A stretch of DNA of 64,000 bases from positions 19,285 to 83,284 of IMG/VR virus record IMGVR_UViG_3300027807_000001, one strand, 5' to 3'. Position numbers and translations under genes: made by a program. The notes under the pieces are model-generated. The model was not told the origin of the DNA, did no database searches, and worked only from the letters and a program-made list of their open reading frames with translations. Numbering within the stretch: the stretch's first letter is position 1; each line of letters starts with the position of its first letter. This DNA comes from a virus (taxonomy: Duplodnaviria > Heunggongvirae > Uroviricota > Caudoviricetes). Shown piece after piece: positions 1-64,000 of this stretch.

Positions 1-481
1 GATCGCCATATGCAGCTGTGTGATATATCTTCAGATATCGAGTACCATCATCGACAACTTTGAAATCAGAGAAAGAAGCAGTAACAACGGGAGAGGATGT
101 TACAGGAGCAGCTATTTCTTTAAGGGCTGCTTTGGCTAACGCTTCTTTAATATCTTTAGCGATGACATCAACTTCAGACTTGTTAATAGAAACAGGGATA
201 GAGGCTATTCTTTCTTGGCTACCATCGAGGAATGATACCCTTGCAGTAATTTTGCCGGAGTACATCGGGACACTAGATTCTGCGTCTTCTGTAGCAGATA
301 AGCTATCAACCTTTGTTTCGAGGATCTTTGCACCCGCAATAGTTCTTAGATGCGCAGTGAGCGTTCGCTCCGCTTTAAATACAAATTTCGCTTTAATATC
401 CGACAAACGATATTCTTCAGCGGAATCTCTGCGCCGCAATGAATCGACCGCTTTAAACTTTCCGTCTAAATTGTTATCCAT
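1..481 (-). CDS. hypothetical protein, 3' end cut by window edge (MDNNLDGKFKAVDSLRRRDSAEEYRLSDIKAKF...)
   Basis: minus frame open from ATG (481-479) to position 2; SD AGGAGCACC upstream; K/E/D-rich protein-like composition; the + ORF 60-512 over it is low-complexity antisense. Confidence 0.5.
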   Translation of the reverse strand, partial: MDNNLDGKFKAVDSLRRRDSAEEYRLSDIKAKFVFKAERTLTAHLRTIAGAKILETKVDSLSATEDAESSVPMYSGKITARVSFLDGSQERIASIPVSINKSEVDVIAKDIKEALAKAALKEIAAPVTSSPVVTASFSDFKVVDDGTRYLKIYHTAAYGD

Positions 482-579
482 GGTGCTCCTCTGCTTTAAT
501 GACTTAACGTAAAATTGACATAACTTCTATATAAATAAACTGGCCGATAATAGTGTTTCTGCTTAGTTCGTCATAAAAA

Positions 580-602
580 TTGCACAGGCGACTGTGTATA
601 AT
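580..602 (+). promoter_or_regulatory. weak candidate promoter upstream of tmRNA (TTGCAC ... TGTGTATAAT)
   Basis: TATAAT at 597-602 with TG immediately upstream; -35-like TTGCAC at 580-585 sits too close (11 nt), so weak; about 20 nt before the tmRNA 5' end. Confidence 0.25.
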
Positions 603-622
603 TAATATAAGCGACAATATTT

Positions 623-992
623 GGGCCCGAATTGGCTTCGACTATGTTGCATTTTAGTTAATTGGTGTTCCGGGTTTGTCGGCTGGCCCGGTAACAAGCC
701 GACAAAACATAACTGACAAGTCGTTACTTGCAGTGGCGAATGAGATTGTCAACAACGCGTTTGCGCGCGAATTGGCAGTAGCGTAAGCCCTCGGCCTAAT
801 AAGCCGTGTCACCCCAGTAGGTCTTCGCTCTCTTCCCACTACTGGGATCACGAAGAGAGCTGGTGGAGGGTAGCATGAAGCAGTCTACCCCTGTAGTACA
901 GAAGTAAGTTGTCGAACTCAAATCGACTACGACACTAGACGTTAACTAAAATCAATTATAGCACGTGAGTTCGACTCTCACCGGGTCCACCA
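623..992 (+). ncRNA. ssrA: tmRNA (SsrA-like) with tag ORF ANEIVNNAFARELAVA*
   Basis: 5' GGGCCCGAATTGGCTTCGAC pairs with 3' CGGGTCC-ACCA acceptor; T-arm GTGAGTTCGACTCTCAC; length 370 nt; internal frame 736-786 encodes ANEIVNNAFARELAVA then TAA. Confidence 0.7.
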
Positions 993-998
993 CTTTAA

Positions 999-1337
999 AT
1001 GAGCGAAGACGATAAGTTCAGAGCAAACCTCTGCCGCATCCTAGGCCATAACTACGATGAGATGGGCGTATGCCTCCGCTGTGAACCGGAGATAAGTGCC
1101 CAGCTAAAACACTCTTTATATTCTATGTCTGTGGGACGTAAAATTACAGGTAACCTCTTGGAGGAGGCAAAGATGTGTGCGGCTAACGTTCTAGAAACAA
1201 TGCGCCAGGAGGGCAAAATAGATTCGTTCTCCGATTTGAGAACATCCCTATCCATCTACGGCTGCCCCACTATATTCGTAACCGTAAGATATCCACAGCA
1301 ACTGACTAATATCCAACTGCAGGTGCAATTTAGCTAA
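999..1337 (+). CDS. Cys-rich hypothetical protein (subfamily B motif NLCRILGHNY...CLRC)
   Basis: ATG ORF straight after tmRNA; LxCxLGH motif shared with about 10 other ORFs. Confidence 0.5.
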   Translation: MSEDDKFRANLCRILGHNYDEMGVCLRCEPEISAQLKHSLYSMSVGRKITGNLLEEAKMCAANVLETMRQEGKIDSFSDLRTSLSIYGCPTIFVTVRYPQQLTNIQLQVQFS

Positions 1338-1522
1338 TGGAAATTAGAGGTACGACTTGGGAAATTAAATGCAGCTGTGGCGAATTTATTTCAGCTGATG
1401 ATAACGCTCATAAGAGTAAATGTTTAGCTTTCCAGGTCAACGGCCTTATTGAGGAATACCGCGTCACCTTAGAAGTTCCTGCAGAGTACATAACTATGAC
1501 ATATGATTTTGAGCCAAGTTAA
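1337..1522 (+). CDS. hypothetical small protein
   Basis: TAATG overlap with previous ORF; 61 aa. Confidence 0.4.
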   Translation: MEIRGTTWEIKCSCGEFISADDNAHKSKCLAFQVNGLIEEYRVTLEVPAEYITMTYDFEPS

Positions 1523-1676
1523 AAAGTTACGTAGAGATCTCTGTAGAGCTGTAGGACATGCCGAGCTTGACGTTCGATACCGGTGTACCCGTTATAAAAA
1601 GTTTAATTGGGTGGGTTATTTATGATGGCGGTTACGCAATAATCAACCCCACGCCTATTATGTCTATAAATATATC

Positions 1677-1871
1677 ATGAGAGATGAAGATCTGCCCGAT
1701 TTTACCCCGACGCATATTAATTCCGCGATTAAAGAGTTTATTCCAAATCTTTGCTGCGAAGTCAACCCAACCGTAATAGTTTACCGGAAAAGAGTGTGTC
1801 AGCGCTGTTTTGACGTATTACGCGCTAGTTATGGAGCAGATGCCTGGATGCTAGGCGGCGGCAGTGAATAA
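1677..1871 (+). CDS. LCC-family Cys-rich mini-protein (LCCEVNP)
   Basis: N-terminal LCCxVNP motif followed by CxxC. Confidence 0.55.
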   Translation: MRDEDLPDFTPTHINSAIKEFIPNLCCEVNPTVIVYRKRVCQRCFDVLRASYGADAWMLGGGSE

Positions 1872-1921
1872 GTTAAATCACCTCACCAGGCCCAAACATT
1901 AGGTCTGAACAAAAGTTAAAC

Positions 1922-2149
1922 ATGTTTGAGCCGACAAAATCTCTAGAAACTATTCAGGCAGAACTATGCTGTTACGTAGCAAGAGCAGGAGGCTCTGTAG
2001 TAATTTCTTGTGACTCCTGCGGATGGTACATCTGTAACGAATGTTTTGTTGCACTGGGCCCAGTATCCGCCCAGATACTTTTACTGGGTACCTGTAAGAA
2101 TTGTCGTAAGCCTTTCTCCTCCCACCTGGATCACTTGTCCGATCCTTAA
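1922..2149 (+). CDS. LCC-family divergent member (LCCYVA...CDSCGWYICNEC)
   Basis: LCC motif plus CxxC and CxxC. Confidence 0.5.
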   Translation: MFEPTKSLETIQAELCCYVARAGGSVVISCDSCGWYICNECFVALGPVSAQILLLGTCKNCRKPFSSHLDHLSDP

Positions 2150-2292
2150 TCCCTCCTCCAAATTAAACAGCAACCCCGCTGTTTGGCCGTACCTCCCGCG
2201 AATTTTATTTGTCGCCCATCGAGGCATAAAGAAGGCGGCATCGCTGCTTCGCAACGCCGCACTCGCTCAATCTAATGAGATATCTTCAGAAA

Positions 2293-2511
2293 CTACGTTT
2301 CTTCAGGAGAATCTTCTCTCGGAATAAGGGGATCATCTTGCAAAGTCGCCATGCCCTTCTGGGCTAGATCAAGAAGAATCCACTTCAGTCTAGAGACCTT
2401 ACATCTAGTGCACTGACGTGGGCCCGGCTTATTGTCCCATGTATGCCCCATAAGGCGACAAAGATCTCTGCGCAGCTTCTTAATTTGGCTTATTCTCATC
2501 AGGTCGATCAT
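2293..2511 (-). CDS. Cys-containing hypothetical (LCRLMGHTW...CTRC, subfamily B-like)
   Basis: minus-strand ORF; subfamily B motif; first of a small minus-strand block 2293-3512. Confidence 0.45.
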   Translation of the reverse strand: MIDLMRISQIKKLRRDLCRLMGHTWDNKPGPRQCTRCKVSRLKWILLDLAQKGMATLQDDPLIPREDSPEET

Positions 2512-2717
2512 ACCAGCTTATCTAAGTGGACGCCGCTATCATCCAGGAGCTTTATTAACTTGTCGTAAAGCTCTGAGTCATGGATATCGGGATCATAAAT
2601 AATGTCGTATATCTTCTCGCGCAGCTTCTCTTTCTTATTTTGTCTTTTCATCGGAGAGCTCCATTTTAAATTGACTGATAAGTTCCTCTTGAAGTTTAAC
2701 TGCCTCCCGGTAATCAA
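2508..2717 (-). CDS. hypothetical protein (true start probably the internal ATG near 2652)
   Basis: minus ORF; overlaps the next minus ORF unless the internal start MKRQNKKEK is used. Confidence 0.35.
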   Translation of the reverse strand: MITGRQLNFKRNLSVNLKWSSPMKRQNKKEKLREKIYDIIYDPDIHDSELYDKLIKLLDDSGVHLDKLV

Positions 2718-2910
2718 AAGAGGAACTTAGGCCTAACACAGATCGAGTGTACACCTCCGCTTCAACTCGACACTCCTGATCTTTTGTCATCTCAAGATCG
2801 TACGCTTGCTTCAGTACTCGCCTAATAGGAGGAATCATGCAGGCGGCAACCTTCTTGTATCCATCTTCGGCCGACATTAATCTACTAAACGCCTCATCGA
2901 TGGGCTTCAC
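2635..2910 (-). CDS. hypothetical protein
   Basis: minus ORF of 91 aa with balanced composition. Confidence 0.45.
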   Translation of the reverse strand: MKPIDEAFSRLMSAEDGYKKVAACMIPPIRRVLKQAYDLEMTKDQECRVEAEVYTRSVLGLSSSFDYREAVKLQEELISQFKMELSDEKTK

Positions 2911-3000
2911 TGCAGCGCTGCCCGACTAACAAAATAGTACAACCCGCCGTACCCTACCACGAGAGTAATGGTACTTATTACTAAAAACCATAGGAAGTAT

Positions 3001-3222
3001 TTAAGATAGATCATTGTTTTCTACATGAATTGTTTCATGTCCACATTCAGGGTAATTACAACAGGGACAATTCTTAAGACGTTCTTCAGCCAACTGTGTT
3101 TGGAGTCTCACAACGTACTGTCTCATCTCTCTTAGCGCATGCAGGAGATCTATTACTTTACAATAATGTTTTGTCCCTGCCTCATAATTCTGAAGACATT
3201 CAGAGCAGCCCATGATTATCAA
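3001..3222 (-). CDS. Cys-rich hypothetical protein (CSEC...CPCCNYPEC)
   Basis: minus ORF; ATGA overlap with 3219-3512. Confidence 0.45.
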   Translation of the reverse strand: MIIMGCSECLQNYEAGTKHYCKVIDLLHALREMRQYVVRLQTQLAEERLKNCPCCNYPECGHETIHVENNDLS

Positions 3223-3512
3223 AAGGTCTGTCTGGCTGCTTGTCTTGCTGCCTTCGGTACTTCCTTCTTTGTATCCGGAAGCGGTTCCCAGGTTACGCTG
3301 CCATCTGCATGAATGACAAATACAATCGGATAAGCTTTCGGATGCAGCTTTCCATCAGATCCAGGCACTAAGACTACGGGTACTCCGATCAAGATGCCTG
3401 GATCAGCAGGAGGAGCAGCAGTCGCAGCAGTCGCGGCATACTTGGTTACCCCAACGACCAAGCCTACGATAAAACTAATTAATAAAATCCATCGGATTTT
3501 TGTGTTTTTCAT
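3219..3512 (-). CDS. small membrane or secreted protein
   Basis: N-terminal hydrophobic segment MKNTKIRWILLISFIVGLVVGV. Confidence 0.5.
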   Translation of the reverse strand: MKNTKIRWILLISFIVGLVVGVTKYAATAATAAPPADPGILIGVPVVLVPGSDGKLHPKAYPIVFVIHADGSVTWEPLPDTKKEVPKAARQAARQTF

Positions 3513-3865
3513 CCACCACCTCTATAAAAATCGACATATTCAATTTAATTATACACAGAAACCTAAAATTGGGTTTTAAAATTTTTGGTATATTTTAGGG
3601 CGATTTCGGCATTTAAACACAGATTTCGGGGTTTGGGTCGGCCGGATTTGGGGCTGATTTACTCCCAATCTTATACTATAATGTACCCTCAAAAATGCAG
3701 TTTGGGTGACAAATTTGGTAAAACCCGGGTACATTGAGAAAAACAAACAAAGTGGAAAAATGCACGATTTTGCCGGGTATATCTACCCCGGCGACATCCC
3801 CGGGTATATGCGGAGGGGATGTATACATGAGCGGGGTTAACATACCCCCGGAGGAGGTGGTAGCA

Positions 3866-3949
3866 ATGGAGAAGATGCTTGACATGCTGATGGCGTTGGT
3901 CTTGATCGTCAGCTTCGTAGAGTGGATTCGTTCGGAGGTGAACGGATGA
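3866..3949 (+). CDS. small hydrophobic peptide (MEKMLDMLMALVLIVSFVEWIRSEVNG)
   Basis: SD GGAGGAGGTG 8 nt upstream; first plus-strand gene after the divergent intergenic region. Confidence 0.35.
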   Translation: MEKMLDMLMALVLIVSFVEWIRSEVNG

Positions 3950-4083
3950 ACGTTAAGCAGAGAAGGAAGGCGGTGGATACTGATCAAGTCACCGTGCTGG
4001 ACGTTGTCGGGATGATCGCAGGAAGCGTGATCGTATTCGTTGGCATCTTAGCGTTCATCTTCGTTGCATCATTCAAAGGCTAA
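3946..4083 (+). CDS. small membrane protein (45 aa)
   Basis: ATGA overlap with previous ORF; transmembrane segment VVGMIAGSVIVFVGILAFIFVA. Confidence 0.4.
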   Translation: MNVKQRRKAVDTDQVTVLDVVGMIAGSVIVFVGILAFIFVASFKG

Positions 4084-4092
4084 GGAGGAAGT

Positions 4093-4347
4093 ATGATCAG
4101 CGTGTGTGCTTGGCATCAGCCTAAGCCGATTGTCATAGGGGAGAAGGAGCCTCTAGATGACAAACGTGAGACACACGTCATGTGTAACGATTGCGCGGCA
4201 GCTATTAATGCTGAGCTCGATCGAATCGAAAACAGAAGTAAAATCCATAGGAGAAAACAAATGAAGAAGCGAATCGTCAGCATCCTGATGTCAGCGAAGT
4301 TCCGCTGGGTTGCTTGCGGCAAGAAGCCGCTGTACATGGTGGACTAG
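4093..4347 (+). CDS. hypothetical protein (CAWHQ...CNDC)
   Basis: SD AAGGAGGAAG upstream of ATG. Confidence 0.5.
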   Translation: MISVCAWHQPKPIVIGEKEPLDDKRETHVMCNDCAAAINAELDRIENRSKIHRRKQMKKRIVSILMSAKFRWVACGKKPLYMVD

Positions 4348-4349
4348 CA

Positions 4350-4508
4350 ATGATCACACAACCGGAGCCTGCTGCTCCTCTTGGTTCGATCGTTCGCATT
4401 CGAATCGGAAGCGTGATCAAGACGGAGGAGGACTTAGGGCATTACGTTCTGCATGCGATTTACTCCATGCAGAGCGAGGGTCGTGAGTTCAAGAAGTTGG
4501 AGCGCTAG
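4350..4508 (+). CDS. hypothetical protein
   Basis: ATG just after previous stop; track start 4314 lies inside the previous gene. Confidence 0.4.
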   Translation: MITQPEPAAPLGSIVRIRIGSVIKTEEDLGHYVLHAIYSMQSEGREFKKLER

Positions 4509-4516
4509 GAGGAGCA

Positions 4517-4678
4517 ATGAAGAAGAAGAAGCTTGTCTTCGTCGTCCAAGTTGACATTGAAGAAGAGAAGGACTTCGACCTCCGAGAACCCAACGTCCGA
4601 AAGTACATTCGCGACTTCAAGGAGGAGACCGAAGCATTGTACGACACGCGAGTGAAGATCGATGAGGTCAAGTTGTAA
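4517..4678 (+). CDS. hypothetical acidic protein (53 aa)
   Basis: SD GGAGGAGCA then ATG; below the ORF track length cutoff. Confidence 0.4.
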   Translation: MKKKKLVFVVQVDIEEEKDFDLREPNVRKYIRDFKEETEALYDTRVKIDEVKL

Positions 4679-4746
4679 GTCGGTTCAATAGCTATACGCT
4701 ATTGTATTGATAAGTCGTTTAAAGTTGCTGCTGGGAGAAAACTACA

Positions 4747-4935
4747 ATGAACACTAACCACCCGCTGGACAAGTTCGTGAAGACGGTTGCGCCGAAGATT
4801 GTTCGCATCTCTTCGGGAGCGACGGCGTATATTCTGTCGCTCGAGCTGTTGGGACGATTGACGCCGCTGGGAGAGAAGATCTACACCGGCTGCGGCGACG
4901 ACATGAACAGCATGCAGCGAACGCCCGTTCGTTAG
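4747..4935 (+). CDS. hypothetical protein
   Basis: ATG ORF of 62 aa. Confidence 0.4.
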   Translation: MNTNHPLDKFVKTVAPKIVRISSGATAYILSLELLGRLTPLGEKIYTGCGDDMNSMQRTPVR

Positions 4936-4966
4936 TCAGCGGCCCAAAATTGGAATCGGAGGTCAA

Positions 4967-5140
4967 ATGAAAACGATGGTACTGATGTTGCTGGCGTGTC
5001 TTCTGATGTGCGGGTGCAAAGGAGATCAGGCGCCGTTCTTCTTCAACAACGGTCCTGATCAGAATGCGCCTGCGCACAAGGAGTGTCCGAGAGTGAGTGA
5101 CAGCTGCGGACCCAATTCGCCGCCTCACAAGGAGCTGTGA
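4967..5140 (+). CDS. putative lipoprotein (MKTMVLMLLACLLMCGCKGD...)
   Basis: signal peptide with lipobox-like LMCGC; SD GGAGG upstream. Confidence 0.45.
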   Translation: MKTMVLMLLACLLMCGCKGDQAPFFFNNGPDQNAPAHKECPRVSDSCGPNSPPHKEL

Positions 5141-5284
5141 TGAAACAACGACTGTTGTTTATGTACCTGATGTGGAAGCTGAGAAGCTTCTAACCTGTGC
5201 TACTTCCATCTGATGAGCCTCGGCGACAGCTACATGCTGTCGCCGAGGCTTTGTCTTTCTACTTGTAAGCTAATAGGAGAGTAT

Positions 5285-5608
5285 ATGAACAACGACATGC
5301 TGAAGGTTTCCACTGCGCGCCTTATCCTCGTCCGCGAGTTGGCGGAGGGGCCCAAGATGCACAAGCAGCTGCGCCTCGCCTACTTCGGCGAAGGACGAGC
5401 CGCTGGCAACGCTGCCAACACGTCCTTCTACAACAAGCTGAAGGCTGCTCTGGCGGATGGCTTGGTGAAGAAGACGGCTGTCGGAATGTACGAGCTCGAC
5501 ACCAAGGGTCTGGAAATGCTGACGTTCGTTCGCGAGCAGAAGATGGACCTGACGGCGGTGAAGAGCGAGGCGCAGGTGAGATGGGAGATGGAACACCCGC
5601 AGGCCTAA
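5285..5608 (+). CDS. winged-helix-like family protein, paralog A (LRLAYFGEGRAAGNAANTSFY)
   Basis: shares L-x-LRxAYFGExRA...T-FY...Y-LTE-G core with ORFs 7425, 8956 and 10425; SD TAGGAGAG. Confidence 0.6.
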   Translation: MNNDMLKVSTARLILVRELAEGPKMHKQLRLAYFGEGRAAGNAANTSFYNKLKAALADGLVKKTAVGMYELDTKGLEMLTFVREQKMDLTAVKSEAQVRWEMEHPQA

Positions 5609-5685
5609 GAAGTAACTGAAGAGGAGGGAATGAAAGGTCCGATCCCTTTCATAGTCGTTTAAATAAAAGCCATAGGAGAAAACAA

Positions 5686-6198
5686 ATGAGAATAGTGCTG
5701 TATGCTTCTATTCTTCCATCTGCCTGGAAGAAAGAATACCGTACGCAGGGCATTAAGAGAGTAGAGAACGTCAGTGATCTCTACGCTCAGCAGCGAGATG
5801 GCAAAGGAGGTTATATCGACATCAAGGATGCCATCTTAACGCAGGCGACCCCGTTCTGGATTCTATTCCCGAATCCTCCAGATTGGTCTAACGAAGTGGT
5901 GATTCAATTCTCTAAGGAATTGAAAGACATCTATGTTGACTTCGGAGATGAGCCCTCCGCGTATGCGGATCAGCTAATGCCGGAATGTCTAGAAGGAGAA
6001 GAAGAACTTACCTACGAGAAGCTTGATGTAGAGAAGTTCTTGAAGCAGAGCGCTCCCCTCTACGGTTCCTGGGTGAAGGAGATTCGCCCCGAAGAGATCA
6101 TGGGAGTCTACCGGCTGAAGCACAATTCGCAGACGCAGCTGGTTGACGGAGAAGAAGTGCATAAGTGGATGGAACGACAGCCGCGCGTTATAAAGTAA
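5686..6198 (+). CDS. hypothetical protein (170 aa)
   Basis: SD ATAGGAGAAAACAAATG. Confidence 0.55.
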   Translation: MRIVLYASILPSAWKKEYRTQGIKRVENVSDLYAQQRDGKGGYIDIKDAILTQATPFWILFPNPPDWSNEVVIQFSKELKDIYVDFGDEPSAYADQLMPECLEGEEELTYEKLDVEKFLKQSAPLYGSWVKEIRPEEIMGVYRLKHNSQTQLVDGEEVHKWMERQPRVIK

Positions 6199-6214
6199 CA
6201 AAGGAGAAAGCGAA

Positions 6215-6466
6215 ATGAAGAATGAGAGGCAGCCTCACCCACTCGGACCCTGGTTGTTCTACCAAGCGGAGTTCATTAAGATGAGGGACGACATCGGTCA
6301 TTACATGAAGTTGATGTTCGTCCGGAGAGATGGCAAACCGAACAAAGACTACCAGATGGTCTACGTGTGGGCTCCCAATACGGTCGTCGCTGTTCGTCAT
6401 ATCCTCTTCAGCGGAGAAGAGGATCTCACGAAGTTCAACGACGCGGTAATTCCTCGGAGGGAATGA
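6215..6466 (+). CDS. hypothetical protein
   Basis: SD AAAGGAGAAAG upstream. Confidence 0.5.
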   Translation: MKNERQPHPLGPWLFYQAEFIKMRDDIGHYMKLMFVRRDGKPNKDYQMVYVWAPNTVVAVRHILFSGEEDLTKFNDAVIPRRE

Positions 6467-6467
6467 C

Positions 6468-6668
6468 ATGGGTGAGAAGCTTCCGAAGTTGTATCCATAC
6501 CTCTTCACAGAGCGGCAGCGTTCCATCATTCACGCTGCTCTGGAAACAGAGTGGGAAGCAACCAGAGCTCTTCTAAAGGGAGAAGAGAACCGAGATGAGC
6601 TGATCACAATACGTGACTATATGAGTGAGACGGAGACACTCATGAAACAAATGAAGGAGGGACAATGA
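6468..6668 (+). CDS. hypothetical protein
   Basis: compact spacing; SD GGAGGGA. Confidence 0.45.
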   Translation: MGEKLPKLYPYLFTERQRSIIHAALETEWEATRALLKGEENRDELITIRDYMSETETLMKQMKEGQ

Positions 6669-6919
6669 GCAAGAAAGATAGACACATAGTCGTTCCTGAT
6701 ACGTTTGAAGAGGCCGAAGCTGCTGACACCAGTACTCTTGAATCTGATGGAATCATGGAGGCTGCTTCACACTTTGTTATGAGTGAGACGGAGCCCCTCG
6801 AGATCACAGAAGAGTATATGTGCACGGCTTGCTTCGACGTTTTCACCAAGGCTGACCTTAATGGTAACCTCGATGACTGCCCTAACTGCAAAGAGAAAGA
6901 AGTAATCATGGAGAGGTGA
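6665..6919 (+). CDS. zinc-ribbon-like hypothetical protein (CTAC...CPNC)
   Basis: ATGA overlap; two CxxC pairs. Confidence 0.5.
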   Translation: MSKKDRHIVVPDTFEEAEAADTSTLESDGIMEAASHFVMSETEPLEITEEYMCTACFDVFTKADLNGNLDDCPNCKEKEVIMER

Positions 6920-6925
6920 ATCGAA

Positions 6926-7105
6926 ATGAAGAAGAGAAGGAAAGAATTCATGGTCACAATCAAAGTGAAGTGGAGAACGTCTGATGGGATCTTTGCGTTG
7001 GAAGATCTCCACGCGCTTCTTCAGAAGTTGAATAATGAATTAGAGGCGACGGAGAAGGGAAAGTTCGAAGCAGGAACGACCGGCGCGACGTTCACCGCTA
7101 AGTAA
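6926..7105 (+). CDS. hypothetical protein (59 aa)
   Basis: SD GGAGAGGTGA; below track cutoff. Confidence 0.4.
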   Translation: MKKRRKEFMVTIKVKWRTSDGIFALEDLHALLQKLNNELEATEKGKFEAGTTGATFTAK

Positions 7106-7120
7106 CAAAGGAGAAATCAA

Positions 7121-7399
7121 ATGACTAAGAAAGATAAAGTAGCACTAGAGAGGGCTTGGAAGAGAAAGATGGAGCTTACTGCGAAGGCACACAAGATCCT
7201 CTTAAGAGGATCTAAACACTTCGAAAAGGTTCAATCGGAGATCTTCAAGAAGATACGTGCTAGGGCCCTTAAGAGACAGGTGAGGGAGCCGTGGATGGCT
7301 ACGACCTGGATTCCTGTCGTAGCTCCTCACTACGCTCCTTTCGATATAGTTGTTCGTATCGGGAGCAGAAGCAAGAAGCTCAGATACACCGTTAAGTAA
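7121..7399 (+). CDS. basic hypothetical protein
   Basis: SD AAAGGAGAAA; K/R-rich. Confidence 0.5.
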   Translation: MTKKDKVALERAWKRKMELTAKAHKILLRGSKHFEKVQSEIFKKIRARALKRQVREPWMATTWIPVVAPHYAPFDIVVRIGSRSKKLRYTVK

Positions 7400-7424
7400 A
7401 ATAAAACCAATAGGAGAAACTAAA

Positions 7425-7661
7425 ATGATGAAGATCACGTTCGAGAAGATGAAGATCCTGACGGCGCTGATCAACGGACCGAAATCTCACAAGCTCCTTC
7501 GCTTAGAGTACTACGGAGAGGAGCGAGCGAAGAACCCTGCTAACACTTCCTTCTATAATCAGCTCAACCGGATGATGGAGGCTGGACTGATCCAGAAAGA
7601 TGTTGTGGGCGTCTACAGCATCACGGAGTTCGGTCAGCAGGTTCTTGAGGAGGCTATCTAG
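7425..7661 (+). CDS. winged-helix-like family protein, paralog B (LRLEYYGEERAKNPANTSFY)
   Basis: family motif; SD TAGGAGAAAC. Confidence 0.6.
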   Translation: MMKITFEKMKILTALINGPKSHKLLRLEYYGEERAKNPANTSFYNQLNRMMEAGLIQKDVVGVYSITEFGQQVLEEAI

Positions 7662-7662
7662 C

Positions 7663-7836
7663 ATGAAAACATTATCAATAATCGAGGCGGTGATGGCTGC
7701 GTACCCCGACGTGAGATCATACGAGGTAACTCCTATGTTTGAGAACGAAGACGACCTCATTAAGTTCGCCCGCGAATGTGCGGCTTCAGTTGGAGCGAAA
7801 CTCGTCATCGATGTACGGCCATCAGACTACTTATAG
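7663..7836 (+). CDS. hypothetical protein (57 aa)
   Basis: SD GAGGAGG; start context GAGGCTATCTAGCATG repeated at 7836-7853. Confidence 0.4.
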   Translation: MKTLSIIEAVMAAYPDVRSYEVTPMFENEDDLIKFARECAASVGAKLVIDVRPSDYL

Positions 7837-7863
7837 AGAGGCTATCTAACATGGAGATACCCG

Positions 7864-8067
7864 ATGAATCCAATAGATGAGAAGTGCGTCTTCTGCGACG
7901 ACGTAGCCGTAATAGAAGTGTGCGGAGAGAAGCCCGACGTCTGGATAGCAGTATGCCAGGCACACATTGATGACTACCGGGTGCAGCTCTGCACTATCTG
8001 TGGGTGTCTTCTAACTAAGCACGCGGCTACCTGTTCTAAGAATCCCGCTGCGGGAGGTGGCGCATAA
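7864..8067 (+). CDS. Cys-rich hypothetical protein (CVFC...CQAH...CTICGC)
   Basis: ATG ORF of 67 aa. Confidence 0.45.
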   Translation: MNPIDEKCVFCDDVAVIEVCGEKPDVWIAVCQAHIDDYRVQLCTICGCLLTKHAATCSKNPAAGGGA

Positions 8068-8127
8068 GACTACATGCATCTGTCTGGGCCCAGGGGACAG
8101 GCAATTGTCTCTGCTACCCATACGTGT

Positions 8128-8160
8128 GGTGAGGTCTCAGGTGCACCTCACCAAAATAAA
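8128..8160 (+). terminator. intrinsic terminator hairpin GGTGAGGT/ACCTCACC with A/T-rich tail
   Basis: 8-bp GC-rich stem followed by AAAATAAAAA; ends the 3.8-8.1 kb gene block. Confidence 0.5.
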
Positions 8161-8180
8161 AAGGCCTTAAGTAAAATATA
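8146..8180 (+). promoter_or_regulatory. degenerate copy of the CCTCAC...TAAGTAAAATAT promoter-like element
   Basis: CCTCACC...TAAGTAAAATATA with a short spacer; overlaps the terminator 3' arm. Confidence 0.3.
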
Positions 8181-8214
8181 TCCTCAGCGTCTGCGCACGA
8201 CTCTATAGCCTTAT

Positions 8215-8250
8215 CCTCACAAAAAGATATAGGGTCGATAAGTAAAATAT
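8215..8250 (+). promoter_or_regulatory. promoter-like element CCTCACAAAAAG-N16-TAAAAT (copy 2)
   Basis: 10-copy conserved motif; -10-like TAAGTAAAATAT; 29 nt upstream of ORF 8279. Confidence 0.5.
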
Positions 8251-8278
8251 CGCATCACCTTCATAGGAGCCTATACAA

Positions 8279-8668
8279 ATGCTGACCCATGAACGCAATA
8301 AGAATCCTCGGACGAAGCGAGGGTGCCTCGCTTGCTACCAGATCGGTTCCACCGGAAAGGCGTTCGGATACATCGAGCTGACCTTGATGCCGATGTACGT
8401 CTCGAAGAAGGAAGGGGCGCCGCAGAAGTTGCCGGTCACGAAGGTCGTTGGTCTTTGCTTCAAGCATACCAAGGAGATGTGCGACCAGAGTCAGGGCTTC
8501 TGGCAAAAGACTCCCTTCGGGAAGATTCCCGTTCGCGATGAGGTCTACGCTCTTCGAGCGGAGTCCAAGGCCGTTAAGACTCCTTACTCCGCTCGGGACG
8601 AAGAGAAGACTTACCGGTCGGCGGCGCCGGGGGAGAGACCCTTCCTTCGCGTTCCGATGTGGTGGTGA
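8279..8668 (+). CDS. hypothetical protein (129 aa)
   Basis: first ATG after promoter copy 2; SD TAGGAG. Confidence 0.5.
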   Translation: MLTHERNKNPRTKRGCLACYQIGSTGKAFGYIELTLMPMYVSKKEGAPQKLPVTKVVGLCFKHTKEMCDQSQGFWQKTPFGKIPVRDEVYALRAESKAVKTPYSARDEEKTYRSAAPGERPFLRVPMWW

Positions 8669-8669
8669 C

Positions 8670-8885
8670 ATGAAGGCAAGCATCTTCGACGCGGCGGAAG
8701 TAGAACTTATCTATGGCATCCTCAATAAGATTGCCATGGCGGTTCCTCTGGATCAGACGGACAAGTCCGTGGCGAAAGCTCTGGTTGCCCGGTCGTTCGA
8801 CTGGACGCTGGCGAAAGCTCTGGCTGCCCGGATCGAAGCGCGAGACAGTAAGCTTTATCCTCACAAAAGCTTTAATGGTCTTTAA
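8670..8885 (+). CDS. hypothetical protein with internal AKALVAR/AKALAAR repeat
   Basis: ATG 2 nt after previous stop; track ORF 8448-8885 begins inside the previous gene; 3' end runs through promoter copy 3. Confidence 0.4.
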   Translation: MKASIFDAAEVELIYGILNKIAMAVPLDQTDKSVAKALVARSFDWTLAKALAARIEARDSKLYPHKSFNGL

Positions 8886-8894
8886 GTAAAATAG
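8859..8894 (+). promoter_or_regulatory. promoter-like element (copy 3) CCTCACAAAAG-N-TAAGTAAAATAG
   Basis: conserved motif; 60 nt upstream of ORF 8956. Confidence 0.45.
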
Positions 8895-8955
8895 ATCATC
8901 GACGTAGCCGTTCAACGATATAAGTCCTTAGGGTGACCTAAGGCAGGAGAAAGAA

Positions 8956-9312
8956 ATGTCCAACGAAGTCAAGCCGTTGCAGGTCAAGGAAGGGATGGTC
9001 GTGATTCTGCGGGCTCTGGAGAACGGGCCGCTCGGGTTCTCCAAGCTGCGGACCGCGTACTTCGGAGAGGGTCGCGCGAAGCTGCCCGCCACCACGGCCT
9101 TCTACATGAAGACCAAGGAAGCGCTGGAGAAGAAGCTGATCCAGAAGATCGACAAGACCTACAGCCTGACCGAGCTGGGCCAGGTGACCATCGCCGCTGT
9201 TCCGGACGAGGTCAAGGCCTCGGCGAAGTCCGAGGCGCAGAAGGCCTTCGAAGCCAGCCCGAAGGGCATCGCGTGGGCCGCGGCGCAGGCCGAGACCGAG
9301 GTCGCGGCTTAA
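8956..9312 (+). CDS. winged-helix-like family protein, paralog C (LRTAYFGEGRAKLPATTAFY)
   Basis: family motif; GC-rich codon usage; SD AGGAGAAAG. Confidence 0.6.
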   Translation: MSNEVKPLQVKEGMVVILRALENGPLGFSKLRTAYFGEGRAKLPATTAFYMKTKEALEKKLIQKIDKTYSLTELGQVTIAAVPDEVKASAKSEAQKAFEASPKGIAWAAAQAETEVAA

Positions 9313-9335
9313 GAACCGGACCCTGCCTTAGAGAC

Positions 9336-9368
9336 GGCCGCGGCAGATCTATATGGTCTGCCGCGGCC
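9336..9368 (+). terminator. GC-rich hairpin GGCCGCGGCAGA/TCTGCCGCGGCC (possible terminator)
   Basis: 12-bp perfect stem 24 nt after the stop of 8956-9312; weak U-tract. Confidence 0.4.
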
Positions 9369-9746
9369 TCTGTACAGAGATATCCGAGAGCCAGCCGTAT
9401 ATACCTAGACACAGTCTAGCCGTCTGGCTGATAGGCTTGGGTATCTCTATACAGGGGCTTGCAGTTAGTGGACGTGTAGCTAATGGAGTCCTGAGCAATC
9501 TCTATAGACAGTGGTATAGAGTTGAGACTGATACAAGTCCACTGGATGCATCTACTCGGTGCTACAAAATAGAGTACGCTAGTAGGAACCGGTGGCTCAG
9601 AGCTATGACCTCTTTATTCCGGAGGCCCATAGACACAGCTCCCTAATTAAAGGGACAAAAGGCCATCCTAGTACAGGGAATAGAAGGACGCTAGCAGTCA
9701 CAGAGTTGGACGCCATAACGACTAGCAGCGCGTAGAGACTAGTCGA

Positions 9747-9816
9747 GTTAGTCACGGATGAGCTAGGCCCAGGTGAATCGATACCTGCGAAGGCGGGAGC
9801 GATCCGTGCACATTTT
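9747..9816 (+). promoter_or_regulatory. bipartite leader element GTTAGTCACGG-N46-CCGTGCACATTTT (copy a)
   Basis: conserved flanks shared with 6 other loci; CACGG/CCGTG can close a hairpin; 44 nt upstream of ATG 9860. Confidence 0.45.
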
Positions 9817-9859
9817 GTACCGCCGTTGAAGACCAATAACCATACAAGCGAGGTGTCAT

Positions 9860-10162
9860 ATGGCTTCGAAGGTCTATCGTCCCGACTCACTCGGTCAGGT
9901 GATGGAGATGAATCACTCCGCCCTGTGCTTCAAGTCGCATAAGGAATTCCGTCCCGTCAAGGAAGCTTACAACGTGGCCAAGGATCTCTTCGTCAGCGAG
10001 GAGCAGCTGTTCCAGCAGGCCGTCGAACGCTGGCACAAGGCCAAGGAAAATTTTCGGAACGCCCGGCAGCATTTCCGGATCTGCCTGGAGGCGCGGCAGA
10101 CGCTTCAAAAAGATTGCCCGAGGTGCGAGCTGAATCGCTCCCTCACGGAAAAGAAGGACTAG
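9860..10162 (+). CDS. hypothetical protein (100 aa)
   Basis: ATG after leader element; SD-like GAGGTG. Confidence 0.5.
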   Translation: MASKVYRPDSLGQVMEMNHSALCFKSHKEFRPVKEAYNVAKDLFVSEEQLFQQAVERWHKAKENFRNARQHFRICLEARQTLQKDCPRCELNRSLTEKKD

Positions 10163-10179
10163 CCTTCGTAGGAGGTCCA

Positions 10180-10368
10180 ATGGATGAGACAGTCGTAGAC
10201 TGGCTCGGTAGACCGCTGGGCATCGTAAAGAAGGAAGGGGATCGTACAACCGTCACCTCATGGACGGGAGATCCCCTCGGATCGGCAGATAATAAAGGTA
10301 CGCGTACGTGGCTGGGACAACCCGTAAGTCCCAACAACGTGCCAGACCTCTTGCTGCCGAAGAAGTAA
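10180..10368 (+). CDS. hypothetical protein with W-x-G-x-P-L-G repeats
   Basis: SD GTAGGAGGTCCA then ATG; track start 10114 lies inside the previous gene. Confidence 0.45.
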   Translation: MDETVVDWLGRPLGIVKKEGDRTTVTSWTGDPLGSADNKGTRTWLGQPVSPNNVPDLLLPKK

Positions 10369-10424
10369 GTGCCCTACACTAGGTAACTAGGTAGGTTTGT
10401 CCGTATACCGTAAGGAGAAATACC

Positions 10425-10805
10425 ATGGCTACGCATACGCATCCGTCCACCAAGGCCGCGGCCGTCCCCGTTCAGACCGCGATGTCCAACAAAGCCGGGA
10501 AGCTGACCCCGGGCCGCATCGTCCTGCTCCGAGAGCTGCACAAGGCGCCGGGCGGCATCCTGAGCTTCGGTCAGCTCCGGATGGCGTACTTCGGGAAAGA
10601 GAGGGGCGCGGGCAACAAAGCCACGACGGCGTTCTACATGGCTCTGCAGCGCGTGATCGAGTTCCTCTGGATCGACAAGAACCCCGAGGGCGGCTATCGG
10701 CTGTCCGAGGCGGGAAAGGACATCATCGAAGCGGAGCTCAAGAAGGACCCGCGCGCCGTGGACCGCGCTCAGTCGCAGGCGGCGTTGAAGTACCACGTCG
10801 CCTAG
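10425..10805 (+). CDS. winged-helix-like family protein, paralog D (LRMAYFGKERGAGNKATTAFY)
   Basis: family motif; SD AAGGAGAAATACC; very GC-rich. Confidence 0.6.
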   Translation: MATHTHPSTKAAAVPVQTAMSNKAGKLTPGRIVLLRELHKAPGGILSFGQLRMAYFGKERGAGNKATTAFYMALQRVIEFLWIDKNPEGGYRLSEAGKDIIEAELKKDPRAVDRAQSQAALKYHVA

Positions 10806-10910
10806 TAGCGTAAGCCGTACGATCACCTGAGCCCAGCCGGGAGGGCGGCAGCACTATCCCGGCACAATTTTGTTATACGTGGGATGTCGACTTAACTTCG
10901 AGGTATTAAA

Positions 10911-11213
10911 ATGCTCCGAGAAGACATCAGTGCCACCATTCCCACCCTGCCTACCAGCGTCGTCTCTCCTGTCCATACCGAAGGATGCCGGACATCCCAC
11001 CAGACCTTCAAGGAGAGACAGGCGCGGTACGAAGCCGCCAAGCGTCGCAACAAGGCTGCCCATGAGGCCTTCAAGGCCGCCGTCGCTTCTTGGGAAGCCG
11101 AGAAAGAGAAGTTCCGAGAAGATGCCGACATCTTCTTCACGACCTTGGACATCCGCAAGGCCATCCAGAGCAAGTGCGCCGGCTGCTGCGGCGGTCGCAA
11201 GACCAAGAGGTAA
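10911..11213 (+). CDS. hypothetical protein (CAGCCGG C-terminus)
   Basis: SD GAGGT; balanced composition, unlike the P/S/R-rich alternative frame 10870-11262. Confidence 0.45.
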   Translation: MLREDISATIPTLPTSVVSPVHTEGCRTSHQTFKERQARYEAAKRRNKAAHEAFKAAVASWEAEKEKFREDADIFFTTLDIRKAIQSKCAGCCGGRKTKR

Positions 11214-11216
11214 CCC

Positions 11217-11456
11217 ATGGATCTCGAAAATCCTAAGTGCCCTTTCTGGTCTAAGCGCATGACCAATAAAGATCTCAAGGCTCGCCGGTGCGCCTCCCAG
11301 CAGCTTGTGCCTGTGCCAACCCCTAAAGGCAAGACCCTCTTGATCTGCCGGCAGCACAGGGCAGAGTTTCTTCAGACCGGAAAAGTCCGCACCAAGGTCG
11401 AAGCCAACCAACCTTACTCGACCCGCATCTACCGACCCACGGAGTGGCACAAGTGA
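11217..11456 (+). CDS. Cys-containing hypothetical protein (CPFW...CRQH)
   Basis: ATG 4 nt after previous stop. Confidence 0.5.
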   Translation: MDLENPKCPFWSKRMTNKDLKARRCASQQLVPVPTPKGKTLLICRQHRAEFLQTGKVRTKVEANQPYSTRIYRPTEWHK

Positions 11457-11508
11457 GCGACAAAGAAATCGCCAAGCGCTGGATGGATCATCTCTACGGA
11501 GTGACCAA

Positions 11509-11694
11509 GTGAGATTCTGGAATGACTTCCTCAGCCTCTTGATGGGCATCTATCTGTTCACATTCGGATGGATGTTCGTTTGGGGACTGATGTCCCACGT
11601 CGACCCCGTTCTTAACAGGTCGAATCGTTATCGATTCGAATTGATCTGCCCTGGCTATCAGCTCGGCAGATGGCTTACGGAGGCCGTCAAGTGA
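11509..11694 (+). CDS. small membrane protein
   Basis: hydrophobic LMGIYLFTFGWMFVWGLM. Confidence 0.45.
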   Translation: MRFWNDFLSLLMGIYLFTFGWMFVWGLMSHVDPVLNRSNRYRFELICPGYQLGRWLTEAVK

Positions 11695-11927
11695 ACGAAC
11701 CTATCATACTTCCAAGCGGATGGATCATCACCGCGGACCCTAAGGCCGAGGGATGCAAGCGCGCCATCGTCTTCCTTAAGAAGCGAATCATCTTTATGTC
11801 GCCGGCCATGTTCAGTTTGCTGGAAACCGACAGGAAGGCTGTCTTGGCCTCTCTTAAGTTCCTGAATGCCGATGCCCTTCTGGATGCCGAAATGGCCGGG
11901 TCGCGCACAAGCGGAGTGGCCACATGA
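11691..11927 (+). CDS. hypothetical protein (GTG start overlapping previous stop)
   Basis: GTGA overlap; track ATG start 11670 lies inside the previous gene. Confidence 0.35.
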   Translation: MNEPIILPSGWIITADPKAEGCKRAIVFLKKRIIFMSPAMFSLLETDRKAVLASLKFLNADALLDAEMAGSRTSGVAT

Positions 11928-12175
11928 TCTTGCTCCTGATCCTCCTGGCACTGTACGCTGCTCTCTTCCTCGGATGGGATGTATCCCGCTATGACAGGGA
12001 GAGAGGGGTCTGGGCGGCGTCGCTCTGGTTAGTCGGAACCGTTCTCTTAGCCGTCCTGGTCTTCCTCCGGCTCTTCCCCTGGTGGGTCGCTTTGATCTTC
12101 CAGTTCTGGTTGGACCAGGTCGTCAGCAACTTCAAACGGATCGACGGTAAAGAAGAAGTAGATTCTAATTTCTAG
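11924..12175 (+). CDS. membrane protein (two transmembrane segments)
   Basis: ATGA overlap; strongly hydrophobic. Confidence 0.5.
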   Translation: MILLLILLALYAALFLGWDVSRYDRERGVWAASLWLVGTVLLAVLVFLRLFPWWVALIFQFWLDQVVSNFKRIDGKEEVDSNF

Positions 12176-12208
12176 AAGGCAACGTAAAGGAAGGAGATAT
12201 CATCTTCT

Positions 12209-12349
12209 ATGATAGAGATAACCTTTGTGATGCAGCCGCATCCGAAACGGCCCGGCTGGTGGCAGCCTGTCGCCGTGGCGACGGTCTCCGAGATCATGAA
12301 GGACGGGAGCCGCCAGCCTATCAAGGGGACAATCGTCGTCGCACCCTGA
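12209..12349 (+). CDS. hypothetical small protein (46 aa)
   Basis: SD AAGGAAGGAGAT then ATG. Confidence 0.3.
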   Translation: MIEITFVMQPHPKRPGWWQPVAVATVSEIMKDGSRQPIKGTIVVAP

Positions 12350-12407
12350 ACCTAAAATTTGGTTTTAGAATTGCAGCAGGCCGAACCGGGGCCACCGTGA
12401 AAGGATC

Positions 12408-12707
12408 GTGAAAGGATGTAGAAGCGGGGTTAACGACAAATCTATGATCAGAAAAGGTTCTTTTATTGTTCCTCATCCTAATCGTTATCTACCTTTAGTT
12501 TACCATGGCAAGGTAGGTAAGGTTGAATTAGCGGGTAAGAAAGGGGAAACGCTTGTCGCTAACTTACTCTCCGTTAAATTTGAAGGATCAGGGATGACGG
12601 AACCTTATCGGTTATTCCGGAAGGATGAAGTAAGACCAGCGACTAGAGAAGAAGTACGCGCACATAAGTTTGTTATAAATGTCGCGACAATGACAATAAG
12701 GAAGTAG
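12408..12707 (+). CDS. ATEEE-tail family protein (C-terminus ATREEVRAHKFVINV)
   Basis: one of 4 paralogs (12408, 16996, 27648, 27957) sharing C-terminal ATEEE-x-R-x-[FY]-[KL]-[FL]-I motif. Confidence 0.5.
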   Translation: MKGCRSGVNDKSMIRKGSFIVPHPNRYLPLVYHGKVGKVELAGKKGETLVANLLSVKFEGSGMTEPYRLFRKDEVRPATREEVRAHKFVINVATMTIRK

Positions 12708-12708
12708 T

Positions 12709-12912
12709 ATGAAGAGAAAGGCGATCTGGACAGCATACGGCGTAGGTGTTATTACCTTCTATATCGTATGCTCGTGTTGTGTATTAATCAGGATGAAGCA
12801 GGCCCAGTTGCGGATTCGCTTAGAGAAGCAAGCTCTTTGCGTTCAACGGGGAGGAACTGACGCTTACGTTGATAGCGACGGCTACTGCGTAAAGAAGGTC
12901 ATACCTAAATAA
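12709..12912 (+). CDS. small membrane protein
   Basis: hydrophobic core AYGVGVITFYIVCSCCVLI. Confidence 0.45.
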   Translation: MKRKAIWTAYGVGVITFYIVCSCCVLIRMKQAQLRIRLEKQALCVQRGGTDAYVDSDGYCVKKVIPK

Positions 12913-12941
12913 TCGGAGATCCTGTGAAACGAATAGGCGTT

Positions 12942-13055
12942 ATGTTCTTGGATTGTATCCAGTGCGCCTTATGTGTTCATATCGTTTATGACAATGGTAA
13001 GGCGAAGTGTATGCTTTGTTCTACCATTAGGCCTCTCCCAGAGCTTCCTAAATGA
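12942..13055 (+). CDS. small Cys-rich peptide (MFLDCIQCALC...CMLC)
   Basis: 37 aa with two CxxC pairs. Confidence 0.3.
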   Translation: MFLDCIQCALCVHIVYDNGKAKCMLCSTIRPLPELPK

Positions 13056-13225
13056 GATACATACTTCTGTCGCTACTTCTCTGCGGGTGTGGAGAGGTAA
13101 GACCTTTGCCGACATTACATTATACCTGCTATAAGAACGACAAAGAGGTCTTTAGCGGAGATAGAGACGTCCTTACGTTGTCGGCAGAGGATCGATTTGA
13201 TAGGTGCGTCGTGCGAGAAAGATGA
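13052..13225 (+). CDS. putative lipoprotein (MRYILLSLLLCGCGEV...)
   Basis: ATGA overlap; lipobox-like LLLCGC. Confidence 0.4.
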   Translation: MRYILLSLLLCGCGEVRPLPTLHYTCYKNDKEVFSGDRDVLTLSAEDRFDRCVVRER

Positions 13226-13458
13226 AAGTTAGAGCTTCTGGTTGGGTAATCCTTAAAGAGGGTAAGAAAGATCTAGCGTGTCTTATCAATAGGCATGCTC
13301 TGTGTAATGAAGAATGTAACAAGTATAGATCTTGTCGTAGGAGAAAGAGAGCCCATTGTTTGCGGTGTGATACTATTTTCGGATGGGCTAGATTAGATAC
13401 CTTCCGTTCGTCGAAATGGAAGAAAGCTGCCATAGGTAATTCATTAGAGAGTTCATGA
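13222..13458 (+). CDS. Cys-rich subfamily B protein (LACLINRH...CLRC)
   Basis: ATGA overlap; paralog of 13455-13682 (RRKRAHCLRC versus RRDRAHCPRC). Confidence 0.5.
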   Translation: MKVRASGWVILKEGKKDLACLINRHALCNEECNKYRSCRRRKRAHCLRCDTIFGWARLDTFRSSKWKKAAIGNSLESS

Positions 13459-13682
13459 TGCGCCAAGTTTGGTATCTTATCAAACCAGGTAGTACCAATC
13501 TAATTTGTTTAATCAAAGGGCATCTACTCTGTAGAATATATTGTCGCGTAACTAAGGCGTGTGGTAGAAGAGATAGAGCGCATTGCCCACGCTGCGGAGC
13601 TCTTACCGGATATCTAAAACAAGAGCGGGTGACTAATAAATTTCCTGAGGTACTGATAGACGGCGACGGATACGAATCTTAG
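13455..13682 (+). CDS. Cys-rich subfamily B protein (LICLIKGH...CPRC)
   Basis: tandem paralog of the previous gene. Confidence 0.5.
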   Translation: MMRQVWYLIKPGSTNLICLIKGHLLCRIYCRVTKACGRRDRAHCPRCGALTGYLKQERVTNKFPEVLIDGDGYES

Positions 13683-13692
13683 AGGTACCTAA

Positions 13693-13728
13693 CCTCACAA
13701 AAGGTTCTATGGGCGAAAGGTAAAATAT
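13693..13728 (+). promoter_or_regulatory. promoter-like element (copy 10) CCTCACAAAAG-N17-TAAAATAT
   Basis: conserved motif; immediately upstream of ATG 13732. Confidence 0.45.
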
Positions 13729-13731
13729 AAG

Positions 13732-13841
13732 ATGAGGATGACAATGACAACCATCTGCATCGCTTCATTGTTAGGACTCGAGGCAGTGAAGATTTACCTT
13801 TGCGCCAAGGCGTGGCGACTGCTAATGGAGAAAAAGAAATG
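13732..13841 (+). CDS. hypothetical small membrane peptide (36 aa)
   Basis: first ATG after promoter copy 10. Confidence 0.3.
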
Positions 13842-13961
13842 AACCTCTTCAAGGCAGTAGAAACCTGGTTGTCGACATACCTATACACCACCAATGCGAC
13901 CCTTCTTTTGATCATCGTTCTTTCGATGATCGTCGGGGCGTTCATAGGGAGACTATTGTGA
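13839..13961 (+). CDS. small membrane protein (40 aa)
   Basis: ATGA overlap; hydrophobic. Confidence 0.3.
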   Translation: MNLFKAVETWLSTYLYTTNATLLLIIVLSMIVGAFIGRLL

Positions 13962-14125
13962 GCAAGAAGATCAAGATCACGCGCCCTTTGAAGAGGCGGA
14001 AGACGAGGTTTCTCACAGGGAAGATTGTCGTTCGACCGTCTACTTGGCAAAGCTTCGGCATGCGATGGCTTACCAATCAGGCCGCCACTAAGAGCGATTA
14101 TCAGACTGTCGGAGGCACTGAATGA
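13958..14125 (+). CDS. basic hypothetical protein (GTG start)
   Basis: GTGA overlap; K/R-rich. Confidence 0.3.
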   Translation: MSKKIKITRPLKRRKTRFLTGKIVVRPSTWQSFGMRWLTNQAATKSDYQTVGGTE

Positions 14126-14415
14126 GCACAGACAAAGTCGTCTGCAAGTGCGGTTCATCTTACGAGAGTAAGATCGAGATCAAGGTTGTCGAGGGAGTCA
14201 AGATCCCTGTCACCGATAAGAAGTGCCCTGGATGTCAGAAGAATGATAACTGGCTTATCGCTGAGAGCATGGAGCAAGTGAAGCTCGCTTGCGAAGAGGA
14301 GATGGCTTGGGCGAGGCTGGAAGCGGAGCGGCAGTCATCAGAACTTCACTATCCGAAAGACTGCTTGGACAGCAATTGTCATCAGTGTGATCCCCGATAC
14401 AAGCAGCCCGTTTGA
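14122..14415 (+). CDS. zinc-ribbon hypothetical protein (CKCG...CPGC...CHQC)
   Basis: ATGA overlap; this run of + ORFs argues against the antisense ORF 13679-14158. Confidence 0.5.
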   Translation: MSTDKVVCKCGSSYESKIEIKVVEGVKIPVTDKKCPGCQKNDNWLIAESMEQVKLACEEEMAWARLEAERQSSELHYPKDCLDSNCHQCDPRYKQPV

Positions 14416-14795
14416 GCAGCTGGATTGGGTTGATGACCGCCAGCTACTTCTCCCCCTATTTACCCATATCGACAATGACCGATATCATAGTGTTTGTGAT
14501 AGTATGGAACTTGATTGGGGTAGCAACCCTGTTCACGATTACTTCACCGAAGGCAAATTGCCGCTGCGGTAAAGTCGTCGAGGAGATCATTCCTCTAAAG
14601 CCTCTACTCAGGTTCATGACACGGATTGCTGCCAAATGGTCGCAAGAGAAGTATGGCACAGCCATGCTGATGCTAGCAGCTATCTTCCAAGCTGTGCCTG
14701 TGCTCGGCGCATGCGAACTCGTCCGCCGCTTTCATTTGAGTCGCCATGGCTCCCGCTGCTTGGTTTACCAGATGGTGCTGCTGGAGAGAAAGTAA
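14412..14795 (+). CDS. membrane protein (127 aa)
   Basis: ATGA overlap; several hydrophobic segments. Confidence 0.5.
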   Translation: MSSWIGLMTASYFSPYLPISTMTDIIVFVIVWNLIGVATLFTITSPKANCRCGKVVEEIIPLKPLLRFMTRIAAKWSQEKYGTAMLMLAAIFQAVPVLGACELVRRFHLSRHGSRCLVYQMVLLERK

Positions 14796-14814
14796 ATTGT
14801 CGGCGTCAGTCCTT

Positions 14815-14854
14815 CCCCAAGGCCAAGGTGTCAGTCGCCTTGGGGCTTTTTGTT
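14815..14854 (+). terminator. rho-independent terminator CCCCAAGGC...GCCTTGGGG-CTTTTTGTT
   Basis: 9-bp GC stem plus T-tract 20 nt after stop; followed by about 270 nt non-coding. Confidence 0.6.
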
Positions 14855-15122
14855 AGGGCCGACAAGAGCATTTCTTATAGTATAAAGGTCAGACCCTAAA
14901 ATTATATTCCGACAATGCTGATGCATTTAGCTCATTCTCGGGAAACATTTTAGGTTAAAGTGGATAGAATTTTGAGGTACACCCTCAAATTGATTTAGAC
15001 TTATAGTAGTAGAATCATAAGAAAGTCGCTGAGAATCCAAAGGAGAGCTTCTCCGCAGCTGTCGGCGGACTACTTGATCATGGTGACCTGCGCGGCTAAC
15101 GCACTCTACAAAAATTAGGGAG

Positions 15123-15371
15123 GTGAATGTTATGCGGAAGATCAGCAAGAACCTCGATAGAGGCATCCGCTACGAGAAGCCGCGCTGGCTGCAGAAGGAG
15201 ACTGAATATGGTTATGGTCCCTTCCACTACAGCCGCGTCGAAGACTTCCTCAAGAGCACCGATGATCCGGTCTTCGTCAAGTTGTACGCCGAGTTCCGGG
15301 ATCTGCAGCTGAAGGTGGAGCTCTCCGACAATGAGGAGGCGCGACGTCTCATCGAGGCGTTCTTGAAGTAG
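15123..15371 (+). CDS. hypothetical protein
   Basis: SD AGGGAGGTGAATG; preceded by 19-mer ATAAGAAAGTCGCTGAGAA at 15017-15035. Confidence 0.5.
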   Translation: MNVMRKISKNLDRGIRYEKPRWLQKETEYGYGPFHYSRVEDFLKSTDDPVFVKLYAEFRDLQLKVELSDNEEARRLIEAFLK

Positions 15372-15373
15372 TC

Positions 15374-15808
15374 ATGATGAAGAAACAAATCGTCATCGAC
15401 AAGATTATAGTCCCCGAAGGACTTCATGTGCACCCCAGTTATTTTAACTGGCACAACAAACATTCCTCTGTCGAAGTTTTTGTCGAAGGTAAGGGATCGT
15501 TCAACGTCGACAAAGGATGTTCTGATTTATGCTTTGCACTCTGGCAGAGCAATATTTATACGACCGAATCTTGCGAAGATGGATATGTGCGCCTCGACAG
15601 AAAACAAGGTCTGTTAAAAGAATTGAATTCATACCAACAGAAGATGTGTTTGTCATCACTCGCCAAAGAGCATCTCACGATGTTCCATATAGCCAAGGTG
15701 TCTGAGAAAGATCATCTCCTATATGACGATCTCTTTATCATTTGGGGAGTTTGGGTGGAGAGATTAAAACACCTGGGCTTAAGGAATCGCGTACGCTGGG
15801 TTATATAA
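15374..15808 (+). CDS. hypothetical protein (144 aa)
   Basis: ATG 3 nt after previous stop. Confidence 0.5.
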   Translation: MMKKQIVIDKIIVPEGLHVHPSYFNWHNKHSSVEVFVEGKGSFNVDKGCSDLCFALWQSNIYTTESCEDGYVRLDRKQGLLKELNSYQQKMCLSSLAKEHLTMFHIAKVSEKDHLLYDDLFIIWGVWVERLKHLGLRNRVRWVI

Positions 15809-15841
15809 GAAAGTCGCTCAGAAGAATGGAGTACATGTACG

Positions 15842-16213
15842 ATGGGTATTGAACACGAAGTCACGCCGACACTCATGGAGTTGAAGGACCGCATCGTCTC
15901 CTTGGAAACCAAACTCGCCGCCTACGAGCATGGGACGGACGACGCGGATTTGAGGGAGGCGCTAGAGGAAATCAAGTACGCAGGATCGCCCCCAGGCTGG
16001 ATGCACGAAATTATCTCCGGCACCCTGCGCTCCGAGCGGGCGAAGGTGGCGGAGTTGAAGGGGATGACATCTTACGGGACTATGAGCGACCTGGGCGTGG
16101 CAAGAGCGGCCATTCGTCAGGAGTATGCTCGCGCCGAGTCCGCCGAGAGCCGGGTCAAGGAGTTGGAGGCGAAGGTCGCGGGGTTAGAAGCGCAAATCAG
16201 GAGGTCAATCTAG
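15842..16213 (+). CDS. coiled-coil hypothetical protein
   Basis: heptad-like ELEAKVAGLEAQIRR; GC-rich block. Confidence 0.5.
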   Translation: MGIEHEVTPTLMELKDRIVSLETKLAAYEHGTDDADLREALEEIKYAGSPPGWMHEIISGTLRSERAKVAELKGMTSYGTMSDLGVARAAIRQEYARAESAESRVKELEAKVAGLEAQIRRSI

Positions 16214-16830
16214 TGGCCACGAAAATAGATCAGAAGTGGGCGCAGTCGATTCTTGCCAACGTCAACGCCCTGATTTCCGAAGTGGAACGTCTCGAAGGTC
16301 AGGTCGAGTCGCTTGAGGCCCGCGTCAAGTCGCAGGGCGAGGCGCTGGCGGGGGCTGAGAAGGCGCTGGAAAACGCTGTGCCTAAAGTTCATGAATATTT
16401 GCCCAGCGTCGCTAATGACTTGACTACTGCCCTCGCCAAGCTGCGCGAGTCCGCGAAGGACGCCCGCATCGCCGATCTTCTGGAAGCAAACCAGGACTAC
16501 GAAAAATACCAGGAAGAGGCGGAAATTAAAATCGCCGACCTGTCCGCGCGGCTGGAGGAGGCGCGCCGGAGTGCAGAAGACCTCGCAAAGACGGAATGCA
16601 CATGCGGTGCTGACGACGGAGATAATCTCGGTTCCGGCGGTCAGGAGACGCGGTGCTTTATCCACGAAATACTTGCCCGCCTCGGCTCGCCGTCCCCGGT
16701 GGCGGCGCTCAAGGACAAGGTGGTGGAGTTAATTCAGGACGCGATAGACAATGGCGAGTACGACGTGTCGCAACCGGTGCTCGATGCAATGAAAGCCCTC
16801 GCCGCCGCCAAGGCCCAGGAGAAGCCGTGA
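16213..16830 (+). CDS. coiled-coil hypothetical protein (205 aa)
   Basis: GTGA/ATG overlap; long alpha-helical E/A/L-rich sequence. Confidence 0.55.
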   Translation: MATKIDQKWAQSILANVNALISEVERLEGQVESLEARVKSQGEALAGAEKALENAVPKVHEYLPSVANDLTTALAKLRESAKDARIADLLEANQDYEKYQEEAEIKIADLSARLEEARRSAEDLAKTECTCGADDGDNLGSGGQETRCFIHEILARLGSPSPVAALKDKVVELIQDAIDNGEYDVSQPVLDAMKALAAAKAQEKP

Positions 16831-16949
16831 AACATTTTATCGGCGGTTCTGCGCTCGGATTTACTCTGTCCGTATTCATGCCGAAAGAATGGCCAAATTG
16901 GCTTGGGGCGCTTCTTGGAGGGTTAATAGCCTGGGGACTACTGCCATAA
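16827..16949 (+). CDS. small membrane protein (GTG start)
   Basis: GTGA overlap; hydrophobic VKHFIGGSALGFTLSVF...; track start 16653 is a GTG inside the previous gene. Confidence 0.35.
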   Translation: MKHFIGGSALGFTLSVFMPKEWPNWLGALLGGLIAWGLLP

Positions 16950-16995
16950 CCCCTCCAATCTAGTATAAGATCTTTCTCGCTACCAACAACTTACC

Positions 16996-17268
16996 ATGAA
17001 GTATAAGCCTGGCACCTACGTTGTTCCGCTCGAAGTTTCTCCGGAAGAATGGGAACATGCTCCCTACTATAGCATTGAAATGGATCCGTACATAGGACAG
17101 GTAGGAAAGGCTGTCTCTCAATCCCATTCTGATAAAAACGTCTACCGCGTAATCTTTGAATTGTCTGCATATGATAAAACATTCTGGTATAGAGAGCACT
17201 GGCTTAGGCTAGCAACTGAAGAGGAGATCAGGAACTACAAGTTCATTAAAAACATCCGAAGGATGTAA
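16996..17268 (+). CDS. ATEEE-tail family protein (ATEEEIRNYKFIKNI)
   Basis: family C-terminal motif. Confidence 0.5.
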   Translation: MKYKPGTYVVPLEVSPEEWEHAPYYSIEMDPYIGQVGKAVSQSHSDKNVYRVIFELSAYDKTFWYREHWLRLATEEEIRNYKFIKNIRRM

Positions 17269-17277
17269 GGAGGAGCC

Positions 17278-17532
17278 ATGAGAGTAGCGTGCCTTGTTGT
17301 CACTGCGTTTGTGCTAACGATCTTCGCAGGAAGTTTTGCTCTCATCCTCATTGAGGATCCCCCTCACCCCGACGGAGTACAATTTTTATTAGCCCACGAC
17401 AACTGCCGCATCTACGCGATTTGGAAAGATAGCCATGCTCATTTCATTAGCGTGTGTCGCAGTACCTTTGACCCTACCACTACTCGACATACCGTAGCAC
17501 CCGTTGCAAGAAAAGAGATCACCCAATTCTAA
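17278..17532 (+). CDS. membrane protein
   Basis: SD AGGAGCC; N-terminal transmembrane segment. Confidence 0.45.
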   Translation: MRVACLVVTAFVLTIFAGSFALILIEDPPHPDGVQFLLAHDNCRIYAIWKDSHAHFISVCRSTFDPTTTRHTVAPVARKEITQF

Positions 17533-17756
17533 TGGAAATTATGATCGGAAAGAGTACAACGGAATTTTTACGTACTCTTTTACTCATCACAGTCGTGGGT
17601 CTAACGTTAGTAGGCCTTCTCTTTGAAGTGGATGGTTGCATGGATTACGGAACCAACATTATTGAAAGCCAGCTTGCTATTCAGCGAAGGCAACATCTTG
17701 ACCACAAAGGAACTTACAAATGGTTCACGAAGCTACTGAAAAGGAATGTGAACTGA
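17532..17756 (+). CDS. membrane protein
   Basis: TAATG overlap; transmembrane segment LLITVVGLTLVGLLF. Confidence 0.45.
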   Translation: MEIMIGKSTTEFLRTLLLITVVGLTLVGLLFEVDGCMDYGTNIIESQLAIQRRQHLDHKGTYKWFTKLLKRNVN

Positions 17757-17889
17757 TTAAGAATCGGTTCATGCGAATGTATCCAAAGGATAAACCTCTT
17801 TCGAATTCAGAAGCAGCAATGGTCGTCATCGCACTGAAGACAGGAAGGCAGTGGTTAAGGGTTCTGAAAGAAGAAACTGCCCCGAGATA
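17721..17889 (+). CDS. hypothetical protein (56 aa)
   Basis: ATG ORF overlapping the end of the previous one; low support. Confidence 0.3.
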
Positions 17890-17914
17890 AGATTCTTATA
17901 CTAGTAGTTCTCCA

Positions 17915-17950
17915 CCTCACAAAAAGACAACTGGGCGATAAGTAAAATAT
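17915..17950 (+). promoter_or_regulatory. promoter-like element (copy 4)
   Basis: CCTCACAAAAAG-N-TAAGTAAAATAT; 18 nt before ATG 17968. Confidence 0.5.
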
Positions 17951-17967
17951 AATGAACACCAGCCATT

Positions 17968-18231
17968 ATGAAGAATAAACTGTTACTCGCCATAGCGATG
18001 ATTGTGGGGACTCTTTCTGCCTGTAAGCGCGAAGAGCAAGCGAAGAAATCTTACTGGCATCAAGAGCGATCAGGTTGGTTAGAACGATATCACGACGACG
18101 AGAAGAATGTAACCTGCTGGCTAATACCGGCAGGCCTCTCTTGCATCCCTGATTCGCAGCTGCAATCCTGCCACACAAATTTTCCATTGAATGAGTGGAC
18201 GACATCAAAGCCGCGAATCTGCCCTAGATAA
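17968..18231 (+). CDS. lipoprotein (MKNKLLLAIAMIVGTLSACKRE...)
   Basis: signal peptide with LSAC lipobox. Confidence 0.55.
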   Translation: MKNKLLLAIAMIVGTLSACKREEQAKKSYWHQERSGWLERYHDDEKNVTCWLIPAGLSCIPDSQLQSCHTNFPLNEWTTSKPRICPR

Positions 18232-18237
18232 ATAAAT

Positions 18238-18432
18238 TTGCTGGTGCGCTTCTTAATACAACAAAGGACCAGGATATTAAAGACAATGATAAAATATGTA
18301 CATGGGCTTAACTTGGTCACAGCAGCTCTATGCCTTCACGGCGCCATGGACGCGTTTAAAAGAGGCTGGAAAGCTATCGCTTTGACTAATTTTCTTCTGG
18401 CTGTAACGAATGTACTTGTCGTATTCTTCTAA
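18238..18432 (+). CDS. small two-transmembrane protein (holin-like topology, speculative)
   Basis: two hydrophobic segments; 64 aa. Confidence 0.4.
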   Translation: MLVRFLIQQRTRILKTMIKYVHGLNLVTAALCLHGAMDAFKRGWKAIALTNFLLAVTNVLVVFF

Positions 18433-18443
18433 GAGGAGACTCC

Positions 18444-18584
18444 ATGAAATACAAGAGCTACAACGAGCCGGGCAGCGATCGTCGCAAGAGGAAGTATTCT
18501 CGCCGCGAAGTGTATTCGTTCAATCGCGAGCTTCACACCTCCAGATCGAAGAAGGAAGCTCGCGCTAAGGATTCCGCCAAGTAA
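18444..18584 (+). CDS. small basic protein (46 aa)
   Basis: SD GAGGAGAC; R/K-rich. Confidence 0.35.
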   Translation: MKYKSYNEPGSDRRKRKYSRREVYSFNRELHTSRSKKEARAKDSAK

Positions 18585-18631
18585 TAGCAGGTCGCTAGGT
18601 TAATAGTAGTGTCAGCAGAAGAGGAGAAGAG

Positions 18632-18760
18632 ATGAAGAATCTGAAGCGCAGGAGAGGTCGCCCTCAAGATCTCACGGAGAAAGACGTTCAGAAGATCATT
18701 CGGGGAGTCAGACATAACTGGCTGATCGAGCGAGAGAAGCTTCTCTTGAAGAACAATTAA
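18632..18760 (+). CDS. small basic protein (42 aa)
   Basis: SD GAGGAGAAGAG. Confidence 0.35.
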   Translation: MKNLKRRRGRPQDLTEKDVQKIIRGVRHNWLIEREKLLLKNN

Positions 18761-18786
18761 CCTCCCTTTAAACAAGGAGGAGTAAC

Positions 18787-18915
18787 ATGAAGTTGCTAAG
18801 CAAGACGATGGGAGTAATATCTCTTATCGTCATCGTAGTAGGGCTAGTATTGTGCCTCAATGCACGGGCTAATGTGGAACCGTGTGTCTGGCCTAACCAC
18901 TGCATCACCAAGTAA
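18787..18915 (+). CDS. small membrane protein (42 aa)
   Basis: SD AAGGAGGAG; transmembrane segment. Confidence 0.35.
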   Translation: MKLLSKTMGVISLIVIVVGLVLCLNARANVEPCVWPNHCITK

Positions 18916-18974
18916 AAGAAAGCTTAGGCTTTGGAAATACAGAGTCTAAGCCAATTTTGTTTACAGGAGAGCAT

Positions 18975-19223
18975 ATGATCCCGAAAATCCTTGGAGTCGT
19001 AGTTGTCGCCACACTTGTCGGGATGTTGATCTACAATCCGCAGGCGCAGTGGAACAACCACTGGAAGAATGTACAGCAAGAAGAAGTCTTCCCTGACAAC
19101 GCTCTTATTCACCAGAAGATGTTAAATGAACATGTCCCTCCGATCTTTACGTCGAAGCCTCCATTCTTTGGAATGGGAGATACGATGTCGTATTTGATTC
19201 ACGGCGATCAGACGAAGAAGTAA
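18975..19223 (+). CDS. membrane protein
   Basis: SD ACAGGAGAGCAT; track start 18957 is further upstream. Confidence 0.45.
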   Translation: MIPKILGVVVVATLVGMLIYNPQAQWNNHWKNVQQEEVFPDNALIHQKMLNEHVPPIFTSKPPFFGMGDTMSYLIHGDQTKK

Positions 19224-19245
19224 TATCTACGTAAGGAGAAATCAA

Positions 19246-19395
19246 ATGGCCGATCCACAAGGTATGGACACAAAACAGTTGGTCAGCTATCTTTGGACCA
19301 ATCGCAACAACCCGAGGAAGCTGACGGAGGTGGGTTTCGGAGTCGCCGACGCCCAGTCCTACTTCAGGCGCTTCCCGCAGTTCGTTCCGAAGTAG
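19246..19395 (+). CDS. hypothetical protein (49 aa)
   Basis: SD TAAGGAGAAATCAAATG. Confidence 0.4.
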   Translation: MADPQGMDTKQLVSYLWTNRNNPRKLTEVGFGVADAQSYFRRFPQFVPK

Positions 19396-19440
19396 ATTTC
19401 GCGGGGTCGCACCCTGCGGGTAACTTCCGCCTTTGGAAGA

Positions 19441-19471
19441 GTTAGCCACGGCATAGAGCCGTGCATAATTT
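19441..19471 (+). promoter_or_regulatory. bipartite leader element, compact copy (GTTAGCCACGG-cataga-GCCGTGCATAATTT)
   Basis: same conserved flanks closing a 6-bp hairpin. Confidence 0.4.
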
Positions 19472-19736
19472 AGTTCAGCGAAGGCTGACTAGAACTTACG
19501 CGAAGAAGCTCTCTGGGTTGCAATTGGGCTTCTTCGCGTAATTACGAGAGGGAGATGAACAGCCCTTCAGAGATAATTTCCCTCTCGACCAATTTGGGAG
19601 TGATAGCCCAGACAGACACTCGGACAGCTACAAGGGGCTATAGAGTGTCAGATGCGGATCGAATGCCTCATCCATATCGATCCTCTACAGGTGTATGTAA
19701 AGAACGAGATACACTTGAACTAGCCCATAGGCTAGA

Positions 19737-19793
19737 GTAAGTCACTCCTCATGAGAGTTCGTTTAATCAGAGTGAGGGGTGCACAATTCATTT
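19737..19793 (+). promoter_or_regulatory. bipartite leader element variant (AGTCAC-hairpin-GGGTGCACAATTCATTT) just before tRNA
   Basis: 3' flank identical to the copies at 50588 and 51067; CACTCCTCA/TGAGGGGTG stem. Confidence 0.4.
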
Positions 19794-19795
19794 GT

Positions 19796-19869
19796 GGGCT
19801 CTTAGCTTAGTTGGTCAAAGCACCGACCTCATAAGTCGGCAATCATTGGTTCGAGTCCAATAGGGCCCA
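19796..19869 (+). tRNA. tRNA-Met or tRNA-Ile2 (anticodon CAT)
   Basis: cloverleaf: acceptor GGGCTCT/AGGGCCC, anticodon arm CCGAC-CTCATAA-GTCGG, T-arm ATTGG-TTCGAGT-CCAAT; CCA not encoded. Confidence 0.7.
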
Positions 19870-20057
19870 GATTTTGTAAGAGGGATAGTCACACGCAGTA
19901 GACTCAAACCAATAAGATCTACTGTAGATGGATCAAACAGTTGCGAGGAGGAAGAGGCTGCCGCATAAGGGCCCCAACTGAACCTCGGCAAGCCAACTGT
20001 GCTAGGCGTAGCTTGACGCTGAATTTGCCCCTCTTACTTACTTCTTAAGGAGGCTGT

Positions 20058-20294
20058 ATGCCTGAAGCCAAGCAGACTGTTTACACCGTCACCCTCAATG
20101 AAGAGAAACCTCCCCTCATGGTAGGGGAGACAGTTTACCACAACAATCCTATCCTCAATATTGTCTTCACCGGCAAGGGCTACCCCTCCACTCTAAAAGT
20201 GGGAGTAGGGAAGGTTCGCATGATTCTTCATGCTCTCCCGGAGCTCGTCGCCTTCTACGAGAAGTATAAGGGGAACCTTAGCTCAGCCGATTAG
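20058..20294 (+). CDS. hypothetical protein
   Basis: SD TAAGGAGGCTGT then ATG. Confidence 0.5.
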   Translation: MPEAKQTVYTVTLNEEKPPLMVGETVYHNNPILNIVFTGKGYPSTLKVGVGKVRMILHALPELVAFYEKYKGNLSSAD

Positions 20295-20407
20295 ATAAGT
20301 TTTGTCTCGAGAAAGCGCAAGGATTTGCGCGAACAACCCTGCTGGGAAGTCGGGGAGATCCTGCGATTGTAACGGACCTTAATCCACGAATTTGTCGGAG
20401 GAATACT

Positions 20408-20638
20408 ATGTCGCGCAAGAAGAATAACTGCTGTAAGCTATACCGCACATCTAGAGGGGGCTCTCTTAATCTAGAAATACACTCGGATTATTGCGTGACA
20501 CTCCAGCAGTGCGGTTGTGGCACTAAAGGATGTAAGGACATCCCTGAACTAACCCAGAAAGAAATGGAGAATGCTTACCGCTGCTTCTTTACTCCTGAGA
20601 AGAAACAGGAGCGCGAGAAGATCTCCAGGGAACTTTAA
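20408..20638 (+). CDS. Cys-rich hypothetical protein (NNCCKLYRT...CGCGTKGC)
   Basis: SD GGAGG; CC motif distantly resembling the LCC family. Confidence 0.5.
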   Translation: MSRKKNNCCKLYRTSRGGSLNLEIHSDYCVTLQQCGCGTKGCKDIPELTQKEMENAYRCFFTPEKKQEREKISREL

Positions 20639-20651
20639 GATCAATTGTTCT

Positions 20652-20885
20652 ATGAACAAGGGTATCTGTTGTTTAATTAACCCCTGCGTTAAGTGTCGAA
20701 TCTGCAACGAGAGCTGGTGCGAAGAACACTGGTTTGGGGTCGTTGACTCCAACACTGCTACCTCCCATTCATCTTCTTCCAATGAGTATGGTGGATGGGG
20801 AGTTTGCCCAAAGACCAAGCAGCACGTGCGATGGGATTCATCCAACTCTACTCGAGATTCGATATCTTGGATTTGCGCCGCTTAA
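20652..20885 (+). CDS. LCC-family mini-protein (ICCLINP)
   Basis: MNKGICCLINPCVKCRICNESWC; track start 20571 lies inside the previous gene. Confidence 0.55.
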   Translation: MNKGICCLINPCVKCRICNESWCEEHWFGVVDSNTATSHSSSSNEYGGWGVCPKTKQHVRWDSSNSTRDSISWICAA

Positions 20886-21012
20886 GATCTTCCTTCCGCT
20901 AGTTTGGAAGGAATAGACACGTTAGTCTTCAACTGAAGACAGCTGTCGAAAGGTTAACGAGGCTAAACCTTACAAAACCTCGAGTACGATAACGCTCAAC
21001 TCGAGCGTTCAA

Positions 21013-21399
21013 ATGACCGGAACAGGAGCTCCTGAAATCCTAGTTAGTCACGGAGCGCGTCGCGAGGATTGGTGCTATCGAGAGATAGCACTTGGCGGAC
21101 ACCTCCAGGTGTTCGTTCATTTTCAAGTCCACACGAACATCCGTGCTATATTTATGGGCTCACCTCCTCCTGATGGTAGAGAACTTTGTTGCCAAATCAA
21201 CCCTGCTCCTCTTTACATCATTCATAACAAGAAGATGGAGTACAAATTATGCGCGTTCTGCACACAGCCTATCTGTGAGCTGTGCATCGAAACATATAAG
21301 GCCTTAGACTTTTATCACCACAAATCTTGCAGAGATACGTGTCCTCACGATCGAAAGCATCATACCTTCTTCGCTCCCGATTTCGCGGCTTCTCCGTAG
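21013..21399 (+). CDS. LCC-family protein (LCCQINP), possibly starting at an internal ATG near 21157
   Basis: LCCQINPAPLY...CAFCTQPIC. Confidence 0.5.
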   Translation: MTGTGAPEILVSHGARREDWCYREIALGGHLQVFVHFQVHTNIRAIFMGSPPPDGRELCCQINPAPLYIIHNKKMEYKLCAFCTQPICELCIETYKALDFYHHKSCRDTCPHDRKHHTFFAPDFAASP

Positions 21400-21543
21400 A
21401 AAGATGGAACAATATAGATGCCTTGAGTGCAACCATTCGTGGGAAGCCTCCACAGGACCTCAAACGTGTTCCTGTAAATCAATTTGGGTGTTATGGATTA
21501 ACCATCCACTCATTCAGAAGTACTCCTAAGTCTACCCAACAAC

Positions 21544-21615
21544 GCCCTGTTAGTCTTAATGGTAGAGCGCTCCCTTTACACGGGAGAGAAAGAGGTTCGA
21601 TTCCTCTACGGGGCA
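21544..21615 (+). tRNA. tRNA-Val (anticodon TAC)
   Basis: acceptor GCCCTGT/ACGGGGC, anticodon arm CTCCC-TTTACAC-GGGAG, T-arm AGAGG-TTCGATT-CCTCT, CCA encoded to 21618. Confidence 0.7.
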
Positions 21616-21622
21616 CCACTTT

Positions 21623-21817
21623 ATGAAATGGCCAGACGGGAGGGATCTCTGCTGCACTGTCAATAGTTCATGGTTATGCTGCACTTTATGTCGTAATCCG
21701 ATATGCGACACCTGCGGTGAATCTTATAAGGTAGAAGGATATTTCCACCATCGCCGCTGCTGGACTGCATGTCCTCATGGCGCATTTTTTCATAGTCGAT
21801 TCGACGACAGACAATAA
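21623..21817 (+). CDS. LCC-family mini-protein (LCCTVN)
   Basis: motif DLCCTVNSSWLCCTLCRNPICDTC; starts 5 nt after tRNA. Confidence 0.55.
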   Translation: MKWPDGRDLCCTVNSSWLCCTLCRNPICDTCGESYKVEGYFHHRRCWTACPHGAFFHSRFDDRQ

Positions 21818-21832
21818 AGAGAATTCAACCCC

Positions 21833-22216
21833 ATGAAAAGTTCTTGGACCACTCCCGAAATGTCGCTCTCTCAAAGCTGGATGAGAACTGCTCTGGAAGA
21901 AATGTTCGTTGCGCTACGACGTCAAGGACAAGGACTAACTTTGGATCAAGAAGATGTCATCTGGGCTACTATGGGAATGCCTCGATATCCTACTCCTCTT
22001 GTTCGTAAAGGTATCGGAGTGAATGATACTCTCTCGCCCTCTGCGCCAGCTCCCGCTGCTCCCGCTGCTCCCTTACCTGCTAAGGCAGGGGATACGCTAA
22101 GCTTTCCCTCTCCTATCGCGGAAGACACAGAGATGCTAGAGGCGCCGCGGATCGATATCACTCAGACCGATGAATATAAAGCAATGCTAAAGGCACGCCA
22201 GGAGAGAGGATCATGA
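21833..22216 (+). CDS. hypothetical protein with P/A-rich linker
   Basis: ATG ORF of 127 aa. Confidence 0.5.
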   Translation: MKSSWTTPEMSLSQSWMRTALEEMFVALRRQGQGLTLDQEDVIWATMGMPRYPTPLVRKGIGVNDTLSPSAPAPAAPAAPLPAKAGDTLSFPSPIAEDTEMLEAPRIDITQTDEYKAMLKARQERGS

Positions 22217-22350
22217 CGATAGGATCAGGGATCGCTGTCGTAGGGATTTGGCTTGGAGTAGGGATAATCAGCAATAGAGATCCTGCCCGCGGCATGTTTG
22301 CCGCATTCTTCGCAACATTCGCTACAATGATGGTTTGCGCTCCAAAGTAA
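22213..22350 (+). CDS. small membrane protein (45 aa)
   Basis: ATGA overlap; hydrophobic. Confidence 0.3.
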   Translation: MTIGSGIAVVGIWLGVGIISNRDPARGMFAAFFATFATMMVCAPK

Positions 22351-22408
22351 TATAACCTGTAGCCGTAAGGCTATGATAGCTCCGCCCTTCAGCACCGTCA
22401 ATAGGGTA

Positions 22409-22490
22409 GTTAGTCACGATTGTTAACTGGGACAGAGGGAGACGAAAGTCAACATTACCTCATACCGAGTTAATATACCGTGCACATTTA
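22409..22490 (+). promoter_or_regulatory. bipartite leader element (copy d) GTTAGTCACG-N59-CCGTGCACATTTA
   Basis: conserved flanks; inside the 600-nt non-coding region. Confidence 0.4.
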
Positions 22491-22961
22491 AATCTAGGCG
22501 GCAAAGATGGTCCTATATGGAATAGACTTCGTCTTTAATGTCTAGCGAGATATCGGGGCTCCAAGCCCCTTGACCGCTTAACCAATGTGGGAGCGGCGGT
22601 CAGATAAACCCTCGGCAGCGGAGGGCAATACAGCTGAGCAGGAAGATCGCCTATCCCACAGCATCTTACTTGACAATGCAAGTCATGAAGAAGCTGAAGG
22701 CCCTCAGAGACATAGGTAACGTCTACGGTACAGTAGGAGAGAGGTCCATCCACTTTCCGTGCAAGGAAAGTAACGGTGCGCGCCATACACCCTGTACCTC
22801 ATTTTGGTGAACCAGAGCACCTACATAACCTCGAGTGGTCTTATATACGATTCCACGCTTGCAGAGGTTCTCTGGCGGTAGACTAGAAAGGACATCTAGT
22901 CTTCTAAAGTACCTTGCGCAGGGCAAGTAAAAACCTGAAGTCCAAACCAAGGGAGAAGAAC

Positions 22962-23246
22962 ATGAAAGCCATCGATGGTATCGACCTGAAGACAGAGCTC
23001 GCTGCTGTCCAGCAGCAGGAGCTCGAAGAGCAGAAGCAGAAGCTGCGCGTCAAGATCGCGCATATCCGCGGCCAGCATTCCGAGGCAGCGGGTTCAGTCA
23101 GGAAGCTTCGAAAGGACTTGGAGAAGGCCGAAGCTTCCCTGGCGAAGCATCAGGCGCGACTCGCCAAGCTGGAAGCTGGCGACTGGTCCGTTCTCGACGA
23201 GGAGAAGGATCAGAAGCAGGGCAATCAGACTCCTGCTGCAGAGTAA
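22962..23246 (+). CDS. coiled-coil hypothetical protein
   Basis: SD AGGGAGAAGAACATG; track start 22914 is earlier. Confidence 0.5.
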   Translation: MKAIDGIDLKTELAAVQQQELEEQKQKLRVKIAHIRGQHSEAAGSVRKLRKDLEKAEASLAKHQARLAKLEAGDWSVLDEEKDQKQGNQTPAAE

Positions 23247-23283
23247 TTAGCCAGGTCCACTACAGTACACGAAAGACCTAACA

Positions 23284-23333
23284 AGATAGCGCACGTATGG
23301 AAGTAGATATAAGACTCCATACGTGCGCTATCT
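23284..23333 (+). terminator. 18-bp perfect hairpin AGATAGCGCACGTATGGA/TCCATACGTGCGCTATCT (possible terminator or processing site)
   Basis: perfect inverted repeat 38 nt after the stop codon; weak T-tract. Confidence 0.4.
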
Positions 23334-23339
23334 CTTAAG

Positions 23340-23675
23340 TTGGAAACCATGCCCAGACTATATTGGCTTACATTAGAGGTAACTTCCGTAATAATGGCAT
23401 TTGATGGGATAGTAACGGCTGTTTATAGTCGCCTCTTCAATGGCGAAGGGTGGGAAAGTTGCGCTTGCGGTAAGCGGTTTTTCCGTGACCCTTTTTACAG
23501 AGATGAACCAAAGTCAGTTATTGTAGTATGGGCGTACTTGCTATTCCTTCTTTACCTATACTTGCCTTTAATAATCCCCTCAGAAATAGCCCAGAGACTT
23601 TTTCACCAACGAAAGTGTCTGCCATATCAATTAAGTAAAATTCACCATGAAGATGACACCACGTCAAATTATTGA
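23340..23675 (+). CDS. membrane protein
   Basis: hydrophobic segments; 111 aa. Confidence 0.5.
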   Translation: METMPRLYWLTLEVTSVIMAFDGIVTAVYSRLFNGEGWESCACGKRFFRDPFYRDEPKSVIVVWAYLLFLLYLYLPLIIPSEIAQRLFHQRKCLPYQLSKIHHEDDTTSNY

Positions 23676-23844
23676 TGAACTTGCAAAGATGGATTATCGC
23701 GAGATGAAAGAGTTTCGAGTCCGTCTTATGGAGTATCTCGGGATCGACTTAGGACCTGACGATGGCTTAAGTTCTTCCGTTGCAGCAGGCCCAAAGCAAC
23801 CTGTCTTGACAGGGGAGGCGAAGAAGTTCATCGACAGCCTATGA
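23647..23844 (+). CDS. hypothetical protein
   Basis: 65 aa, overlapping the previous by 29 nt. Confidence 0.45.
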   Translation: MKMTPRQIIDELAKMDYREMKEFRVRLMEYLGIDLGPDDGLSSSVAAGPKQPVLTGEAKKFIDSL

Positions 23845-24014
23845 ATTACGCTCACATTGACGAAGTCATGAAGGCATATGAGAAGTCAAAGGCGCGGGGC
23901 CTCATGTACAAGAAGTTTCGACTCAACGACGAATCCACCATCAAAAACCTTTCCTTCGGTGACTCGTGGGCACTAGGAGAGCAGCTGATCGCTGAACGAT
24001 GGGGACTCGTATGA
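23841..24014 (+). CDS. hypothetical protein (57 aa)
   Basis: ATGA overlap. Confidence 0.35.
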   Translation: MNYAHIDEVMKAYEKSKARGLMYKKFRLNDESTIKNLSFGDSWALGEQLIAERWGLV

Positions 24015-24220
24015 CTCCTCCTCTCTGCTCATGTCCAACGTCCAACCCAGAAACATTTTGGACTCTCCTCCACGACCTAGCGCACTGGGAATTTGAAGGC
24101 TTTCTCATGCTCATAGACAATTTTGTCATCGGAGGACTAGTGTTAGGACTTCTGTGGCCTAAGATTAAGGAACACTGGGCGCACCACCTCGCTCGCGATA
24201 AGATGGACGGCATTAAATGA
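24011..24220 (+). CDS. hypothetical membrane protein
   Basis: ATGA overlap; FLMLIDNFVIGGLVLGLLW. Confidence 0.45.
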   Translation: MTPPLCSCPTSNPETFWTLLHDLAHWEFEGFLMLIDNFVIGGLVLGLLWPKIKEHWAHHLARDKMDGIK

Positions 24221-24270
24221 ACGCAAGTGAGATACCCCAAGATTGTTTCAACTGCGCAGTTAAATTGGAC

Positions 24271-24343
24271 GGCCTCATAGCTTAATGGATAAAGCCCTCG
24301 CCTTCTAAGCGAGTTATTCCAGGTTCAATTCCTGGTGAGGCCA
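24271..24343 (+). tRNA. tRNA-Arg (anticodon TCT)
   Basis: acceptor GGCCTCA/TGAGGCC, anticodon arm CTCGC-CTTCTAA-GCGAG, T-arm CCAGG-TTCAATT-CCTGG. Confidence 0.75.
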
Positions 24344-24348
24344 AATTT

Positions 24349-24465
24349 ATGGTTAAGTTCAAATCAAGATTATGTTGTCTTGTCAACCCATTCGCCGAAT
24401 GCAAATACTGCAGAACAAAAATTTGTTCTGCATGCCAAAGAGCTCTCGGGGCCCTACATACCTAA
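24349..24465 (+). CDS. LCC-family mini-protein (LCCLVNP), 38 aa
   Basis: MVKFKSRLCCLVNPFAECKYCRTKICSAC; starts 6 nt after tRNA-Arg; below track cutoff. Confidence 0.5.
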   Translation: MVKFKSRLCCLVNPFAECKYCRTKICSACQRALGALHT

Positions 24466-24490
24466 TAATGGTACAAGAAGTTAATGACCC

Positions 24491-24739
24491 ATGCGCAGAA
24501 GATGGACTTATAGATTCCAGAGGGTATCACTGGTGGATCTAGTCTCGAATAAAGATAAGACTGCGCTTCCCTGTATTATAAATGGGTGTCAAGAGTGCAA
24601 ACTCATACGCCTTGTCTGTAATATATTGAAGCACAATCGCGACGAATCATTTCGTCAACTAGATAAGCCTGCTATACTCCACTGTAGATGGTGTGGCCAC
24701 GAATTGTCTAAGTCTGCTTTTAAAAGAGTTATCCAGTAA
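24491..24739 (+). CDS. Cys-rich subfamily B protein (LPCIINGCQEC)
   Basis: subfamily B motif; CRWCGHEL. Confidence 0.5.
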   Translation: MRRRWTYRFQRVSLVDLVSNKDKTALPCIINGCQECKLIRLVCNILKHNRDESFRQLDKPAILHCRWCGHELSKSAFKRVIQ

Positions 24740-24945
24740 TGACTAAGTTTGTGCCACAATTATGCTGTAGAGTTAATCCTCGTGTCAAGTGCAAATGCGG
24801 CGCCGTCGCATGTGTAACGTGCCTGGAAGCTGTTTCTTATGAAAATTCCCCTTGGAGGATTCTCAAGTCGCCTGAATCAAATGACCCCTGTGCGGATGAA
24901 GGGAACCTAGATTCTAGGGGATACCATTGGTGGAGAATAGCGTGA
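24739..24945 (+). CDS. LCC-family mini-protein (LCCRVNP)
   Basis: TAATG overlap; LCCRVNPRVKCKCGAVACVTC. Confidence 0.55.
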   Translation: MTKFVPQLCCRVNPRVKCKCGAVACVTCLEAVSYENSPWRILKSPESNDPCADEGNLDSRGYHWWRIA

Positions 24946-25292
24946 ATCATCCTAAAAATTGCTTAGTCTGTAGTGTACAACGCCCTACAGGTCGACTCGA
25001 GATGTGGGAGTATAAGGAAGGAGAAAAAACTATCGCCGGGTTAATTTTCGGAGATTCTAAAGGAAGATGGGAGGATGGTCATTGGATTCGCTCTTCTCTT
25101 CTCAAGAATCTCGACATCGAGAATGGTCACGCACTCACACTGAATTCCCTATACGTGCTTGGGGAAAGATCAAACAAGTGTCTTCGCTGTTATCGAGGCA
25201 CTGTCTCCGATGACAATCTATCAAGGCGTCTTGGAGCATGTGTAGCGTGTCAACAGAAGGGAATTGTCTCCAGCAAGGTATCAAATGAATAG
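24927..25292 (+). CDS. hypothetical Cys-containing protein
   Basis: 121 aa ORF. Confidence 0.45.
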   Translation: MVENSVNHPKNCLVCSVQRPTGRLEMWEYKEGEKTIAGLIFGDSKGRWEDGHWIRSSLLKNLDIENGHALTLNSLYVLGERSNKCLRCYRGTVSDDNLSRRLGACVACQQKGIVSSKVSNE

Positions 25293-26457
25293 TCTCTTAC
25301 TACAAAAGATATTGGCGAACCCAATGATGGCACCAGGTCTCAGCATTTATGTAGCAGGTATGCTCGCCTTCATAATGAAGGATGTTCCTGGTCAAATCTG
25401 GGAGTTTGTGTCGAAGCACTCTACGACAACTCTATCAATGACCGCCAATACGGACAGTTTCTTTGCTCTAGCAGAGTGGATAGAAAATTCCCCCTACGCG
25501 AAGAAGTTTCGCACTATCCGTGTTGGAGACAACGACAAGATATCCGTCGGGTTTGGAAGACACTTCTTCATCTTCAAAAAGAGGATGTGCTGGCTCTCAC
25601 GCAATCGTGTTCAGAATAAGAATTATGAATTAGAAGAGATTAGTCTCTCTTACTTTGGAAGAGATCAGCAAATCCTGAGAGACATTCTTAAAGAAGCAAT
25701 GGAAGCGCGTCTGCAGTCAACCAAGACGCGAATTTACACCCACCCGCATGGAGAGTGGACCCTTCACGCGGAGCAGGAGAGGAGAGCGCTATCTACCGTT
25801 CTTCTTTCTGACGAGAACAGAAAAGCTCTTCTTAACCACCTCAATGATTATGTCAATCAGAAAGACTGGTATCTTAAACACGGCATTCCCTATAGAACCG
25901 GGATCTGTTTATCGGGCCCTCCCGGCACTGGAAAGACTTCGCTAGTCAGAGCCATCTGCGCTGAGTATAAGTTAAAGCTGTGCACGCTAGACCTGTCGCA
26001 GGTGGGCAATGGATCCTTAATGGTACTGATGTCTCGGCTAGAACCCAAGAGCCTACTACTAGTAGAAGACATAGATACCATCTCCGTAACAGAGGACAGA
26101 GACAGAGTTCAGCCTCGCGGAGAGAAGCTCTCACTAGAGACGCTGACTCTGGGAGGCGTTCTCAATGCGCTCGATGGAGTCGTAGGATCTGATGGGCGTA
26201 TCTTAGTTGTCACCACCAATAAGCTAGCCAAGCTAGACCCTGCCCTATTGCGTCCCGGTCGCATCGATCTGGCTTTGGAACTCGGGTATTTAACACCCCC
26301 GCTGTTCGTAGAGGCGATGAAGAACTTCTTTCCTAACTTCATCGTGACTAATATCGACTGGCCTACAACTATGACGCCTGCTACACTGCAACAGATTATC
26401 CTGGGGCACAAGGATAATCCAAACAAGGTTTTAGAAGTTATTCAGCGAACAAAATAA
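25264..26457 (+). CDS. AAA+ ATPase, BCS1-like
   Basis: Walker A GPPGTGKTS, Walker B LLLVEDID, sensor and arginine finger region VVTTNKLAKLDPALLRPGRID; long N-terminal domain before the AAA core. Confidence 0.8.
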   Translation: MSPARYQMNSLLLQKILANPMMAPGLSIYVAGMLAFIMKDVPGQIWEFVSKHSTTTLSMTANTDSFFALAEWIENSPYAKKFRTIRVGDNDKISVGFGRHFFIFKKRMCWLSRNRVQNKNYELEEISLSYFGRDQQILRDILKEAMEARLQSTKTRIYTHPHGEWTLHAEQERRALSTVLLSDENRKALLNHLNDYVNQKDWYLKHGIPYRTGICLSGPPGTGKTSLVRAICAEYKLKLCTLDLSQVGNGSLMVLMSRLEPKSLLLVEDIDTISVTEDRDRVQPRGEKLSLETLTLGGVLNALDGVVGSDGRILVVTTNKLAKLDPALLRPGRIDLALELGYLTPPLFVEAMKNFFPNFIVTNIDWPTTMTPATLQQIILGHKDNPNKVLEVIQRTK

Positions 26458-26469
26458 ATAGAGAGAACA

Positions 26470-26763
26470 ATGACCCCGACGATAGAAGCCCCTGAGGTAG
26501 GTACCATCAGTATTTCGGATTCCCGAACAGAGAATGCAATGAATTGGAATGTCGTACTCCACAATTGCGACTGCCATACATTCACAGATGTAGAAGATTC
26601 TCTTGTCAGAGTTATCCGCTGCGACCTAGAGAAGGCGAAAGAGTACGCGATGACTGTTCACGAGAAAGGAGTCTGCGTCGTATTTTCAGCACACAAGGAA
26701 AGGGCGGAAGTAAAATATCTAGGATTAAAAGAAGACGGTCTAACAGTTGAACTGACTAAATAG
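26470..26763 (+). CDS. clpS: ClpS-like adaptor protein
   Basis: WNVVLHNCDCHTFTDVEDSLVRV...AMTVHEKGVCVVFSAHKERAE matches the ClpS core fold pattern. Confidence 0.65.
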   Translation: MTPTIEAPEVGTISISDSRTENAMNWNVVLHNCDCHTFTDVEDSLVRVIRCDLEKAKEYAMTVHEKGVCVVFSAHKERAEVKYLGLKEDGLTVELTK

Positions 26764-26789
26764 TCTTCGTTTTCGGTATAGACATTAAT

Positions 26790-27467
26790 ATGAAAATTGC
26801 GGCGGTTAGTGACTCCCATCTCCGCAAGTACACGATACCTAAAGTAGATGTACTTGTGCACGCAGGAGATCATACCCTCCAAGGGAACTTTCAAGAGCTT
26901 AATCGTTCCATCGAGCAGTTAAAAGAACACAAGGAGAATGCTTCTCACATTGTTGTGATCGCAGGTAATCATGAACGTGTCGTAGAGAAAGACCCTTCGC
27001 TTGCGAAGCAACTTTACAAGGAAGCAGGTATCATCTATTTGCAGGATGATATGGTTGAAATTCAGGGTGTTAAATTTTACGGGTCACCTTACACTCCAGA
27101 GTTTTGTAACTGGGCGTTTGCTACCCATCAATTTGATGCAGAGGTTGGAATAGATCCTGAAGAAGTGTGGTCTCGTGTTCCCGAAGAAGTAGACGTACTA
27201 ATCACCCATGGGCCACCATGGGGGCGCTTTGATGTTCCGTTTGGAAGCAACAGCCACGTAGGCTGCCCTACCCTAATGCGTCATCTTCAGCGAATCAAAC
27301 CACAAGTCCATGTCTTTGGACACATACATTCTCCCGGAGATGTCGTAGGAGCAGATGGTATTCGATACATCAACGCTGCAGTGTGTAATGGTCTTTATGA
27401 GAGAGTGTATGAGCCAACCGTCTTCGAAATCGAACCCAGAGTCAAACCTGCCGCAGCTTATTTGTAA
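26790..27467 (+). CDS. calcineurin-like metallophosphoesterase
   Basis: motifs VHAGDH, GNHE, GHIH in canonical order. Confidence 0.75.
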   Translation: MKIAAVSDSHLRKYTIPKVDVLVHAGDHTLQGNFQELNRSIEQLKEHKENASHIVVIAGNHERVVEKDPSLAKQLYKEAGIIYLQDDMVEIQGVKFYGSPYTPEFCNWAFATHQFDAEVGIDPEEVWSRVPEEVDVLITHGPPWGRFDVPFGSNSHVGCPTLMRHLQRIKPQVHVFGHIHSPGDVVGADGIRYINAAVCNGLYERVYEPTVFEIEPRVKPAAAYL

Positions 27468-27471
27468 AGCA

Positions 27472-27651
27472 ATGGGATGCGACTGGGAATCTATTTATGG
27501 AGGTACTAGATACAATCCGGAGATACGCGAGAAGTGCACTAGATGTCTTCTCGAACGCAAATGGGTAAACTTTGTTATGACAAAGCAGGTGCCCCGTAAA
27601 GATGGAACCAAACCCCCTAACGGCTACTGGGAATACGAAGATCCTAAATGA
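27472..27651 (+). CDS. hypothetical protein (59 aa)
   Basis: ATG 5 nt after previous stop; track start 27355 is internal to the previous gene. Confidence 0.4.
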   Translation: MGCDWESIYGGTRYNPEIREKCTRCLLERKWVNFVMTKQVPRKDGTKPPNGYWEYEDPK

Positions 27652-27944
27652 CTTGTAAATTTAAGAAGGGCGATATCGTTGTTATCACCAGGAAATTTAC
27701 GGGTGATAAGACATTGTCTTGGCTACCTGATATGGACAAATTGATAGGTATTCCTGGCATTGTTACAACCACATGGTCAAACGCCTGGGAAGCTGACACT
27801 GCAGCCACAGGCGTAAGAACTTATTTTGAGCCAGCCCCCGTTGTATCCTTCGCATACCGGAGCAGCGTTCTTCGTCCAGCAACTGAAGAAGAGAAGCAGT
27901 CATTCCTTTTAATCCATTTAGTCCGGAAAGATGAGAGTCTCTAA
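27648..27944 (+). CDS. ATEEE-tail family protein (KKGDIVVI ... ATEEEKQSFLLIHLVRK)
   Basis: family motif; KOW/SH3-like N-terminus. Confidence 0.5.
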   Translation: MTCKFKKGDIVVITRKFTGDKTLSWLPDMDKLIGIPGIVTTTWSNAWEADTAATGVRTYFEPAPVVSFAYRSSVLRPATEEEKQSFLLIHLVRKDESL

Positions 27945-27956
27945 AAGCAACCACTC

Positions 27957-28322
27957 ATGTCTAATTCATTTAAGATTGGCGACATTGTTGTCATAGAAAA
28001 ATTATGGACCAGAGACGAAGAGGGCCCAGCTGGGCCTACCAAAAGAAGGTTCGGAGTAGATCATTCTCATATGCCTCTACTTATAGGCAAAGTAGGGGTA
28101 GTAGTTCCTCCCCGAGAGTTGGCTACAAGGGTGATGGGGTCAGGCCCTCTTTCTGAATGCTTAGATGACAATTTACTTTGCAAAGTAAGAACATATGATG
28201 TAGCGCACGAAGTAGGATGGGAAGAACCCGGATGGTATTACTACGCGGACGGGTTACGTCTCGCGACTGAAGAAGAGAAGAGATCATTCCTTCTAATTCA
28301 CTTAATTCGGAAAGAAAGTTAA
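27957..28322 (+). CDS. ATEEE-tail family protein (KIGDIVVI ... ATEEEKRSFLLIHLIRK)
   Basis: tandem paralog of the previous gene. Confidence 0.5.
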   Translation: MSNSFKIGDIVVIEKLWTRDEEGPAGPTKRRFGVDHSHMPLLIGKVGVVVPPRELATRVMGSGPLSECLDDNLLCKVRTYDVAHEVGWEEPGWYYYADGLRLATEEEKRSFLLIHLIRKES

Positions 28323-28330
28323 AGGCCTAA

Positions 28331-28366
28331 CCTCACAAAAAGTCTGCGTGCTGTTTAGTAAAATAT
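28331..28366 (+). promoter_or_regulatory. promoter-like element (copy 5)
   Basis: CCTCACAAAAAG-N-TTAGTAAAATAT. Confidence 0.5.
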
Positions 28367-28392
28367 AACGATGCCGCAAGGAGATAGCAGCT

Positions 28393-28509
28393 ATGCTACC
28401 CGCTTCTGCCAAGAAGAAAAAGATAAAGGTTCGCGTTAAGAGAAAGAGAGTGAACGCTACCGCTCATCAGCTGCAGCTGGAACGGGAACGCGAGTTTCTA
28501 GATCTGTAG
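28393..28509 (+). CDS. small basic protein (38 aa)
   Basis: SD CAAGGAGATAGCAGCT then ATG. Confidence 0.35.
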   Translation: MLPASAKKKKIKVRVKRKRVNATAHQLQLEREREFLDL

Positions 28510-28511
28510 CC

Positions 28512-28724
28512 ATGAATAAACAAGTTCATGACTTCTGTCGCACAATCAATCCGGGATACGATGTTCTCCGACTTAAGACTTTCGTCATAAAGCATCCTAT
28601 CTTAGCAGCTAAGGTCATGCAGAATCAATGGCCTGAAGAAGCAGATTATTGGAAATCAATAGTTGCTTGGTCACCTGGCTTCGTGGCCGGATGGCTGCAC
28701 AGCGCTATGAAGAAAGATCGTTAG
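28512..28724 (+). CDS. hypothetical protein
   Basis: ATG 3 nt after previous stop. Confidence 0.45.
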   Translation: MNKQVHDFCRTINPGYDVLRLKTFVIKHPILAAKVMQNQWPEEADYWKSIVAWSPGFVAGWLHSAMKKDR

Positions 28725-28733
28725 AGGTAAGAA

Positions 28734-29051
28734 ATGATACATACTTGGGCGCCTGTGTGGATCTACACCCACCTGCTCTACGTGATAGTCTGGGCGCACT
28801 TCATGATGGACTTCATCTGTCAGCGCTGGATGAAGAATGCAATACTCAAGAAGCAAGTGTTTGGGCTTGCGACAATCTATGCATTGCCGTTCCTATTCTT
28901 CGGCCCATCCTTTGCGTTCGTCGCTCTTGGGGGTTGGTACTTCGTTACCTCACGGCTAGATGGAGATAGTTTGGCGATCGTGTACATCCGTCAGACAGTG
29001 CTGATAACTTCTCTCCTGCACCTTTCACACCGCTTCTTCATGGTATTCTAA
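28734..29051 (+). CDS. membrane protein (multiple transmembrane segments)
   Basis: SD GAGGTAAGAA; hydrophobic. Confidence 0.5.
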   Translation: MIHTWAPVWIYTHLLYVIVWAHFMMDFICQRWMKNAILKKQVFGLATIYALPFLFFGPSFAFVALGGWYFVTSRLDGDSLAIVYIRQTVLITSLLHLSHRFFMVF

Positions 29052-29052
29052 T

Positions 29053-29370
29053 ATGAACAACAAAATTCAAAAAGAACTAGATAGACTTCTTGAGTTGGAT
29101 AAGCAACGTACGCCGACCGGCAGTCAAGCCAGGTGTGGTAGTCGTCTGAAGAAGGGCGACCTAGGGGAGTTAACGAAAGAACTTTTATCGATAAAATCGG
29201 ACAAAGAGTTAATTTCTTCCTTAAATGAACTGCCTGGTGAGATATTGCGGGCGCTCGGGACCGCTTCCGTAGAATTAAACTACAGAGTATATAATATAGC
29301 GACAGCGGACAAGATGACACATGATCTCGCGCGGCATACTCTTGAGCAGAAATCTCTCGGAAAGAAATGA
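29053..29370 (+). CDS. hypothetical protein, tandem paralog 1 of 3
   Basis: shares LDKxR...LKKxD...LxxALLSIxxDxEL...LxELxxxLL pattern with the next two ORFs. Confidence 0.5.
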   Translation: MNNKIQKELDRLLELDKQRTPTGSQARCGSRLKKGDLGELTKELLSIKSDKELISSLNELPGEILRALGTASVELNYRVYNIATADKMTHDLARHTLEQKSLGKK

Positions 29371-29681
29371 CAATTCCTCTTAAAATTCAGAAGGAAGTAG
29401 AAGCGCTACGAGTACTCGATAAGAAGAGGCAGCAAGAGGGCCCAGCACATAAAGTGTCGAAGCCTCCTTTCTCCTTCCTTAAGAAAGAAGATTACCGTGG
29501 CTTGCGAAAAGCGCTCTTGTCTATTTCTAACGACGCGGAACTTTTTAAGACTCTTAAGGAATTGGAAGCGCCTCTTCTATTTGGAGTTGTGCTGCCAAGG
29601 GAGGCAGCCCCGGATGTGTTAAAATTAGTTAACCGGGTAGAAACCTTCCTGAGAGAAAAGAAATATGACAATCCCACCTGA
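29367..29681 (+). CDS. hypothetical protein, tandem paralog 2 of 3
   Basis: ATGA overlap. Confidence 0.5.
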   Translation: MTIPLKIQKEVEALRVLDKKRQQEGPAHKVSKPPFSFLKKEDYRGLRKALLSISNDAELFKTLKELEAPLLFGVVLPREAAPDVLKLVNRVETFLREKKYDNPT

Positions 29682-29949
29682 ACTTCTAAAGCTTATTGTC
29701 GACCTCGAGAAGAGAAACGCGACGAAGATCTCTCTCGGAGATGTAGAGCCTCTCGCAGACTTCGCAGAGAAGCTTGAGTCTGATAACGACTTTATGGAAT
29801 TTCTGACAAGCCTGCCTACCCAACTGATCGCACGGGTGGGAATAGTTTCCCCTCCTGTTCTTGCGCGTATTCAGAAACTCTTAGAGTTGAAAGAGACTCC
29901 TCTTGTGCAAGATGATAATCGCTTCGAGAGAACATACGACGAGGAATAG
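29665..29949 (+). CDS. hypothetical protein, tandem paralog 3 of 3
   Basis: overlapping start. Confidence 0.5.
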   Translation: MTIPPELLKLIVDLEKRNATKISLGDVEPLADFAEKLESDNDFMEFLTSLPTQLIARVGIVSPPVLARIQKLLELKETPLVQDDNRFERTYDEE

Positions 29950-30300
29950 ATGAACTTTCGACAAGCTAAGAAAATCTATTTGTACCCTGAGAATCACCAG
30001 AAGTCTTCTATCCTGAAAGCAGGAAGGATCTGGAGAAAGAGGTACCCTACCGCTATAAAGATAGGTGACCACGTTGTCGATATCGGATGTGGATGCAATC
30101 ACACAGTCGTTACCGTGGGTAACAAGTATATAGGGATGATCAAGCCTCCCGACTCCCGTTTCCCCGACGAAGAACCCGACGCATACGTATGGAATGTCTC
30201 TCGGAGATATTTCCATAAGGACTATCAAGTCCTTAATCAAGGTGATGAATGTCAATATTGTAAAGCGCAAGGGCAGGACCATTGGGCAGGTAAGATCTAG
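29950..30300 (+). CDS. hypothetical protein (GDHVVDIGCGCN glycine-rich loop)
   Basis: ATG right after previous stop. Confidence 0.45.
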   Translation: MNFRQAKKIYLYPENHQKSSILKAGRIWRKRYPTAIKIGDHVVDIGCGCNHTVVTVGNKYIGMIKPPDSRFPDEEPDAYVWNVSRRYFHKDYQVLNQGDECQYCKAQGQDHWAGKI

Positions 30301-30326
30301 AGGCAGGCAGCCCTATCAAGAATCAA

Positions 30327-30560
30327 ATGGGTAAAAAGAAAGCGGTAGAGGATTGGCCCAGGACGAGGAAGTCTCCCCTCTGTTGCATTATCAATCCTAT
30401 AACAGTATGCGTCGCATGCGACGCGAAGGTTTGCTATGACTGTAACACCAAAGATTGGGACGGAGCAGCGGAGCATGACGAGCGAGCAGCTGACTGGGGC
30501 CATCAAGATGTCGCATGTATTGGCCAAAGAGATGTTCGCCTGTGGGTAGATCCTATCTGA
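30327..30560 (+). CDS. LCC-family mini-protein (LCCIINP)
   Basis: SPLCCIINPITVCVACDAKVCYDC. Confidence 0.55.
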   Translation: MGKKKAVEDWPRTRKSPLCCIINPITVCVACDAKVCYDCNTKDWDGAAEHDERAADWGHQDVACIGQRDVRLWVDPI

Positions 30561-30569
30561 GGTAAAATT

Positions 30570-30950
30570 ATGATACTCTGGTTAGACGATATTCGAGATC
30601 CTTCGGCCTTTCGACCTTCCGATGATCGCTATGTGTGGTGTAAGACCAATACGGAGTTTATCCGCAAACTAGACACGATGAGCGCTCATATTGAAGGCGT
30701 CGCCTTCGATCACGATAAGAGTCACGCTCTCGACAGCGAGAGTGTTGTCGCTCCGTTCTCTTGCGACGAGACGTACGAGCCTTCTGTTCGTTATCTAGTT
30801 CTCTGGGCGGAGAAGTATGATAAGAGGGATTTCCCTGTCGAGATCATAACTTCTAATGTCGCAGGTGCAGATCGGTATAAGAAAATTCTTACCGCCGAAG
30901 ACAACACGCGGTTTAATATAATCATGAATCTTGGTGGCGTAAGAAGATAG
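30570..30950 (+). CDS. hypothetical protein (N-terminus MILWLDDIRD, receiver-like start)
   Basis: SD GAGGTAAAATTATG; no recognised catalytic motif. Confidence 0.5.
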   Translation: MILWLDDIRDPSAFRPSDDRYVWCKTNTEFIRKLDTMSAHIEGVAFDHDKSHALDSESVVAPFSCDETYEPSVRYLVLWAEKYDKRDFPVEIITSNVAGADRYKKILTAEDNTRFNIIMNLGGVRR

Positions 30951-30954
30951 TACT

Positions 30955-31143
30955 ATGAATCTTTGTTGTCAAATCAACGCAGTGGTGTATTGTCAGTTCT
31001 GCGGAGTGGGAGTTTGTGGCACGTGCTATGCTAACCGAGAGTGGAGGCGGACCCCTACTTGCAGTCCCTGCACTCCACGTTCAATACATTTGACCCCAGA
31101 TGGGCATTGGTTAACAAAATTAAAGCAGCCAAAGAAATTATGA
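30955..31143 (+). CDS. LCC-family mini-protein (LCCQINA)
   Basis: MNLCCQINAVVYCQFCGVGVCGTC. Confidence 0.55.
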   Translation: MNLCCQINAVVYCQFCGVGVCGTCYANREWRRTPTCSPCTPRSIHLTPDGHWLTKLKQPKKL

Positions 31144-31328
31144 ATTCTTCCCTGTGCTGTATAATTAACCCATCACTCCACTGTAAATTCTGCAACATAG
31201 CTATGTGTGTTGATTGTTTTCAAAAAGCAAGGGCAGGTGTAGATCCCGCCTGCTCTGATAGAAAGTTCCTCATAGGATCTGCAGGGCATTGGATGACTAG
31301 GAGAACAGTATGGAACTTGTCGACATAG
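31140..31328 (+). CDS. LCC-family mini-protein (LCCIINP)
   Basis: ATGA overlap; MNSSLCCIINPSLHCKFCNIAMC. Confidence 0.55.
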   Translation: MNSSLCCIINPSLHCKFCNIAMCVDCFQKARAGVDPACSDRKFLIGSAGHWMTRRTVWNLST

Positions 31329-31555
31329 TGGTGACCTCTATATTAATACTATTGCTTTGGAAGCCCTTCGAATGGGTGACGACAAAGCTAGTGCTGAAGG
31401 CTATCCGCATTTGGAAAGGGATGGATAACGACGTAGAAGAGATTAGCGATGCGCTAGATGAGACTAAGAAGTGTGGCTCAACTTGTCGCTGTGGTAAACC
31501 TTGTGATAGGAGCGACTTTGCTGCAAAGAAAAACAAACCAAAGAAAGGAGCGTAA
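31310..31555 (+). CDS. hypothetical protein (C-terminal CGSTCRCGKPC)
   Basis: 81 aa ORF. Confidence 0.45.
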   Translation: MELVDIVVTSILILLLWKPFEWVTTKLVLKAIRIWKGMDNDVEEISDALDETKKCGSTCRCGKPCDRSDFAAKKNKPKKGA

Positions 31556-31558
31556 AGA

Positions 31559-32449
31559 ATGTCATTAAAAGATAACGAGCTAGCGGCTGTAGTCGCCAAG
31601 GTTGGAGGGCTGTTAGGGGCAGGCTTGCTGGTACTGGCGGTATTGAATTCGTATGTTTTGGTACCTCAAGGCGAAGTGGGCGTTGTATTTGATAAGTGGT
31701 CTGGCGGAGTACAGTCAGAGACACTGCGAGAGGGGTGGCACTTCAAGTGGCCCATCAAGCAGAAGGTTACGACTTATCCCGTTTCGCTGCGAACGTATTC
31801 AGCGATTGGCTTGGGCGAAGGAACCAATCCTGATCACCCGGAGCTGGTGTCTCTGCCTACGAAGGGCGGTCAGCATATCGATCAGCAGATGTCGATGACG
31901 TATCACGTCGATCCTTCGAAGGCTTCTCTTGTCTTTGATAAGTTTCAGGGTCGCGATATCAATGACATTGAGGTCGAGTTCATTCGTCGGAATGTACAAT
32001 CGGTGGCCACTAACGTCACTGGCACGTATGATCTGATGGATGTCTTAGGTCCTAAGAAGCTTGAGATTCAGGGTCTTATCCAGAGCGGCGTGAAAGAAAG
32101 GCTCGAGTCTTATGGCTTCGTGATTGATCAAATCAACCTGGGCTATGCTGTAGCGCCTGCTTCTATCGAGCAGTCTCTGCAGGCAAAGATGCAGTCTGAA
32201 CAGGCGGCTGATGCGGCCAAGTATGGTCTGCAGAAGGCGGAGATGGATGCCCGTGCAAAGATCGCGACTGCTGAGGGCGAGGCGAAATCCAACGCCTTAG
32301 TACGGCAGCAGTTGAGTCCCGAATTCCTTCAGTTTAAGGAACTCGAGGTTCGCCTCAAGGCGATCGAGAAATGGGACGGTAAACTTCCCGAGCAGTTTGT
32401 TCCGGGCTCTGCAGTCCCCTTCCTTCAGCTGGAGAACAGCCGCAAGTAA
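31559..32449 (+). CDS. SPFH/band-7 (prohibitin/HflK-like) membrane protein
   Basis: N-terminal transmembrane segment then SPFH core (GVVFDKWSG...GWHFKWPI...) and C-terminal coiled coil; 296 aa. Confidence 0.75.
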   Translation: MSLKDNELAAVVAKVGGLLGAGLLVLAVLNSYVLVPQGEVGVVFDKWSGGVQSETLREGWHFKWPIKQKVTTYPVSLRTYSAIGLGEGTNPDHPELVSLPTKGGQHIDQQMSMTYHVDPSKASLVFDKFQGRDINDIEVEFIRRNVQSVATNVTGTYDLMDVLGPKKLEIQGLIQSGVKERLESYGFVIDQINLGYAVAPASIEQSLQAKMQSEQAADAAKYGLQKAEMDARAKIATAEGEAKSNALVRQQLSPEFLQFKELEVRLKAIEKWDGKLPEQFVPGSAVPFLQLENSRK

Positions 32450-32480
32450 TTCGCAAGTAATTCGCAAGTAATTCGCAAGG
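32441..32480 (+). repeat. tandem 11-mer repeat (CGCAAGTAATT) x3.6
   Basis: direct repeats that include the stop codon of the SPFH gene. Confidence 0.6.
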
Positions 32481-32527
32481 GCCGGGCCTATCCATTAGGC
32501 AAAGTCAGATCTCTACTTAAGAGGTCA

Positions 32528-32557
32528 GTTAGTCACGGGGCACGTAACCCCGTGCAC
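32528..32557 (+). promoter_or_regulatory. bipartite leader element (copy e) GTTAGTCACGGGG-cacgtaa-CCCCGTGCAC
   Basis: perfect hairpin; 6 nt before ATG 32563. Confidence 0.45.
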
Positions 32558-32562
32558 GATCT

Positions 32563-32751
32563 ATGTCTACTAATTTAATTTGTCTTGTTAAAGGACATTA
32601 CCCGTGCGACATAGAAGGTTGCACATGGTGCTACAACAACGATGAGATTACTGAGTGCTACCACTGCAAACAGCCTATAGAGAGGGATCTCTCTTCCTAT
32701 GTCGGCGTTAATGGTCCTTCTCACCCATACAAATGGCGATTAATAAAATGA
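32563..32751 (+). CDS. Cys-rich subfamily B protein (LICLVKGHYPC)
   Basis: subfamily B motif; CYHC. Confidence 0.5.
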   Translation: MSTNLICLVKGHYPCDIEGCTWCYNNDEITECYHCKQPIERDLSSYVGVNGPSHPYKWRLIK

Positions 32752-32921
32752 ATGATCTCGCCTGCTTAGTCAATGGGCATTATCCATGTAAAAATCGGAA
32801 CTGTGTAATTCATAATGCAGTAGTAGTAGAGTTGTGCTTTCAGTGCGGTCGAACGATAGAAAAAGCATCTGAGACGCCCACATCAGGTATTTACGAATGG
32901 CGATCAAAAGGAAGCGCTTAG
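32733..32921 (+). CDS. Cys-rich subfamily B protein (LACLVNGHYPC)
   Basis: tandem paralog of the previous gene. Confidence 0.5.
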   Translation: MAINKMNDLACLVNGHYPCKNRNCVIHNAVVVELCFQCGRTIEKASETPTSGIYEWRSKGSA

Positions 32922-33058
32922 AAAAGTTATGCTGTATCGTTAACACGCTAGTGTCTTGTGCATCGTGTGAACGGAAGTGGTGTAGCAAATGTTGGAAGTC
33001 TCTACCTTGGTGCGCAAAAAGTTCCTCTAAAAGACATTGGTTAATATTAAGAGCTTGA
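32897..33058 (+). CDS. LCC-family mini-protein (LCCIVNT), 53 aa
   Basis: MAIKRKRLEKLCCIVNTLVSCASCERKWCSKCW; below track cutoff. Confidence 0.5.
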   Translation: MAIKRKRLEKLCCIVNTLVSCASCERKWCSKCWKSLPWCAKSSSKRHWLILRA

Positions 33059-33078
33059 TAGAAGATACGAGGTTCTAA

Positions 33079-33297
33079 TTGTCTGAACAACTTTGCTGTA
33101 TAGTTAATCCGAGATTTAGATGCACCACTTGTAGACGCAGCTGGTGTAGTGGTCATCAGCACCTATGGCATATGTTTCCATGCAAAGTTAAGACAACGCC
33201 TGTTTGGCATTCTGAGAATGATAACTATCATGATCTGGAGAAAATGGGCCCGCCGGCCGATTCCGGGGACTACAAGGCCTGGTGGATTGAGGATTAG
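33079..33297 (+). CDS. LCC-family mini-protein (LCCIVNP)
   Basis: MSEQLCCIVNPRFRCTTCRRSWC. Confidence 0.55.
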   Translation: MSEQLCCIVNPRFRCTTCRRSWCSGHQHLWHMFPCKVKTTPVWHSENDNYHDLEKMGPPADSGDYKAWWIED

Positions 33298-33299
33298 GC

Positions 33300-33470
33300 A
33301 TGATTTTCATCAAGAATAAGAAAGGATCTACTCTCATTGAGCTCATGATTATCGTTGCAATGCTTGGGGACAACGGTATCAACTTTATCAACGGATCATA
33401 TACATACCCTCCTTATCATATTGTAAAGTACAAGAAAGAATATGGCGCCCCAGCAACCCGCTCAAGATAG
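33300..33470 (+). CDS. prepilin-like small protein (N-terminal KGSTLIELMIIVAML)
   Basis: matches the type IV pilin and pseudopilin N-terminal motif G-[FS]-TLIELMIVVAI; 56 aa. Confidence 0.45.
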   Translation: MIFIKNKKGSTLIELMIIVAMLGDNGINFINGSYTYPPYHIVKYKKEYGAPATRSR

Positions 33471-33720
33471 TTGCCTTCCTTGTCAAGTACAAAGAATCAT
33501 CGGCTTTGATGTCGAATGTTATCGATGTGGTGAAGGATACTGCCATCGTTGTTTTAAGAGAACAGACACAGGTGGACGACGATGCACCCTACGTCCTATC
33601 CGCGAGATAAGTGACGACGAGCAATGTGAAATAGAGTGGTCAGTAAGACTCCCTTCGTACTATCATTCATTTACTTATAAGAGGCCTGAGCCTTCAGAGG
33701 AGATTGAACAAAATGGCTGA
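33442..33720 (+). CDS. Cys-rich hypothetical (CLPC...CYRCGEGYCHRC)
   Basis: 92 aa. Confidence 0.45.
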   Translation: MAPQQPAQDSCLPCQVQRIIGFDVECYRCGEGYCHRCFKRTDTGGRRCTLRPIREISDDEQCEIEWSVRLPSYYHSFTYKRPEPSEEIEQNG

Positions 33721-34114
33721 CGAAGAAGTTACAGACGAGATCGTAGAAGACACAGAAGTAGCGCACTACGACGCTTTCGCTGACCTTTGTAACAGGAAGC
33801 AGGGCGTCCAGTGCCCTAACCCCGAATGCGGAGATCATCTTTACTCGTATGTGGTTAATAAGAGCGTTAATTGTCGGTGTGGCCTGACATGGTCCTCGGG
33901 AGGATCCCTGTGCCTACGGTACGGCGTTGGATACCCTTTTACGCTCGCAGACGTGCGAGTCGTGAGCCAAAGGCTGGAAGATACCAGCTTTACTGCGCCC
34001 CACCCAGCAGAACCTAATATGGATGGCTTTGAGGAAGCTGTCGCTGAAGAGATGAATCAGACTGTAGAAGAGACCCTAGCTGATGGATCAGTGGTAGATC
34101 CAGAGGTGCCCTGA
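33704..34114 (+). CDS. acidic zinc-ribbon hypothetical protein (CPNPECGDH...CRCG)
   Basis: 136 aa. Confidence 0.5.
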   Translation: MNKMADEEVTDEIVEDTEVAHYDAFADLCNRKQGVQCPNPECGDHLYSYVVNKSVNCRCGLTWSSGGSLCLRYGVGYPFTLADVRVVSQRLEDTSFTAPHPAEPNMDGFEEAVAEEMNQTVEETLADGSVVDPEVP

Positions 34115-34315
34115 TGATCATTCTTAGTCTTATCGGCTACGCTTGTGTTGGCGGCGTAGTGGCGGGCTCTTAACCAGAGTAGTCAAGAGCGCGACTCAAA
34201 GAGAAATTGGAGACTACGATCTCTTCCTCACAGGAGTGCTGTGGCCTATGACCTTTTGTATGCTTACTGGGTGGATTTGCTATCGGGTAGCATTTAAGTA
34301 GATTAGTCGCCTTAT

Positions 34316-34351
34316 CCTCACAAAAAGACTAGAGGACTCAGAGTATAATAT
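34316..34351 (+). promoter_or_regulatory. promoter-like element (copy 6), 37-nt identical core with copy 7
   Basis: CCTCACAAAAAGACTAGAGGACTCAGAGTATAATAT. Confidence 0.5.
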
Positions 34352-34361
34352 AAAACAAGAT

Positions 34362-34769
34362 ATGGCAAATAAATTCAACTTTGCTTGGCAGTTAGTCCGT
34401 GTTCAAGCGCGAAAGATAAAAGATGTAGAACAGAAGATCCAAAAGGTCGTAGAGTATCTGAAGGAGAATCCTAACATCCATAATTATGATCGCGTTCATA
34501 ATTGGATGAAAATGACTGCCCTTGGGTACAAAGGCAATACCGCAGCAATCTCCCTTTTTAATCAAGCCATTAAAGAACTAGAGGATCACAAGAGTAAGTA
34601 TGATGATCCTTTCGATAATGAGGCAGATCTTCATCTTGCCAAGACAGAAGATCTAAAAGCGGTGCTGACAGATTTAAATAGTCGGAAGTATGATTTCCAA
34701 TACTCATCTGTACCTAAAGCTCATACGGAATTTGTTAAACAGTTAGAGACAGAACTGAAGTCGCGGTAG
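34362..34769 (+). CDS. hypothetical protein (135 aa)
   Basis: first ATG after promoter copy 6. Confidence 0.5.
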   Translation: MANKFNFAWQLVRVQARKIKDVEQKIQKVVEYLKENPNIHNYDRVHNWMKMTALGYKGNTAAISLFNQAIKELEDHKSKYDDPFDNEADLHLAKTEDLKAVLTDLNSRKYDFQYSSVPKAHTEFVKQLETELKSR

Positions 34770-34770
34770 C

Positions 34771-34977
34771 ATGAAGCTTCGTCGCCCCAAAGAACTTTGC
34801 TGCTTAATAAACTACAAGCTAACGTGCATCTATTGTAGAATCGTTTGGTGCAAAGATCACCACGATAATTCACGGAATGTAGTAGGCGCTCCATGCACGC
34901 AGCGAATAGGTAACTATGCGCCGGACGGGCACTGGAGCACTCCAGTTGGTCCAGAGGATAGAATCTCTTTTGGCTAA
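34771..34977 (+). CDS. LCC-family mini-protein (LCCLINY)
   Basis: KELCCLINYKLTCIYCRIVWC. Confidence 0.55.
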   Translation: MKLRRPKELCCLINYKLTCIYCRIVWCKDHHDNSRNVVGAPCTQRIGNYAPDGHWSTPVGPEDRISFG

Positions 34978-34990
34978 AATAAAAATTGAA

Positions 34991-35296
34991 GTGGTCCGAG
35001 ATGTAAGACCGACAGATTCAAATCTCTGTTGTGTTATTCATCCTGATTATTGTTGTCTCTATTGTGGGCAGAAGTTATGTAAGATGTGCGCACAGCGTTG
35101 GTCAGGACGAAAACATTTCATCCTTGATCAGTGCAGAAAGAGATTTACCGAGAGCGACATCCTTGCAGCTAACATCTGCTTTAAGAAGAGATTCGTCAAT
35201 GGTGAAATACCAAAGGGTCTTGGAGATTGTAAGATCTGTCTTAGTAAGAAAAAGTTGGGCATAAATGACCGAGGGAGGATATCCCTAGATGACTAA
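34991..35296 (+). CDS. LCC-family protein (LCCVIHP), GTG start inferred
   Basis: NLCCVIHPDYCCLYCGQKLCKMC; track ATG 34916 lies inside the previous gene. Confidence 0.45.
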   Translation: MVRDVRPTDSNLCCVIHPDYCCLYCGQKLCKMCAQRWSGRKHFILDQCRKRFTESDILAANICFKKRFVNGEIPKGLGDCKICLSKKKLGINDRGRISLDD

Positions 35297-35332
35297 TATA
35301 GAAGACATCTGGATTGATCTAGGTGGAGAAGG

Positions 35333-35563
35333 ATGATCACCAGGGCACCCAGTGGAAGAATGGAAGATAAGAAAGATTTAGCTTGCGTAGTTAACGGCTG
35401 TACTCCCAAACAAGTAGCGGATCTTGAGAGACAGGGCAAGGGGCTTGAAGCGCTTGTCCCTGGCGGCGACTATTGCGACAGATGCGGAAGCGCAATGCGC
35501 ATCTCCCAGATGTGGGCAGGAATGAAATGGAGATACTCTTGGTATAAGTTGCCTCACAGCTAG
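35333..35563 (+). CDS. Cys-rich subfamily B protein (LACVVNGC)
   Basis: subfamily B motif; CDRCGS. Confidence 0.5.
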   Translation: MITRAPSGRMEDKKDLACVVNGCTPKQVADLERQGKGLEALVPGGDYCDRCGSAMRISQMWAGMKWRYSWYKLPHS

Positions 35564-35598
35564 AACGCCGCAGCCCTCCTATTACAATACCTTATTGC

Positions 35599-35799
35599 AT
35601 GAATACGCCACTATGTTGTATCATCAACTCGTATGTTGTATGTGAGTGTAAAGGGAGGCTGTGTATGGATCATTGGACAGAGGCAGTCAAAGATCCTGTA
35701 GCAGAATGGCTATGCCCTAACTGCAAGCGAACATGGAAGGACAAATACAGCATAGTGACACTTCCTGTCGTTAACGTTATACATAACAAGCAGCTGTGA
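35599..35799 (+). CDS. LCC-family mini-protein (LCCIINS)
   Basis: MNTPLCCIINSYVVCECKGRLC...CPNC. Confidence 0.55.
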   Translation: MNTPLCCIINSYVVCECKGRLCMDHWTEAVKDPVAEWLCPNCKRTWKDKYSIVTLPVVNVIHNKQL

Positions 35800-36002
35800 A
35801 CTCTAAACTCTGTTGTTGCGTTAATACCTGGAGTAAATGTTCTCTCTGTGGGAAAAGATGGTGCGCCGAGTGCTGGGATGCTGAAAAAGAAGATCACCGT
35901 GATTCAGATAAGCTAAATATATGCCCATCTGCGGGCGTTCAATTGCATTGGGTTAAGCCGCTTAGGCAACCCTATACTTTAGAAGAAAGGCGCTTACGAT
36001 AA
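35796..36002 (+). CDS. LCC-family mini-protein (LCCCVNT)
   Basis: ATGA overlap; MNSKLCCCVNTWSKCSLCGKRWC. Confidence 0.55.
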   Translation: MNSKLCCCVNTWSKCSLCGKRWCAECWDAEKEDHRDSDKLNICPSAGVQLHWVKPLRQPYTLEERRLR

Positions 36003-36202
36003 TGAATTCTCGCCTTTGCTGCGTAGTTAATACCGAGGTGGCCTGTTCTATCTGTAGCAAGAGATGGTGCGCACTCGACTGGCTATCCGAGAGAAGAGAC
36101 CATAGAGATCGAACTGCGTATACCAGGTGTCCTCGCACGAATCAAAAAGTTTACCACTCGGCAGGCACAGTCCCGCCATATACGCTGGTATCTGTCGAAT
36201 AG
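36002..36202 (+). CDS. LCC-family mini-protein (LCCVVNT)
   Basis: TAATG overlap; close paralog of the previous gene. Confidence 0.55.
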   Translation: MNSRLCCVVNTEVACSICSKRWCALDWLSERRDHRDRTAYTRCPRTNQKVYHSAGTVPPYTLVSVE

Positions 36203-36214
36203 CCTTTAACAACC

Positions 36215-36436
36215 ATGAAAATCCCGAAGAGGGGGCTTTGTTGTATTGTCCATCCAGTATGGATATGTCTATCGTGTAACGATAGACAGTGTTATGAGTG
36301 TTGGGAGCAATGGTGCTCATTACATATAGAAAAACGACGAGGTAGCACACCTATCAGGGATTATATTTGCCAGGTGACAGGCAAAACTCTTCGGGTTACC
36401 CACGACACCGGCATTAACATTTGGCATGAGATTTGA
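36215..36436 (+). CDS. LCC-family mini-protein (LCCIVHP)
   Basis: GLCCIVHPVWICLSCNDRQCYEC. Confidence 0.55.
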   Translation: MKIPKRGLCCIVHPVWICLSCNDRQCYECWEQWCSLHIEKRRGSTPIRDYICQVTGKTLRVTHDTGINIWHEI

Positions 36437-36439
36437 TTC

Positions 36440-37819
36440 ATGGATAAACTAACAGAAGTTCTTGAGCGTATAGTCTCACAAGGAGGCGAGCCTTATTTTG
36501 TCGGTGGATACGTTCGCGATCATGTTCTGAAGATGTCTAGTAAGGATATAGACATAGAGGTGTTTAATATGTCGCTAGATGTTCTTCAGAAGACGTTAGA
36601 AACTTTCGGTACCGTAGATCTTGTCGGCAAACAGTTCGGTGTACTGAAGGTGCACGAATTGCCTAATGTAGATTTTAGTATACCTAGGCGCGATAATAAG
36701 ACGGGAGTAGGCCATAAAGATTTTAAAGTAGAGCTGTGGGAGGGTGCTACTTTAGAACAAGCAGCGTCCCGCAGGGATCTTACTATGAACAGTATGTTCA
36801 TGCGTCCCAGCGACCAGCAGATAATTGATCCCTTCAATGGATTAATTGATATGGCGAAGGGAAAGTTAAGAGCAACCACGCTCTCCACTTTTCTAGAAGA
36901 TCCCCTAAGGCCATTAAGAGTGGCGCAATTCATATCGCGCTTCCCTCAAATGGGTCCCGATGATGAGTTAGTTTCCCTTTGTTCAAAGGCAGATCTCTCT
37001 CATCTGCCAGGAGAAAGAGTATGGGAAGAGTTTCGAAAACTTCTACTAAAGGGAAGTCGTCCCGATCTCGCTCTAGATTTTCTCGAGCACACTGGATTGT
37101 TGAGATTCTTCCCGGAGGTCAAGGCTACCATTGGGTGCATGCAACATCCAGTCTTCCACGCGGAGGGAGACGTCTTTACTCATACTAAGATGGCTCTCAA
37201 GGTAGCCACTACTCTTAAAGGTAGTGACGAGAAAGAGAATCTTCTTTTGATGTTGGCGACGCTTTGTCACGACTTTGGCAAACCTCTGACGACAGAATGG
37301 AGCCACGAGAAGCAACGACTTGTGTCGAATGGCCATGATGTTGCAGGCGTTAAGCCTGCAGAAGACTTCTTAAAGAGAATGAAAGCTCCATCGGAAGTTG
37401 TCGATGCAGTTAAAGTTCTTGTCAAAGAACATTTAAAGCCCTTTGAGTTGGTAAGAGAGAATGCTGGAGCGGCAGCATACAGACGCCTTGCTCGCCGTAT
37501 GAATGGCACTTCTCTAAATCTCTTGGCAAAGTTATCCATCGCTGACGGAGATGGACGTATTTGTTACGATGAGAAGCATCAGACGCGCGATGACATAAAT
37601 ACCTTTCTCGCGAAGGCAAGTGAGATAGGCGTTCATAATCTGGATTCAATTCCTGAAGATGTAGTCAAAGGAAGACACCTCCTTGAAGAGGGGTTACAGC
37701 CAGGTCCTCTTATAGGTAAGATCCTGCAGGAGTGCCGGGCTTATCAAGACGAGTCTGGAGAAAAAGATCCTAAGAAGATTCTCGGAGTAGTATTCGCCAG
37801 GAATACAAGAGGACAGTGA
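36440..37819 (+). CDS. cca: CCA-adding tRNA nucleotidyltransferase with C-terminal HD domain
   Basis: polymerase-beta head GGYVRD...DIDIEV, RRDLTMNSM motif, HD signature LCHDFGKP; 459 aa. Confidence 0.8.
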   Translation: MDKLTEVLERIVSQGGEPYFVGGYVRDHVLKMSSKDIDIEVFNMSLDVLQKTLETFGTVDLVGKQFGVLKVHELPNVDFSIPRRDNKTGVGHKDFKVELWEGATLEQAASRRDLTMNSMFMRPSDQQIIDPFNGLIDMAKGKLRATTLSTFLEDPLRPLRVAQFISRFPQMGPDDELVSLCSKADLSHLPGERVWEEFRKLLLKGSRPDLALDFLEHTGLLRFFPEVKATIGCMQHPVFHAEGDVFTHTKMALKVATTLKGSDEKENLLLMLATLCHDFGKPLTTEWSHEKQRLVSNGHDVAGVKPAEDFLKRMKAPSEVVDAVKVLVKEHLKPFELVRENAGAAAYRRLARRMNGTSLNLLAKLSIADGDGRICYDEKHQTRDDINTFLAKASEIGVHNLDSIPEDVVKGRHLLEEGLQPGPLIGKILQECRAYQDESGEKDPKKILGVVFARNTRGQ

Positions 37820-37838
37820 ATTTCAGGAAGGAGACGAG

Positions 37839-37994
37839 ATGTGTAAATGGCCTCGAGGTTGTCGCAGAAAAGCGAGAGTATGGACTTTCGTTTCTCGACC
37901 AGGTATGGTAAATCATGCGTTCGGGAAGATGTGTAAAATACATGCAGCGGGCCTACAAATGTATTTTGGAAGTCTTATCAAGGTGCTGCCCTAA
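37839..37994 (+). CDS. small Cys-containing protein (51 aa)
   Basis: SD AGGAGACGAG; its TAATG junction with the next gene argues against the overlapping track ORF 37915-38142. Confidence 0.35.
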   Translation: MCKWPRGCRRKARVWTFVSRPGMVNHAFGKMCKIHAAGLQMYFGSLIKVLP

Positions 37995-38314
37995 TGTTGC
38001 CGAAAAGAGGGGATATAGTAAAGATAGATCAGCCGGTGCAGGCTCTGCCTGTTTACTCGTCCGGTGGGGGCCTTCTAAAGGATGGAGAAGCACAGACCTT
38101 CTTAGAAGGGACACTACTCCGATACCTTCGCACGACAGGTAGTAGTGTTGTAGTGCAACCAATTAATCCACCTAAGGTGCGGAGGATGTTGAAGATTGTT
38201 AATCCCGATACGAATAATCGGCAGACCTATCTTTTAGATGCTTATTCTGTCTCATTCTACTGTAAGAGAGAAGAGCTAAACTGGAATAAGAATGAAAGTC
38301 AGAACAGCCATTAG
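37994..38314 (+). CDS. hypothetical protein (KOW-like KRGDIVKI N-terminus)
   Basis: TAATG overlap. Confidence 0.5.
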   Translation: MLPKRGDIVKIDQPVQALPVYSSGGGLLKDGEAQTFLEGTLLRYLRTTGSSVVVQPINPPKVRRMLKIVNPDTNNRQTYLLDAYSVSFYCKREELNWNKNESQNSH

Positions 38315-38546
38315 CGACGCAAAAATACTTTTCGTATTTGAAATTAACGTATGGGAAGCTGCCAAGTGGCATCTCACCGGCACATCTCTCACCGACGAGC
38401 TTGACGCTAGAGCGTGTAAAGCCGCCGGAATTAATCCTACAGACCCTACCATCGTTATAAAACAACAAGTTACAAACACTCCCGGTTGGCTTTTTCGAGT
38501 GACAATACAGCGCACAGTGTGGAAGGAATTTAAGGAATTCCCGTGA
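38292..38546 (+). CDS. hypothetical protein
   Basis: 84 aa. Confidence 0.45.
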   Translation: MKVRTAISDAKILFVFEINVWEAAKWHLTGTSLTDELDARACKAAGINPTDPTIVIKQQVTNTPGWLFRVTIQRTVWKEFKEFP

Positions 38547-38818
38547 GTTTCTTCGCTAAAACAAGAATAGGCTCTATCGTAAAAATTACAGGGGGCGTAC
38601 TCCGGGACAAGTATGCCATGATTGTAGGGGTCTTCCCTAAGACAAAAACCGCTGATGCGGGAGTCGCTGTCATAGTAGATCCTTCTGATTGGCCTGCGGA
38701 GGTCCCTTCTGCCTTTAATGCTATTTATGTTTTAGAAGAACGCGTCCTGGAGCTCACAAAAGAAGAACAGGCTTTGCTAAAACTCAAGTTCCCTAATCCA
38801 GATCAGTTTGAGGAATAG
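38543..38818 (+). CDS. hypothetical protein (GSIVKITGG KOW-like)
   Basis: ATGA-type overlap. Confidence 0.5.
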   Translation: MSFFAKTRIGSIVKITGGVLRDKYAMIVGVFPKTKTADAGVAVIVDPSDWPAEVPSAFNAIYVLEERVLELTKEEQALLKLKFPNPDQFEE

Positions 38819-39040
38819 ATGAAGCCACCGAAGAAGCGCAAGTCAGGTTCTCACAAGCCTAAACTATGTTGCCTTGTGGCAAAGGCATCTCCAATGCCTA
38901 GAGATGTCTTTTGTGTTAGGTGTCGTGAAATTTGGTGCAACATGTGTTACCGTTCGTTTGAAAGCGAAAATTATACACACATTGGGTGCGGTGGTCAATT
39001 GTACTTCGAGAGCGTTAGAGAAAGGTTAGAGAAAGAATGA
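38819..39040 (+). CDS. LCC-family divergent member (LCCLVA...CVRCREIWCNMC)
   Basis: LCC plus CxxC and WCxxC. Confidence 0.5.
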   Translation: MKPPKKRKSGSHKPKLCCLVAKASPMPRDVFCVRCREIWCNMCYRSFESENYTHIGCGGQLYFESVRERLEKE

Positions 39041-39047
39041 GAGCGCT

Positions 39048-39164
39048 ATGGCTAAAAAATTCAAAAGAGTATCGCGACTTAGCAAAAAACCATCCCCGGT
39101 AAAGAAGAAAGTTTTTATGTTACGTACTGTCGGTATCAATCTCAAATACAAGAGGACTAAATGA
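39048..39164 (+). CDS. small basic protein (38 aa)
   Basis: ATG with K/R-rich product; TGA/ATG junction with the next gene. Confidence 0.3.
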   Translation: MAKKFKRVSRLSKKPSPVKKKVFMLRTVGINLKYKRTK

Positions 39165-39517
39165 AACAGAAGATCGACGATCTCAAGCAAGGATTTACCT
39201 GGGTAAAAGTTAAGCACTACAATACTCCGGAGTACAAAGCGACTCATGTCGCTTTGGTCAAAGATGGCGAAGTTTTTGTGGGGATAGCTAGGGCTAATCC
39301 TAACGACCAATTTAGCAGAGCCATCGGGAGAGAGGTGGCCCTCGGCCGCGCGATGCACGTTTGGAAAGTGCATGTGGGCATTATTCAGGAGAGAGCCAGA
39401 GCGTTAGCACTGGGGCGCAAGACCGCCTACGTTCGAAAGTATGAGACGGTCGAGGAGCTGGAGAAGATCCTCCAAGAGGAGGTCTTTTCCGGGGAGGCCG
39501 TTCTCTCCCCACTCTAG
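39161..39517 (+). CDS. hypothetical protein (118 aa)
   Basis: ATGA overlap. Confidence 0.5.
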   Translation: MKQKIDDLKQGFTWVKVKHYNTPEYKATHVALVKDGEVFVGIARANPNDQFSRAIGREVALGRAMHVWKVHVGIIQERARALALGRKTAYVRKYETVEELEKILQEEVFSGEAVLSPL

Positions 39518-39526
39518 AACTAATCT

Positions 39527-39661
39527 ATGGACAGTCTTCCCGACTTCAACAGGATAATCATAGACGTGGCGGCCGCTGCTTTGCTCTGCTTGGGGATCTT
39601 AGGGGGGGGGGCTTATGTATCTTTTTTATTGTCCATGACGCGTATAAGTCTTTGGGGCTAA
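39527..39661 (+). CDS. small membrane protein containing a G10 homopolymer tract
   Basis: MDSLPDF...LGILGGGAYVSFLL; G10 at 39602-39611 encodes GGG. Confidence 0.35.
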   Translation: MDSLPDFNRIIIDVAAAALLCLGILGGGAYVSFLLSMTRISLWG

Positions 39662-39846
39662 AGATTATACTAATGCCAGTAGGGGTAGCAGTACTATGGG
39701 CAGCTGGCCACTGTATTAGTGGGAGGGCTGCTGCTCAGCAGGTTCCATGCAGGGGATGTCATACTTACAGATATGGAAACATATTCAGCGAGTACTGGCA
39801 CAAAAGGGCGTGTCTTCCCTTCTTAACGGAGAAAGTTGGTGGATAA
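39652..39846 (+). CDS. hypothetical Cys/His-containing protein (TTG start in track)
   Basis: start uncertain; frame relation to the previous ORF depends on G-tract length. Confidence 0.3.
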   Translation: MGLKIILMPVGVAVLWAAGHCISGRAAAQQVPCRGCHTYRYGNIFSEYWHKRACLPFLTEKVGG

Positions 39847-40087
39847 TAAACTCTGCTGTTTAGTGAATAGAGTCTACGGAAACTCTCTTCGCGGAAAGAA
39901 TTATTGTGTTCGTTGCGACAAGATATTCTGTTCATTCACCTGCGAAGAAGAGACGCCTTGTGATACTCCTCAGCACAGGCACTTCACCTTCATCTTATTG
40001 CCGGGAACACAGTGGACTCCTAGCACGCACCCAGACAAAGAAGGCACAAGACAAAGGCTTGATTTAAGCCGTAACTACGATAAATGA
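39836..40087 (+). CDS. LCC-family mini-protein (LCCLVNR)
   Basis: MVDNKLCCLVNRVYGNSLRGKNYCVRCDKIFC. Confidence 0.55.
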   Translation: MVDNKLCCLVNRVYGNSLRGKNYCVRCDKIFCSFTCEEETPCDTPQHRHFTFILLPGTQWTPSTHPDKEGTRQRLDLSRNYDK

Positions 40088-41223
40088 AAAATCTAAACTC
40101 GTTGTTCATTGAGCATGGGCTTTATGATAAGCACACGCTAGATCTGTATGCGGAAAGACATACGGTACGCTTGCGTATGTCTGAAAGGCTACCCCATCTC
40201 GGCATCCTTCACTACCGAGATGATGTTGTTTTCGGGAAAGGTCAATGGACTGACTTTACAAAATCGTGCCGCGGAGTAGTTGTAGATTTCAATCAAAAGA
40301 AAATCTTGGCGCAAGGGTACAATAAGTTCTTTAACCTGGGAGAAGCTGAAGCGCCTTCACTCAGGGAGCTAGAAGCGAAGGGCGAATTTGTCGTGACAGA
40401 GAAGTTAGATGGATCTATGATTCTTCTCTTTTGGGATGAGACGACAAAACAGTTTGTCGCTACAACCAAAGGCTCGATAGACTCCGAGCAGGGCCAACAT
40501 GCCACAACACTAATCCCTTCTTCTGTCCGCGATGTTAAACTCGTTCAATCGCATACTTTAATGTTCGAGCTCATTTCCCCCAAGTATCAAATTGTCGTCC
40601 CGTACGACAAGATTGGGTACGAAGAAGGACTCTACTTGATCGGAGTTCGCGAGTTAAAGTCGGAGAAGATCTTCTCTCCTAAAGAAGTTCTCGCCTTTGC
40701 GAAAGAGTATAATCTCAAGGCATACAAGACTTACCCCTTCGCAAGTCTCCAAGCTGTCGTAGAGGATGTCAAAGAGCTCCCATACACTCGCGAAGGATTC
40801 GTTGTTGTTTACAACGATGCGATGGTAAAGATCAAAGGTAAAGAGTATCTGCGTGTCCATAGGTTCATCTCTACCCTCAGCGATAAGAACTTGTTGGATG
40901 TAATGATTGCAGGTGAAGATAAGAATGTTGTCGAGAACATAGGATCAGTTCCTGAGGAGTACAGACAGGACGTACTCGATACGTTTGCTAACTTCAAAAG
41001 AAAGGCGCTGGACTTTCAGAAGCAGTGCTACTCTTACTTCGCAGACGTAGTAGGAAAGATTCCTGCTGATACACAGAAGATTGAGAATCAGAAGAGGAAA
41101 GCGTTCGCAGCACATGTACAGTCAATCCCTGAAGAGTACAGAGGCTTCTTATTTAAGATGTATGATCACAAAGAGCCGGAACTGACTCAGATTTATATGC
41201 TGTTCAAGAGAAGAGGGGTATGA
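40084..41223 (+). CDS. ATP-dependent RNA ligase (Rnl-like nucleotidyltransferase)
   Basis: motif I TEKLDGSM (KxDG lysine nucleotidyltransferase); size and neighbourhood (CCA enzyme, Pnkp, tRNAs) fit an RNA repair ligase. Confidence 0.65.
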   Translation: MKNLNSLFIEHGLYDKHTLDLYAERHTVRLRMSERLPHLGILHYRDDVVFGKGQWTDFTKSCRGVVVDFNQKKILAQGYNKFFNLGEAEAPSLRELEAKGEFVVTEKLDGSMILLFWDETTKQFVATTKGSIDSEQGQHATTLIPSSVRDVKLVQSHTLMFELISPKYQIVVPYDKIGYEEGLYLIGVRELKSEKIFSPKEVLAFAKEYNLKAYKTYPFASLQAVVEDVKELPYTREGFVVVYNDAMVKIKGKEYLRVHRFISTLSDKNLLDVMIAGEDKNVVENIGSVPEEYRQDVLDTFANFKRKALDFQKQCYSYFADVVGKIPADTQKIENQKRKAFAAHVQSIPEEYRGFLFKMYDHKEPELTQIYMLFKRRGV

Positions 41224-41495
41224 TAAACAGAATACTGTGTTGGTATGGACATCACATGTGGACTTATCAAATTCATGTTCCAAGTCGCTGTGTCGATGAA
41301 CGTTTCTGCAAGAGCTGTAGGAAGACAGAGAACGTTTTACGACATCGATGGAGCAAATGGATAGTAGAGTTCTGGGGCAGCGAGACCCGTCAAACAGATG
41401 GAACTATTACTACCCATAAGATCGCGGTACAGACACGAGTGTGCGTAGATTGTAGTTTAAGGGAGTCGAACGAATATCACGCAAGGAAAGTATAA
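41220..41495 (+). CDS. zinc-finger hypothetical (ILCWYGHH...CKSC...CVDC), subfamily B-like
   Basis: ATGA overlap. Confidence 0.5.
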   Translation: MINRILCWYGHHMWTYQIHVPSRCVDERFCKSCRKTENVLRHRWSKWIVEFWGSETRQTDGTITTHKIAVQTRVCVDCSLRESNEYHARKV

Positions 41496-41659
41496 TGAAC
41501 ACCGCTTGGGCTGCATGGTCCCTTATCTGCGTAGCACTTATGGCTAACGGAGCAAGGAACAGATACAATATCTACGGTTGGAAGGATAAATGGTTCGGTA
41601 TCTTTTTAGTAGGAACTGTTTATAACGCAGTGGGGTTCTGGTTATTCCTAACTCACTAA
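41495..41659 (+). CDS. small membrane protein (54 aa)
   Basis: TAATG overlaps on both sides; hydrophobic. Confidence 0.35.
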   Translation: MNTAWAAWSLICVALMANGARNRYNIYGWKDKWFGIFLVGTVYNAVGFWLFLTH

Positions 41660-42084
41660 TGAGCATGGATCTTGTCTTTTTCTTCAGTGCACTAGCACTT
41701 CCCAGCTATATGCTAGTCTGCTTAGCAGATGTAGTGTTAGCAACCAGCTTAGAGAAGAAGCTACATTACTACCCACTGATAGACTTTGATTGCTTCTGCG
41801 GAAAGCACTGGAGCAATCTGTCGTCTCCAATTCTATTTCCTAATAGACTATACGACCTATATAAAATACACAGGCACATTAGTAGATGTCTCCCATGGAT
41901 AATGGTCGCAGAATTCAACGGGCTAACCCCTTACTGGGGATCTAGCCTAGCAGAAGACTTATCAAAACCTTCGGTGCTGTCAAGCTTTATAACCAAAGAA
42001 TGGCTCTTGAAGAAGGCTAGATTCAGAAGTCAAAGAGTAAGGGCAGGAAGAGATCCTTTTGATGACAGTGATGGACGCAAATAG
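41659..42084 (+). CDS. hypothetical protein with N-terminal transmembrane segment
   Basis: 141 aa; its stop abuts the tRNA-Leu 5' end. Confidence 0.5.
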   Translation: MSMDLVFFFSALALPSYMLVCLADVVLATSLEKKLHYYPLIDFDCFCGKHWSNLSSPILFPNRLYDLYKIHRHISRCLPWIMVAEFNGLTPYWGSSLAEDLSKPSVLSSFITKEWLLKKARFRSQRVRAGRDPFDDSDGRK

Positions 42085-42166
42085 GTCTAGTGGTGAAATG
42101 GCAAACACTGGAGACTTAAAATCTCCCGCTCGCAAGGGCTTGTGGGTTCGAGTCCCACCTAGACCA
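42084..42166 (+). tRNA. tRNA-Leu (anticodon TAA) with long variable arm
   Basis: acceptor GGTCTAG/CTAGACC, anticodon arm GGAGA-CTTAAAA-TCTCC, 15-nt variable arm, T-arm GTGGG-TTCGAGT-CCCAC, CCA encoded. Confidence 0.75.
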
Positions 42167-42173
42167 CCAATTT

Positions 42174-42398
42174 ATGTCTAAATTACAATTCTGGATTGTT
42201 AAATACGATCGTGGAGAAAAGTCTCACGCGACCGGATGGAATGCAGGGCAAGCCTTCGGGTGCTCATCTATTTGTAGAATGGGCCCGTATAACTGCCCAG
42301 AAGTAAGTCGTGCACCTTTTGACGGAAAGAACTTCCCCTCTTGTGTCCCCTGTGCGAAGTTAACTCAAAAGATGCTCCCAATGATAGCGATCAAATAA
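42174..42398 (+). CDS. hypothetical Cys-containing protein
   Basis: 74 aa. Confidence 0.45.
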   Translation: MSKLQFWIVKYDRGEKSHATGWNAGQAFGCSSICRMGPYNCPEVSRAPFDGKNFPSCVPCAKLTQKMLPMIAIK

Positions 42399-42400
42399 TT

Positions 42401-42694
42401 ATGGCAGACCTCTGTTGCTACGTATCTCCTATAATCAATACGGAGTACCCTTACTCTTATTGCTACTGTGTTCATTGTCATGATCTTATCTGCAATGAAT
42501 GCTCCGGAAAATTTCTTTACATTTCTGATGATGATGGAAGTGGATACTTTCACCACCAGAAATGTAAAGAAATCTGCGATGAGAATCCCTCCATTTATAA
42601 CAGTCAGTGGCATGAAAAGTACCCACGAACAGAGGATTGTAATGATCATGCCCTCTGCTTAAAAAGAAAGATTGTCACCGGGAAGAAGCCTTGA
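42401..42694 (+). CDS. LCC-family protein (LCCYVSP)
   Basis: MADLCCYVSPIINTEYPYSYCYCVHCHDLICNEC. Confidence 0.55.
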   Translation: MADLCCYVSPIINTEYPYSYCYCVHCHDLICNECSGKFLYISDDDGSGYFHHQKCKEICDENPSIYNSQWHEKYPRTEDCNDHALCLKRKIVTGKKP

Positions 42695-42903
42695 ACAGCA
42701 ACCTCTGTTGCCTCGCTAAAGCAGCGTATAGGTGCTGCGGATGCCATATAACTCTCTGCGAAGACCATTCCACAGAATACACAGCACCTATATGCGCTAC
42801 ACCACATAGGGTTACCATAGCCGCAGGGTCCCGTGTATGCCACGCGCATCCTCTAGATGATTTTGTTTTTGAAGAGGGGGCTTGGAGATTTTGGCATGAA
42901 TGA
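42691..42903 (+). CDS. LCC-family mini-protein (LCCLAKA)
   Basis: ATGA overlap; MNSNLCCLAKAAYRCCGCHITLC. Confidence 0.55.
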   Translation: MNSNLCCLAKAAYRCCGCHITLCEDHSTEYTAPICATPHRVTIAAGSRVCHAHPLDDFVFEEGAWRFWHE

Positions 42904-43087
42904 GCAGCTATGCTGTCAAATACATCCGGCGTTCAGATGCTGTGAATGCGCTCTATCTGTATGTACAGAACATTTTTCCACTAGCCAGGAAAGAGAATGC
43001 AGACTAATCCCCGGGAATTCTCATTGCTGCCTTCATGGTCTAGAGACCACCTCCATACTCTTGTTCCAGAGATCATATGAAGAATAA
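42896..43087 (+). CDS. LCC-family mini-protein (LCCQIHP)
   Basis: MNEQLCCQIHPAFRCCECALSVC. Confidence 0.55.
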   Translation: MNEQLCCQIHPAFRCCECALSVCTEHFSTSQERECRLIPGNSHCCLHGLETTSILLFQRSYEE

Positions 43088-43220
43088 GGCCCTTTGTTGC
43101 ATATTAAATCCTGTTGTGCAGGAAATGTGTATAGACCGTTATTCGGAAATGGCAGCTAAGAAAGTCACAGAGGGGCTCGATGCATTTCTAAAGAAGCTTA
43201 AGATACCCCTACCTCCGTAG
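43077..43220 (+). CDS. LCC-family mini-protein (LCCILNP), 47 aa
   Basis: MKNKALCCILNPVVQEMC; below track cutoff. Confidence 0.45.
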   Translation: MKNKALCCILNPVVQEMCIDRYSEMAAKKVTEGLDAFLKKLKIPLPP

Positions 43221-43226
43221 TCCTCA

Positions 43227-43262
43227 CCTCACAAAAAGACTAGAGGACTCAGAGTATAATAT
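43227..43262 (+). promoter_or_regulatory. promoter-like element (copy 7)
   Basis: identical 37-mer to copy 6. Confidence 0.5.
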
Positions 43263-43339
43263 ATTAACAGAAGGCGCCTCTTACAGGAGTAAACAAAAAC
43301 CGTTTGGAGAACACAATAGAATTTAAACGAGAAGGCGCA

Positions 43340-43540
43340 ATGCAGTCTCTGCCCCTATGTTGTAGCGTTAATCCCGTTAGATGTGATACCCGTAAAGGTA
43401 TGGCGTATTGTCCAGGTAACATAGGCATCTGTGCAGAACATCAAAAGGTTCTTTTTCAAGAGAAGGGCAAATGGATCACCCTCTGTAGAGCTTGTAGCGA
43501 CGCAATCTATGAAGCCGATAAGAAAAGACGCCATGGTTAA
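43340..43540 (+). CDS. LCC-family mini-protein (LCCSVNP)
   Basis: SD GAGAAGGCGCA; MQSLPLCCSVNPVRCD. Confidence 0.55.
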   Translation: MQSLPLCCSVNPVRCDTRKGMAYCPGNIGICAEHQKVLFQEKGKWITLCRACSDAIYEADKKRRHG

Positions 43541-43739
43541 GAACAATCTGTGTTGTCTAGTTAATCCATTCGTAAGGTGCAGGGAATGTTCAGCTACCAG
43601 GTGTGAGCAACATGGCGCTGCACCTTACGATTGTGGGACGGGCGTTTGGCCTGACACGCCCATAAAGGCGCACCTCTTCGAGTCGCTAATAGGATGGGGT
43701 CCTCTTATCTGGACAAAAGAATCTGGGTGGACATTTTGA
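43533..43739 (+). CDS. LCC-family mini-protein (LCCLVNP)
   Basis: MVKNNLCCLVNPFVRCRECSATRC. Confidence 0.55.
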   Translation: MVKNNLCCLVNPFVRCRECSATRCEQHGAAPYDCGTGVWPDTPIKAHLFESLIGWGPLIWTKESGWTF

Positions 43740-43918
43740 AGAAACTATGCTGTGCTGTTAATCCCTATATAATGTGCGCTACCTGTGGGTGGACATGTTG
43801 TAAAGATTGTGGTAATGAGATTTGGGAGATGCCAGGAGGACTTCTCTATTCTACTCACGCAAAAGACTCTGAGGAGTGTTATTATTGGGATCCAATAACA
43901 GTCGCCTCTGCTGCATAA
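43727..43918 (+). CDS. LCC-family mini-protein (LCCAVNP), GTG or TTG start
   Basis: KKLCCAVNPYIMCATCGWTCCKDC. Confidence 0.5.
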   Translation: MDILKKLCCAVNPYIMCATCGWTCCKDCGNEIWEMPGGLLYSTHAKDSEECYYWDPITVASAA

Positions 43919-44091
43919 TCAACCCTGTAGTTAGATGTACATCCTGTAGTACAACTAGATGTTCAGACCATGGAGAAGATCCTATCTATTTTGTGTACCT
44001 CCTTATACCTATATGGGTCACCACTTTATCACTACCTCTCCAAAAGCTACGTTTCGCCAAGCCCACTGGACAAAACAGCATGGGTGGGTAA
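43876..44091 (+). CDS. LCC-family mini-protein (LCCIINP), non-ATG start
   Basis: SRLCCIINPVVRCTSCSTTRC. Confidence 0.45.
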   Translation: MLLLGSNNSRLCCIINPVVRCTSCSTTRCSDHGEDPIYFVYLLIPIWVTTLSLPLQKLRFAKPTGQNSMGG

Positions 44092-44095
44092 TATA

Positions 44096-44287
44096 ATGTC
44101 TACGTCTTTCTGGAACTGGCTAAAGTTACTCCCTAGGGGATGTAGTAATGGGCATAAGTGGGTAATACCCATTAAGCATGTAAGAGGCAATGGCGCCATA
44201 GTATACGACTACTCCGAGGACGTTTTGTATAATGGCCTTCGCGTATGCGCTAGATGTAATGTACGAAATGACCAGAAGAAATCATGA
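44096..44287 (+). CDS. hypothetical protein (GCSNGH...CARC)
   Basis: ATG after previous stop; alternative to the longer track ORF 43970-44287. Confidence 0.35.
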   Translation: MSTSFWNWLKLLPRGCSNGHKWVIPIKHVRGNGAIVYDYSEDVLYNGLRVCARCNVRNDQKKS

Positions 44288-44355
44288 TATCAATTAACTA
44301 TTTACATCAATGTCATGATCTGTGAACAGATACTAAGCATTAACTAGAAAAGTCT

Positions 44356-44589
44356 ATGGCATTACCCCAGATAAGACCATCACCGCTATGTTGCCTTATT
44401 AGGCCTGCATTCATATGTAGAATATGCCACGCTAGAATCTGCGACGACTGTAATGACCAAGATTTAGCGGCTGCCGGCCAAGCTGGTGAAACTCCAAACA
44501 ATTTTGGGCATGTAAGCAGGGAGTGCTTGTCAAGAACTCACGAGCAGCGAATGAACGACTGGATAGTTGTTGAACACGAAGGAGAATGA
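44356..44589 (+). CDS. LCC-family mini-protein (LCCLIRP)
   Basis: SPLCCLIRPAFICRICHARICDDC. Confidence 0.55.
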   Translation: MALPQIRPSPLCCLIRPAFICRICHARICDDCNDQDLAAAGQAGETPNNFGHVSRECLSRTHEQRMNDWIVVEHEGE

Positions 44590-44596
44590 TCTGTCT

Positions 44597-44821
44597 ATGC
44601 TGCAGCGACATACCATGCAATCTTCTCTATGTTGTTTAATTAATCCAGAGCGCTACTGCCTCCCCTGTGGGAAGAGATATTGCAAAGAGTGTCTCCGAGT
44701 ACTTATTCACACCACACCCAGTGATCAACTTTGTGAGGCAGGGTTTATCATTTGTAGTTGTGGATCGGCTGAAAAGAAGAGATGGAAAGAAGGGGCACCT
44801 GCCCCGAGAGTATTTCCTTGA
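44597..44821 (+). CDS. LCC-family mini-protein (LCCLINP)
   Basis: SD GAAGGAGAATG upstream; QSSLCCLINPERYCLPCGKRYC. Confidence 0.55.
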   Translation: MLQRHTMQSSLCCLINPERYCLPCGKRYCKECLRVLIHTTPSDQLCEAGFIICSCGSAEKKRWKEGAPAPRVFP

Positions 44822-45027
44822 ATAATTTAGCGTGTCTTATTAACGGGCACGAATGGCACGGAGAGTTCGACGCGAACGACCTTTCCCTACAAGCCTCTTT
44901 GGCTACGGGGTTCAAGGTGCTGTATGATAGCAAGGCTATCTGTTATTGGTGTAAAGAAAGAATTTTCTGGTCGTATAAAAATCCTAGTAGGCCTCGCTGG
45001 CAAACGTCAAAGGAAATAAATGGCTAA
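44818..45027 (+). CDS. Cys-rich subfamily B protein (LACLINGHEWHG), TTG start
   Basis: TTGA overlap. Confidence 0.45.
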   Translation: MNNLACLINGHEWHGEFDANDLSLQASLATGFKVLYDSKAICYWCKERIFWSYKNPSRPRWQTSKEING

Positions 45028-45901
45028 GCTTACCGTTTTAGTAGGACCGCCTGGCAGTGGGAAGAGCACCTACGCAAAGACTACTCAAGCGACATATATC
45101 AACCAAGATTCTCAAGGAAAGAATCATCTTAACTTGTTCAACGAGGCGCTTTCTCGGAAGGAAGATATAATTGTCGATAGGATGGGCTTTGACAAGGGGC
45201 AACGCGCCCGCTACATCGATCCAGCCAAAGCAGCTGGCTACGAAGTTAACATCCGTACCTTTGTCGTTCCTCGTAAGGTTTGTTTCGAGAGAGTGATGGC
45301 GAGAGTAGGACATGAGACCATCAAAGATGAGGTCGCAGCCAGATCAGCTATCAATCTCTTCTTCGCCAAGTACGATAAGCCTACGGATGCGGAAGGCAAG
45401 CTTGAGTTCGTTCAGTATGGTAGCCAGGATCTGGGCGGAGTTGTTCGCACCAAGCCTAAGGCTATCATTTGCGATCTCGATGGCACGATGTGCAACATTG
45501 ATCATCGGTTGCATTACGTGAAAAAGAATGTCGAGGGAGTTAAGCCTAACTGGTATATGTTCTTCAAAGGTATTCCTCGAGATACTCTCAATGAGTGGTG
45601 CGCTGATCTCGTTAGACGTTACAGCGGCGACCACCAGATCGTTTATTGTTCTGGGCGCGACGAAACTACGCGAGAGGTTACTGAGAAGTGGCTGAAGGAA
45701 CAGGGCGTATGGTTCGGTCATCTCTTTATGCGAAGTGCCGGCGACCACCGTCCGGATAATATCGTTAAGGAGATCTTACTAGACTTCGATATCCTTACTC
45801 AGTTTGATCCGGTACTCATGATCGATGATCGTCAACAAGTGACAGACATGTGGCGACGGCGTGGATTTATTTGTTTGCAGTGCGCGAAAGGCGATTTCTA
45901 A
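45020..45901 (+). CDS. polynucleotide 5'-kinase/3'-phosphatase (T4 Pnk-like)
   Basis: N-terminal P-loop GPPGSGKST kinase domain; C-terminal HAD motif CDLDGTM plus downstream MIDD; two-domain order as in T4 PseT. Confidence 0.8.
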   Translation: MAKLTVLVGPPGSGKSTYAKTTQATYINQDSQGKNHLNLFNEALSRKEDIIVDRMGFDKGQRARYIDPAKAAGYEVNIRTFVVPRKVCFERVMARVGHETIKDEVAARSAINLFFAKYDKPTDAEGKLEFVQYGSQDLGGVVRTKPKAIICDLDGTMCNIDHRLHYVKKNVEGVKPNWYMFFKGIPRDTLNEWCADLVRRYSGDHQIVYCSGRDETTREVTEKWLKEQGVWFGHLFMRSAGDHRPDNIVKEILLDFDILTQFDPVLMIDDRQQVTDMWRRRGFICLQCAKGDF

Positions 45902-45907
45902 GTTAGT

Positions 45908-46162
45908 ATGGAAAAAGAAACGTCGTACAGGCATAGGGCCTTCGCTAGAAGAGTGGAGCGATTAGACCTTAAAGGAGATGGGATCTATACTGTAGATCCT
46001 TGTAAGCCTGGGCTATGTTGCCAAGTCAATCCACATGCAACGTGCGCTACTTGCAACAACAAACTCTGTCAGGAATGCGTGGATAAACTCTACGGGGCAG
46101 TACCTCCGTGGACTCTCGAGAATGAGTTCTGCGGGAAGTTCTGCGGGAGCTGGGTAATATAA
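45908..46162 (+). CDS. LCC-family mini-protein (LCCQVNP)
   Basis: PGLCCQVNPHATCATCNNKLCQEC. Confidence 0.55.
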   Translation: MEKETSYRHRAFARRVERLDLKGDGIYTVDPCKPGLCCQVNPHATCATCNNKLCQECVDKLYGAVPPWTLENEFCGKFCGSWVI

Positions 46163-46209
46163 GTTGTCACCAGCTTACTAAGGGAGATCTGGAGAAGAAG
46201 GCTCTAGAG

Positions 46210-46497
46210 ATGGCCAATGATAGATACCTTAGAGAGGGGGGGGTACACATTATGTCCTATCTAAGCATCAGCGGAATTAATGGCCCATACTCTTCTCTTG
46301 AAGAGTCTGAATTTAGGGCGGATATTGCAGAAGCCCTGATCGAGAAAGGATTAGATCCTGTAGCGCAAACAACGAAATGCCCTACGTGCAAAGCGCGCAG
46401 AGGACAGAGTTGTCGTAACGAGAAGATGAAGAAGATTCCCTCTCACACAGAGAGAGGAGTTGCTGCATTGAAGATTTCGGTTAATCCGGAGGGCTAA
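46210..46497 (+). CDS. hypothetical protein with G8 tract near the N-terminus (alternative start ATG 46252)
   Basis: G8 at 46236-46243; CPTCKARRGQSC zinc-ribbon-like. Confidence 0.45.
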   Translation: MANDRYLREGGVHIMSYLSISGINGPYSSLEESEFRADIAEALIEKGLDPVAQTTKCPTCKARRGQSCRNEKMKKIPSHTERGVAALKISVNPEG

Positions 46498-46501
46498 CAA
46501 C

Positions 46502-47044
46502 ATGGCTAAGAAAGTGACGTTAAAGAGTCAATCAGCGATCTGGTGGGCAAGAACCAAGAAGTCAGATGCCTTAACCACTCTCTGGCTTCAGAAACAGTTT
46601 ATGGGCGAGGCTCGCGCGGCCGCTCGTCTAAAAGCGTACCTAGACAAGTTTAATCTTAATACTAAGGTTAGAAAGATTGTCCAGGTCATCGCTATGCAGG
46701 AAGGCGCCCACGCTGGATGGATTGCAGATCTTCTCCAGACAAGAAAGGCTTTACCTGATTTAGATCATGAGGATCGTTACTGGAAACATACTCTCAAGAA
46801 CATCAAATCTTTTGACGATATGTGCGGAGTGGCTTGGGCTGCAGAGAACATGCGCTTGGTACGAATACGTACTATCGTTGAAGACACTAAAGCCCCTAAG
46901 GATATTCGCTCTACCTTCCAAAAGATTCTTAAGGATGAGATCTTCCACGAGAAGGCATTCCGTGCTTTATCTTCAACTTCTTCTAAGAAGAAAGCGCTGG
47001 TCAAGCATTCCGAAGGGATGAAAGCAATTGGATTATTCGCCTAA
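46502..47044 (+). CDS. ferritin-like di-iron protein (possible MiaE-like tRNA hydroxylase)
   Basis: two E...ExxH pairs (GEARAA...EGAH and ENMRL...EIFHE) typical of di-iron carboxylate proteins; the tRNA hydroxylase assignment is inference from context. Confidence 0.5.
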   Translation: MAKKVTLKSQSAIWWARTKKSDALTTLWLQKQFMGEARAAARLKAYLDKFNLNTKVRKIVQVIAMQEGAHAGWIADLLQTRKALPDLDHEDRYWKHTLKNIKSFDDMCGVAWAAENMRLVRIRTIVEDTKAPKDIRSTFQKILKDEIFHEKAFRALSSTSSKKKALVKHSEGMKAIGLFA

Positions 47045-47054
47045 AGAGATTCAA

Positions 47055-47276
47055 ATGGAACAGGAATTCCTTAGAACGAAAAAGCAGTCCTTATGCTGCT
47101 TATTGAATCCAATGTGGATTTGTCGCAGGTGTGGTGCAAAGAACTGCGAACTATGCTGGCGCATAGATCATGAGGCAGCTCAACTTCTTGGAATAAGCGT
47201 TAACCAGATGGGGCACTTGCCCGGCTGTACTATACTAAAAACAGAACTGACGACTATATGGGCAAGATATGCCTAA
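47055..47276 (+). CDS. LCC-family mini-protein (LCCLLNP)
   Basis: MEQEFLRTKKQSLCCLLNPMWICRRCGAKNC. Confidence 0.55.
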   Translation: MEQEFLRTKKQSLCCLLNPMWICRRCGAKNCELCWRIDHEAAQLLGISVNQMGHLPGCTILKTELTTIWARYA

Positions 47277-47499
47277 GGAACTATGTCTCGTGTGTCTCAC
47301 CGGCCAAAGAGTATCGGGAGAAGTGTTCTGGTGCGAAGCATGCCATAGACAGGTATGCGTTAACCATGCTAATCCAGAATCCCTAGCAGGATGGGACTAT
47401 ACGAGTTTAAATCTGCTTTGTCCTGACTGTAAGTATAAAAAGTACCCTATCTCACTAGGGGTCTTCAATTCCCTAAAAATCATTGCGGGGATTGTATAG
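47269..47499 (+). CDS. Cys-rich variant (LCLVCLTG...WCEACHRQVC)
   Basis: shifted-Cys variant of the family. Confidence 0.45.
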   Translation: MPKELCLVCLTGQRVSGEVFWCEACHRQVCVNHANPESLAGWDYTSLNLLCPDCKYKKYPISLGVFNSLKIIAGIV

Positions 47500-47508
47500 G
47501 GTGCTACG

Positions 47509-47673
47509 ATGAGCCACAAAGAGAAGATGAAACTTCCCAAGAAAGAGGTTAAGATTAGAAAGACTTGGGGTAATCTTAATCCAATAACTAAGGTTATTGC
47601 GACAGAAAAAAAGTACAATCGAAATAAAGAGAAGAGAAGCTTCCGAAAAGAGACACACGAATGTGATTGGTAG
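47509..47673 (+). CDS. small basic protein (54 aa)
   Basis: K/R-rich ATG ORF. Confidence 0.35.
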   Translation: MSHKEKMKLPKKEVKIRKTWGNLNPITKVIATEKKYNRNKEKRSFRKETHECDW

Positions 47674-47676
47674 CTA

Positions 47677-47877
47677 ATGAAAGATAGCCAGGAAACTAAA
47701 AGGTTTCTTCGTCAGCTTCGTCAACGAAGAGAGAAGGCAGCGGCGCGACAAGAGCGACAAGCTAAAGAGCCACGGAATAGTATATGTAAGATATGGGGAC
47801 ACGAGAATGATGAAGCCATCTATTCCTGCACACTTTGTCGTATGATTCCCATAAAGCGCGCCGCGAATCTGCCCTGA
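47677..47877 (+). CDS. small basic protein (66 aa)
   Basis: R/K/E-rich. Confidence 0.4.
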   Translation: MKDSQETKRFLRQLRQRREKAAARQERQAKEPRNSICKIWGHENDEAIYSCTLCRMIPIKRAANLP

Positions 47878-48020
47878 CGATATTGTATAAGTGCTCGAGA
47901 TGTGATAGCATCATACAGGCAGACAATTAAATAAAGAAGTGCCTGTGCCGTTTTATCCATGCATATATTATTTGTGTGGATTGTAAAGAAGGATCTCACT
48001 CCCTGAGTTAGCGAGAATCT

Positions 48021-48608
48021 ATGAATGACATTATCAAGAAAGCGATTGAGGAAGCGACTATAAAAGCAGGTGGGCTGCCTGAGAATGTCAAGGAAGTTCT
48101 AGCGCCCAAACCTAGGGAGTACTGTGACGGTCGATGCGGGGGAGGTCCTACGTTTGCAACAAGAGAAATTTCTCTCCCCAAGAGCGAACCTACAGAAGGC
48201 CTTCTTTCTAGAAAAGAGGCTGTTTGGCCCGTTGAACCTGGACAGATGTCCTTGTGGAAGTTAGAAACGGAGCAAGCCCATAGGAAGCGAGAACTGTTTC
48301 TCCAATCGCTTGATACCCCGGAACACTTAGATAGTGTACGTGAGGCCGGGGCTGCTTCTGCTCAAAAGAAAATGTCGCTTAAATCCCAAGCCACTCCTCC
48401 AAGAGAAATTGTTGATAAAGAGCCCAAACTTAAGAAAGTACCTCGACAAAATCGTCTAGGACAAACTAAGCTAATCGACGGCCTGTTAAGAGCTGGAAAG
48501 AATGAGAAAGAGATCTTCGCTGCGGTGAGAGAGCAGATTCCTTCCTATCCTGCAGATAAGCTGCCTAAGCTGATTAAGTTGCGACAATACCATGTGACAA
48601 AGAAATAA
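48021..48608 (+). CDS. hypothetical protein (195 aa)
   Basis: ATG ORF after a 140-nt gap. Confidence 0.5.
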   Translation: MNDIIKKAIEEATIKAGGLPENVKEVLAPKPREYCDGRCGGGPTFATREISLPKSEPTEGLLSRKEAVWPVEPGQMSLWKLETEQAHRKRELFLQSLDTPEHLDSVREAGAASAQKKMSLKSQATPPREIVDKEPKLKKVPRQNRLGQTKLIDGLLRAGKNEKEIFAAVREQIPSYPADKLPKLIKLRQYHVTKK

Positions 48609-48609
48609 C

Positions 48610-48795
48610 ATGAGTCAGTGTCTTGTATGTTTAATAAACACGTCTTCAAGGTGTCTTAACTGTGGAAAAAGATGGTGCGTAGACTGTATCCGCCAGCGAG
48701 ATATGGGAACAGATATAACTCGCTGTCCAAATAGGCCTCTCTACGGAGGCGGGGATGGTCATTGCGTTGTGCATAATCCATGGATCCCAAGATAA
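48610..48795 (+). CDS. Cys-rich variant (CLVCLINT...CLNCGKRWC)
   Basis: shifted-Cys variant. Confidence 0.5.
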   Translation: MSQCLVCLINTSSRCLNCGKRWCVDCIRQRDMGTDITRCPNRPLYGGGDGHCVVHNPWIPR

Positions 48796-49025
48796 CTAAT
48801 CTTCAAGATAGCAGGAGTCTTTGCTGCATAGTTAATGGCAGAAAGTTGAAGATTCCCCGGGATTGTACGTGCAATTTTAAATTGTGCGACGAGTGCATTA
48901 ACCGTAACAAGAACTCCAATTCTAAAATCTTCTGCGGCCGACGTAACTTAAACGCAGACGTTCATTACCGTTTCAATCCCTCATGTCCTTCCTTTAAAGG
49001 ATATACTCTTGTCAATAACCCATAA
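48780..49025 (+). CDS. LCC-family mini-protein (LCCIVNG)
   Basis: SRSLCCIVNGRKLKIPRDCTCNFKLCDEC. Confidence 0.55.
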   Translation: MDPKITNLQDSRSLCCIVNGRKLKIPRDCTCNFKLCDECINRNKNSNSKIFCGRRNLNADVHYRFNPSCPSFKGYTLVNNP

Positions 49026-49209
49026 TAGAAAGCTTTGCTGCGTGGTTAATACGGTTTACGTATGCAGAGACTGTGGCGAAAAGTATTGTGGGCCATGCGG
49101 AGATGACCGATGGATCTTAGTGTGGGTACCTTGGCCATCTCCAAGGATTAGATGCCGTATCTGCAATGGAGGCCACATCTATAACAAAGACGAGATTAGG
49201 CTATTATGA
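49009..49209 (+). CDS. LCC-family mini-protein (LCCVVNT), start uncertain
   Basis: RKLCCVVNTVYVCRDCGEKYC. Confidence 0.45.
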   Translation: MSITHNRKLCCVVNTVYVCRDCGEKYCGPCGDDRWILVWVPWPSPRIRCRICNGGHIYNKDEIRLL

Positions 49210-49340
49210 ATAATCTCTGTTGCACGGTAAATCCCGTCCTAAGGTGTGAGGTGTGTAAGTACTCGTACTGTCGGGATCATACATATCTGTGGCGGCGTCA
49301 TCACCTCACAAAAAGATATAGGGCATTAAGTATAATATGA
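49206..49340 (+). CDS. LCC-family mini-protein (LCCTVNP), 44 aa, 3' end runs through promoter copy 8
   Basis: ATGA overlap; MNNLCCTVNPVLRCEVCKYSYC. Confidence 0.45.
   Translation: MNNLCCTVNPVLRCEVCKYSYCRDHTYLWRRHHLTKRYRALSII
49304..49338 (+). promoter_or_regulatory. promoter-like element (copy 8)
   Basis: CCTCACAAAAAG-N15-TATAAT; 77 nt upstream of the MoxR gene. Confidence 0.5.
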
Positions 49341-49414
49341 TACAAGCTTCGCAGTTTGCACAAAGTTTGTATAGAAAGATCTTGTCGTAGCTACAGCAGC
49401 AAAGGAGGAGTAAG

Positions 49415-50467
49415 TTGAGACCACTCGAAGTTGAAGAAGTCCTCAAATCGATTATCAGCAAGGGAGTTAAGTGTCCTGTCGTTGTGAAGGGAGACGCCGG
49501 AATCGGAAAGAGCCAGGTCATCCAGAAGGTTGGTCGGGACTTGGGCATGCACGTGATTGATTTGCGTCTTGCCCAGATGGAGCCGGGAGATTTGATTGGT
49601 CTTCCCCGGACCGACCCGGAATCCCACAAGACGGTGTGGTACGCTCCGGAGTGGTGGCCTTCGAAGAGCGATAAGGGGACTATCGTATTCTTCGACGAGC
49701 TCAATCGCGCGCCTGTCGATGTGCGACAGGCGGTTTTCCAGGTGCTGACGGAGTATAAGATGCACACGCACGTCCTCCCTGAGAACACCTTCCTCGTCGC
49801 GGCTATCAACCCTGATGAGGGCGGCAAGATGAATTACCAGGTCGAGCAGTTCGACCCCGCCATGGTAAATCGCATGTGCTTCATCTCCATGGAACCTGAT
49901 GGGCAGCAGTGGATCAACTGGGCCACCGCTGCGGGCGTGCATGAGATGGTGATTAAGTTTATCGCCGTCAATACCGCGATGTTGTACGCCGGCAGCGAGA
50001 CGGGCCCTTTCCCGTCGCCTCGCTCGTGGGTCCGCTTGTCGGATCTGATGAATGCGAATGCGATTCCGGCGTCAGCCCAATCGGAGGTTATCTCCGGCCT
50101 GATCGGTGAGAAGCCGGCGATCTCGTTCATTCGCTTCTTGGATAAGTCTTACAAGAAGCCGGTGAGCGGCAAGGAAGTCCTGGAATCGTTCGCGAAGTTC
50201 AAGGACAAGATCAAGGCGCAGAAGAACGACGAGAACTTCGTTACGATCTCGGAGCTCGTCGGTCTCCTGGGCGACGGAGCGAAGCTGAAGAAGGATCAGC
50301 TGACCAACGTCACCGACTTCGCCTTGGCGTTGAAGCAAGAGGAGAAGATGGCCTTGCTGAAGAAGCTGCCGAATTCTCTTCTGTCGAAGCTCGGTCAGAC
50401 CTCGCAGGACCTGTGCAATACGATCGCCTCTATCGCGGCTGAAATGGACAAGGAAAGAGGGCGGTAA
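49415..50467 (+). CDS. MoxR-type AAA+ ATPase
   Basis: TTG start with strong SD AAAGGAGGAG; Walker A GDAGIGKSQ, Walker B IVFFDELNRAP, MoxR-type sensor region. Confidence 0.85.
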   Translation: MRPLEVEEVLKSIISKGVKCPVVVKGDAGIGKSQVIQKVGRDLGMHVIDLRLAQMEPGDLIGLPRTDPESHKTVWYAPEWWPSKSDKGTIVFFDELNRAPVDVRQAVFQVLTEYKMHTHVLPENTFLVAAINPDEGGKMNYQVEQFDPAMVNRMCFISMEPDGQQWINWATAAGVHEMVIKFIAVNTAMLYAGSETGPFPSPRSWVRLSDLMNANAIPASAQSEVISGLIGEKPAISFIRFLDKSYKKPVSGKEVLESFAKFKDKIKAQKNDENFVTISELVGLLGDGAKLKKDQLTNVTDFALALKQEEKMALLKKLPNSLLSKLGQTSQDLCNTIASIAAEMDKERGR

Positions 50468-50534
50468 GGTCTAAGTGATTCTGCGCCCGTACGGGGCCCT
50501 TTATTCGATTCGGGGGACAAGGTTAAAATCGAAA

Positions 50535-50600
50535 GTTAGTCACGGTAATTATCATCTGCGAGCGTAGGAAGGGTATCGATGATAAATCCGTGCACAATTT
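50535..50600 (+). promoter_or_regulatory. bipartite leader element (copy f) GTTAGTCACGG-N42-CCGTGCACAATTT, directly before ATG 50601
   Basis: conserved flanks with nested stem TATCATC/GATGATA. Confidence 0.45.
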
Positions 50601-50908
50601 ATGATTGAACTCCAAGATAGTAATTCTTTTGATCAAGAGGTAGCACAGGGATTAACACTAGTCGACGTGGGGGCCCCCGGTGCGCTCCGTGTAGAGCTTT
50701 AGCTCCAACTATAGAAGCAGTAAGTACCATCCTAGTGGGCAAACTTAAGGTAGTAAAGATAAACGCGGACGAACATACGGAGCTAGTAAATAAGTTAGGT
50801 GTCCATAGTATTCCGACTATTTTATACTACAAAGATGGCGCTCTAGTTAGACGCAGCGTCGGAGTAACAGACCAAGCCACTATTACTGCGGTTGTTGCAT
50901 CACTCTAA
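50601..50908 (+). pseudogene. thioredoxin-like gene interrupted by a -1 frame change in a G5C5 run (50669-50678)
   Basis: frame 0 gives MIELQDSNSFDQEVAQGLTLVDV then stops at 50700; a shifted frame continues GGPRCAPCRALAPTIEAV...IPTILYYKDGALVRRSVGV (CxxC active site and thioredoxin C-terminus). May be a sequencing error or a real frameshift. Confidence 0.6.
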
Positions 50909-51040
50909 AGACACGAACCAGCTTTGCTGTTAAATCCCTCTAAGGAACAAGGACGGTAATTGTGTTGCATTGAAATATAGGAGTCTACCCGTTAGGTAAA
51001 CTCCTCCCTGGACGGTAAACTTCCAACCGTATAAATGGAA

Positions 51041-51082
51041 GAGTTAGCCACTCGCACGCCAGGTGCGGGTGCACAATTCATG
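51041..51082 (+). promoter_or_regulatory. bipartite leader element variant (GTTAGCCACTCGCACG-N-GGGTGCACAATTCATG)
   Basis: 3' flank identical to copies at 19778 and 50588; abuts ATG 51080. Confidence 0.4.
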
Positions 51083-51322
51083 ACGAATCAGAATAAAGCA
51101 AGAGGGGATGGAACAGATCTATGTTGTCTAGTTAACCCTTATAGACGGCATCGAAATTGTTCTTATGCTTTTTGCATAGCTCATTACTGGAACGAATCCC
51201 GCGCACGAGCAGGACTAGGGCCACTGCAAGACGTAGCAAATACTCTTGACGGCAAATGTATTCGATGTGGTAAGGATGCAAGCACTGAAGCTGAATGGGA
51301 GTACGTTGTTGAAGAAAGCTAG
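51080..51322 (+). CDS. LCC-family protein (LCCLVNP)
   Basis: MTNQNKARGDGTDLCCLVNPYRRHRNCSYAFC; close paralog of 52435-52686. Confidence 0.55.
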   Translation: MTNQNKARGDGTDLCCLVNPYRRHRNCSYAFCIAHYWNESRARAGLGPLQDVANTLDGKCIRCGKDASTEAEWEYVVEES

Positions 51323-51512
51323 GCTGTGCTGTTTAATAAACACCCACACAGCGTGTTCTGTTTGCGAAAAGAAGTGGTGTGCACCTCATTGGGTGCAGGA
51401 AGGGGCTAGTCATTATTTTTTCAAGACGGCGGGAAACCTCGAATACAGTTGCAACGGCTTATCTTTAATAAGAAGTGAACCTTGCGGAATCTACCTCAAA
51501 GTCTCTACTTGA
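51276..51512 (+). CDS. LCC-family mini-protein (LCCLINT), start uncertain
   Basis: KARLCCLINTHTACSVCEKKWC. Confidence 0.5.
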   Translation: MQALKLNGSTLLKKARLCCLINTHTACSVCEKKWCAPHWVQEGASHYFFKTAGNLEYSCNGLSLIRSEPCGIYLKVST

Positions 51513-51564
51513 GAAGCAAACTGAGATGCGGTTATAGTGATTCGAACAATCTTGGAGATAAATA

Positions 51565-51903
51565 ATGAAACCTGCCACTTTACTTTCTAGAGAAGATATT
51601 GTATTACTACTAGAGCGCGCGCGTAGCCGGCGAATGTTCAGCGCAGAGGACCTCAGAGAATTCGCTTCAAATCTGCCGGATGACAAAGCATTTGCGCTGT
51701 CGCGACTACTCCCGAAAGATATTCAAGAGAAACTTCTCTCTCATAGAGACCAGACCTTTGCAGACAAGGTATTAAACTTTTGGAGTTCAATTTCAAAGGA
51801 AGGAGCCTTAGTAGAAGTAACTAAGGCTAAGGTTGCCGATGATCAGTTTTTAGTAACTCATGCAATCCCGTTGCTTACACTTATTGGGGTTGAAGGTTAC
51901 TAA
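51565..51903 (+). CDS. hypothetical protein (112 aa)
   Basis: ATG ORF, not Cys-rich. Confidence 0.5.
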   Translation: MKPATLLSREDIVLLLERARSRRMFSAEDLREFASNLPDDKAFALSRLLPKDIQEKLLSHRDQTFADKVLNFWSSISKEGALVEVTKAKVADDQFLVTHAIPLLTLIGVEGY

Positions 51904-52081
51904 ATAGTAGGTGTTTATAGAGATGTTTATGCCACGCACTTGTAGTGAGTTGTAGCTCGTGAGCCCCAATAAAGGGGGTGCGTCTGGTTAGATTATTGAC
52001 GTACTCACCGAACTGCTAAAACAAGATCGTAATAGCGGTAATGTTCGGGAGATAAAAATCCGAATCCTGAGGATAGATTTT

Positions 52082-52285
52082 ATGCAGACAGATCAACAGT
52101 TGTGTTGCATTATTAATCCAAGGTTCACCTGCGATAGATGCAAACAAAAGAGTTGTGAGGACCATTTCTTCGCCTGGCGCAATATCCATAAGATACCTTC
52201 GTACAAAGAGTCGTTACACAACAACGCCCATTGGTATTGCGAAAGTGCACGAGGATATATCGGAAGATATGGTAGACCAGTCTAA
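52082..52285 (+). CDS. LCC-family mini-protein (LCCIINP)
   Basis: MQTDQQLCCIINPRFTCDRCKQKSC. Confidence 0.55.
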   Translation: MQTDQQLCCIINPRFTCDRCKQKSCEDHFFAWRNIHKIPSYKESLHNNAHWYCESARGYIGRYGRPV

Positions 52286-52454
52286 GCGCTTGTGCTGCAT
52301 CGTTAATGAGATCGTCAAATGCGAAGACTGCGGCTATGGTATTTGTAAAGGTCACTTCTTCAAGAAGAGGGCTAGCAGCAGAACAAGATGTCTAAAGTGT
52401 TTCCGCAAGCAGATCATGCGGCACAGGCAAGGGAATGAACAACCTAAAATCTAA
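52269..52454 (+). CDS. LCC-family mini-protein (LCCIVNE)
   Basis: MVDQSKRLCCIVNEIVKCEDCGYGIC. Confidence 0.55.
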   Translation: MVDQSKRLCCIVNEIVKCEDCGYGICKGHFFKKRASSRTRCLKCFRKQIMRHRQGNEQPKI

Positions 52455-52686
52455 AGGAGACGGTACAGATTTATGTTGTCTAATAGCGCCTATTCGGAAG
52501 TGTTTAAACTGCGGTCTTACGCTATGTAATGACCACTGGTGGAATTCTGCTAGGGATTTGTTAGGGCTGTCTCCTCTGCCGACAACCGGAGGGGAGGATC
52601 CCCACGCTGTATGCCCTAGATGTTTTTATGCCAAAAAAGCTACATCTAAAGAGTTAGAGAGCTTACGCACCTGGGAAATTGCATGA
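52435..52686 (+). CDS. LCC-family protein (LCCLIAP)
   Basis: KGDGTDLCCLIAPIRKCLNCGLTLC; paralog of 51080. Confidence 0.55.
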   Translation: MNNLKSKGDGTDLCCLIAPIRKCLNCGLTLCNDHWWNSARDLLGLSPLPTTGGEDPHAVCPRCFYAKKATSKELESLRTWEIA

Positions 52687-52913
52687 AGTATTTTACTAGA
52701 TGGGGATTTGAGCCAGGAAACGCCTCCACTGGATTCGAATTTGGTAATCGAGAATTATACTCAACTGATTGGGATCGACAAGAGAGATGGCGTCTAGTAG
52801 GGAATATCCTTACAGGATACATAGCTATCGGCCGCTTTAGAACAGCTCTTAAATTTTACCACCCCGGTTCCTGGCGATTCTATATGATTTTGGTTCATCC
52901 AACTCGCGGATAA
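52683..52913 (+). CDS. hypothetical protein (not Cys-rich)
   Basis: ATGA overlap; 76 aa. Confidence 0.45.
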   Translation: MKYFTRWGFEPGNASTGFEFGNRELYSTDWDRQERWRLVGNILTGYIAIGRFRTALKFYHPGSWRFYMILVHPTRG

Positions 52914-52929
52914 TTACGAGGGTTTCATA

Positions 52930-53151
52930 ATGAAACTTTGCTGTATCGTTAATCCCTACACCATATGCATTTGTAACATGCAGTTTTGCTCACAATGCCT
53001 CGGAGATACTTCTAGAGATTCCTCTTTAGGAGGAGGGCACATTGTGCAAGTGAACAGTGCATGGGATGGTCGAGGACGATGTACAGTTACTGGGAAGATA
53101 GTGATCTGCTCACCTAAGCAGAAGAATACCGACCCGTGGCGATTAATATAG
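52930..53151 (+). CDS. LCC-family mini-protein (LCCIVNP)
   Basis: MKLCCIVNPYTICICNMQFCSQC. Confidence 0.55.
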   Translation: MKLCCIVNPYTICICNMQFCSQCLGDTSRDSSLGGGHIVQVNSAWDGRGRCTVTGKIVICSPKQKNTDPWRLI

Positions 53152-53160
53152 AGAGGGCAG

Positions 53161-53358
53161 ATGGAGATTAAATGGTTTAAGAAGTACAGACCCCTCTGCT
53201 GCATCGTTAACCCAGTAGCATCTGAAGATACGCGTTCATACTACGATGGATACCAGACTTATGTGAAGAAAGTTTACTGCTGCGAAGCTGTAAACAGATG
53301 TGCTGATCATCATGCACCAGGATGTTGGAGAAGAATTAAGTGGCACCCGGTTGTTTAG
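53161..53358 (+). CDS. LCC-family mini-protein (LCCIVNP)
   Basis: YRPLCCIVNPVASEDTRSYYDGY. Confidence 0.55.
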   Translation: MEIKWFKKYRPLCCIVNPVASEDTRSYYDGYQTYVKKVYCCEAVNRCADHHAPGCWRRIKWHPVV

Positions 53359-53371
53359 TTTGTCTTATTAA

Positions 53372-53517
53372 TCCAACACCATCGCTGCCTAGCAAATGCT
53401 ATAGCTGTCTTGTAGAAGGAAAGTGCGCAGAGCATCATGCCGATAATTGTATAAGAAAAGTTATTTGGCGACTACAACAAAGTTTAGAAGAGTTATCGAA
53501 ACCATCCGAGGATTAAA
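53372..53517 (+). CDS. Cys-rich variant (LVCLINP...CYSC), GTG start
   Basis: shifted-Cys variant, short. Confidence 0.35.
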
Positions 53518-54785
53518 TGGACAAAATACAAAAAGCGCAGATAGCATTACTTACTTCTAATGGTATCTTCTACGCTGCCCTCATGCAACAGATGAATCGC
53601 ATTGAAGGGAAAGATGTCCTCCCTAAGGATGCTCTCGCTGCTGTTCTCGTCCAGAACGGTCGTATCAATCTTTATACGAACTGCGAACTCTACGACAAGT
53701 TTAATCTTGATCAGATGTGTCGAATCTTGGAGCATGAGATGCTCCACGTGATCTTAGAGCATGGTAGCCGTTGCCCGAGCGGCGCAGGTTCTCTGTGGAA
53801 TATCGCATCAGATCTTGCCGTTAATTCATTAATCCCCGGCATGGATTTAGGGCTTCTTCCTGGTAAAGATCAGTTCAAAGATTTCCCCCTTGCCAAGTCT
53901 GCCGAATTTTACTACGGTCTGTTAAAGGATAAGCAGGGCAAAGGCGACTTATCTATTGACAAAGATGGCGATGTAAGTATGAAGGGTAAGGGCGGAAAGA
54001 TGGAGAAGGTAAAGACGGGCAAGTGCCCCTCTACTGAAAAGAGCGATTCTAAGTCCTCCGACGCGGAAAAGCTTGCCAAAGAAGTAGTTAAGCAAGCGGT
54101 TGCAGAAGCGATGGCAGAATCGTCTAGAACAGCCGGCGGCGCTCCTGCTGGACTTGAATCTATCATTGATGATCTTCTGAAGAAGAGCACCGTTAATTGG
54201 AAAGCAGTCCTTCGCCAGTTCGTCGGCTCTGCAGTCAAGTGTGGATCCAAATCTACCTGGAAAAGACAGTCCCGTCGCTTTGGAGATACGCAGAAGGGCA
54301 AGATGCCCGACCGAATGTTAGAGGTGGCAGTCGCTATCGATACCTCGGGGTCTATCACAGATGAAGATCTTGCCGAGTTTGTTGGTGAGATGAAGGGTAT
54401 CTTGAAGTCATACAAGTCAAAGATTCACGTCGTTGAGTGTGGCACATCCGTCGACAGGGCCTACGATCTTAAGCCGCATACCAAGATCAATTCAAAGTTC
54501 TTCGGTCGCGGCGGCGGAGACTTACGCCCCCCGTATGAATACTTCAAGGAAAAGAGGAAGAAGCCCAATGTATTAGTGTATTTTACGGACTGCTATGAAC
54601 AAGCTCCCGACAAAGAAACTATCAAGACTTTGTGGGTACGACCGAGTCAGGTTGACGGTACTAAGCCGCCTGAGATGCCCTTTGGCAAAGTTCTGCAGAT
54701 CCCTCGCCGGGGAGATTCTAGATCAGGCTACTGCCCTATTTGTAATCAGCCGGGGTGTAATTGTAACACGGCGGCGCGTCGCTAA
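53517..54785 (+). CDS. vWA-domain protein with N-terminal HExxH putative metallopeptidase domain (MoxR partner type), paralog 1
   Basis: HEMLHVILEH near the N-terminus; MIDAS motif VAIDTSGSI in the C-terminal vWA domain; 422 aa. Confidence 0.75.
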   Translation: MDKIQKAQIALLTSNGIFYAALMQQMNRIEGKDVLPKDALAAVLVQNGRINLYTNCELYDKFNLDQMCRILEHEMLHVILEHGSRCPSGAGSLWNIASDLAVNSLIPGMDLGLLPGKDQFKDFPLAKSAEFYYGLLKDKQGKGDLSIDKDGDVSMKGKGGKMEKVKTGKCPSTEKSDSKSSDAEKLAKEVVKQAVAEAMAESSRTAGGAPAGLESIIDDLLKKSTVNWKAVLRQFVGSAVKCGSKSTWKRQSRRFGDTQKGKMPDRMLEVAVAIDTSGSITDEDLAEFVGEMKGILKSYKSKIHVVECGTSVDRAYDLKPHTKINSKFFGRGGGDLRPPYEYFKEKRKKPNVLVYFTDCYEQAPDKETIKTLWVRPSQVDGTKPPEMPFGKVLQIPRRGDSRSGYCPICNQPGCNCNTAARR

Positions 54786-54794
54786 GGATGATGA

Positions 54795-55025
54795 TTGAAT
54801 AAACTTTGCTGCCAAGTTAACACATACCTACTGTGTGAGGGATGTAACGCAAGGTGGTGTTTGACATTCCACATTAGTGGAATGTCAGAGGACCATCCTT
54901 ACGTCGGAGCAGACCGCTGGAGATGCCCTGTTGTCCAAGAAGTTCAGCGTCGCTATGCAGGAAGGCGCCATATCTTTTATGTTAGGGCTAACGAGGTAAA
55001 CCTAAATGGGTTACGCATTAACTAA
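54795..55025 (+). CDS. LCC-family mini-protein (LCCQVNT)
   Basis: MNKLCCQVNTYLLCEGCNARWC. Confidence 0.55.
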   Translation: MNKLCCQVNTYLLCEGCNARWCLTFHISGMSEDHPYVGADRWRCPVVQEVQRRYAGRRHIFYVRANEVNLNGLRIN

Positions 55026-55464
55026 GATACTTTTGTACGGAATTGAAGTTCCAGAAGAAGTAGCAGAGCGAATATATAACGACCCAGATTGCTACGACGA
55101 AGGTGAGTGTATTATCCTGGAAGCTCCGTATGAGGCAGGCGTATTGAAATCTATAAAGCACGAGCCCTGGATGGCTCAAGATGATGATAATTCTAGGTAC
55201 GAAGTAGAATTATTATCAGATGGAACAGACTCTAGAATCGAGTCACTTACATTTGAACCGGGATTTCAACATTACTTCGGAGTCTCATTGGCATTCAAGG
55301 GGTACGGCAGTGACGATAATCTGTCGGGAAAATTTCATCACCCAGTAACGGCTAAACATCCTGAAGCAATTGATAGGTGGAGCAAGTATGCTCTTCCTAT
55401 TTTATTAAAACACATGAAAGAAGTACCCAAGCCAGATTTGCATACAATAGGACAAACATGGTAG
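55006..55464 (+). CDS. hypothetical acidic protein (152 aa)
   Basis: ATG ORF. Confidence 0.5.
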   Translation: MGYALTKILLYGIEVPEEVAERIYNDPDCYDEGECIILEAPYEAGVLKSIKHEPWMAQDDDNSRYEVELLSDGTDSRIESLTFEPGFQHYFGVSLAFKGYGSDDNLSGKFHHPVTAKHPEAIDRWSKYALPILLKHMKEVPKPDLHTIGQTW

Positions 55465-55976
55465 AAGAGATTTGGAAGACAGTACCATCGAACGACGACT
55501 ACGCTGTGTCGAACTTTGGGCACATCAAGAGGACCAGGTGGGTCAATGGCGCCAAGCGCGCGGGTCGTTCTTTAGGATACAACTGCGAGAGCGGCTATAG
55601 AGAAGTAGCATTCTATGACACTAAGCATAGGAAGACAGTTAGACTTATACACCAAGTTGTCGCAGAAGCATTCTTAGGACCTTGCCCCCCAGGCAAAGAA
55701 ATTAATCATAAAGATGGGAATAAGCGTAACAATAGATTAGACAATCTGGAGTACGTGACTCCCAGCCAGAACATCCGGCATGCTATCGAGACAGGGCTAC
55801 TTGTACCTGTACGCGGGACTCAAGTCAGCACTTCTGTGCTAACGAACAGGCAAGTTCGGCGAATACGGGAGCGGTTTAAAAAAGGAGCGTCGATGTCGGA
55901 TATTGCTAGACGTCTCAAGATAGGATTGACTACTGTTTCGGACATTGTTAATCGGCGTACTTGGACACATATTTAA
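55458..55976 (+). CDS. HNH homing endonuclease with NUMOD4-like N-terminus and C-terminal HTH
   Basis: WKTVPSNDDYAVSNFGHIKR (NUMOD4-like), HQVVAEAF...NHKDGNKRNNRLDNLEYV (HNH core), C-terminal helix-turn-helix. Confidence 0.75.
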   Translation: MVEEIWKTVPSNDDYAVSNFGHIKRTRWVNGAKRAGRSLGYNCESGYREVAFYDTKHRKTVRLIHQVVAEAFLGPCPPGKEINHKDGNKRNNRLDNLEYVTPSQNIRHAIETGLLVPVRGTQVSTSVLTNRQVRRIRERFKKGASMSDIARRLKIGLTTVSDIVNRRTWTHI

Positions 55977-55997
55977 TAAGATGGTCCTGAGGAGAAT

Positions 55998-56276
55998 GTG
56001 AGCAGCCAGGATACTCTAGACGATGATAGAGCAGACAGAGTACCTTTCAACGGGCTCTGTTGTCAAACCAACCCTGTTCTGGTCTGTGAAGGGTGCGGCG
56101 TACGCTGGTGCAATGATCATGAACTATCATATAGATGGCGAGATGCTATCTCGCATAGGAACTTGGGATACTCTATACCGAAAAAAGAATGTTGTTGGGA
56201 TTGTCCAGTGGTGGGACACGTTCGACGCGTAGAGCCTCGCGTTAAAGACGCACCTTGGGCCTTCAGATCATTCTAA
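55998..56276 (+). CDS. LCC-family protein (LCCQTNP), GTG start
   Basis: GLCCQTNPVLVCEGCGVRWC; close to 54795 (CEGCNARWC). Confidence 0.5.
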   Translation: MSSQDTLDDDRADRVPFNGLCCQTNPVLVCEGCGVRWCNDHELSYRWRDAISHRNLGYSIPKKECCWDCPVVGHVRRVEPRVKDAPWAFRSF

Positions 56277-56336
56277 TCAGATTTACGCTAATACGCACCG
56301 GAGACTATATTCTATGTCCAATGCACCGAGCGGAAA

Positions 56337-56618
56337 ATGACTTTCAATAAAATCTTACTGGCGTATGCCATTGGATTTGTAGTCGCTCCATTTATTTCAG
56401 GTAAACTGGTCAAAGTGCCTCCCGAGCAAGCGGAGCAAAGAGTCTGGGTGGACTTGATTATCGCATGTATGTGGCCTGCATTCGCAGGATTTGTAATACT
56501 GCTAACGATCGTTAGTCTCCCCACCATTCTTAAAAATCTATCGAATAGACTCTCTGCTAAGTTAGAGGCTAAGCGGGAAGTCAAGAAAGTTCTAAGCGAT
56601 CTTGGAGTAAAAGAATGA
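56337..56618 (+). CDS. membrane protein (two transmembrane segments)
   Basis: hydrophobic. Confidence 0.5.
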   Translation: MTFNKILLAYAIGFVVAPFISGKLVKVPPEQAEQRVWVDLIIACMWPAFAGFVILLTIVSLPTILKNLSNRLSAKLEAKREVKKVLSDLGVKE

Positions 56619-57058
56619 CAGTATTCAATGTTACGTTGAAGGATAAGGATTATGTCATCAAAAGCTTTGATAAGATGAGAAACGTCAAAGCTATTAAACT
56701 CAAGAGACTGCTGGCGAAAGTTCCCGCTTGGGAAAGAGAAATAACGCGCCTTGAGGATACTACTCCCCTCGCTCTTCTGAAAGAAAGACTAGCTCTTCTA
56801 GAAAAGCTGTCTAAAGAAGAAGGGCTATCTTATAACAAACAAGGAACCCTTTCTTATTCAAAGGGGGCAGTCACTTTCGACGACCTTCGCAGCAGAATTT
56901 GCACACACCAAGACGGCTCTGTTTCTCTCGATGTATATGTCCCTAGGAGTAAGTATGGCGCGTACCGCTCACCGAGCGACAGGGTGTTGCGTATCTTCGT
57001 GGGAGATACCACACGAATAACTAACACAATCCTGCAGCACCTACTAAAGAAGGTGTGA
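56615..57058 (+). CDS. hypothetical protein (147 aa)
   Basis: ATGA overlap. Confidence 0.5.
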   Translation: MTVFNVTLKDKDYVIKSFDKMRNVKAIKLKRLLAKVPAWEREITRLEDTTPLALLKERLALLEKLSKEEGLSYNKQGTLSYSKGAVTFDDLRSRICTHQDGSVSLDVYVPRSKYGAYRSPSDRVLRIFVGDTTRITNTILQHLLKKV

Positions 57059-57173
57059 GTGCGTAGCATTAAAATGAACTTGCCTATCCCCTGCAAGCAA
57101 GTAATGGGTTTTCCTTCGTCTGAGAAAAACGGGGATGCCGTCACAATATACGAAAGGAAGAAAGGGTGATTCC

Positions 57174-57518
57174 ATGAAAATTGGACGAAAGGTGCTAGAA
57201 TCGTGGCGTCGATTCCTGAGTAATATTTTGATCGCCCTTGGAGCCAAGGAATATATGCCAGCGCCTGCACCCATCAACACAATTGAAGCCATACTCTCAA
57301 CTCTGAATGGTGGTCCAACGGGCCCCTGGGTAACCGTTGAAGGCTATCATGCGGTTTCAGTTCCGATAGTTAGTTCTAACTTCGTTAATTTTACTCCCCC
57401 AAATCCGGGCGGAATTATTTTGAAGACGTTTTTTAATACGGCAACGGGAGAGGTCCGCTTTTATGCGGCTAAGTTCCTGAATATCCCAGAGGGTGAGAGA
57501 GAGTTTCTTTTTCGGTAA
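57174..57518 (+). CDS. hypothetical protein
   Basis: SD AAGGGTGATTCC then ATG; track start 57135 is earlier. Confidence 0.45.
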   Translation: MKIGRKVLESWRRFLSNILIALGAKEYMPAPAPINTIEAILSTLNGGPTGPWVTVEGYHAVSVPIVSSNFVNFTPPNPGGIILKTFFNTATGEVRFYAAKFLNIPEGEREFLFR

Positions 57519-57702
57519 ATCTCATGTCCCCAGCTCCAACCAAAGCCGTTTTGGCCGAATCAGTTTCGCAATTAGCTCAAAAAGTCGTCGCGACGCGGAG
57601 TATGCAGGAGAAGTCTTTCTCTCGGAGAGAGTATAACTTTGCCATGTAACATCTTCTCCCCGGGTACTCCACTTGAATGTAGGAAGTAACTGTGATACCA
57701 CA

Positions 57703-57738
57703 CCTCACAAAAAGCCTCGTAGGCGTTTAGTATAATAT
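57703..57738 (+). promoter_or_regulatory. promoter-like element (copy 9)
   Basis: CCTCACAAAAAG-N16-TATAATAT; 67 nt upstream of ORF 57805. Confidence 0.5.
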
Positions 57739-57804
57739 ATTATCAGCGGTAACCGCGAATAGCTTATTGCTGGCAACAAAATATATCTCGTACGGAGAGA
57801 CAAA

Positions 57805-59016
57805 ATGTCTATGGACAAGATGCAGAAGGCGCTGATCCATCTGCTGGGCGGCGACGGCATCTTTTATGCATCTCTGTTGATGCAGATGAGAACAATTGAC
57901 GGGAAGGATCTCCCCAAGGATGCTCTCGCCGCGGTCTCCGTCCAAAACGGACGGATTCAGTTACACATTGATCCCCCTCGCTTAGAGCCATTTTCCGTTG
58001 ATCAGGTCGCCCGGATCTTAGAGCATGAGTGCTTACATCTTGTGCTAGAACACATCGGCCGCATGGAAAATCGGCACCCTTACCTTTGGAATATCGCTAC
58101 GGACCTTGCAGTGAATTCGTTGATCAACGGCATGGATATGGGATTGCTCTGCGGCAAGGAGCCTTTTACAGATATCCCTGAAAAGAAGTCGGCCGACTTC
58201 TACTACGCGATCCTTCGCGACAAATATGATATGAAGGAGGTTACCTTCAACGCCGACGGCACCGTTACCGTTAAAGATGGTAAGACCGGCAAATCGGTGA
58301 CGTTGAAGCCTACAGGTGATCATAAAGATTGGGAGAAGTCTTCGAGTTCCGCAGCTGAAGCTTTGGCGAAAGAGGTAATTAAGCAGGCGGTGGCAGAAGC
58401 CGCGGCTTCTGCCAAAGCTGCAGGCAAGTGGCCTGCGGGTGTGAAAGAGCTTGTTGACGACCTGCTTGGTGCAGAGAAGATTAACTGGAAGAGGTTGTTG
58501 CGCCAGTATATCGGTAATAAGGTTAAGTCTGGCCAAAAGAATTCATGGAAGCGAGAGAGTAAGCGATTCGGGGAGATGCAGAAAGGTAAGCTGAAGAATC
58601 GCATCGTTAAGATAGGTGTCGCTATCGATACCTCTGGGTCTGTCAGCTCTGCCGAACTTCAGGAATTCATGAACGAGATCAACGCTATCATGGGCTCTTA
58701 TAAGACAGATATTACGATCTTAGAGTGTGACGCTGCTGTGCAGAAAGTTTACACCATGAAAAGGCATATGAAGGTTGATCCTAAGTTCGCCGGCAGGGGA
58801 GGAACTTCTTTTATTCCTCCTTATGAATACTTCAAGGGCGTAGGCAAAGGTAAGCGCCCGGAGCTACTTGTGTATTTTACGGATGCTGAAGGAACTGCTC
58901 CTGCTACTGAAGAAATCAAGACCGTGTGGGTGATTACCTCTGCTTCTAGCATTGAAACCATGCCTTGGGGCAGAGTACTGAAAATTCCGCGAGATGAAGG
59001 AAAGAGGAAGCGCTAG
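57805..59016 (+). CDS. vWA-domain protein with N-terminal HExxH putative metallopeptidase domain, paralog 2
   Basis: HECLHLVLEH; VAIDTSGSV MIDAS motif; collinear with 53517-54785. Confidence 0.75.
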   Translation: MSMDKMQKALIHLLGGDGIFYASLLMQMRTIDGKDLPKDALAAVSVQNGRIQLHIDPPRLEPFSVDQVARILEHECLHLVLEHIGRMENRHPYLWNIATDLAVNSLINGMDMGLLCGKEPFTDIPEKKSADFYYAILRDKYDMKEVTFNADGTVTVKDGKTGKSVTLKPTGDHKDWEKSSSSAAEALAKEVIKQAVAEAAASAKAAGKWPAGVKELVDDLLGAEKINWKRLLRQYIGNKVKSGQKNSWKRESKRFGEMQKGKLKNRIVKIGVAIDTSGSVSSAELQEFMNEINAIMGSYKTDITILECDAAVQKVYTMKRHMKVDPKFAGRGGTSFIPPYEYFKGVGKGKRPELLVYFTDAEGTAPATEEIKTVWVITSASSIETMPWGRVLKIPRDEGKRKR

Positions 59017-59327
59017 TGGTAATTGCAGGGCTACTTATTGCTGTAGCAATACTAATCTGCGGCATACTTTACTTTCTCGGGATGGTCAGCGGCGTCCTTC
59101 GCAACCTAATCAAAGAGCTTAGGGAGGAAAGAGAATTAATCTTACTTCAGAAGCAAATCGTGTCACTTACTGCGAAGGAAGTAGCAATCCAGCGATCCCT
59201 GATTGACAAGCGGTACGAGATGATGGTCAATACTCTTACCATGATGAAGCTGATTGCTGACAAACAGGCTGACCCTGTTTGGGCAAAAAAGTTCGATGAA
59301 GGGCGTGAAAACTCGAAGTGGAATTAA
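59016..59327 (+). CDS. membrane-anchored coiled-coil protein
   Basis: ATGA/TAGTG overlap; N-terminal transmembrane segment. Confidence 0.5.
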   Translation: MVIAGLLIAVAILICGILYFLGMVSGVLRNLIKELREERELILLQKQIVSLTAKEVAIQRSLIDKRYEMMVNTLTMMKLIADKQADPVWAKKFDEGRENSKWN

Positions 59328-59328
59328 A

Positions 59329-59547
59329 ATGGAGAAGACACAGTATTACTGTGATAAGTGCGGCGAGGAAGACGAGCGCTGTCGGACTTGGCGTTTAGGT
59401 ACTACAAGCGGATCCTACGAGGTTCTCTTTATTCTTTGTCGCAAATGCAAGACTAAAGTCTTCGACGATTTCGTCTCGGGCCTAAAAAGTTACAGCGACC
59501 TTAAACGGGACTCCGTAGAAATTGTTAGAAGCGGAAGAGTTTTGTGA
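59329..59547 (+). CDS. zinc-ribbon protein (CDKCG...CRKC)
   Basis: ATG after previous stop; track start 59254 lies inside the previous gene. Confidence 0.45.
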   Translation: MEKTQYYCDKCGEEDERCRTWRLGTTSGSYEVLFILCRKCKTKVFDDFVSGLKSYSDLKRDSVEIVRSGRVL

Positions 59548-59556
59548 AAAGTACGT

Positions 59557-59712
59557 ATGAAATACTTTTGTAGCAACTGCGGTCTGGTAAATGACCCGGA
59601 GAAGTGTTCTTATTGTGACAATGAAGTTATTGAGGTCGTAGAAGAGAAGCCCAAGGTGAAAGTCTTCAAAGGACCAACTAAACTAAGCGACTTTGAAGAC
59701 GCAGGGGGATAA
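59557..59712 (+). CDS. zinc-ribbon protein (CSNCG...CSYC), 51 aa
   Basis: below track cutoff. Confidence 0.4.
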   Translation: MKYFCSNCGLVNDPEKCSYCDNEVIEVVEEKPKVKVFKGPTKLSDFEDAGG

Positions 59713-59718
59713 AATTAT

Positions 59719-59916
59719 ATGTTTTGTCATAAGTGCGGGAATCAGATTCCGGAAGAGCGGCTGGAAATTTTACCGGAGACCCGGGTATGCGTTAGCTGCT
59801 CAACTGAGCCGCCTTACCGCGGCTTCGTAAGCACTACTCCTCGTCATAAGGGCACAGAACTTTCAATTACGAAAGATCCTGAAGCTGCCGCTCAAATGGA
59901 TCGATACCGAATTTAA
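59719..59916 (+). CDS. TraR/DksA-like C4 zinc-finger protein
   Basis: CHKCGNQIPEERLEILPETRVCVSC matches TraR/DksA C-terminal finger spacing. Confidence 0.5.
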   Translation: MFCHKCGNQIPEERLEILPETRVCVSCSTEPPYRGFVSTTPRHKGTELSITKDPEAAAQMDRYRI

Positions 59917-59918
59917 TT

Positions 59919-60125
59919 ATGGAAGAGTGGTATGATCCAACGCAAACTAAAAGACAGCTTCCTTGTATTTTAAATGGATGTAAGCCATGTGTCGCTAAAA
60001 TATACTGTCAGACACATGACAAGCCCGTTAAAGGTAACATCCCTTCACTACCATCTCATTGTGCCGAATGCGGGGAGTACATTTATGATATTGATAAAGA
60101 TACCAAAGGCATGTTCGAGGGCTAA
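59919..60125 (+). CDS. Cys-rich subfamily B protein (LPCILNGCKPC)
   Basis: subfamily B motif. Confidence 0.5.
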   Translation: MEEWYDPTQTKRQLPCILNGCKPCVAKIYCQTHDKPVKGNIPSLPSHCAECGEYIYDIDKDTKGMFEG

Positions 60126-60545
60126 ATGGAACTCTGCTGCTCTATAAACGGCGACAACAAGTGCGTCTTCTGTAAGAAAGCATTCTGCTCAAATCATTCT
60201 TACAGGACGAAAGATTTATATGGGGTTTCATCAGAATACTCTTGCGTGGACTGCTACGACAAAGAAGTGAGAGAGCCTTTTCTTTCCAAGCCGAGGTCAG
60301 GTATGACTTTTGCAGATTTGGTTAGAGAAGTAAGGCGCCTTGAACCTCAAGGTTATATAAGTGTATCAGTTGCTGTGGATGATTCCCGACCAGGAGCTGT
60401 GCTCCCTGTAGCAAGGTGGGCAGTGTATCATCACAGTTACGGGCATTGCACAGGGAATTCTCCAGAACAGACCCTGGCGGAATTTAAGGCAAAAAGAAGC
60501 GCGCATTCCCTCCCTGCTGCGCCGTTGACCAACGTAACCATTTAA
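60126..60545 (+). CDS. LCC-family protein (LCCSING)
   Basis: TAAATG junction; MELCCSINGDNKCVFCKKAFC. Confidence 0.55.
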   Translation: MELCCSINGDNKCVFCKKAFCSNHSYRTKDLYGVSSEYSCVDCYDKEVREPFLSKPRSGMTFADLVREVRRLEPQGYISVSVAVDDSRPGAVLPVARWAVYHHSYGHCTGNSPEQTLAEFKAKRSAHSLPAAPLTNVTI

Positions 60546-60547
60546 TT

Positions 60548-60766
60548 ATGTCTAGATCACGCTTTCTGAAGAGTGCCTCTGACCACGAGATTGGACGTAT
60601 TAAGCAGTTTACAGCTAAGGCCCGAGACGAAGAACATCTTAGACAACTACTTCTAGTGCGAGCGGCTAGATGCGGGCCTGAAAAATTGGAAAGGTTTATC
60701 GCCGCTCTAAAACAGATGGGCAGACAGGATCTTGCTGGTTTTATTGAAATGGTAATGAAGAAGTAA
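60548..60766 (+). CDS. hypothetical protein
   Basis: 72 aa. Confidence 0.45.
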   Translation: MSRSRFLKSASDHEIGRIKQFTAKARDEEHLRQLLLVRAARCGPEKLERFIAALKQMGRQDLAGFIEMVMKK

Positions 60767-60785
60767 ATAACCGAGGTGAAATAGC

Positions 60786-61220
60786 ATGGCCTGTGAAGGT
60801 GACAAAATCGCCAGTTACGATATGGGGCAGGTGTGTTATCGCTTAGAAGGATGCCCTGGGTGTGCGAAGTGCATTATCAAGTGCGATCCCCCTTGTGAGA
60901 ACTGCCCAACTTGGGAAGGAACCAAACCTCGCGATCCAGAGCCCGGCGACTACGTAACGGTAGTGCAGCCTATCATCACTACTGACTATAAGGGACCTAA
61001 GTGGTCAGCTGCAATGGATTTAGCTGTTGGAAGGCTGGCTTGGGTCAAGAATGGAGACCCGGTTAACGGGTATAAACTCAAGTTCACGACTACTTCTAAG
61101 GATATCTTAGATCAATTCGTATACCCGCCGCAGGCGCTAAAGCTTGCATTTCCCGGCGATCAGGCTATCGACAAGATGATTAAGACCGCAAAGGAAGGGT
61201 CAGTTAACGAAGAGATGTAA
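60786..61220 (+). CDS. Cys-rich hypothetical protein (CPGCAKCIIKCDPPCENC)
   Basis: 144 aa. Confidence 0.5.
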   Translation: MACEGDKIASYDMGQVCYRLEGCPGCAKCIIKCDPPCENCPTWEGTKPRDPEPGDYVTVVQPIITTDYKGPKWSAAMDLAVGRLAWVKNGDPVNGYKLKFTTTSKDILDQFVYPPQALKLAFPGDQAIDKMIKTAKEGSVNEEM

Positions 61221-61222
61221 GG

Positions 61223-61744
61223 ATGAATGCAAACTCGTTGAGACAGCAGCTGGATCTAATATCGTTACTTAGATACGGATATGACATAGGATATAAAATG
61301 AACTTACATATAGGGGATTTACTTAGAGGACCTATTGCATACCAGGGAGACTATTTACTGAAGGTAATAGACTCGCAAAACGGTTATAGTATCTCTTATG
61401 GCCAAGCTTCTACTGTAGAAATTGTCGGCCGTAATATGGGCCCTTTACCTGTGGGATATAAGTGTAATGTAACACATGATGGTACTCTTCGAGGAGCAAC
61501 TAATCAAGATTTAATAGCATTCGGTTGGGCGCCAAAAGACGAAAAGATTAACAGTTCATACAAAGGAGAAACTAAAATGAAGTTTGGCACGTGGCTTAAC
61601 GACTATGTTGAGAAGCATCGTGACGTACTGTTCACGATTGCGGTAGTTCTCGTTCTTGATCATTATGTATTCGAGGGTAAGTTTCGCCAGAAGATCGAGG
61701 ATATGGTCGAGGGCTTCTTAAAGAAGAATACGGCCGGAGCGTAA
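61223..61744 (+). CDS. hypothetical protein with C-terminal transmembrane segment
   Basis: 173 aa. Confidence 0.5.
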   Translation: MNANSLRQQLDLISLLRYGYDIGYKMNLHIGDLLRGPIAYQGDYLLKVIDSQNGYSISYGQASTVEIVGRNMGPLPVGYKCNVTHDGTLRGATNQDLIAFGWAPKDEKINSSYKGETKMKFGTWLNDYVEKHRDVLFTIAVVLVLDHYVFEGKFRQKIEDMVEGFLKKNTAGA

Positions 61745-61748
61745 CCTT

Positions 61749-61874
61749 ATGAAGGATAAGGCACTCCCTTTCTTAATAGGGTTCGCTCTTGGCCATAGGG
61801 GGAGCTCTGTGCTAGTGCACGGAGTATACCTGACTATTATAGCTCTTCTGCTTGTTGCAAGACATTGGCATTAA
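61749..61874 (+). CDS. small membrane peptide (41 aa)
   Basis: ATG 5 nt after previous stop. Confidence 0.3.
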   Translation: MKDKALPFLIGFALGHRGSSVLVHGVYLTIIALLLVARHWH

Positions 61875-62029
61875 CTTCCAACAAGCTGTGTTGTATCGTT
61901 AATCCTTATGTAGAGTGCCCTGGGTGCAGCCATGGAATATGTGAACAGTGTCTTCTCGATGGCACAGGTGTGCGCTCATTGGCGTGTGCCGTATGCAATA
62001 ATGCTCTCCGCTGGAGCAAACTTAGATGA
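61865..62029 (+). CDS. LCC-family mini-protein (LCCIVNP), non-ATG (TTG) start
   Basis: LTSNKLCCIVNPYVECPGCSHGICEQC; frame open from 61799 with no ATG. Confidence 0.4.
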   Translation: MALTSNKLCCIVNPYVECPGCSHGICEQCLLDGTGVRSLACAVCNNALRWSKLR

Positions 62030-62370
62030 AAGTAGAATCTCTAGGACGGCCTGCACACTTTTATATTCCAGCTAGTAAGTGGAATGATCCGGCCTACTCC
62101 TTTAGGAATAAGACGATTGACGTATTGATCCACGAGTTCATGATAGGAAACTATAATGGCTACACTGTAAGAGGTCCCTATAAGGGTAACTGGCGCCCAC
62201 ACAAAGGTGTTGCGCCAGTAGTGGAATCTGTTATAGAGATAAAGGTTTCTTTCAAAGGTAAAGACCGTATACCAAAACTTCAGAAGTTCTTAGCGGGTAT
62301 GTGTTCTCTAATGAAAGAAGAATGCCTTTACCTAGAAACAGGGGAGGATAGTTGGATAATTCATCCTTAG
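62026..62370 (+). CDS. hypothetical protein (114 aa)
   Basis: ATGA overlap. Confidence 0.5.
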   Translation: MKVESLGRPAHFYIPASKWNDPAYSFRNKTIDVLIHEFMIGNYNGYTVRGPYKGNWRPHKGVAPVVESVIEIKVSFKGKDRIPKLQKFLAGMCSLMKEECLYLETGEDSWIIHP

Positions 62371-62591
62371 TGCCACCTCTATGCTGTACAATCAATCCAA
62401 TAAGAAGATGTCAAATATGTCGATGGACTGTATGTAACAGCCACTGGTGGACAAATTTCTTCGCAGGAGACGATTTCGAGATCGTAAACGATCGATGGCA
62501 TGTACCTACAGTAGGTGGTCGAGATACGACCGCAGTCTGTCTTCGATGTAAAGGAGTGTCGTGGGGAACCTATGAAACAAATGACATCTAA
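62352..62591 (+). CDS. LCC-family mini-protein (LCCTINP)
   Basis: PPLCCTINPIRRCQICRWTVC. Confidence 0.55.
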   Translation: MDNSSLVPPLCCTINPIRRCQICRWTVCNSHWWTNFFAGDDFEIVNDRWHVPTVGGRDTTAVCLRCKGVSWGTYETNDI

Positions 62592-62832
62592 TTCAATGCA
62601 AGTTGAGGACGAATTTGTATCTGTTGATGGCAAAGTTAAATTACCGGGTGCCAAGGTAGGAACCTGGAAAGTTATCTCTGTCGGGCAGAGTAAGATGTAC
62701 CTGCATAGCTCTCTCAGTGTAGAGGTAGCTTCTTCTTTAGCCCTCTGGGAAGATGTTGAAGGATTTACTGATACAGTAAAGCTTACGCGAGATATAGACG
62801 GTCTAATCGTAGGCGTTGCTATAAGGAAATAA
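62572..62832 (+). CDS. hypothetical protein
   Basis: ATG preceded by GGGGAACCT; track start 62515 is earlier. Confidence 0.45.
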   Translation: MKQMTSNSMQVEDEFVSVDGKVKLPGAKVGTWKVISVGQSKMYLHSSLSVEVASSLALWEDVEGFTDTVKLTRDIDGLIVGVAIRK

Positions 62833-62833
62833 A

Positions 62834-63094
62834 ATGTCCAAGAAGACGAAGGTAATTGAATTATTTACTGGTCAAAGTTTTGAAGAGAGTGCTGTAGAGA
62901 TGTTGGCCAGATTTGAACCAGGCCCTGTCTATCTTCTCTCCGCAGAAACCCCGGAAGGAAGCGGCCTCTATATTTGTGATGAGCCTTTCACCCTCGAGGA
63001 AGCGGAAGAGCAACACATGCCCAACTTCTCTGATGAAGTAGATGATCTAGAGGATGACGACATCCCTTTTGAAGAGGAGCTGGATCTTGAGTAA
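62834..63094 (+). CDS. acidic hypothetical protein
   Basis: D/E-rich C-terminus. Confidence 0.45.
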   Translation: MSKKTKVIELFTGQSFEESAVEMLARFEPGPVYLLSAETPEGSGLYICDEPFTLEEAEEQHMPNFSDEVDDLEDDDIPFEEELDLE

Positions 63095-63644
63095 GATTTT
63101 TTCTTACAAAGGTAAAAAACTTACCCCGCTAACTCCTGCAGAGGCGGCCTCTCTAGATCGGGGAGATAAGCTAAAGTATATAGGCGACACCTTGGATACT
63201 GGGTACCTCCGCTCCGGAAGAATCGAGTGGGGTTCCTATTGGGGCAGAAAAGTAATCTCTCTCCCAGACAAGCCTTTCGTTAAATCTGATGTATTGAATG
63301 TATTGATAGTCCAATCTAACTCATATGTTCAGACGTCTATTGAGAGCAAAATAAAAAATCTTGCTCTTGTAGAAAGAGGAGACCCTTCCGCGTTTGACTT
63401 CAAGAAAGCCAAAAGATACATCCCGGTGAATTTAAAGGGGTTCAAACAAAATCTGCAAAATCAGGCGATGCGTGTCAAAGAAAATATAGATTTCTATTTA
63501 GAGGCTCTTCCTCTGCACAAGAAGCTAGAGCTTTTCAGCAAGCTAACTCCTCAAGAAATGGCCATTTACAATTTCTTGTATAAGGATATCGATGAGGTAG
63601 TAGGATTGAAAGATGTCGAAGGTATACAAAAAATCGAATCCTGA
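63054..63644 (+). CDS. hypothetical protein (true start probably TTG near 63087)
   Basis: 196 aa ORF. Confidence 0.45.
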   Translation: MTTSLLKRSWILSKIFSYKGKKLTPLTPAEAASLDRGDKLKYIGDTLDTGYLRSGRIEWGSYWGRKVISLPDKPFVKSDVLNVLIVQSNSYVQTSIESKIKNLALVERGDPSAFDFKKAKRYIPVNLKGFKQNLQNQAMRVKENIDFYLEALPLHKKLELFSKLTPQEMAIYNFLYKDIDEVVGLKDVEGIQKIES

Positions 63645-63906
63645 CCTAGAACCTTCCTCAGAAGATATAGAGACTGCAGTGAATACTGCTAGAGTCTTTG
63701 GCCGCGGAAGAGCATTGTATCTTGAATTTAATTACGCCGGACGATTCCATAACTTTCAAATATCTAAAAGACAGATTCTATGGGCAGGAAGTCATGGATA
63801 CAAAGCGCGCATGCTGGCCGTCTGCGTGTGGGAGCACATACTCCAGTATCCAAACAGTTTTCTTCCGCCGGAATTGATATTAGTGGTACTCATGGGTAAC
63901 GACTGA
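63613..63906 (+). CDS. hypothetical protein
   Basis: 97 aa. Confidence 0.45.
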   Translation: MSKVYKKSNPDLEPSSEDIETAVNTARVFGRGRALYLEFNYAGRFHNFQISKRQILWAGSHGYKARMLAVCVWEHILQYPNSFLPPELILVVLMGND

Positions 63907-64000
63907 TGCACAAGAAGCATTCATTTACTAGAAAAGAGATAGCTCTTTTACTAGATCTAATTACGTTAACCACAAAACAAATAGACCCGGATACAATGAG
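63906..64000 (+). CDS. hypothetical protein, 5' fragment cut by window end
   Basis: ATGA overlap; open to the window end. Confidence 0.3.
   Translation, partial: MHKKHSFTRKEIALLLDLITLTTKQIDPDTM

Follow-up and report, generated by a model that had tools for sequence, protein, structure and literature searches.

A dense array of small Cys/His-rich genes next to the PNKP gene of a large phage: part of an expanded family of putative zinc fingers

The DNA analysed here (64,000 nucleotides, hereafter "the window") comes from a phage contig of 210 kb in a JGI metagenome, presumably of peat moss; the contig carries a tmRNA and tRNAs. At positions 42401-45027 it contains twelve small plus-strand genes arranged back-to-back and ending at the gene for polynucleotide kinase/phosphatase (PNKP) (Table 1). 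Ten of the twelve (nine intact, one degenerate) belong to a family referred to below as LCC, and the other two (44096-44287 and 44782-45027) to a different small Cys/His family with the motif C-x-[IL]-N-G-H-x-W...C-x2-C, so that the count of LCC genes is ten and not the twelve proposed in the sequence-only reading of this DNA. That reading was right about the run of twelve consecutive small genes, and all ten start coordinates that it listed correspond to plus-strand ORFs with the LCC motif. For the second family we suspected a relationship to DUF1660; a Pfam search with it gave no match. The array is also the densest in the window, as had been claimed, with 10 LCC starts in 2.42 kb versus 8 in the next densest cluster. 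Both the tmRNA and tRNAs and the genes for T4-type RNA ligase 1 (Rnl1) and PNKP lie within the window, whose eight ORFs of at least 250 aa encode an AAA/BCS1-like protein, a Band_7 protein, a CCA-adding enzyme, Rnl1, PNKP, MoxR and two DUF2201 proteins; the phage also encodes ClpS, and an Acb5-family gene is located just beyond the window. The tmRNA, the tRNAs, Rnl1, PNKP and this gene would fit a conflict-type context.

Table 1. Genes and other features at the array locus (positions in the window).
Feature	Coordinates	Strand	Remarks
T4-type RNA ligase 1 (Rnl1)	40084..41223	+	conserved anchor gene upstream of the array
tRNA-Leu(UAA)	42084..42169	+	directly upstream of the array
LCC gene G1	42401..42694	+	97 aa, ATG
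LCC gene G2	42691..42903	+	70 aa, TTG start in TTGA overlap with G1 stop
LCC gene G3	42896..43087	+	63 aa, ATG, overlaps G2 by 8 nt
LCC gene G4	43077..43220	+	47 aa, ATG, 11-nt overlap; stop enters promoter-like copy 7
Promoter-like element, copy 7	43219..43268	+	family CCTCACAAAAAG-N16-17-GTA(A/T)AATAT
LCC gene G5	43340..43540	+	66 aa, ATG, GAGAAGG 5 nt upstream
LCC gene G6	43533..43739	+	68 aa, ATG, 8-nt overlap
LCC gene G7	43736..43918	+	60 aa, TTG 43736 in TTGA overlap with G6 stop
LCC gene G8	43885..44091	+	68 aa, TTG 43885
Second-family gene (not LCC)	44096..44287	+	63 aa, C-S-N-G-H-K-W ... C-x2-C, interleaved in the array
LCC gene G10	44356..44589	+	77 aa, ATG; nearest relatives window 30327 and L104:6838
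LCC gene G11	44597..44821	+	74 aa, ATG, GAAGGAG upstream; alternative ATG 44615
Second-family gene (not LCC)	44782..45027	+	81 aa, LACLINGHEW...CYWC
PNKP (polynucleotide kinase/phosphatase)	45020..45901	+	conserved downstream anchor; used to locate the corresponding locus in relatives

The tight packing described earlier was confirmed: consecutive array genes overlap by 4, 8, 11, 8, 4 or 34 nt or are separated by gaps of 4-7 nt, the exceptions being the gap at the promoter-like element and a single 68-nt gap, while the last second-family gene overlaps G11 by 40 nt and the start of PNKP by 8 nt. The stop codon of G4 (43218-43220) abuts and overlaps the promoter-like copy, as had been noticed. 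This element is a putative promoter that would split the array into two transcription units, and the array is probably transcribed as two polycistronic messages, the second starting at this element; the same element occurs three times in a related viral operational taxonomic unit from peat (vOTU L116). The sole assembly break in the array, at position 43247, is a repeat artefact, since it falls in a 37-nt identical promoter repeat. Overlaps of 4-11 nt between starts and stops suggest that translation of neighbouring genes may be coupled. Many LCC members have a weak Shine-Dalgarno signal or none, and three array genes need TTG starts. The three non-ATG starts proposed earlier (42691, 43727 and 43876) were upheld as such, with the two latter genes more likely to begin with TTG than with the listed GTG: G7 at TTG 43736 (ATG 43694 being another alternative), and G8 at TTG 43885, 8 nt past a GAGGAG. 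Gene callers reject most LCC ORFs; the JGI annotation calls two of the ten in the array, plus one antisense and one wrong-frame ORF, and both JGI and Logan call G6 from GTG 43431, which gives a 102-aa protein (P0003).

Individual members vary considerably. In G1 the first loop is longer by 8 inserted residues and the C-terminal part carries the motif YFHH..C..C; the gene forms a subfamily with the genes at 21154 and 21623 of the window and with L028:9461; a strong RNA hairpin is predicted inside this gene (42511-42573). G2 has the canonical spacing CC-x7-C-x2-C-x4-C-x2-H, with K-A in place of N-P, and matches the family HMM weakly (E=0.011). G5, the first gene past the promoter-like element, shows a variant loop spacing. 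G4 is classified as degenerate because the C-x2-C pairs are lost, though LCCILNP is kept, and in G8 the zinc-finger half is intact and followed by a hydrophobic C-terminal tail without the fourth ligand pair; on account of these two genes, some copies in the array may be decaying.

We defined the LCC family by the pattern M-x(1-10)-L-C-C-x-[IV]-N-P-x3-C-x2-C-x4-C-x2-[C/H] at the N terminus of a protein of 45-160 aa, followed by a later His/Cys pair. Nine of the ten array ORFs carry this pattern, some with loop-length variants, and 43077-43220 has its first half only; in some members C-L-x-C replaces L-C-C. The window contains 48 copies, all on the plus strand, and three more follow in the next 7.7 kb, which makes at least 51 copies in 72 kb of phage genome. 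A degenerate DNA pattern for the motif gave 24 matches, again all on the plus strand, versus none expected from shuffled sequences. The conservation is at the protein level, because the copies use different synonymous codons for Cys, Leu and Asn, and do so at every conserved residue, and the start Met lies at a conserved position 2-5 residues ahead of LCC. We are therefore highly confident that these ORFs are coding and constitute one expanded family. On average, a member contains 7.2 Cys and about 2.5 His residues.

The ligands follow the scheme CC (or C-x2-C), x7, C-x2-C, x4, C-x2-[C/H], then a distal His/Cys pair, about eight in total. The B-box consensus is C-x2-[C/H]-x7-12-C-x2-C-x4-C-x2-[C/H]-x3-6-H-x2-9-[C/H]; in most LCC members the second and third pairs and the x7 spacer fit it exactly, whereas the last two ligands are wider apart (H-x8-12-C) and the first pair is CC in most members and C-x2-C in a minority (48610, 53340, P0018). 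When the LCC profile was compared with the PDB, the matches were weak but consistently to cross-brace fingers and to no other class (TRIM2 B-box, E=0.0067; NOT4 RING). Matches of single members to Pfam, all of them under the curated thresholds, were to zf-AN1, ANCHR B-box, zf-RING_4 (1.2e-5), FYVE, RING and IBR; four of the 48 members match the ANCHR-like B-box (best E=0.06), and one matches zf-B_box (E=0.11) with 13.2 bits, short of the gathering cut-off of 24.1. An AlphaFold2 model of an LCC protein, a beta-hairpin plus a helix, has a moderate pLDDT of 76.6 overall and about 89 over the finger. Two fold searches with LCC returned no significant match; the 50 best Foldseek hits in the PDB are nearly all RING, U-box or B-box domains (TM 0.4-0.5, E >=0.8). 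From the ligand spacing and the model we infer that LCC proteins bind zinc and adopt a fold of the cross-brace (B-box/RING-like) class.

Neither Pfam nor PHROGs contains a model of this family. Among 50,697 GenBank phage records, no match was found by megablast with the locus or by tblastn with one LCC member. A scan of 185,579 species genomes with the DNA motif did not find the family: the 64 single hits are at about chance level, and thus offer no clue to the host, with a single weak candidate sequence that is identical on two MAG contigs. An exhaustive HMM search retrieved 251 clusters, and the family makes up about 245 unnamed clusters of metagenome proteins; a word-indexed search with the LCC alignment returned four proteins, all from this genome, a sensitivity artefact when set against the exhaustive search. 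The long eukaryotic proteins matched by the profile are C2H2 and piccolo zinc-finger arrays, which are compositional matches and not homologues. One LCC-bearing relative is a vOTU from the SPRUCE peat virome study. If our reading of these sequences holds, LCC would be a family of small zinc fingers that is confined to viruses and has so far escaped description.

Comparison across genomes, which the sequence-only reading had advocated, revealed LCC arrays adjoining PNKP in four related phage lineages. The array is not invariant among these relatives: both the copy number and the members differ (4 LCC members at this locus in lineage B, 7 in C, at least 7 in D and 17 in E, versus 10 here), and the LCC members are 30-48% identical to those of the window, against 50-78% for PNKP; together these differences demonstrate paralog turnover. 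Lineage D (L107) has undergone a lineage-specific tandem expansion, with four copies of the subfamily to which G11 belongs as a single copy here, and lineages B and C, otherwise collinear, differ by a two-gene indel. Elsewhere, vOTU L116 has 33 LCC genes in 20 kb. Orthologous LCC pairs of lineages B and C share 39-67% identity, and their dN is much lower than the saturated dS; synonymous sites are saturated in most pairs, and the one measurable pair has a dN/dS of 0.27. We suggest that the family evolves by birth and death, i.e. by tandem duplication, divergence and loss, which would explain why related phages differ in the number and versions of LCC genes at the same place.

We propose that a lineage-specific multigene family has its largest cluster at this locus. 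Its genes, arranged head-to-tail on the strand of accessory genes (RNA ligase, PNKP, CCA-adding enzyme, tRNAs, ClpS, MoxR/DUF2201), would encode proteins of 45-100 residues with an N-terminal two-zinc cross-brace finger of 30-50 residues and a highly variable C-terminal part. Such proteins may act as small protein-binding modules, each directed at a different target of the host or of a rival in takeover or counter-defence. With their fast turnover in the vicinity of RNA-repair and anti-defence genes, they are good candidates for new factors of phage-host conflict, although we put forward a conflict-related protein-binding function only tentatively, at somewhat below even chances. The composite reading, in which small two-zinc modules that bind proteins form a birth-and-death family serving host takeover or counter-defence, we judge to be slightly favoured overall.

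The sequence-only reading had described the locus as a cassette-style diversification system. In the evolutionary sense, that of turnover across lineages, the description stands; as a programmed mechanism, in which the phage would, in the course of its life cycle, exchange, invert or mutagenise copies so as to vary one expressed product, it is largely refuted and in our view barely tenable. Such a mechanism would fit the tandem arrangement of many homologous units, conserved in their 5' block and variable in their 3' parts, and the copy number that differs among related phages, but none of the window ORFs of at least 250 aa encodes a reverse transcriptase, invertase or recombinase, and the array contains neither template/variable repeat pairs nor inverted repeats flanking the units. 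It also lacks long or near-identical DNA repeats: only a motif-coding stretch of 20-37 nt recurs, at 65-85% identity. The paralogs are old, the best local BLASTP pair in the array being 55% identical over the motif alone; each copy is a full ORF that has a start of its own, with no asymmetry between silent and expressed copies; and other assemblies of the same phage from different samples are 100% identical over the array. The features of a diversity-generating retroelement or an invertible cassette are therefore absent from this locus. Alternatively, most of the copies could be selfish DNA or in decay, left over from an old amplification and now of little use to the phage, or else they could encode precursors of RiPP-like modified peptides. 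Gene callers skip these ORFs, many of which have poor starts and ribosome-binding sites; the array includes a degenerate member, and an LCC-to-LFC polymorphism is seen in lineage C. Nevertheless, we consider this very improbable, given that about 245 metagenome clusters and five phage lineages have retained the reading frames, the start positions and every ligand position, and that dN is well below dS where it can be measured. As for RiPP precursor arrays, such as those of the prochlorosin type, no radical-SAM, LanM, YcaO or similar modifying enzyme was found by Pfam among the called genes of the window, and the conserved part of LCC proteins shows the spacing of metal ligands and not the features of a RiPP leader.

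If the genes are functional, the variable proteins could bind nucleic acids rather than proteins, the paralogs being specific regulators of transcription or translation or structural DNA-binding proteins. Small phage zinc fingers, such as Ogr/Delta and Mu Com, often act on nucleic acids. A nucleic-acid role has likewise been proposed for the Zn-ribbon paralogs of phage G (Iyer et al. 2021, PMC7824862). Moreover, 23 of the 48 LCC members in the window have a pI >8.5, and a few a net charge of +9 to +11. However, the charge spans -4 to +11, which argues against a single common nucleic-acid ligand, and six of the ten array members are acidic or neutral; what is conserved is the scaffold of metal ligands, without a conserved basic surface; at least 50 regulators would be hard to justify in a 210-kb genome; and the nearest matches, by profile as well as by fold, are to cross-brace fingers that bind proteins. 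We thus regard nucleic-acid binding as unlikely. The same fold matches, almost exclusively RING/U-box E3 domains among the best structural neighbours, raise the question of whether LCC proteins are RING/B-box-like E3s or adaptors, each paralog substrate-specific, for host proteolysis, for ubiquitin-like conjugation, or for the phage's own ClpS or MoxR-DUF2201. One member matches zf-RING_4 as noted above, ClpS, the BCS1-like AAA protein, MoxR and the two DUF2201 proteins are all phage-encoded, and a conserved finger with a variable tail suits an adaptor. Still, small cross-brace fingers are generic, every structural match is non-significant, and the annotation of the 76 kb examined, the window included, contains no E1, E2 or ubiquitin-like gene; we find this explanation improbable, and its bolder form, a TRIM-like repertoire in bacteria in which the tail captures a host or defence protein and the finger couples it to proteolysis or conjugation, a shade more so. 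By analogy with the T4 internal proteins, the N-terminal M-N-K-L-C-C-x-x-N-P could also be a packaging signal of proteins that are carried in the virion and injected. The block is indeed strictly N-terminal, and two sequences have it but not the remainder of the finger, namely 43077-43220 and a fusion with an FGE-sulfatase-like domain (L014 2473-3195). Against this, the conserved region comprises about 25 residues with metal-ligand spacing and is no short leader, no motif resembling a protease site follows it, and the LCC genes lie among early/accessory genes, far from the structural ones, which leaves packaging with very little likelihood.

If, instead, LCC proteins are the protein-binding modules proposed above, their arrays would provide a natural system for studying the birth-and-death evolution of viral micro-proteins. 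The abundance of the family in peat viromes has gone unnoticed because it mostly escapes standard gene callers and domain libraries, and dense arrays of overlapping genes of 50-90 codons with TTG starts appear to be systematically under-annotated.

Among known systems, a close parallel is the expansion of small Zn-ribbon proteins in Bacillus phage G, with about 35 copies (e.g. gp32, gp34, gp35 and gp37), which was termed unprecedented (Iyer et al. 2021, PMC7824862). In both cases a large phage carries, in its accessory regions, dozens of tandem or dispersed paralogs of a protein of roughly 100 aa or less that binds zinc or, in the case of LCC, is predicted to do so. The phage G proteins, however, have a four-Cys ribbon (C-P-x-C ... 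C-P-x2-C) and a helical KENDRYL tail, whereas LCC proteins have about eight ligands with B-box/RING-like spacing, are shorter and are present in more copies; if our reading holds, the at least 51 copies found here would exceed every paralog expansion so far noted for a phage. Homology between the two families was considered and rejected: the best E-value of the LCC HMM in a six-frame translation of phage G positions 3,000-52,000 was 0.25, and tblastn with one LCC member against the phage records gave no phage G hit. With the eukaryotic B-box, RING, ZZ and AN1 fingers (PF00643, PF22586, PF14570, PF01428), the LCC proteins share for the most part the spacing C-x2-C-x7-C-x2-C-x4-C-x2-[C/H] followed by His/Cys, but their first pair is mostly a vicinal CC and not C-x2-C/H, and they are stand-alone, N-terminal and phage-encoded, with no E2/ubiquitin context visible. 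The internal-protein (IP) locus of T4-like phages, reportedly hypervariable and hyperplastic, is said to be tied to counter-defence, with IPI* blocking a type IV restriction enzyme. It resembles the LCC array in that neighbouring small genes share an N-terminal block, are otherwise diverse and vary in content among close relatives; it differs in that the block is a capsid-targeting leader of roughly 10 residues, cleaved by the prohead protease, in the lack of a metal-binding domain, and in numbering a handful of copies versus dozens. Finally, the NleG proteins, reportedly prophage-encoded U-box effectors of enterohaemorrhagic E. coli, likewise form a phage-borne family of many paralogs in which a conserved RING/U-box-like module is combined with a variable target-recognition part, but they are larger (about 200 aa) and do not bind zinc, their conserved module is C-terminal, and they exploit host ubiquitination after secretion into eukaryotic cells.

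The twelve consecutive small genes at 42401-45027 form a real, non-random array. The sequence-only reading had assigned all twelve to the LCC family, small Cys/His-rich genes with the motif L-C-C-x-[IV]-N-P followed by C-x2-C-x4-C-x2-[C/H], and this is partly confirmed: the run of twelve stands, with ten LCC members. All ten starts that had been put forward open plus-strand ORFs with this motif, the full ligand set being present in nine of the ten LCC genes; 43077-43220 retains LCCILNP and nothing more of the motif, and 43885-44091 is without the distal ligands. The genes, on the strand that carries the accessory genes, are as closely packed as had been proposed: neighbours overlap by 4-34 nt or lie 4-7 nt apart, except for one 68-nt gap and the promoter gap. 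Three of them do require non-ATG starts; we favour TTG at 42691 and 43736, each in a TTGA stop/start overlap, and TTG at 43885, with GAGGAG 8 nt upstream. The stop of 43077-43220 indeed runs into a promoter-like repeat (copy 7, 43219-43268), and the array is the densest LCC cluster, with 10 starts in 2.42 kb versus 8 for the runner-up (51071-53491). Standard annotation largely misses the family: the JGI gene calls include 2 of the 10 LCC genes, the rest being wrong or missing (table). An RNA hairpin with 24-nt arms (92% complementary) lies in the coding region of 42401-42694 (42511-42573; MFE -28.7 kcal/mol, z-score -5.5 vs shuffles), and shorter hairpins are found at 42724-42795 and 43567-43633.

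The LCC genes belong to a large family of small Cys/His-rich proteins that is restricted to viruses, is constrained at the protein level and has not been described before. An HMM search detects ~48 LCC stop-to-stop segments in the window, all on the plus strand, between 1626 and 62591, and three further genes lie beyond its end (69091, 71341 and 71522 in window numbering). As this HMM was built from 30 motif instances of the window itself, independent controls were used. The degenerate DNA pattern CC-x-[IV]-N-x4-C-x2-C-x4-C has 24 matches on the plus strand, none on the minus strand and none in 100 shuffles. Where Leu, Cys, Ile/Val and Asn are conserved, all synonymous codons are in use, with TGT:TGC at ~50:50 per Cys, which indicates that the constraint acts on the protein. 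The proteins have a median length of 68 aa and contain on average 7.2 Cys and ~2.5 His, and in most copies the start Met precedes LCC by 2-5 residues (MNKLCC, MNNLCC, MNSKLCC). Some members (48610, 53340, the metagenome protein P0018, and the related loci L013, L018 and L028) have C-L-x-C-L-[IV]-N-P in place of L-C-C; thus, the first two ligands form a classical C-x2-C knuckle in some members and a vicinal CC in others, and the complete pattern reads C-x2-C/CC, x7, C-x2-C, x4, C-x2-[C/H], and lastly a distal H...C or C-x2-C. Variants of domain architecture occur in locus L014 (2473-3195; 7557-7979) and in the metagenome proteins P0005, P0010 and P0012; they include an FGE-sulfatase-like domain fused to a degenerate LCC N terminus, and several contain a tandem pair of LCC fingers.

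A word-indexed protein search returned four proteins only, all of this genome. An exhaustive profile search, run on 1.84 billion cluster representatives, yielded 251 clusters at E ≤1e-3; among the 150 listed, 145 are proteins of 57-160 aa, all with an LCC or CLxC motif, mostly N-terminal. Six long matches were rejected as compositional, being eukaryotic C2H2 or piccolo zinc-finger arrays. Ten clusters were looked up, and each traces back to a metagenomic assembly, from ENA, JGI or Logan or, in one case, from an NCBI record that is the SPRUCE vOTU; they are either unnamed or annotated as hypothetical. The family was found neither in PHROGs nor, by tblastn with one member as the query, in 50,697 phage records. 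When 185,579 bacterial and archaeal species genomes were scanned for the motif, only single matches appeared, at about chance level, with one weak candidate sequence that is identical on two MAG contigs. In IMG/VR the motif occurs many times over on two contigs, 3300033155_001115 and 3300038416_000116, the latter with 20 members in 14.8 kb.

LCC genes have been gained and lost between related phages. With the polynucleotide kinase/phosphatase (PNKP) as an anchor we recovered four related lineages (B-E), in which the copy number at this locus is 4, 7, at least 7 and 17, vs 10 here, in line with the turnover that had been suggested. Lineage E, a vOTU from the peat virome study of SPRUCE in Minnesota (PMC8626947), keeps the gene order of the window: RNA ligase 1 (Rnl1), array, PNKP, HNH, MoxR, DUF2201. 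Rnl1 comes first in the window (40084-45901) and in lineage E (L116 4000-12232), and downstream of PNKP in lineages B and C (L034 8778-14155; L104 7963-13592), hence rearrangement has occurred; both anchors adjoin LCC genes in every lineage compared for gene order. Identity to the window's genes is only 30-48% for array members, vs 57-66% for Rnl1 and 50-78% for PNKP. In lineage D the subfamily of 44597-44821, which is single-copy in the window, has four members that are each other's closest paralogs (34-48% identical to one another), and lineage C has two LCC genes more than the otherwise collinear lineage B, inserted between PNKP and the gene orthologous to 8312-8794 of B. Some subfamilies are common to different phages (34916 with L034:3211; 60126 with L018:1929; and 42401, which is nearer to L028:9461 than to its paralogs in the window), so much of the duplication is old. 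Orthologous LCC pairs of B and C show 39-67% identity with saturated dS, and dN/dS is 0.27 in the sole measurable pair. Two lineage C samples (L104 and L103, 99.9% identical) differ by three SNPs in 3.6 kb, of which two lie inside LCC genes; both are nonsynonymous, one changing LCC to LFC (L104 7141 vs L103 832; L104 7088 vs L103 779), an anecdotal count.

The array had also been read as a cassette-style diversification locus. Evolutionary diversification is supported by this comparison, but a cassette mechanism is not. No reverse transcriptase or recombinase is found among the eight window ORFs of ≥250 aa (BCS1-like AAA, Band_7, CCA-adding enzyme, Rnl1, PNKP, MoxR and two DUF2201), repeats within the array are confined to the 20-37-nt motif-coding stretch (65-85% identity), every copy is a complete gene, and the array is 100% identical across independent assemblies. 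Two Logan contigs (SRR5829575_87769 and SRR5829575_96848) end at 43247, inside promoter copy 7; because this copy has 37 identical bases in common with the one at 34308, the break is a repeat artefact and not strain variation. The promoter-like element, CCTCACAAAAAG-N16-17-GTA(A/T)AATAT, is conserved in the lineage E contig, whose proteins are only 50-66% identical. Its upstream box lies ~-40 to -29 from a good -10, the place expected of a T4 MotA box and not of a -35 hexamer.

The LCC ligand spacing resembles that of B-box-type cross-brace fingers. No Pfam model matches any of the 48 members at threshold; the sub-threshold matches are exclusively to cross-brace fingers, namely zf-AN1 (4), ANCHR-like B-box (4), zf-RING_4 (2, best 1.2e-5), FYVE, RING and IBR. 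The family profile has the TRIM2 B-box (E=0.0067) and the NOT4 RING as best PDB matches. An AF2 model of 61865-62029 (pLDDT 76.6, ~89 over residues 11-30) shows a beta-hairpin followed by a helix, and its best 50 Foldseek neighbours in the PDB are almost all RING, U-box or B-box domains, every one at E ≥0.8 and TM 0.4-0.5. Since the tools agree weakly, we call the domain B-box/RING-like and file it in neither family.

The remaining two genes of the array, 44096-44287 and 44782-45027, were rejected as LCC members. They carry C-x-[IL]-N-G-H-x-W ... C-x2-C instead, match neither the LCC HMM nor Pfam, and define a second family with the pattern [DN]-L-A-C-L-[IV]-N-G-H... or C-x-x-x-G-H-x-W ... C-x2-C, whose genes are interleaved with LCC genes (table). 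Its opening L-A-C-L-I-N resembles the LCC block L-C-C-L-I-N.

The window derives from a large uncultured phage, as indicated by its features and by the lack of a close GenBank phage: megablast against GenBank phages gave no match, and the best GenBank phage match of PNKP has 31% identity. Its genes lie nearly throughout on the plus strand (GC ~46%). It is identical to part of the 210,340-bp contig Ga0116230_10000007 (JGI metagenome 3300009510), and the same sequence was obtained from JGI 3300009697 and, as Logan assemblies, from SRR5829575 and SRR5829578; we take the JGI sets to represent peat-moss-associated communities. The MoxR, DUF2201, BCS1-like and ClpS proteins make up a protein-remodelling and degradation toolkit interspersed with LCC genes; L116 has MoxR and DUF2201 as well.

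Features of the window, its flank and the related loci
Feature	Position or source	Strand	Remarks
tmRNA	623-992		tag DKSLLAVANEIVNNAFARELAVA
tRNAs Met, Val, Arg(UCU)	19795-19870, 21544-21618, 24271-24343		phage-encoded
tRNA-Leu(UAA)	42084-42169		directly before array
Rnl1	40084-41223		T4-type
PNKP	45020-45901
BCS1-like AAA protein	25264-26457
ClpS homolog	26470-26763
MoxR-type AAA ATPase	49415-50467
DUF2201 (vWA-like), two paralogs	53517-54785, 57805-59016
Gene with Pfam Acb5 match	~64247-64579		beyond window end (locus L113 13025-13357)
COOH-NH2 ligase + GATase pair	~66030-68454		beyond window end (L113 14808-17232)
ATP-dependent DNA ligase	~70221-71324		beyond window end (L113 18999-20102)
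Promoter-like copies	8207, 8851, 13685, 17907, 28323, 34308, 43219, 49304, 57695; 26687	+	26687 weaker
Promoter-like copies, L116	6949, 13266, 18702		one inside lineage E array
JGI call	42365-42613	-	antisense to LCC gene 42401-42694
JGI call	43431-43739		N-terminally extended LCC gene 43533-43739
JGI call	44667-44825		wrong-frame ORF over LCC gene 44597-44821
Second family	44096-44287, 44782-45027, 13204-13458, 32712-32921
Second family, looser relatives	999-1337; ~2460		latter on - strand
Window locus	JGI Ga0116230_10000007		10 LCC genes in 3.8 kb between Rnl1 and PNKP
Lineage B	L034/L102, Ga0265322		PNKP 73%; 4 LCC genes in 2.8 kb upstream of PNKP
Lineage C	L103-105, three samples		mutually 99.9-100% identical; PNKP 68%; 7 LCC genes in 2.7 kb
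Lineage D	L107		PNKP 78%; at least 7 LCC genes in 1.8 kb, up to contig end
Lineage E	L116, GenBank JAFMOA010003343.1		PNKP 50%; 17 LCC genes between Rnl1 and PNKP; 33 in 20.3 kb

The array could be transcribed as two polycistronic units, the first following tRNA-Leu and the second starting at promoter copy 7, and the 4-11-nt overlaps may provide translational coupling. Each LCC domain is predicted to bind two zinc ions in a cross-brace fold. The internal-protein locus of T4 and the NleG U-box family of prophages offer functional analogies only. We propose that LCC proteins may serve as protein-binding modules for host takeover or counter-defence, because the family has a conflict-type evolutionary signature, an argument also made for other variable jumbo-phage families (Iyer et al. 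2021, PMC7824862), because the neighbourhood combines RNA repair, tRNAs, tmRNA, ClpS and MoxR/DUF2201 with an Acb5-family gene past the window end, and because the nearest finger classes bind proteins. The main rival is that they bind nucleic acid, which would suit the approximately half of the members that are basic and has a precedent in phage G; net charge varies widely among the members (-4 to +11), which argues for the protein-binding role.

The closest parallel known is in Bacillus phage G, whose ~35-copy Zn-ribbon expansion was termed unprecedented (Iyer et al. 2021, PMC7824862) and is the same kind of phenomenon. The phage G proteins gp32, 34, 35 and 37 combine another type of four-Cys ribbon with a KENDRYL tail and were not detected when the LCC HMM was run on that region; the LCC family is unrelated to them and more expanded. 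The LCC array is thus a larger case of lineage-specific expansion of a small, predicted zinc-binding protein in a big phage, with a possible function in host takeover or counter-defence.

Follow-up and report, generated by a model that had tools for sequence, protein, structure and literature searches.

A MoxR-type ATPase with two zincin-like vWA partners, one with an altered metal site, in a jumbo-phage genome fragment

NorQ and CbbQ2 are MoxR ATPases that work with vWA partner proteins. In the NorQ-NorD system, the vWA domain of NorD carries a beta-sheet "finger" that is inserted into the NorQ pore (PMC13036017), and the T534V replacement, which affects the MIDAS threonine of NorD, leaves NorQ binding intact but abolishes the function on the target. 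[quoted passage not shown] (2021) described a MoxR ATPase and a metallopeptidase-vWA protein as a chaperone-cochaperone pair of group 2.2 jumbo phages (PMC7824862). Genetic data come from Vequintavirus, where the MoxR ATPase bas54_0063 is dispensable on E. coli K-12 and is needed against the predicted defence system DS-28; in that preprint only the ATPase, and no peptidase-vWA gene, is reported as required against DS-28 (HIDEN-SEQ, 10.1101/2025.11.20.689424). Here we describe a locus in which one ATPase most likely serves two adaptors that arose from one duplication, and in which the metal site of one of them, copy A, has been rebuilt.

The source DNA is a fragment of a jumbo-phage genome; in the following, "the window" denotes the whole 64-kb stretch that was analysed. 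The three open reading frames of the module lie on its plus strand (Table 1), and tblastn finds exactly one copy of the ATPase and two of the vWA protein in the window. An earlier interpretation, made from the letters alone (the sequence-only reading), had assigned a TTG start with a Shine-Dalgarno sequence to the ATPase, and this assignment is borne out. The frame has a stop at 49388-49390, the earliest start codon thereafter is the TTG at 49415, and the GGAGG core of the Shine-Dalgarno sequence occupies 49404-49408, at a spacing of 6 nt when counted from the core. The TTG start is required because the next Met is residue 45, which is C-terminal to the Walker A motif, and the public gene call (P0121) has the identical 350 aa. 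For paralog B, the public gene call starts at 57811.

Table 1. Features of the module and of its surroundings, in coordinates of the window
Feature	Position	Strand	Remark
Promoter-like element, copy 8 of 9: CACCTCACAAAAAG, 14 nt, GTATAATAT	49302..49338	+	5' of ATPase transcription unit
Shine-Dalgarno AAGGAGGA	49402..49409	+	5 nt 5' of ATPase TTG start
MoxR-type (NorQ/CbbQ-like, N4 gp24-like) AAA+ ATPase	49415..50467	+	350 aa, intact
Spacer, ATPase to A	51035..53358	+	small Cys-rich "LCC" ORFs and gene 51565-51903
Paralog A, zincin-like and vWA-like, 422 aa	53517..54785	+	Pfam, motifs
A: HEMLHVILEH, residues 73-82	53733-53762	+	
A: vWA DTSGS	54339-54353	+	
A: ECG, not ECD	54435-54449	+	
A: GGGD, not GGT	54504-54521	+	
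A: TDxxE, not TDxxG	54582-54599	+	
A: C-terminal tail CPICNQPGCNC	54732-54764	+	
Spacer, A to B	54795..57518	+	LCC ORFs, unknown ORFs, homing endonuclease
LCC ORFs, A-to-B spacer	54795-55025; 55998-56276	+	
Unknown ORFs, A-to-B spacer	55006-55464; 56337-56618 (hydrophobic); 56615-57058; 57135-57518	+	
HNH_3 and NUMOD4 homing endonuclease	55377-55976	+	likely start ATG 55458
Promoter-like element, copy 9 of 9	57701..57738	+	directly 5' of paralog B
Paralog B, zincin-like and vWA-like, 403 aa	57805..59016	+	Pfam, motifs
B: HECLHLVLEH, residues 74-83	58024-58053	+	
B: conserved basic beta-hairpin SWKRESKRFGEMQKGK	58543-58590	+	
B: vWA DTSGS	58627-58641	+	
B: ECD	58723-58737	+	
B: GGT	58792-58809	+	
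B: TDxxG	58876-58893	+	
Small ORF, 103 aa, hydrophobic N-terminus	59016..59327	+	GTG start overlaps B stop codon

When up to 2 mismatches are allowed, a promoter-like motif consisting of CACCTCACAAAAAG, 14-15 nt and GTAWAATAT occurs in 9 copies, all on the plus strand, against 0.47 expected by chance. Two of these precede the ATPase and the second vWA gene, as had been proposed from the letters, and none of the nine lies directly before paralog A. The HNH endonuclease and the LCC genes that had been placed between the module genes are also found there, the former by its match to HNH_3 and NUMOD4. Some of the small neighbouring genes recur in related viral loci: loci L004 and L011 each contain homologs of the gene at 51565-51903 (112 aa), located between the ATPase and copy A, and of the 103-aa ORF, overlapping the end of gene B; the A-to-B interval of L004 also includes a homolog of the ORF at 56615-57058. 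It is uncertain whether the 103-aa ORF is part of the module.

The ATPase had been assigned to the MoxR group rather than to the dynein-like proteins or McrB, and this assignment holds. In Pfam, AAA_5 matches with 28 bits (cut-off 22) and AAA_3 falls just under its cut-off (26.5 against 27); the PHROG family is phrog_1297. When an AlphaFold model of the ATPase (pLDDT 91) is compared with the PDB using Foldseek, ranks 1-19 are occupied by NorQ and CbbQ2 (E = 3e-11 to 3e-9), followed by MCM, RFC and RuvB; dynein appears earliest at rank 45, and McrB is absent among the 50 matches listed. Profile-to-PDB comparison matches the whole AAA module to midasin, NorQ, CbbQ and MoxR 2r44, and to McrB only partially. 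Judged from the predicted structure and these profiles, the ATPase is nearer to the MoxR members than to McrB, dynein and other AAA+ clades. Against the PADLOC defence models, it gives only marginal P-loop matches (E = 0.003), and A and B give none.

The catalytic motifs of the ATPase are intact. GDAGIGKS at residues 26-33 serves as Walker A and VFFDE at 91-95 (with D94 and E95) as Walker B; in an alignment of 60 homologs G26, G29, G31, K32 and E95 are invariant. N132 (within AAINP) and R153 are likewise invariant and, from their positions in the AAA+ fold, would be sensor 1 and the arginine finger, respectively. A conserved loop, EPGDLIGLP (56-64; D59, G62 and P64 invariant), may be the helix-2 insert; in the model, a helix at 57-61 is followed by strands at 63-66 and 73-76, and short strands, possibly the pre-sensor-1 beta-hairpin, precede 125-131. 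Residues 160-350 form an all-helical C-terminal half.

The two paralogs of about 410 aa align over their full length with 51% identity (E = 7e-130), and both contain the N-terminal HExxH motif. The Pfam search suggested earlier gives DUF2201_N and DUF2201 matches of 79.5 and 86.4 bits in A and of 84.4 and 84.7 bits in B, well over the cut-offs (23.2 and 26.4); in addition, phrog_1314 covers the full-length partner (E = 7e-69). The sequence-only reading of one ATPase with a duplicated vWA partner is confirmed. DUF2201_N is labelled "putative metallopeptidase" in Pfam, and the N-domains have secondary matches to the SprT-like, Peptidase_M48 and PhageMetallopep families. Six residues do not vary among 69 homologs and occur in both A and B: H74, E75, H78, H83, D100 and N104. 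Solved zincins are matched only weakly in sequence (E = 0.04-0.5), and the hhalign probability against E. coli SprT is just 16%; a direct fold match of the N-domain was not obtained because vWA matches dominated the search. The C-domain does have the vWA fold. The importance of HExxH is supported by the B ortholog in L011, where a LAGLIDADG intein is inserted exactly between HE and C of the HECxH motif; the long second vWA ORF in L021 suggests the same arrangement.

In zincins, the HExxH glutamate is the catalytic base. This bears on the possibility that the module is a chaperone for metal-cofactor insertion, like NorQD, CoxDE and CobST, in which the HExxH domain would bind the metal or the target and would not be a protease. 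Such a role would fit the finding that, among solved structures, the ATPase is nearest to CbbQ and to NorQ, which acts in iron insertion; it would also fit the target specificity conferred by the N-domains of NorD and CbbO, and a rubrerythrin-like gene located 2.4 kb upstream of the module. However, metal binding alone would not need the glutamate, which is invariant family-wide, the N-domains match peptidase families only, and the loci compared share no conserved metalloenzyme neighbour, so that we regard this role as decidedly unlikely.

Between the N-domain and the metal site, strands 243-252 and 256-265 form a hairpin that runs directly into strand 268-275, which ends in DTSGS. Sequence conservation in the family is highest in this hairpin ([SN][KR]R[FY]GxxQKG), which by its secondary structure may correspond to the NorD "finger". 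The proposal that both vWA domains carry the MIDAS motif DTSGS stands as far as the motif itself is concerned (residues 275-279 in both), whereas the complete MIDAS is found in B and not in A. Paralog B has all five positions (D275, S277, S279, T334 and D360), a set that is canonical for the family. In paralog A the threonine is replaced by G (T334G), as it is in 14 of 14 A-lineage sequences, while T is found in 100% of the 107 other homologs compared (B lineage and outgroup). The A-lineage-specific changes cluster at the metal face (T334G, D309G/S, A310T, Q313D and G363E): the ECD aspartate is lost and acidic residues are gained. Most A-lineage sequences also have a Cys4 tail at the C-terminus.

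In a neighbour-joining tree, the A clade is sister to the B clade, and the two paralogs go back to one duplication event within this clade of phages; L004 and L006 maintain the gene order ATPase, A, B. One might suppose that A is in decay or has a purely regulatory role without being active itself, and that the duplication has no functional meaning, given the loss of an otherwise invariant threonine and the lack of an A copy in L010, which has only B within 10 kb on either side. The latter observation indicates that A is dispensable in some phages. Nevertheless, at least 13 sequence clusters contain intact A orthologs that retain all the zincin invariants, identical substitutions have become fixed throughout the lineage together with the gain of a conserved Cys4 tail, and gene A has a good Shine-Dalgarno sequence. 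Moreover, synonymous sites are saturated, yet the ORFs are intact and protein identity is still 60-68%. Decay of A therefore seems very improbable. Since the metal site is canonical in B and altered in A, the single ATPase most likely works with two adaptors that recognise their targets differently.

Among 80 related IMG/VR viral loci, 68 have the ATPase on the same sequence stretch as a vWA gene, the gap between the two has a median of 19.5 nt, and either gene may come first. Both genes are present in N4-like, PA5oct-like and Thermus phages, and the ATPase and its peptidase-vWA partner are a widespread phage gene pair.

Our preferred reading, to which we give roughly an even chance, is that the module is a remodelling protease that is powered by ATP and works within the infected cell, a machine of the N4 gp24/gp25 type with two substrate adaptors. 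The NorQ/CbbQ-like ATPase would form a hexameric ring. Each partner has three parts: a predicted zincin domain of SprT/M48-like type (HExxHxxxxH...D...N), a linker that is flexible and variable, and a compact vWA domain with the conserved basic beta-hairpin in front of it. By analogy with NorQ-NorD, the hairpin and vWA domain would dock in the ring pore and the MIDAS face would bind an acidic residue of the target protein; remodelling of either the target or the linker, driven by ATP hydrolysis, would then allow cleavage of the target by the zincin domain. Such a machine would be non-structural, with an early or middle function on host or phage proteins, and would not be a virion component. 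The gene context suggests such a role inside the infected cell: the neighbours of the module are Pnkp, an Rnl1-like ligase, a CCA-adding enzyme, tRNAs and a tmRNA, and one N4-like phage has the pair flanked by RNAP1 on one side and by nucleotide-metabolism genes on the other.

Maturation of the particle had been offered as one option by the sequence-only reading, and Iyer et al. proposed a role in virion assembly for the jumbo-phage pair by analogy with the MoxR-vWA proteins of Acidianus two-tailed virus (PMC7824862); the pair would help to fold or assemble tail or capsid proteins, which the zincin would process. The place of the pair among the N4-like core genes suggests a basic function, and the PA5oct ATPase EST35_0335 is annotated "ESI-MS/MS" from virion mass spectrometry, that is, it was detected in particle preparations, which fits either a virion-linked role or carry-over. 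The gene context, however, does not favour this option. Structural genes were not found near the module within the window. The annotated genes around the N4-like, PA5oct-like and Vequintavirus loci likewise include none, except for a UE-M3 gene labelled "Hoc" and, at a distance of about 3 kb in PA5oct, two small structural proteins. In addition, disruption of the Vequintavirus ATPase is tolerated on E. coli K-12, seven of the proteins identified by mass spectrometry are classed as "virion-unrelated enzymes" in the PA5oct paper, and the annotation of the PA5oct vWA gene EST35_0340 has no ESI-MS/MS note. On balance, virion assembly is an unlikely role.

The remodelling-protease reading may be extended, although we think this unlikely, to an ATPase that switches between the two adaptors as a two-substrate or regulated remodeller. 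B would use an ordinary metal-dependent MIDAS contact, while D335, E361 and the Cys4 tail of A would make a metal-independent or self-occupied site, so that A would either be directed at a second protein or act as a gate on the ATPase. The remodeller would act on host proteins, e.g. components of defence systems, and this would fit the one genetic result on a phage MoxR ATPase. If true, this would provide a first function for the N4 gp24/gp25 core pair.

Of the known systems, NorQ-NorD and CbbQ-CbbO provide the best structural matches of the ATPase, at 14-20% identity, and the beta-hairpin of the phage partner leads into the MIDAS strand as the NorD finger does. The phage proteins differ from these in that about 190 residues of additional helical sequence make up the C-terminal half of the ATPase, that the adaptor carries a zincin-like N-domain in place of that of NorD or CbbO, and that its vWA domain is compact, at 125 residues. 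The closest named cellular homologs of the ATPase are "MoxR family ATPase" proteins of Thermotogota. In Oceanotoga sp. DSM 15011, a 360-aa ATPase (34% identity over 61% of the phage ATPase) is directly followed by a single 392-aa DUF2201_N/DUF2201 protein in an overlapping two-gene operon on the chromosome; bacterial operons of MoxR and DUF2201 genes presumably represent the TM0930 subfamily (Snider and Houry 2006). Vequintavirus ATPases match that of the window at 28% identity (E = 2e-21), and bas54_0063 is, from its genus, probably an ortholog; the relative Bas56 likewise encodes a DUF2201_N/DUF2201 "metallopeptidase", but in Vequintavirus the partner gene is about 4 kb off on the opposite strand. 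The group 2.2 jumbo phages have the identical domain architecture, and PA5oct-like phages match both queries; one pair per phage was described there, with no duplication or MIDAS divergence reported (PMC7824862). N4 gp24/gp25 belong to the same two families (phrog_1297 and phrog_1314, the latter with DUF2201_N and DUF2201) and lie on the same strand, at about 25% identity to the present module, and a homing endonuclease often separates the pair in N4-like phages (in UE-M3, ATP-binding 059, HNH 058 and VWA 057). Whereas N4-like phages have a single adaptor adjoining the ATPase, this phage has two, each about 3 kb from the preceding module gene and one with an altered metal site.

A tblastn search of the window detects one MoxR-type ATPase gene and exactly two genes for its partner (adaptor) protein, the paralogs A and B. 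What is new here is a conserved arrangement of one motor with two adaptors, one of which has a rebuilt metal site. The two paralogous HExxH-vWA genes proposed by the sequence-only reading are borne out: both lie on the + strand, their products align over the full length with 51% identity (E = 7e-130), and both products match the Pfam families DUF2201_N ('putative metallopeptidase') and DUF2201 ('VWA-like') with 79-86 bits. A and B also match phrog_1314 along its full length. We rejected the label of this family, 'HNH endonuclease', since neither protein contains an HNH domain; the label probably derives from adjoining or inserted homing endonucleases. The same label for DUF2201_N/DUF2201 has spread to many RefSeq phage annotations (NC_070871.1, NC_071039.1, NC_023719.1 and others).

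Across 69 partner homologs, H74, E75, H78, H83, D100 and N104 are invariant (residue numbers on B), as are D275, S277, S279, G330, G332, G333 and D360. The secondary Pfam matches of N-domain members are to peptidase families only (SprT-like in 15, M48 in 10 and PhageMetallopep in 5 of 23), and the alignments of the N-domain with M48, minigluzincin, BepA, HtpX and E. coli SprT are weak, in register and each centred on HExxH. In a fold search, the list of matches was taken up by vWA domains. The assignment of the N-domain as a putative zincin is well supported at the level of sequence. Given what is established for zincins, the invariance of the HExxH glutamate speaks for proteolysis by the partner proteins rather than for metal binding alone.

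The ATPase also agrees with what had been proposed, namely a MoxR-type protein with a TTG start and an SD. Its ORF opens past TAG 49388-49390, and the earliest available start is the TTG at 49415, with AAGGAGGA upstream at 49402-49409. This start is required because the next Met falls beyond the Walker A motif, and a public gene call (P0121) is the same protein. In Pfam, AAA_5 exceeds the cut-off and AAA_3 is just under it; among phage families, phrog_1297 is matched at 1e-65. All 60 homologs compared keep Walker A (G26-S33), Walker B (D94, E95), N132 and R153, as well as D59, G62 and P64, which lie in a loop that we read as a putative helix-2 insert. The 19 best PDB matches of its AlphaFold model (pLDDT 91) are NorQ and CbbQ2, and the family profile covers the whole AAA module in midasin, NorQ, CbbQ and the MoxR structure 2r44, but McrB only in part. 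Since both types of match favour NorQ, CbbQ and MoxR, a grouping with dynein or McrB, which would have refuted the proposal, is not supported. NCBIfam yielded no match, an initial IMG/VR scan with the ATPase as the only query found nothing, and a PADLOC defence-system search gave nothing meaningful.

Locations of the features discussed (window positions unless a locus is named)
Feature	Location	Strand	Remark
MoxR-type AAA+ ATPase	49415-50467	+	350 aa
Paralog A	53517-54785	+	422 aa
C-terminal tail of A, CPICNQPGCNC	54732-54764		residues 406-416
HNH_3/NUMOD4 homing endonuclease ORF	55377-55976		between A and B
Paralog B	57805-59016	+	403 aa
Promoter-like copies	8144, 8213, 13691, 17913, 28329, 34314, 43225, 49302, 57701	+	
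tmRNA	623-992		tag peptide DKSLLAVANEIVNNAFARELAVA
tRNA-Met	19795-19870		
tRNA-Val	21544-21618		
tRNA-Arg-TCT	24271-24343		
tRNA-Leu-TAA	42084-42169		
BCS1-like AAA ATPase	25264-26457		
Calcineurin-like phosphoesterase	26790-27467		
SPFH/Band 7	31559-32449		
CCA-adding/poly(A) polymerase-like	36440-37819		HD domain
T4 Rnl1-like RNA ligase	40084-41223		
Polynucleotide kinase-phosphatase	45020-45901		
Rubrerythrin/ferritin-like	46502-47044		
DksA/TraR-type zinc finger	59719-59916		
Split ATPase gene, L070	3277-5525		
Split ATPase gene, L077	2392-4632		
Split ATPase genes, L066 and L074	about 11001-13347		

The source of the window is a 210-kb metagenomic contig, so its phage is a jumbo phage. 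The gene order ATPase, A, B is preserved in two related contigs (L004 and L006), and in a neighbour-joining tree the orthologs of A and those of B form sister clades, which indicates that a single duplication, at the root of the clade to which this phage belongs, probably gave rise to the two genes. Among 80 IMG/VR loci, one ATPase gene with two partner genes occurs only in L021, a locus of the same clade; the related locus L010 has B alone, with no A within 10 kb on either side. Another locus, L076, carries two complete vWA-ATPase pairs (9953-12314 and 16881-19469) about 5 kb apart, which is another route to duplication than that of the window.

The zincin invariants are all retained in both the A and the B lineage. 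In the vWA domain, the motifs ECD, GGT and TDxxG after DTSGS are common to B and every one of the 88 homologs that are more distant; in every sequence of the A lineage, the MIDAS threonine is G (T334G), the ECD aspartate is G or S, and the G of TDxxG is E. A310T is fixed in this lineage, and most members have Q313D. In addition, 9 of 13 representatives of the A lineage share a conserved C-terminal CP[VI]CNxPGCNCN tail, which is lacking in the B-lineage sequences inspected; it might alter docking, because NorD touches NorQ via its C-terminus. Synonymous sites are saturated between orthologs while the reading frames are intact, which speaks for both copies being under purifying selection; this saturation left no dN/dS ratio for A or B, the sole ratio obtainable being that of the ATPase against L004 (0.11). 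The alternative that A is a dead duplicate, which is to be weighed against these intact frames, we consider very improbable.

A mechanism for a functional A and B can be proposed from NorQ-NorD. There, one NorD binds per NorQ hexamer and inserts a beta-sheet 'finger' of its vWA domain into the pore, in contact with the helix-2 inserts; the target is recognised through acidic residues that bind to the MIDAS face, and a linker is remodelled by ATP hydrolysis (PMC13036017, PMC9976466). The NorD MIDAS mutant T534V keeps NorQ binding and loses target activation (PMC9976466). B is modelled with two strands of ten residues each (243-252 and 256-265) that feed straight into the strand ending in DTSGS and bear the best-conserved sequence of this protein family. 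This hairpin would be the counterpart of the NorD finger, and the low-confidence segment 141-180 would be that of the flexible linker. Because T534V separates binding from activation, A would by analogy keep its binding to the ATPase, and its target recognition would differ from that of B. The A/B clade is a natural experiment, with a shared motor and adaptors differing mainly at the predicted target-binding face, and comparing the binding partners of A and B could show what its targets are.

It is in or next to conserved, needed genes that inteins and free-standing homing endonucleases tend to be found. In locus L011, the B ortholog (760 aa; ORF 6948-9230) contains a LAGLIDADG intein exactly inside HE/CxH, between E and C, which starts at Cys (CLPAGT...) after ...MEHE and ends with ...VSHN ahead of CMHLV; its position marks the motif as conserved and as one whose integrity the phage needs. 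The comparable length of the second vWA ORF of L021 (6541-8832) suggests the same insertion, as does the match of a 774-aa representative (P0241) to the query, and other long family members that match the query in two stretches (P0275, P0328, P0344) may hold further ones. The ATPase genes of several IMG/VR contigs are interrupted by insertions of about 1-2 kb, giving two ORFs; the interruptions may represent introns, inteins or inserted homing endonucleases. HNH genes repeatedly adjoin the module across loci. As listed, with GTG as its start, the HNH ORF of the window shares 88 nt with the ORF before it; the more likely start is ATG 55458, directly ahead of the NUMOD4 motif, which would leave an overlap of 7 nt.

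Both this HNH gene and the LCC genes (small Cys-rich ORFs) had been placed within the module, and both are found there. The LCC family comprises 37 small + strand ORFs at 1749-62591 (46-157 codons stop to stop; for example, 51035-51322, 52082-52285, 54795-55025 and 55998-56276), each of which has LCCx[VILT]N at the N-terminus, in most cases with P next, ahead of Cys/His pairs reminiscent of mini zinc fingers. Fourteen of them, at 48.8-56.3 kb, are interleaved with the ATPase/vWA module, and relatives have similar short matches. Stop-codon recoding as the cause of the few long ORFs was rejected: whichever single stop was reassigned, the gain in ORF content was about the same, and the scarcity simply reflects the abundance of small genes in the region.

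The promoter-like element, CACCTCACAAAAAG followed after 14-15 nt by GTAWAATAT, occurs in 9 copies with at most 2 mismatches, all on the + strand, where 0.47 would be expected by chance. Copy 8 precedes the ATPase gene and copy 9 precedes B, as previously noted, and none stands directly before A, so A is probably transcribed from the ATPase promoter and B from its own. The CACCTCACAAAAAG box stands where a -35 element would, suggesting promoters of a class specific to the phage; scanning for generic promoters and terminators was uninformative. At the end of B, the ORF 59016-59327 (103 aa, hydrophobic N-terminus) has a GTG start that overlaps the B stop codon (TAGTG), and its homologs overlap the B gene end in L004 and L011. 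In the relatives L006, L010 and L011, the module is followed at 2-3 kb downstream by a ClpS gene; none was found among the window ORFs scanned downstream of B.

An intracellular, non-structural role of the pair is favoured by the gene context of the window, by the neighbours in N4-like phages and Vequintavirus, and by a transposon screen; we take it to be about evenly poised between right and wrong. The 64-kb window contains no structural genes; besides a tmRNA and four tRNAs, it encodes a CCA-adding enzyme, a Pnkp-like kinase-phosphatase and an RNA ligase of the Rnl1-like kind, which together look like a tRNA-repair set, as well as the BCS1-like AAA, SPFH and rubrerythrin-like proteins. In UE-M3, an N4-like phage, RNAP1 and nucleotide-metabolism genes flank the pair; in Vequintavirus, its surroundings include rIIA/rIIB and an anti-sigma factor. 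In the transposon screen, a Vequintavirus MoxR ATPase was dispensable on E. coli K-12 and required against a predicted defence system, DS-28, which belongs to E. coli CFE311; a peptidase-vWA gene was not reported there (10.1101/2025.11.20.689424). Iyer et al., who described the pair in jumbo phages, proposed a role in virion assembly (PMC7824862), and the PA5oct ATPase has a virion mass-spectrometry note; however, the PA5oct paper concedes that some such matches are 'virion-unrelated enzymes', and we regard this role as unlikely. A role of the pair in metal insertion seems to us distinctly unlikely. The observation of a duplicated MoxR-vWA pairing is confirmed and its interpretation supported, while the intracellular function is what we infer.

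The ATPase and zincin-vWA pair itself is a described, annotated and widespread module of phages and bacteria, and the finding is mostly confirmatory. The window has no nucleotide similarity to known phages. By tblastn, the partner gene was found in 269 and the ATPase in 811 phage records, which include N4-like, PA5oct-like, Vequintavirus, Thermus and Bacillus jumbo phages, and in an exhaustive search with the vWA query alone, 16,774 cluster representatives had E <= 0.001. Of the 80 IMG/VR loci, which were selected by the partner gene, 68 also contain the ATPase (median gap 19.5 nt; both gene orders), and 9 of the 12 without it end at a contig end. The pair is very common, frequent in jumbo phages and core in N4-like phages, where genes 24 (unknown) and 25 (vWFA) count among 14 core genes (PMC4193335). 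In UE-M3, the genes for the ATPase, an HNH endonuclease and the VWA-like protein are consecutive, and in the 2.84-Mb chromosome of Oceanotoga sp. the pair forms an overlapping operon. The cellular group is presumably the TM0930 subfamily of MoxR proteins, reportedly treated by Snider and Houry in 2006. The closest studied system to the phage pair is NorQ-NorD.
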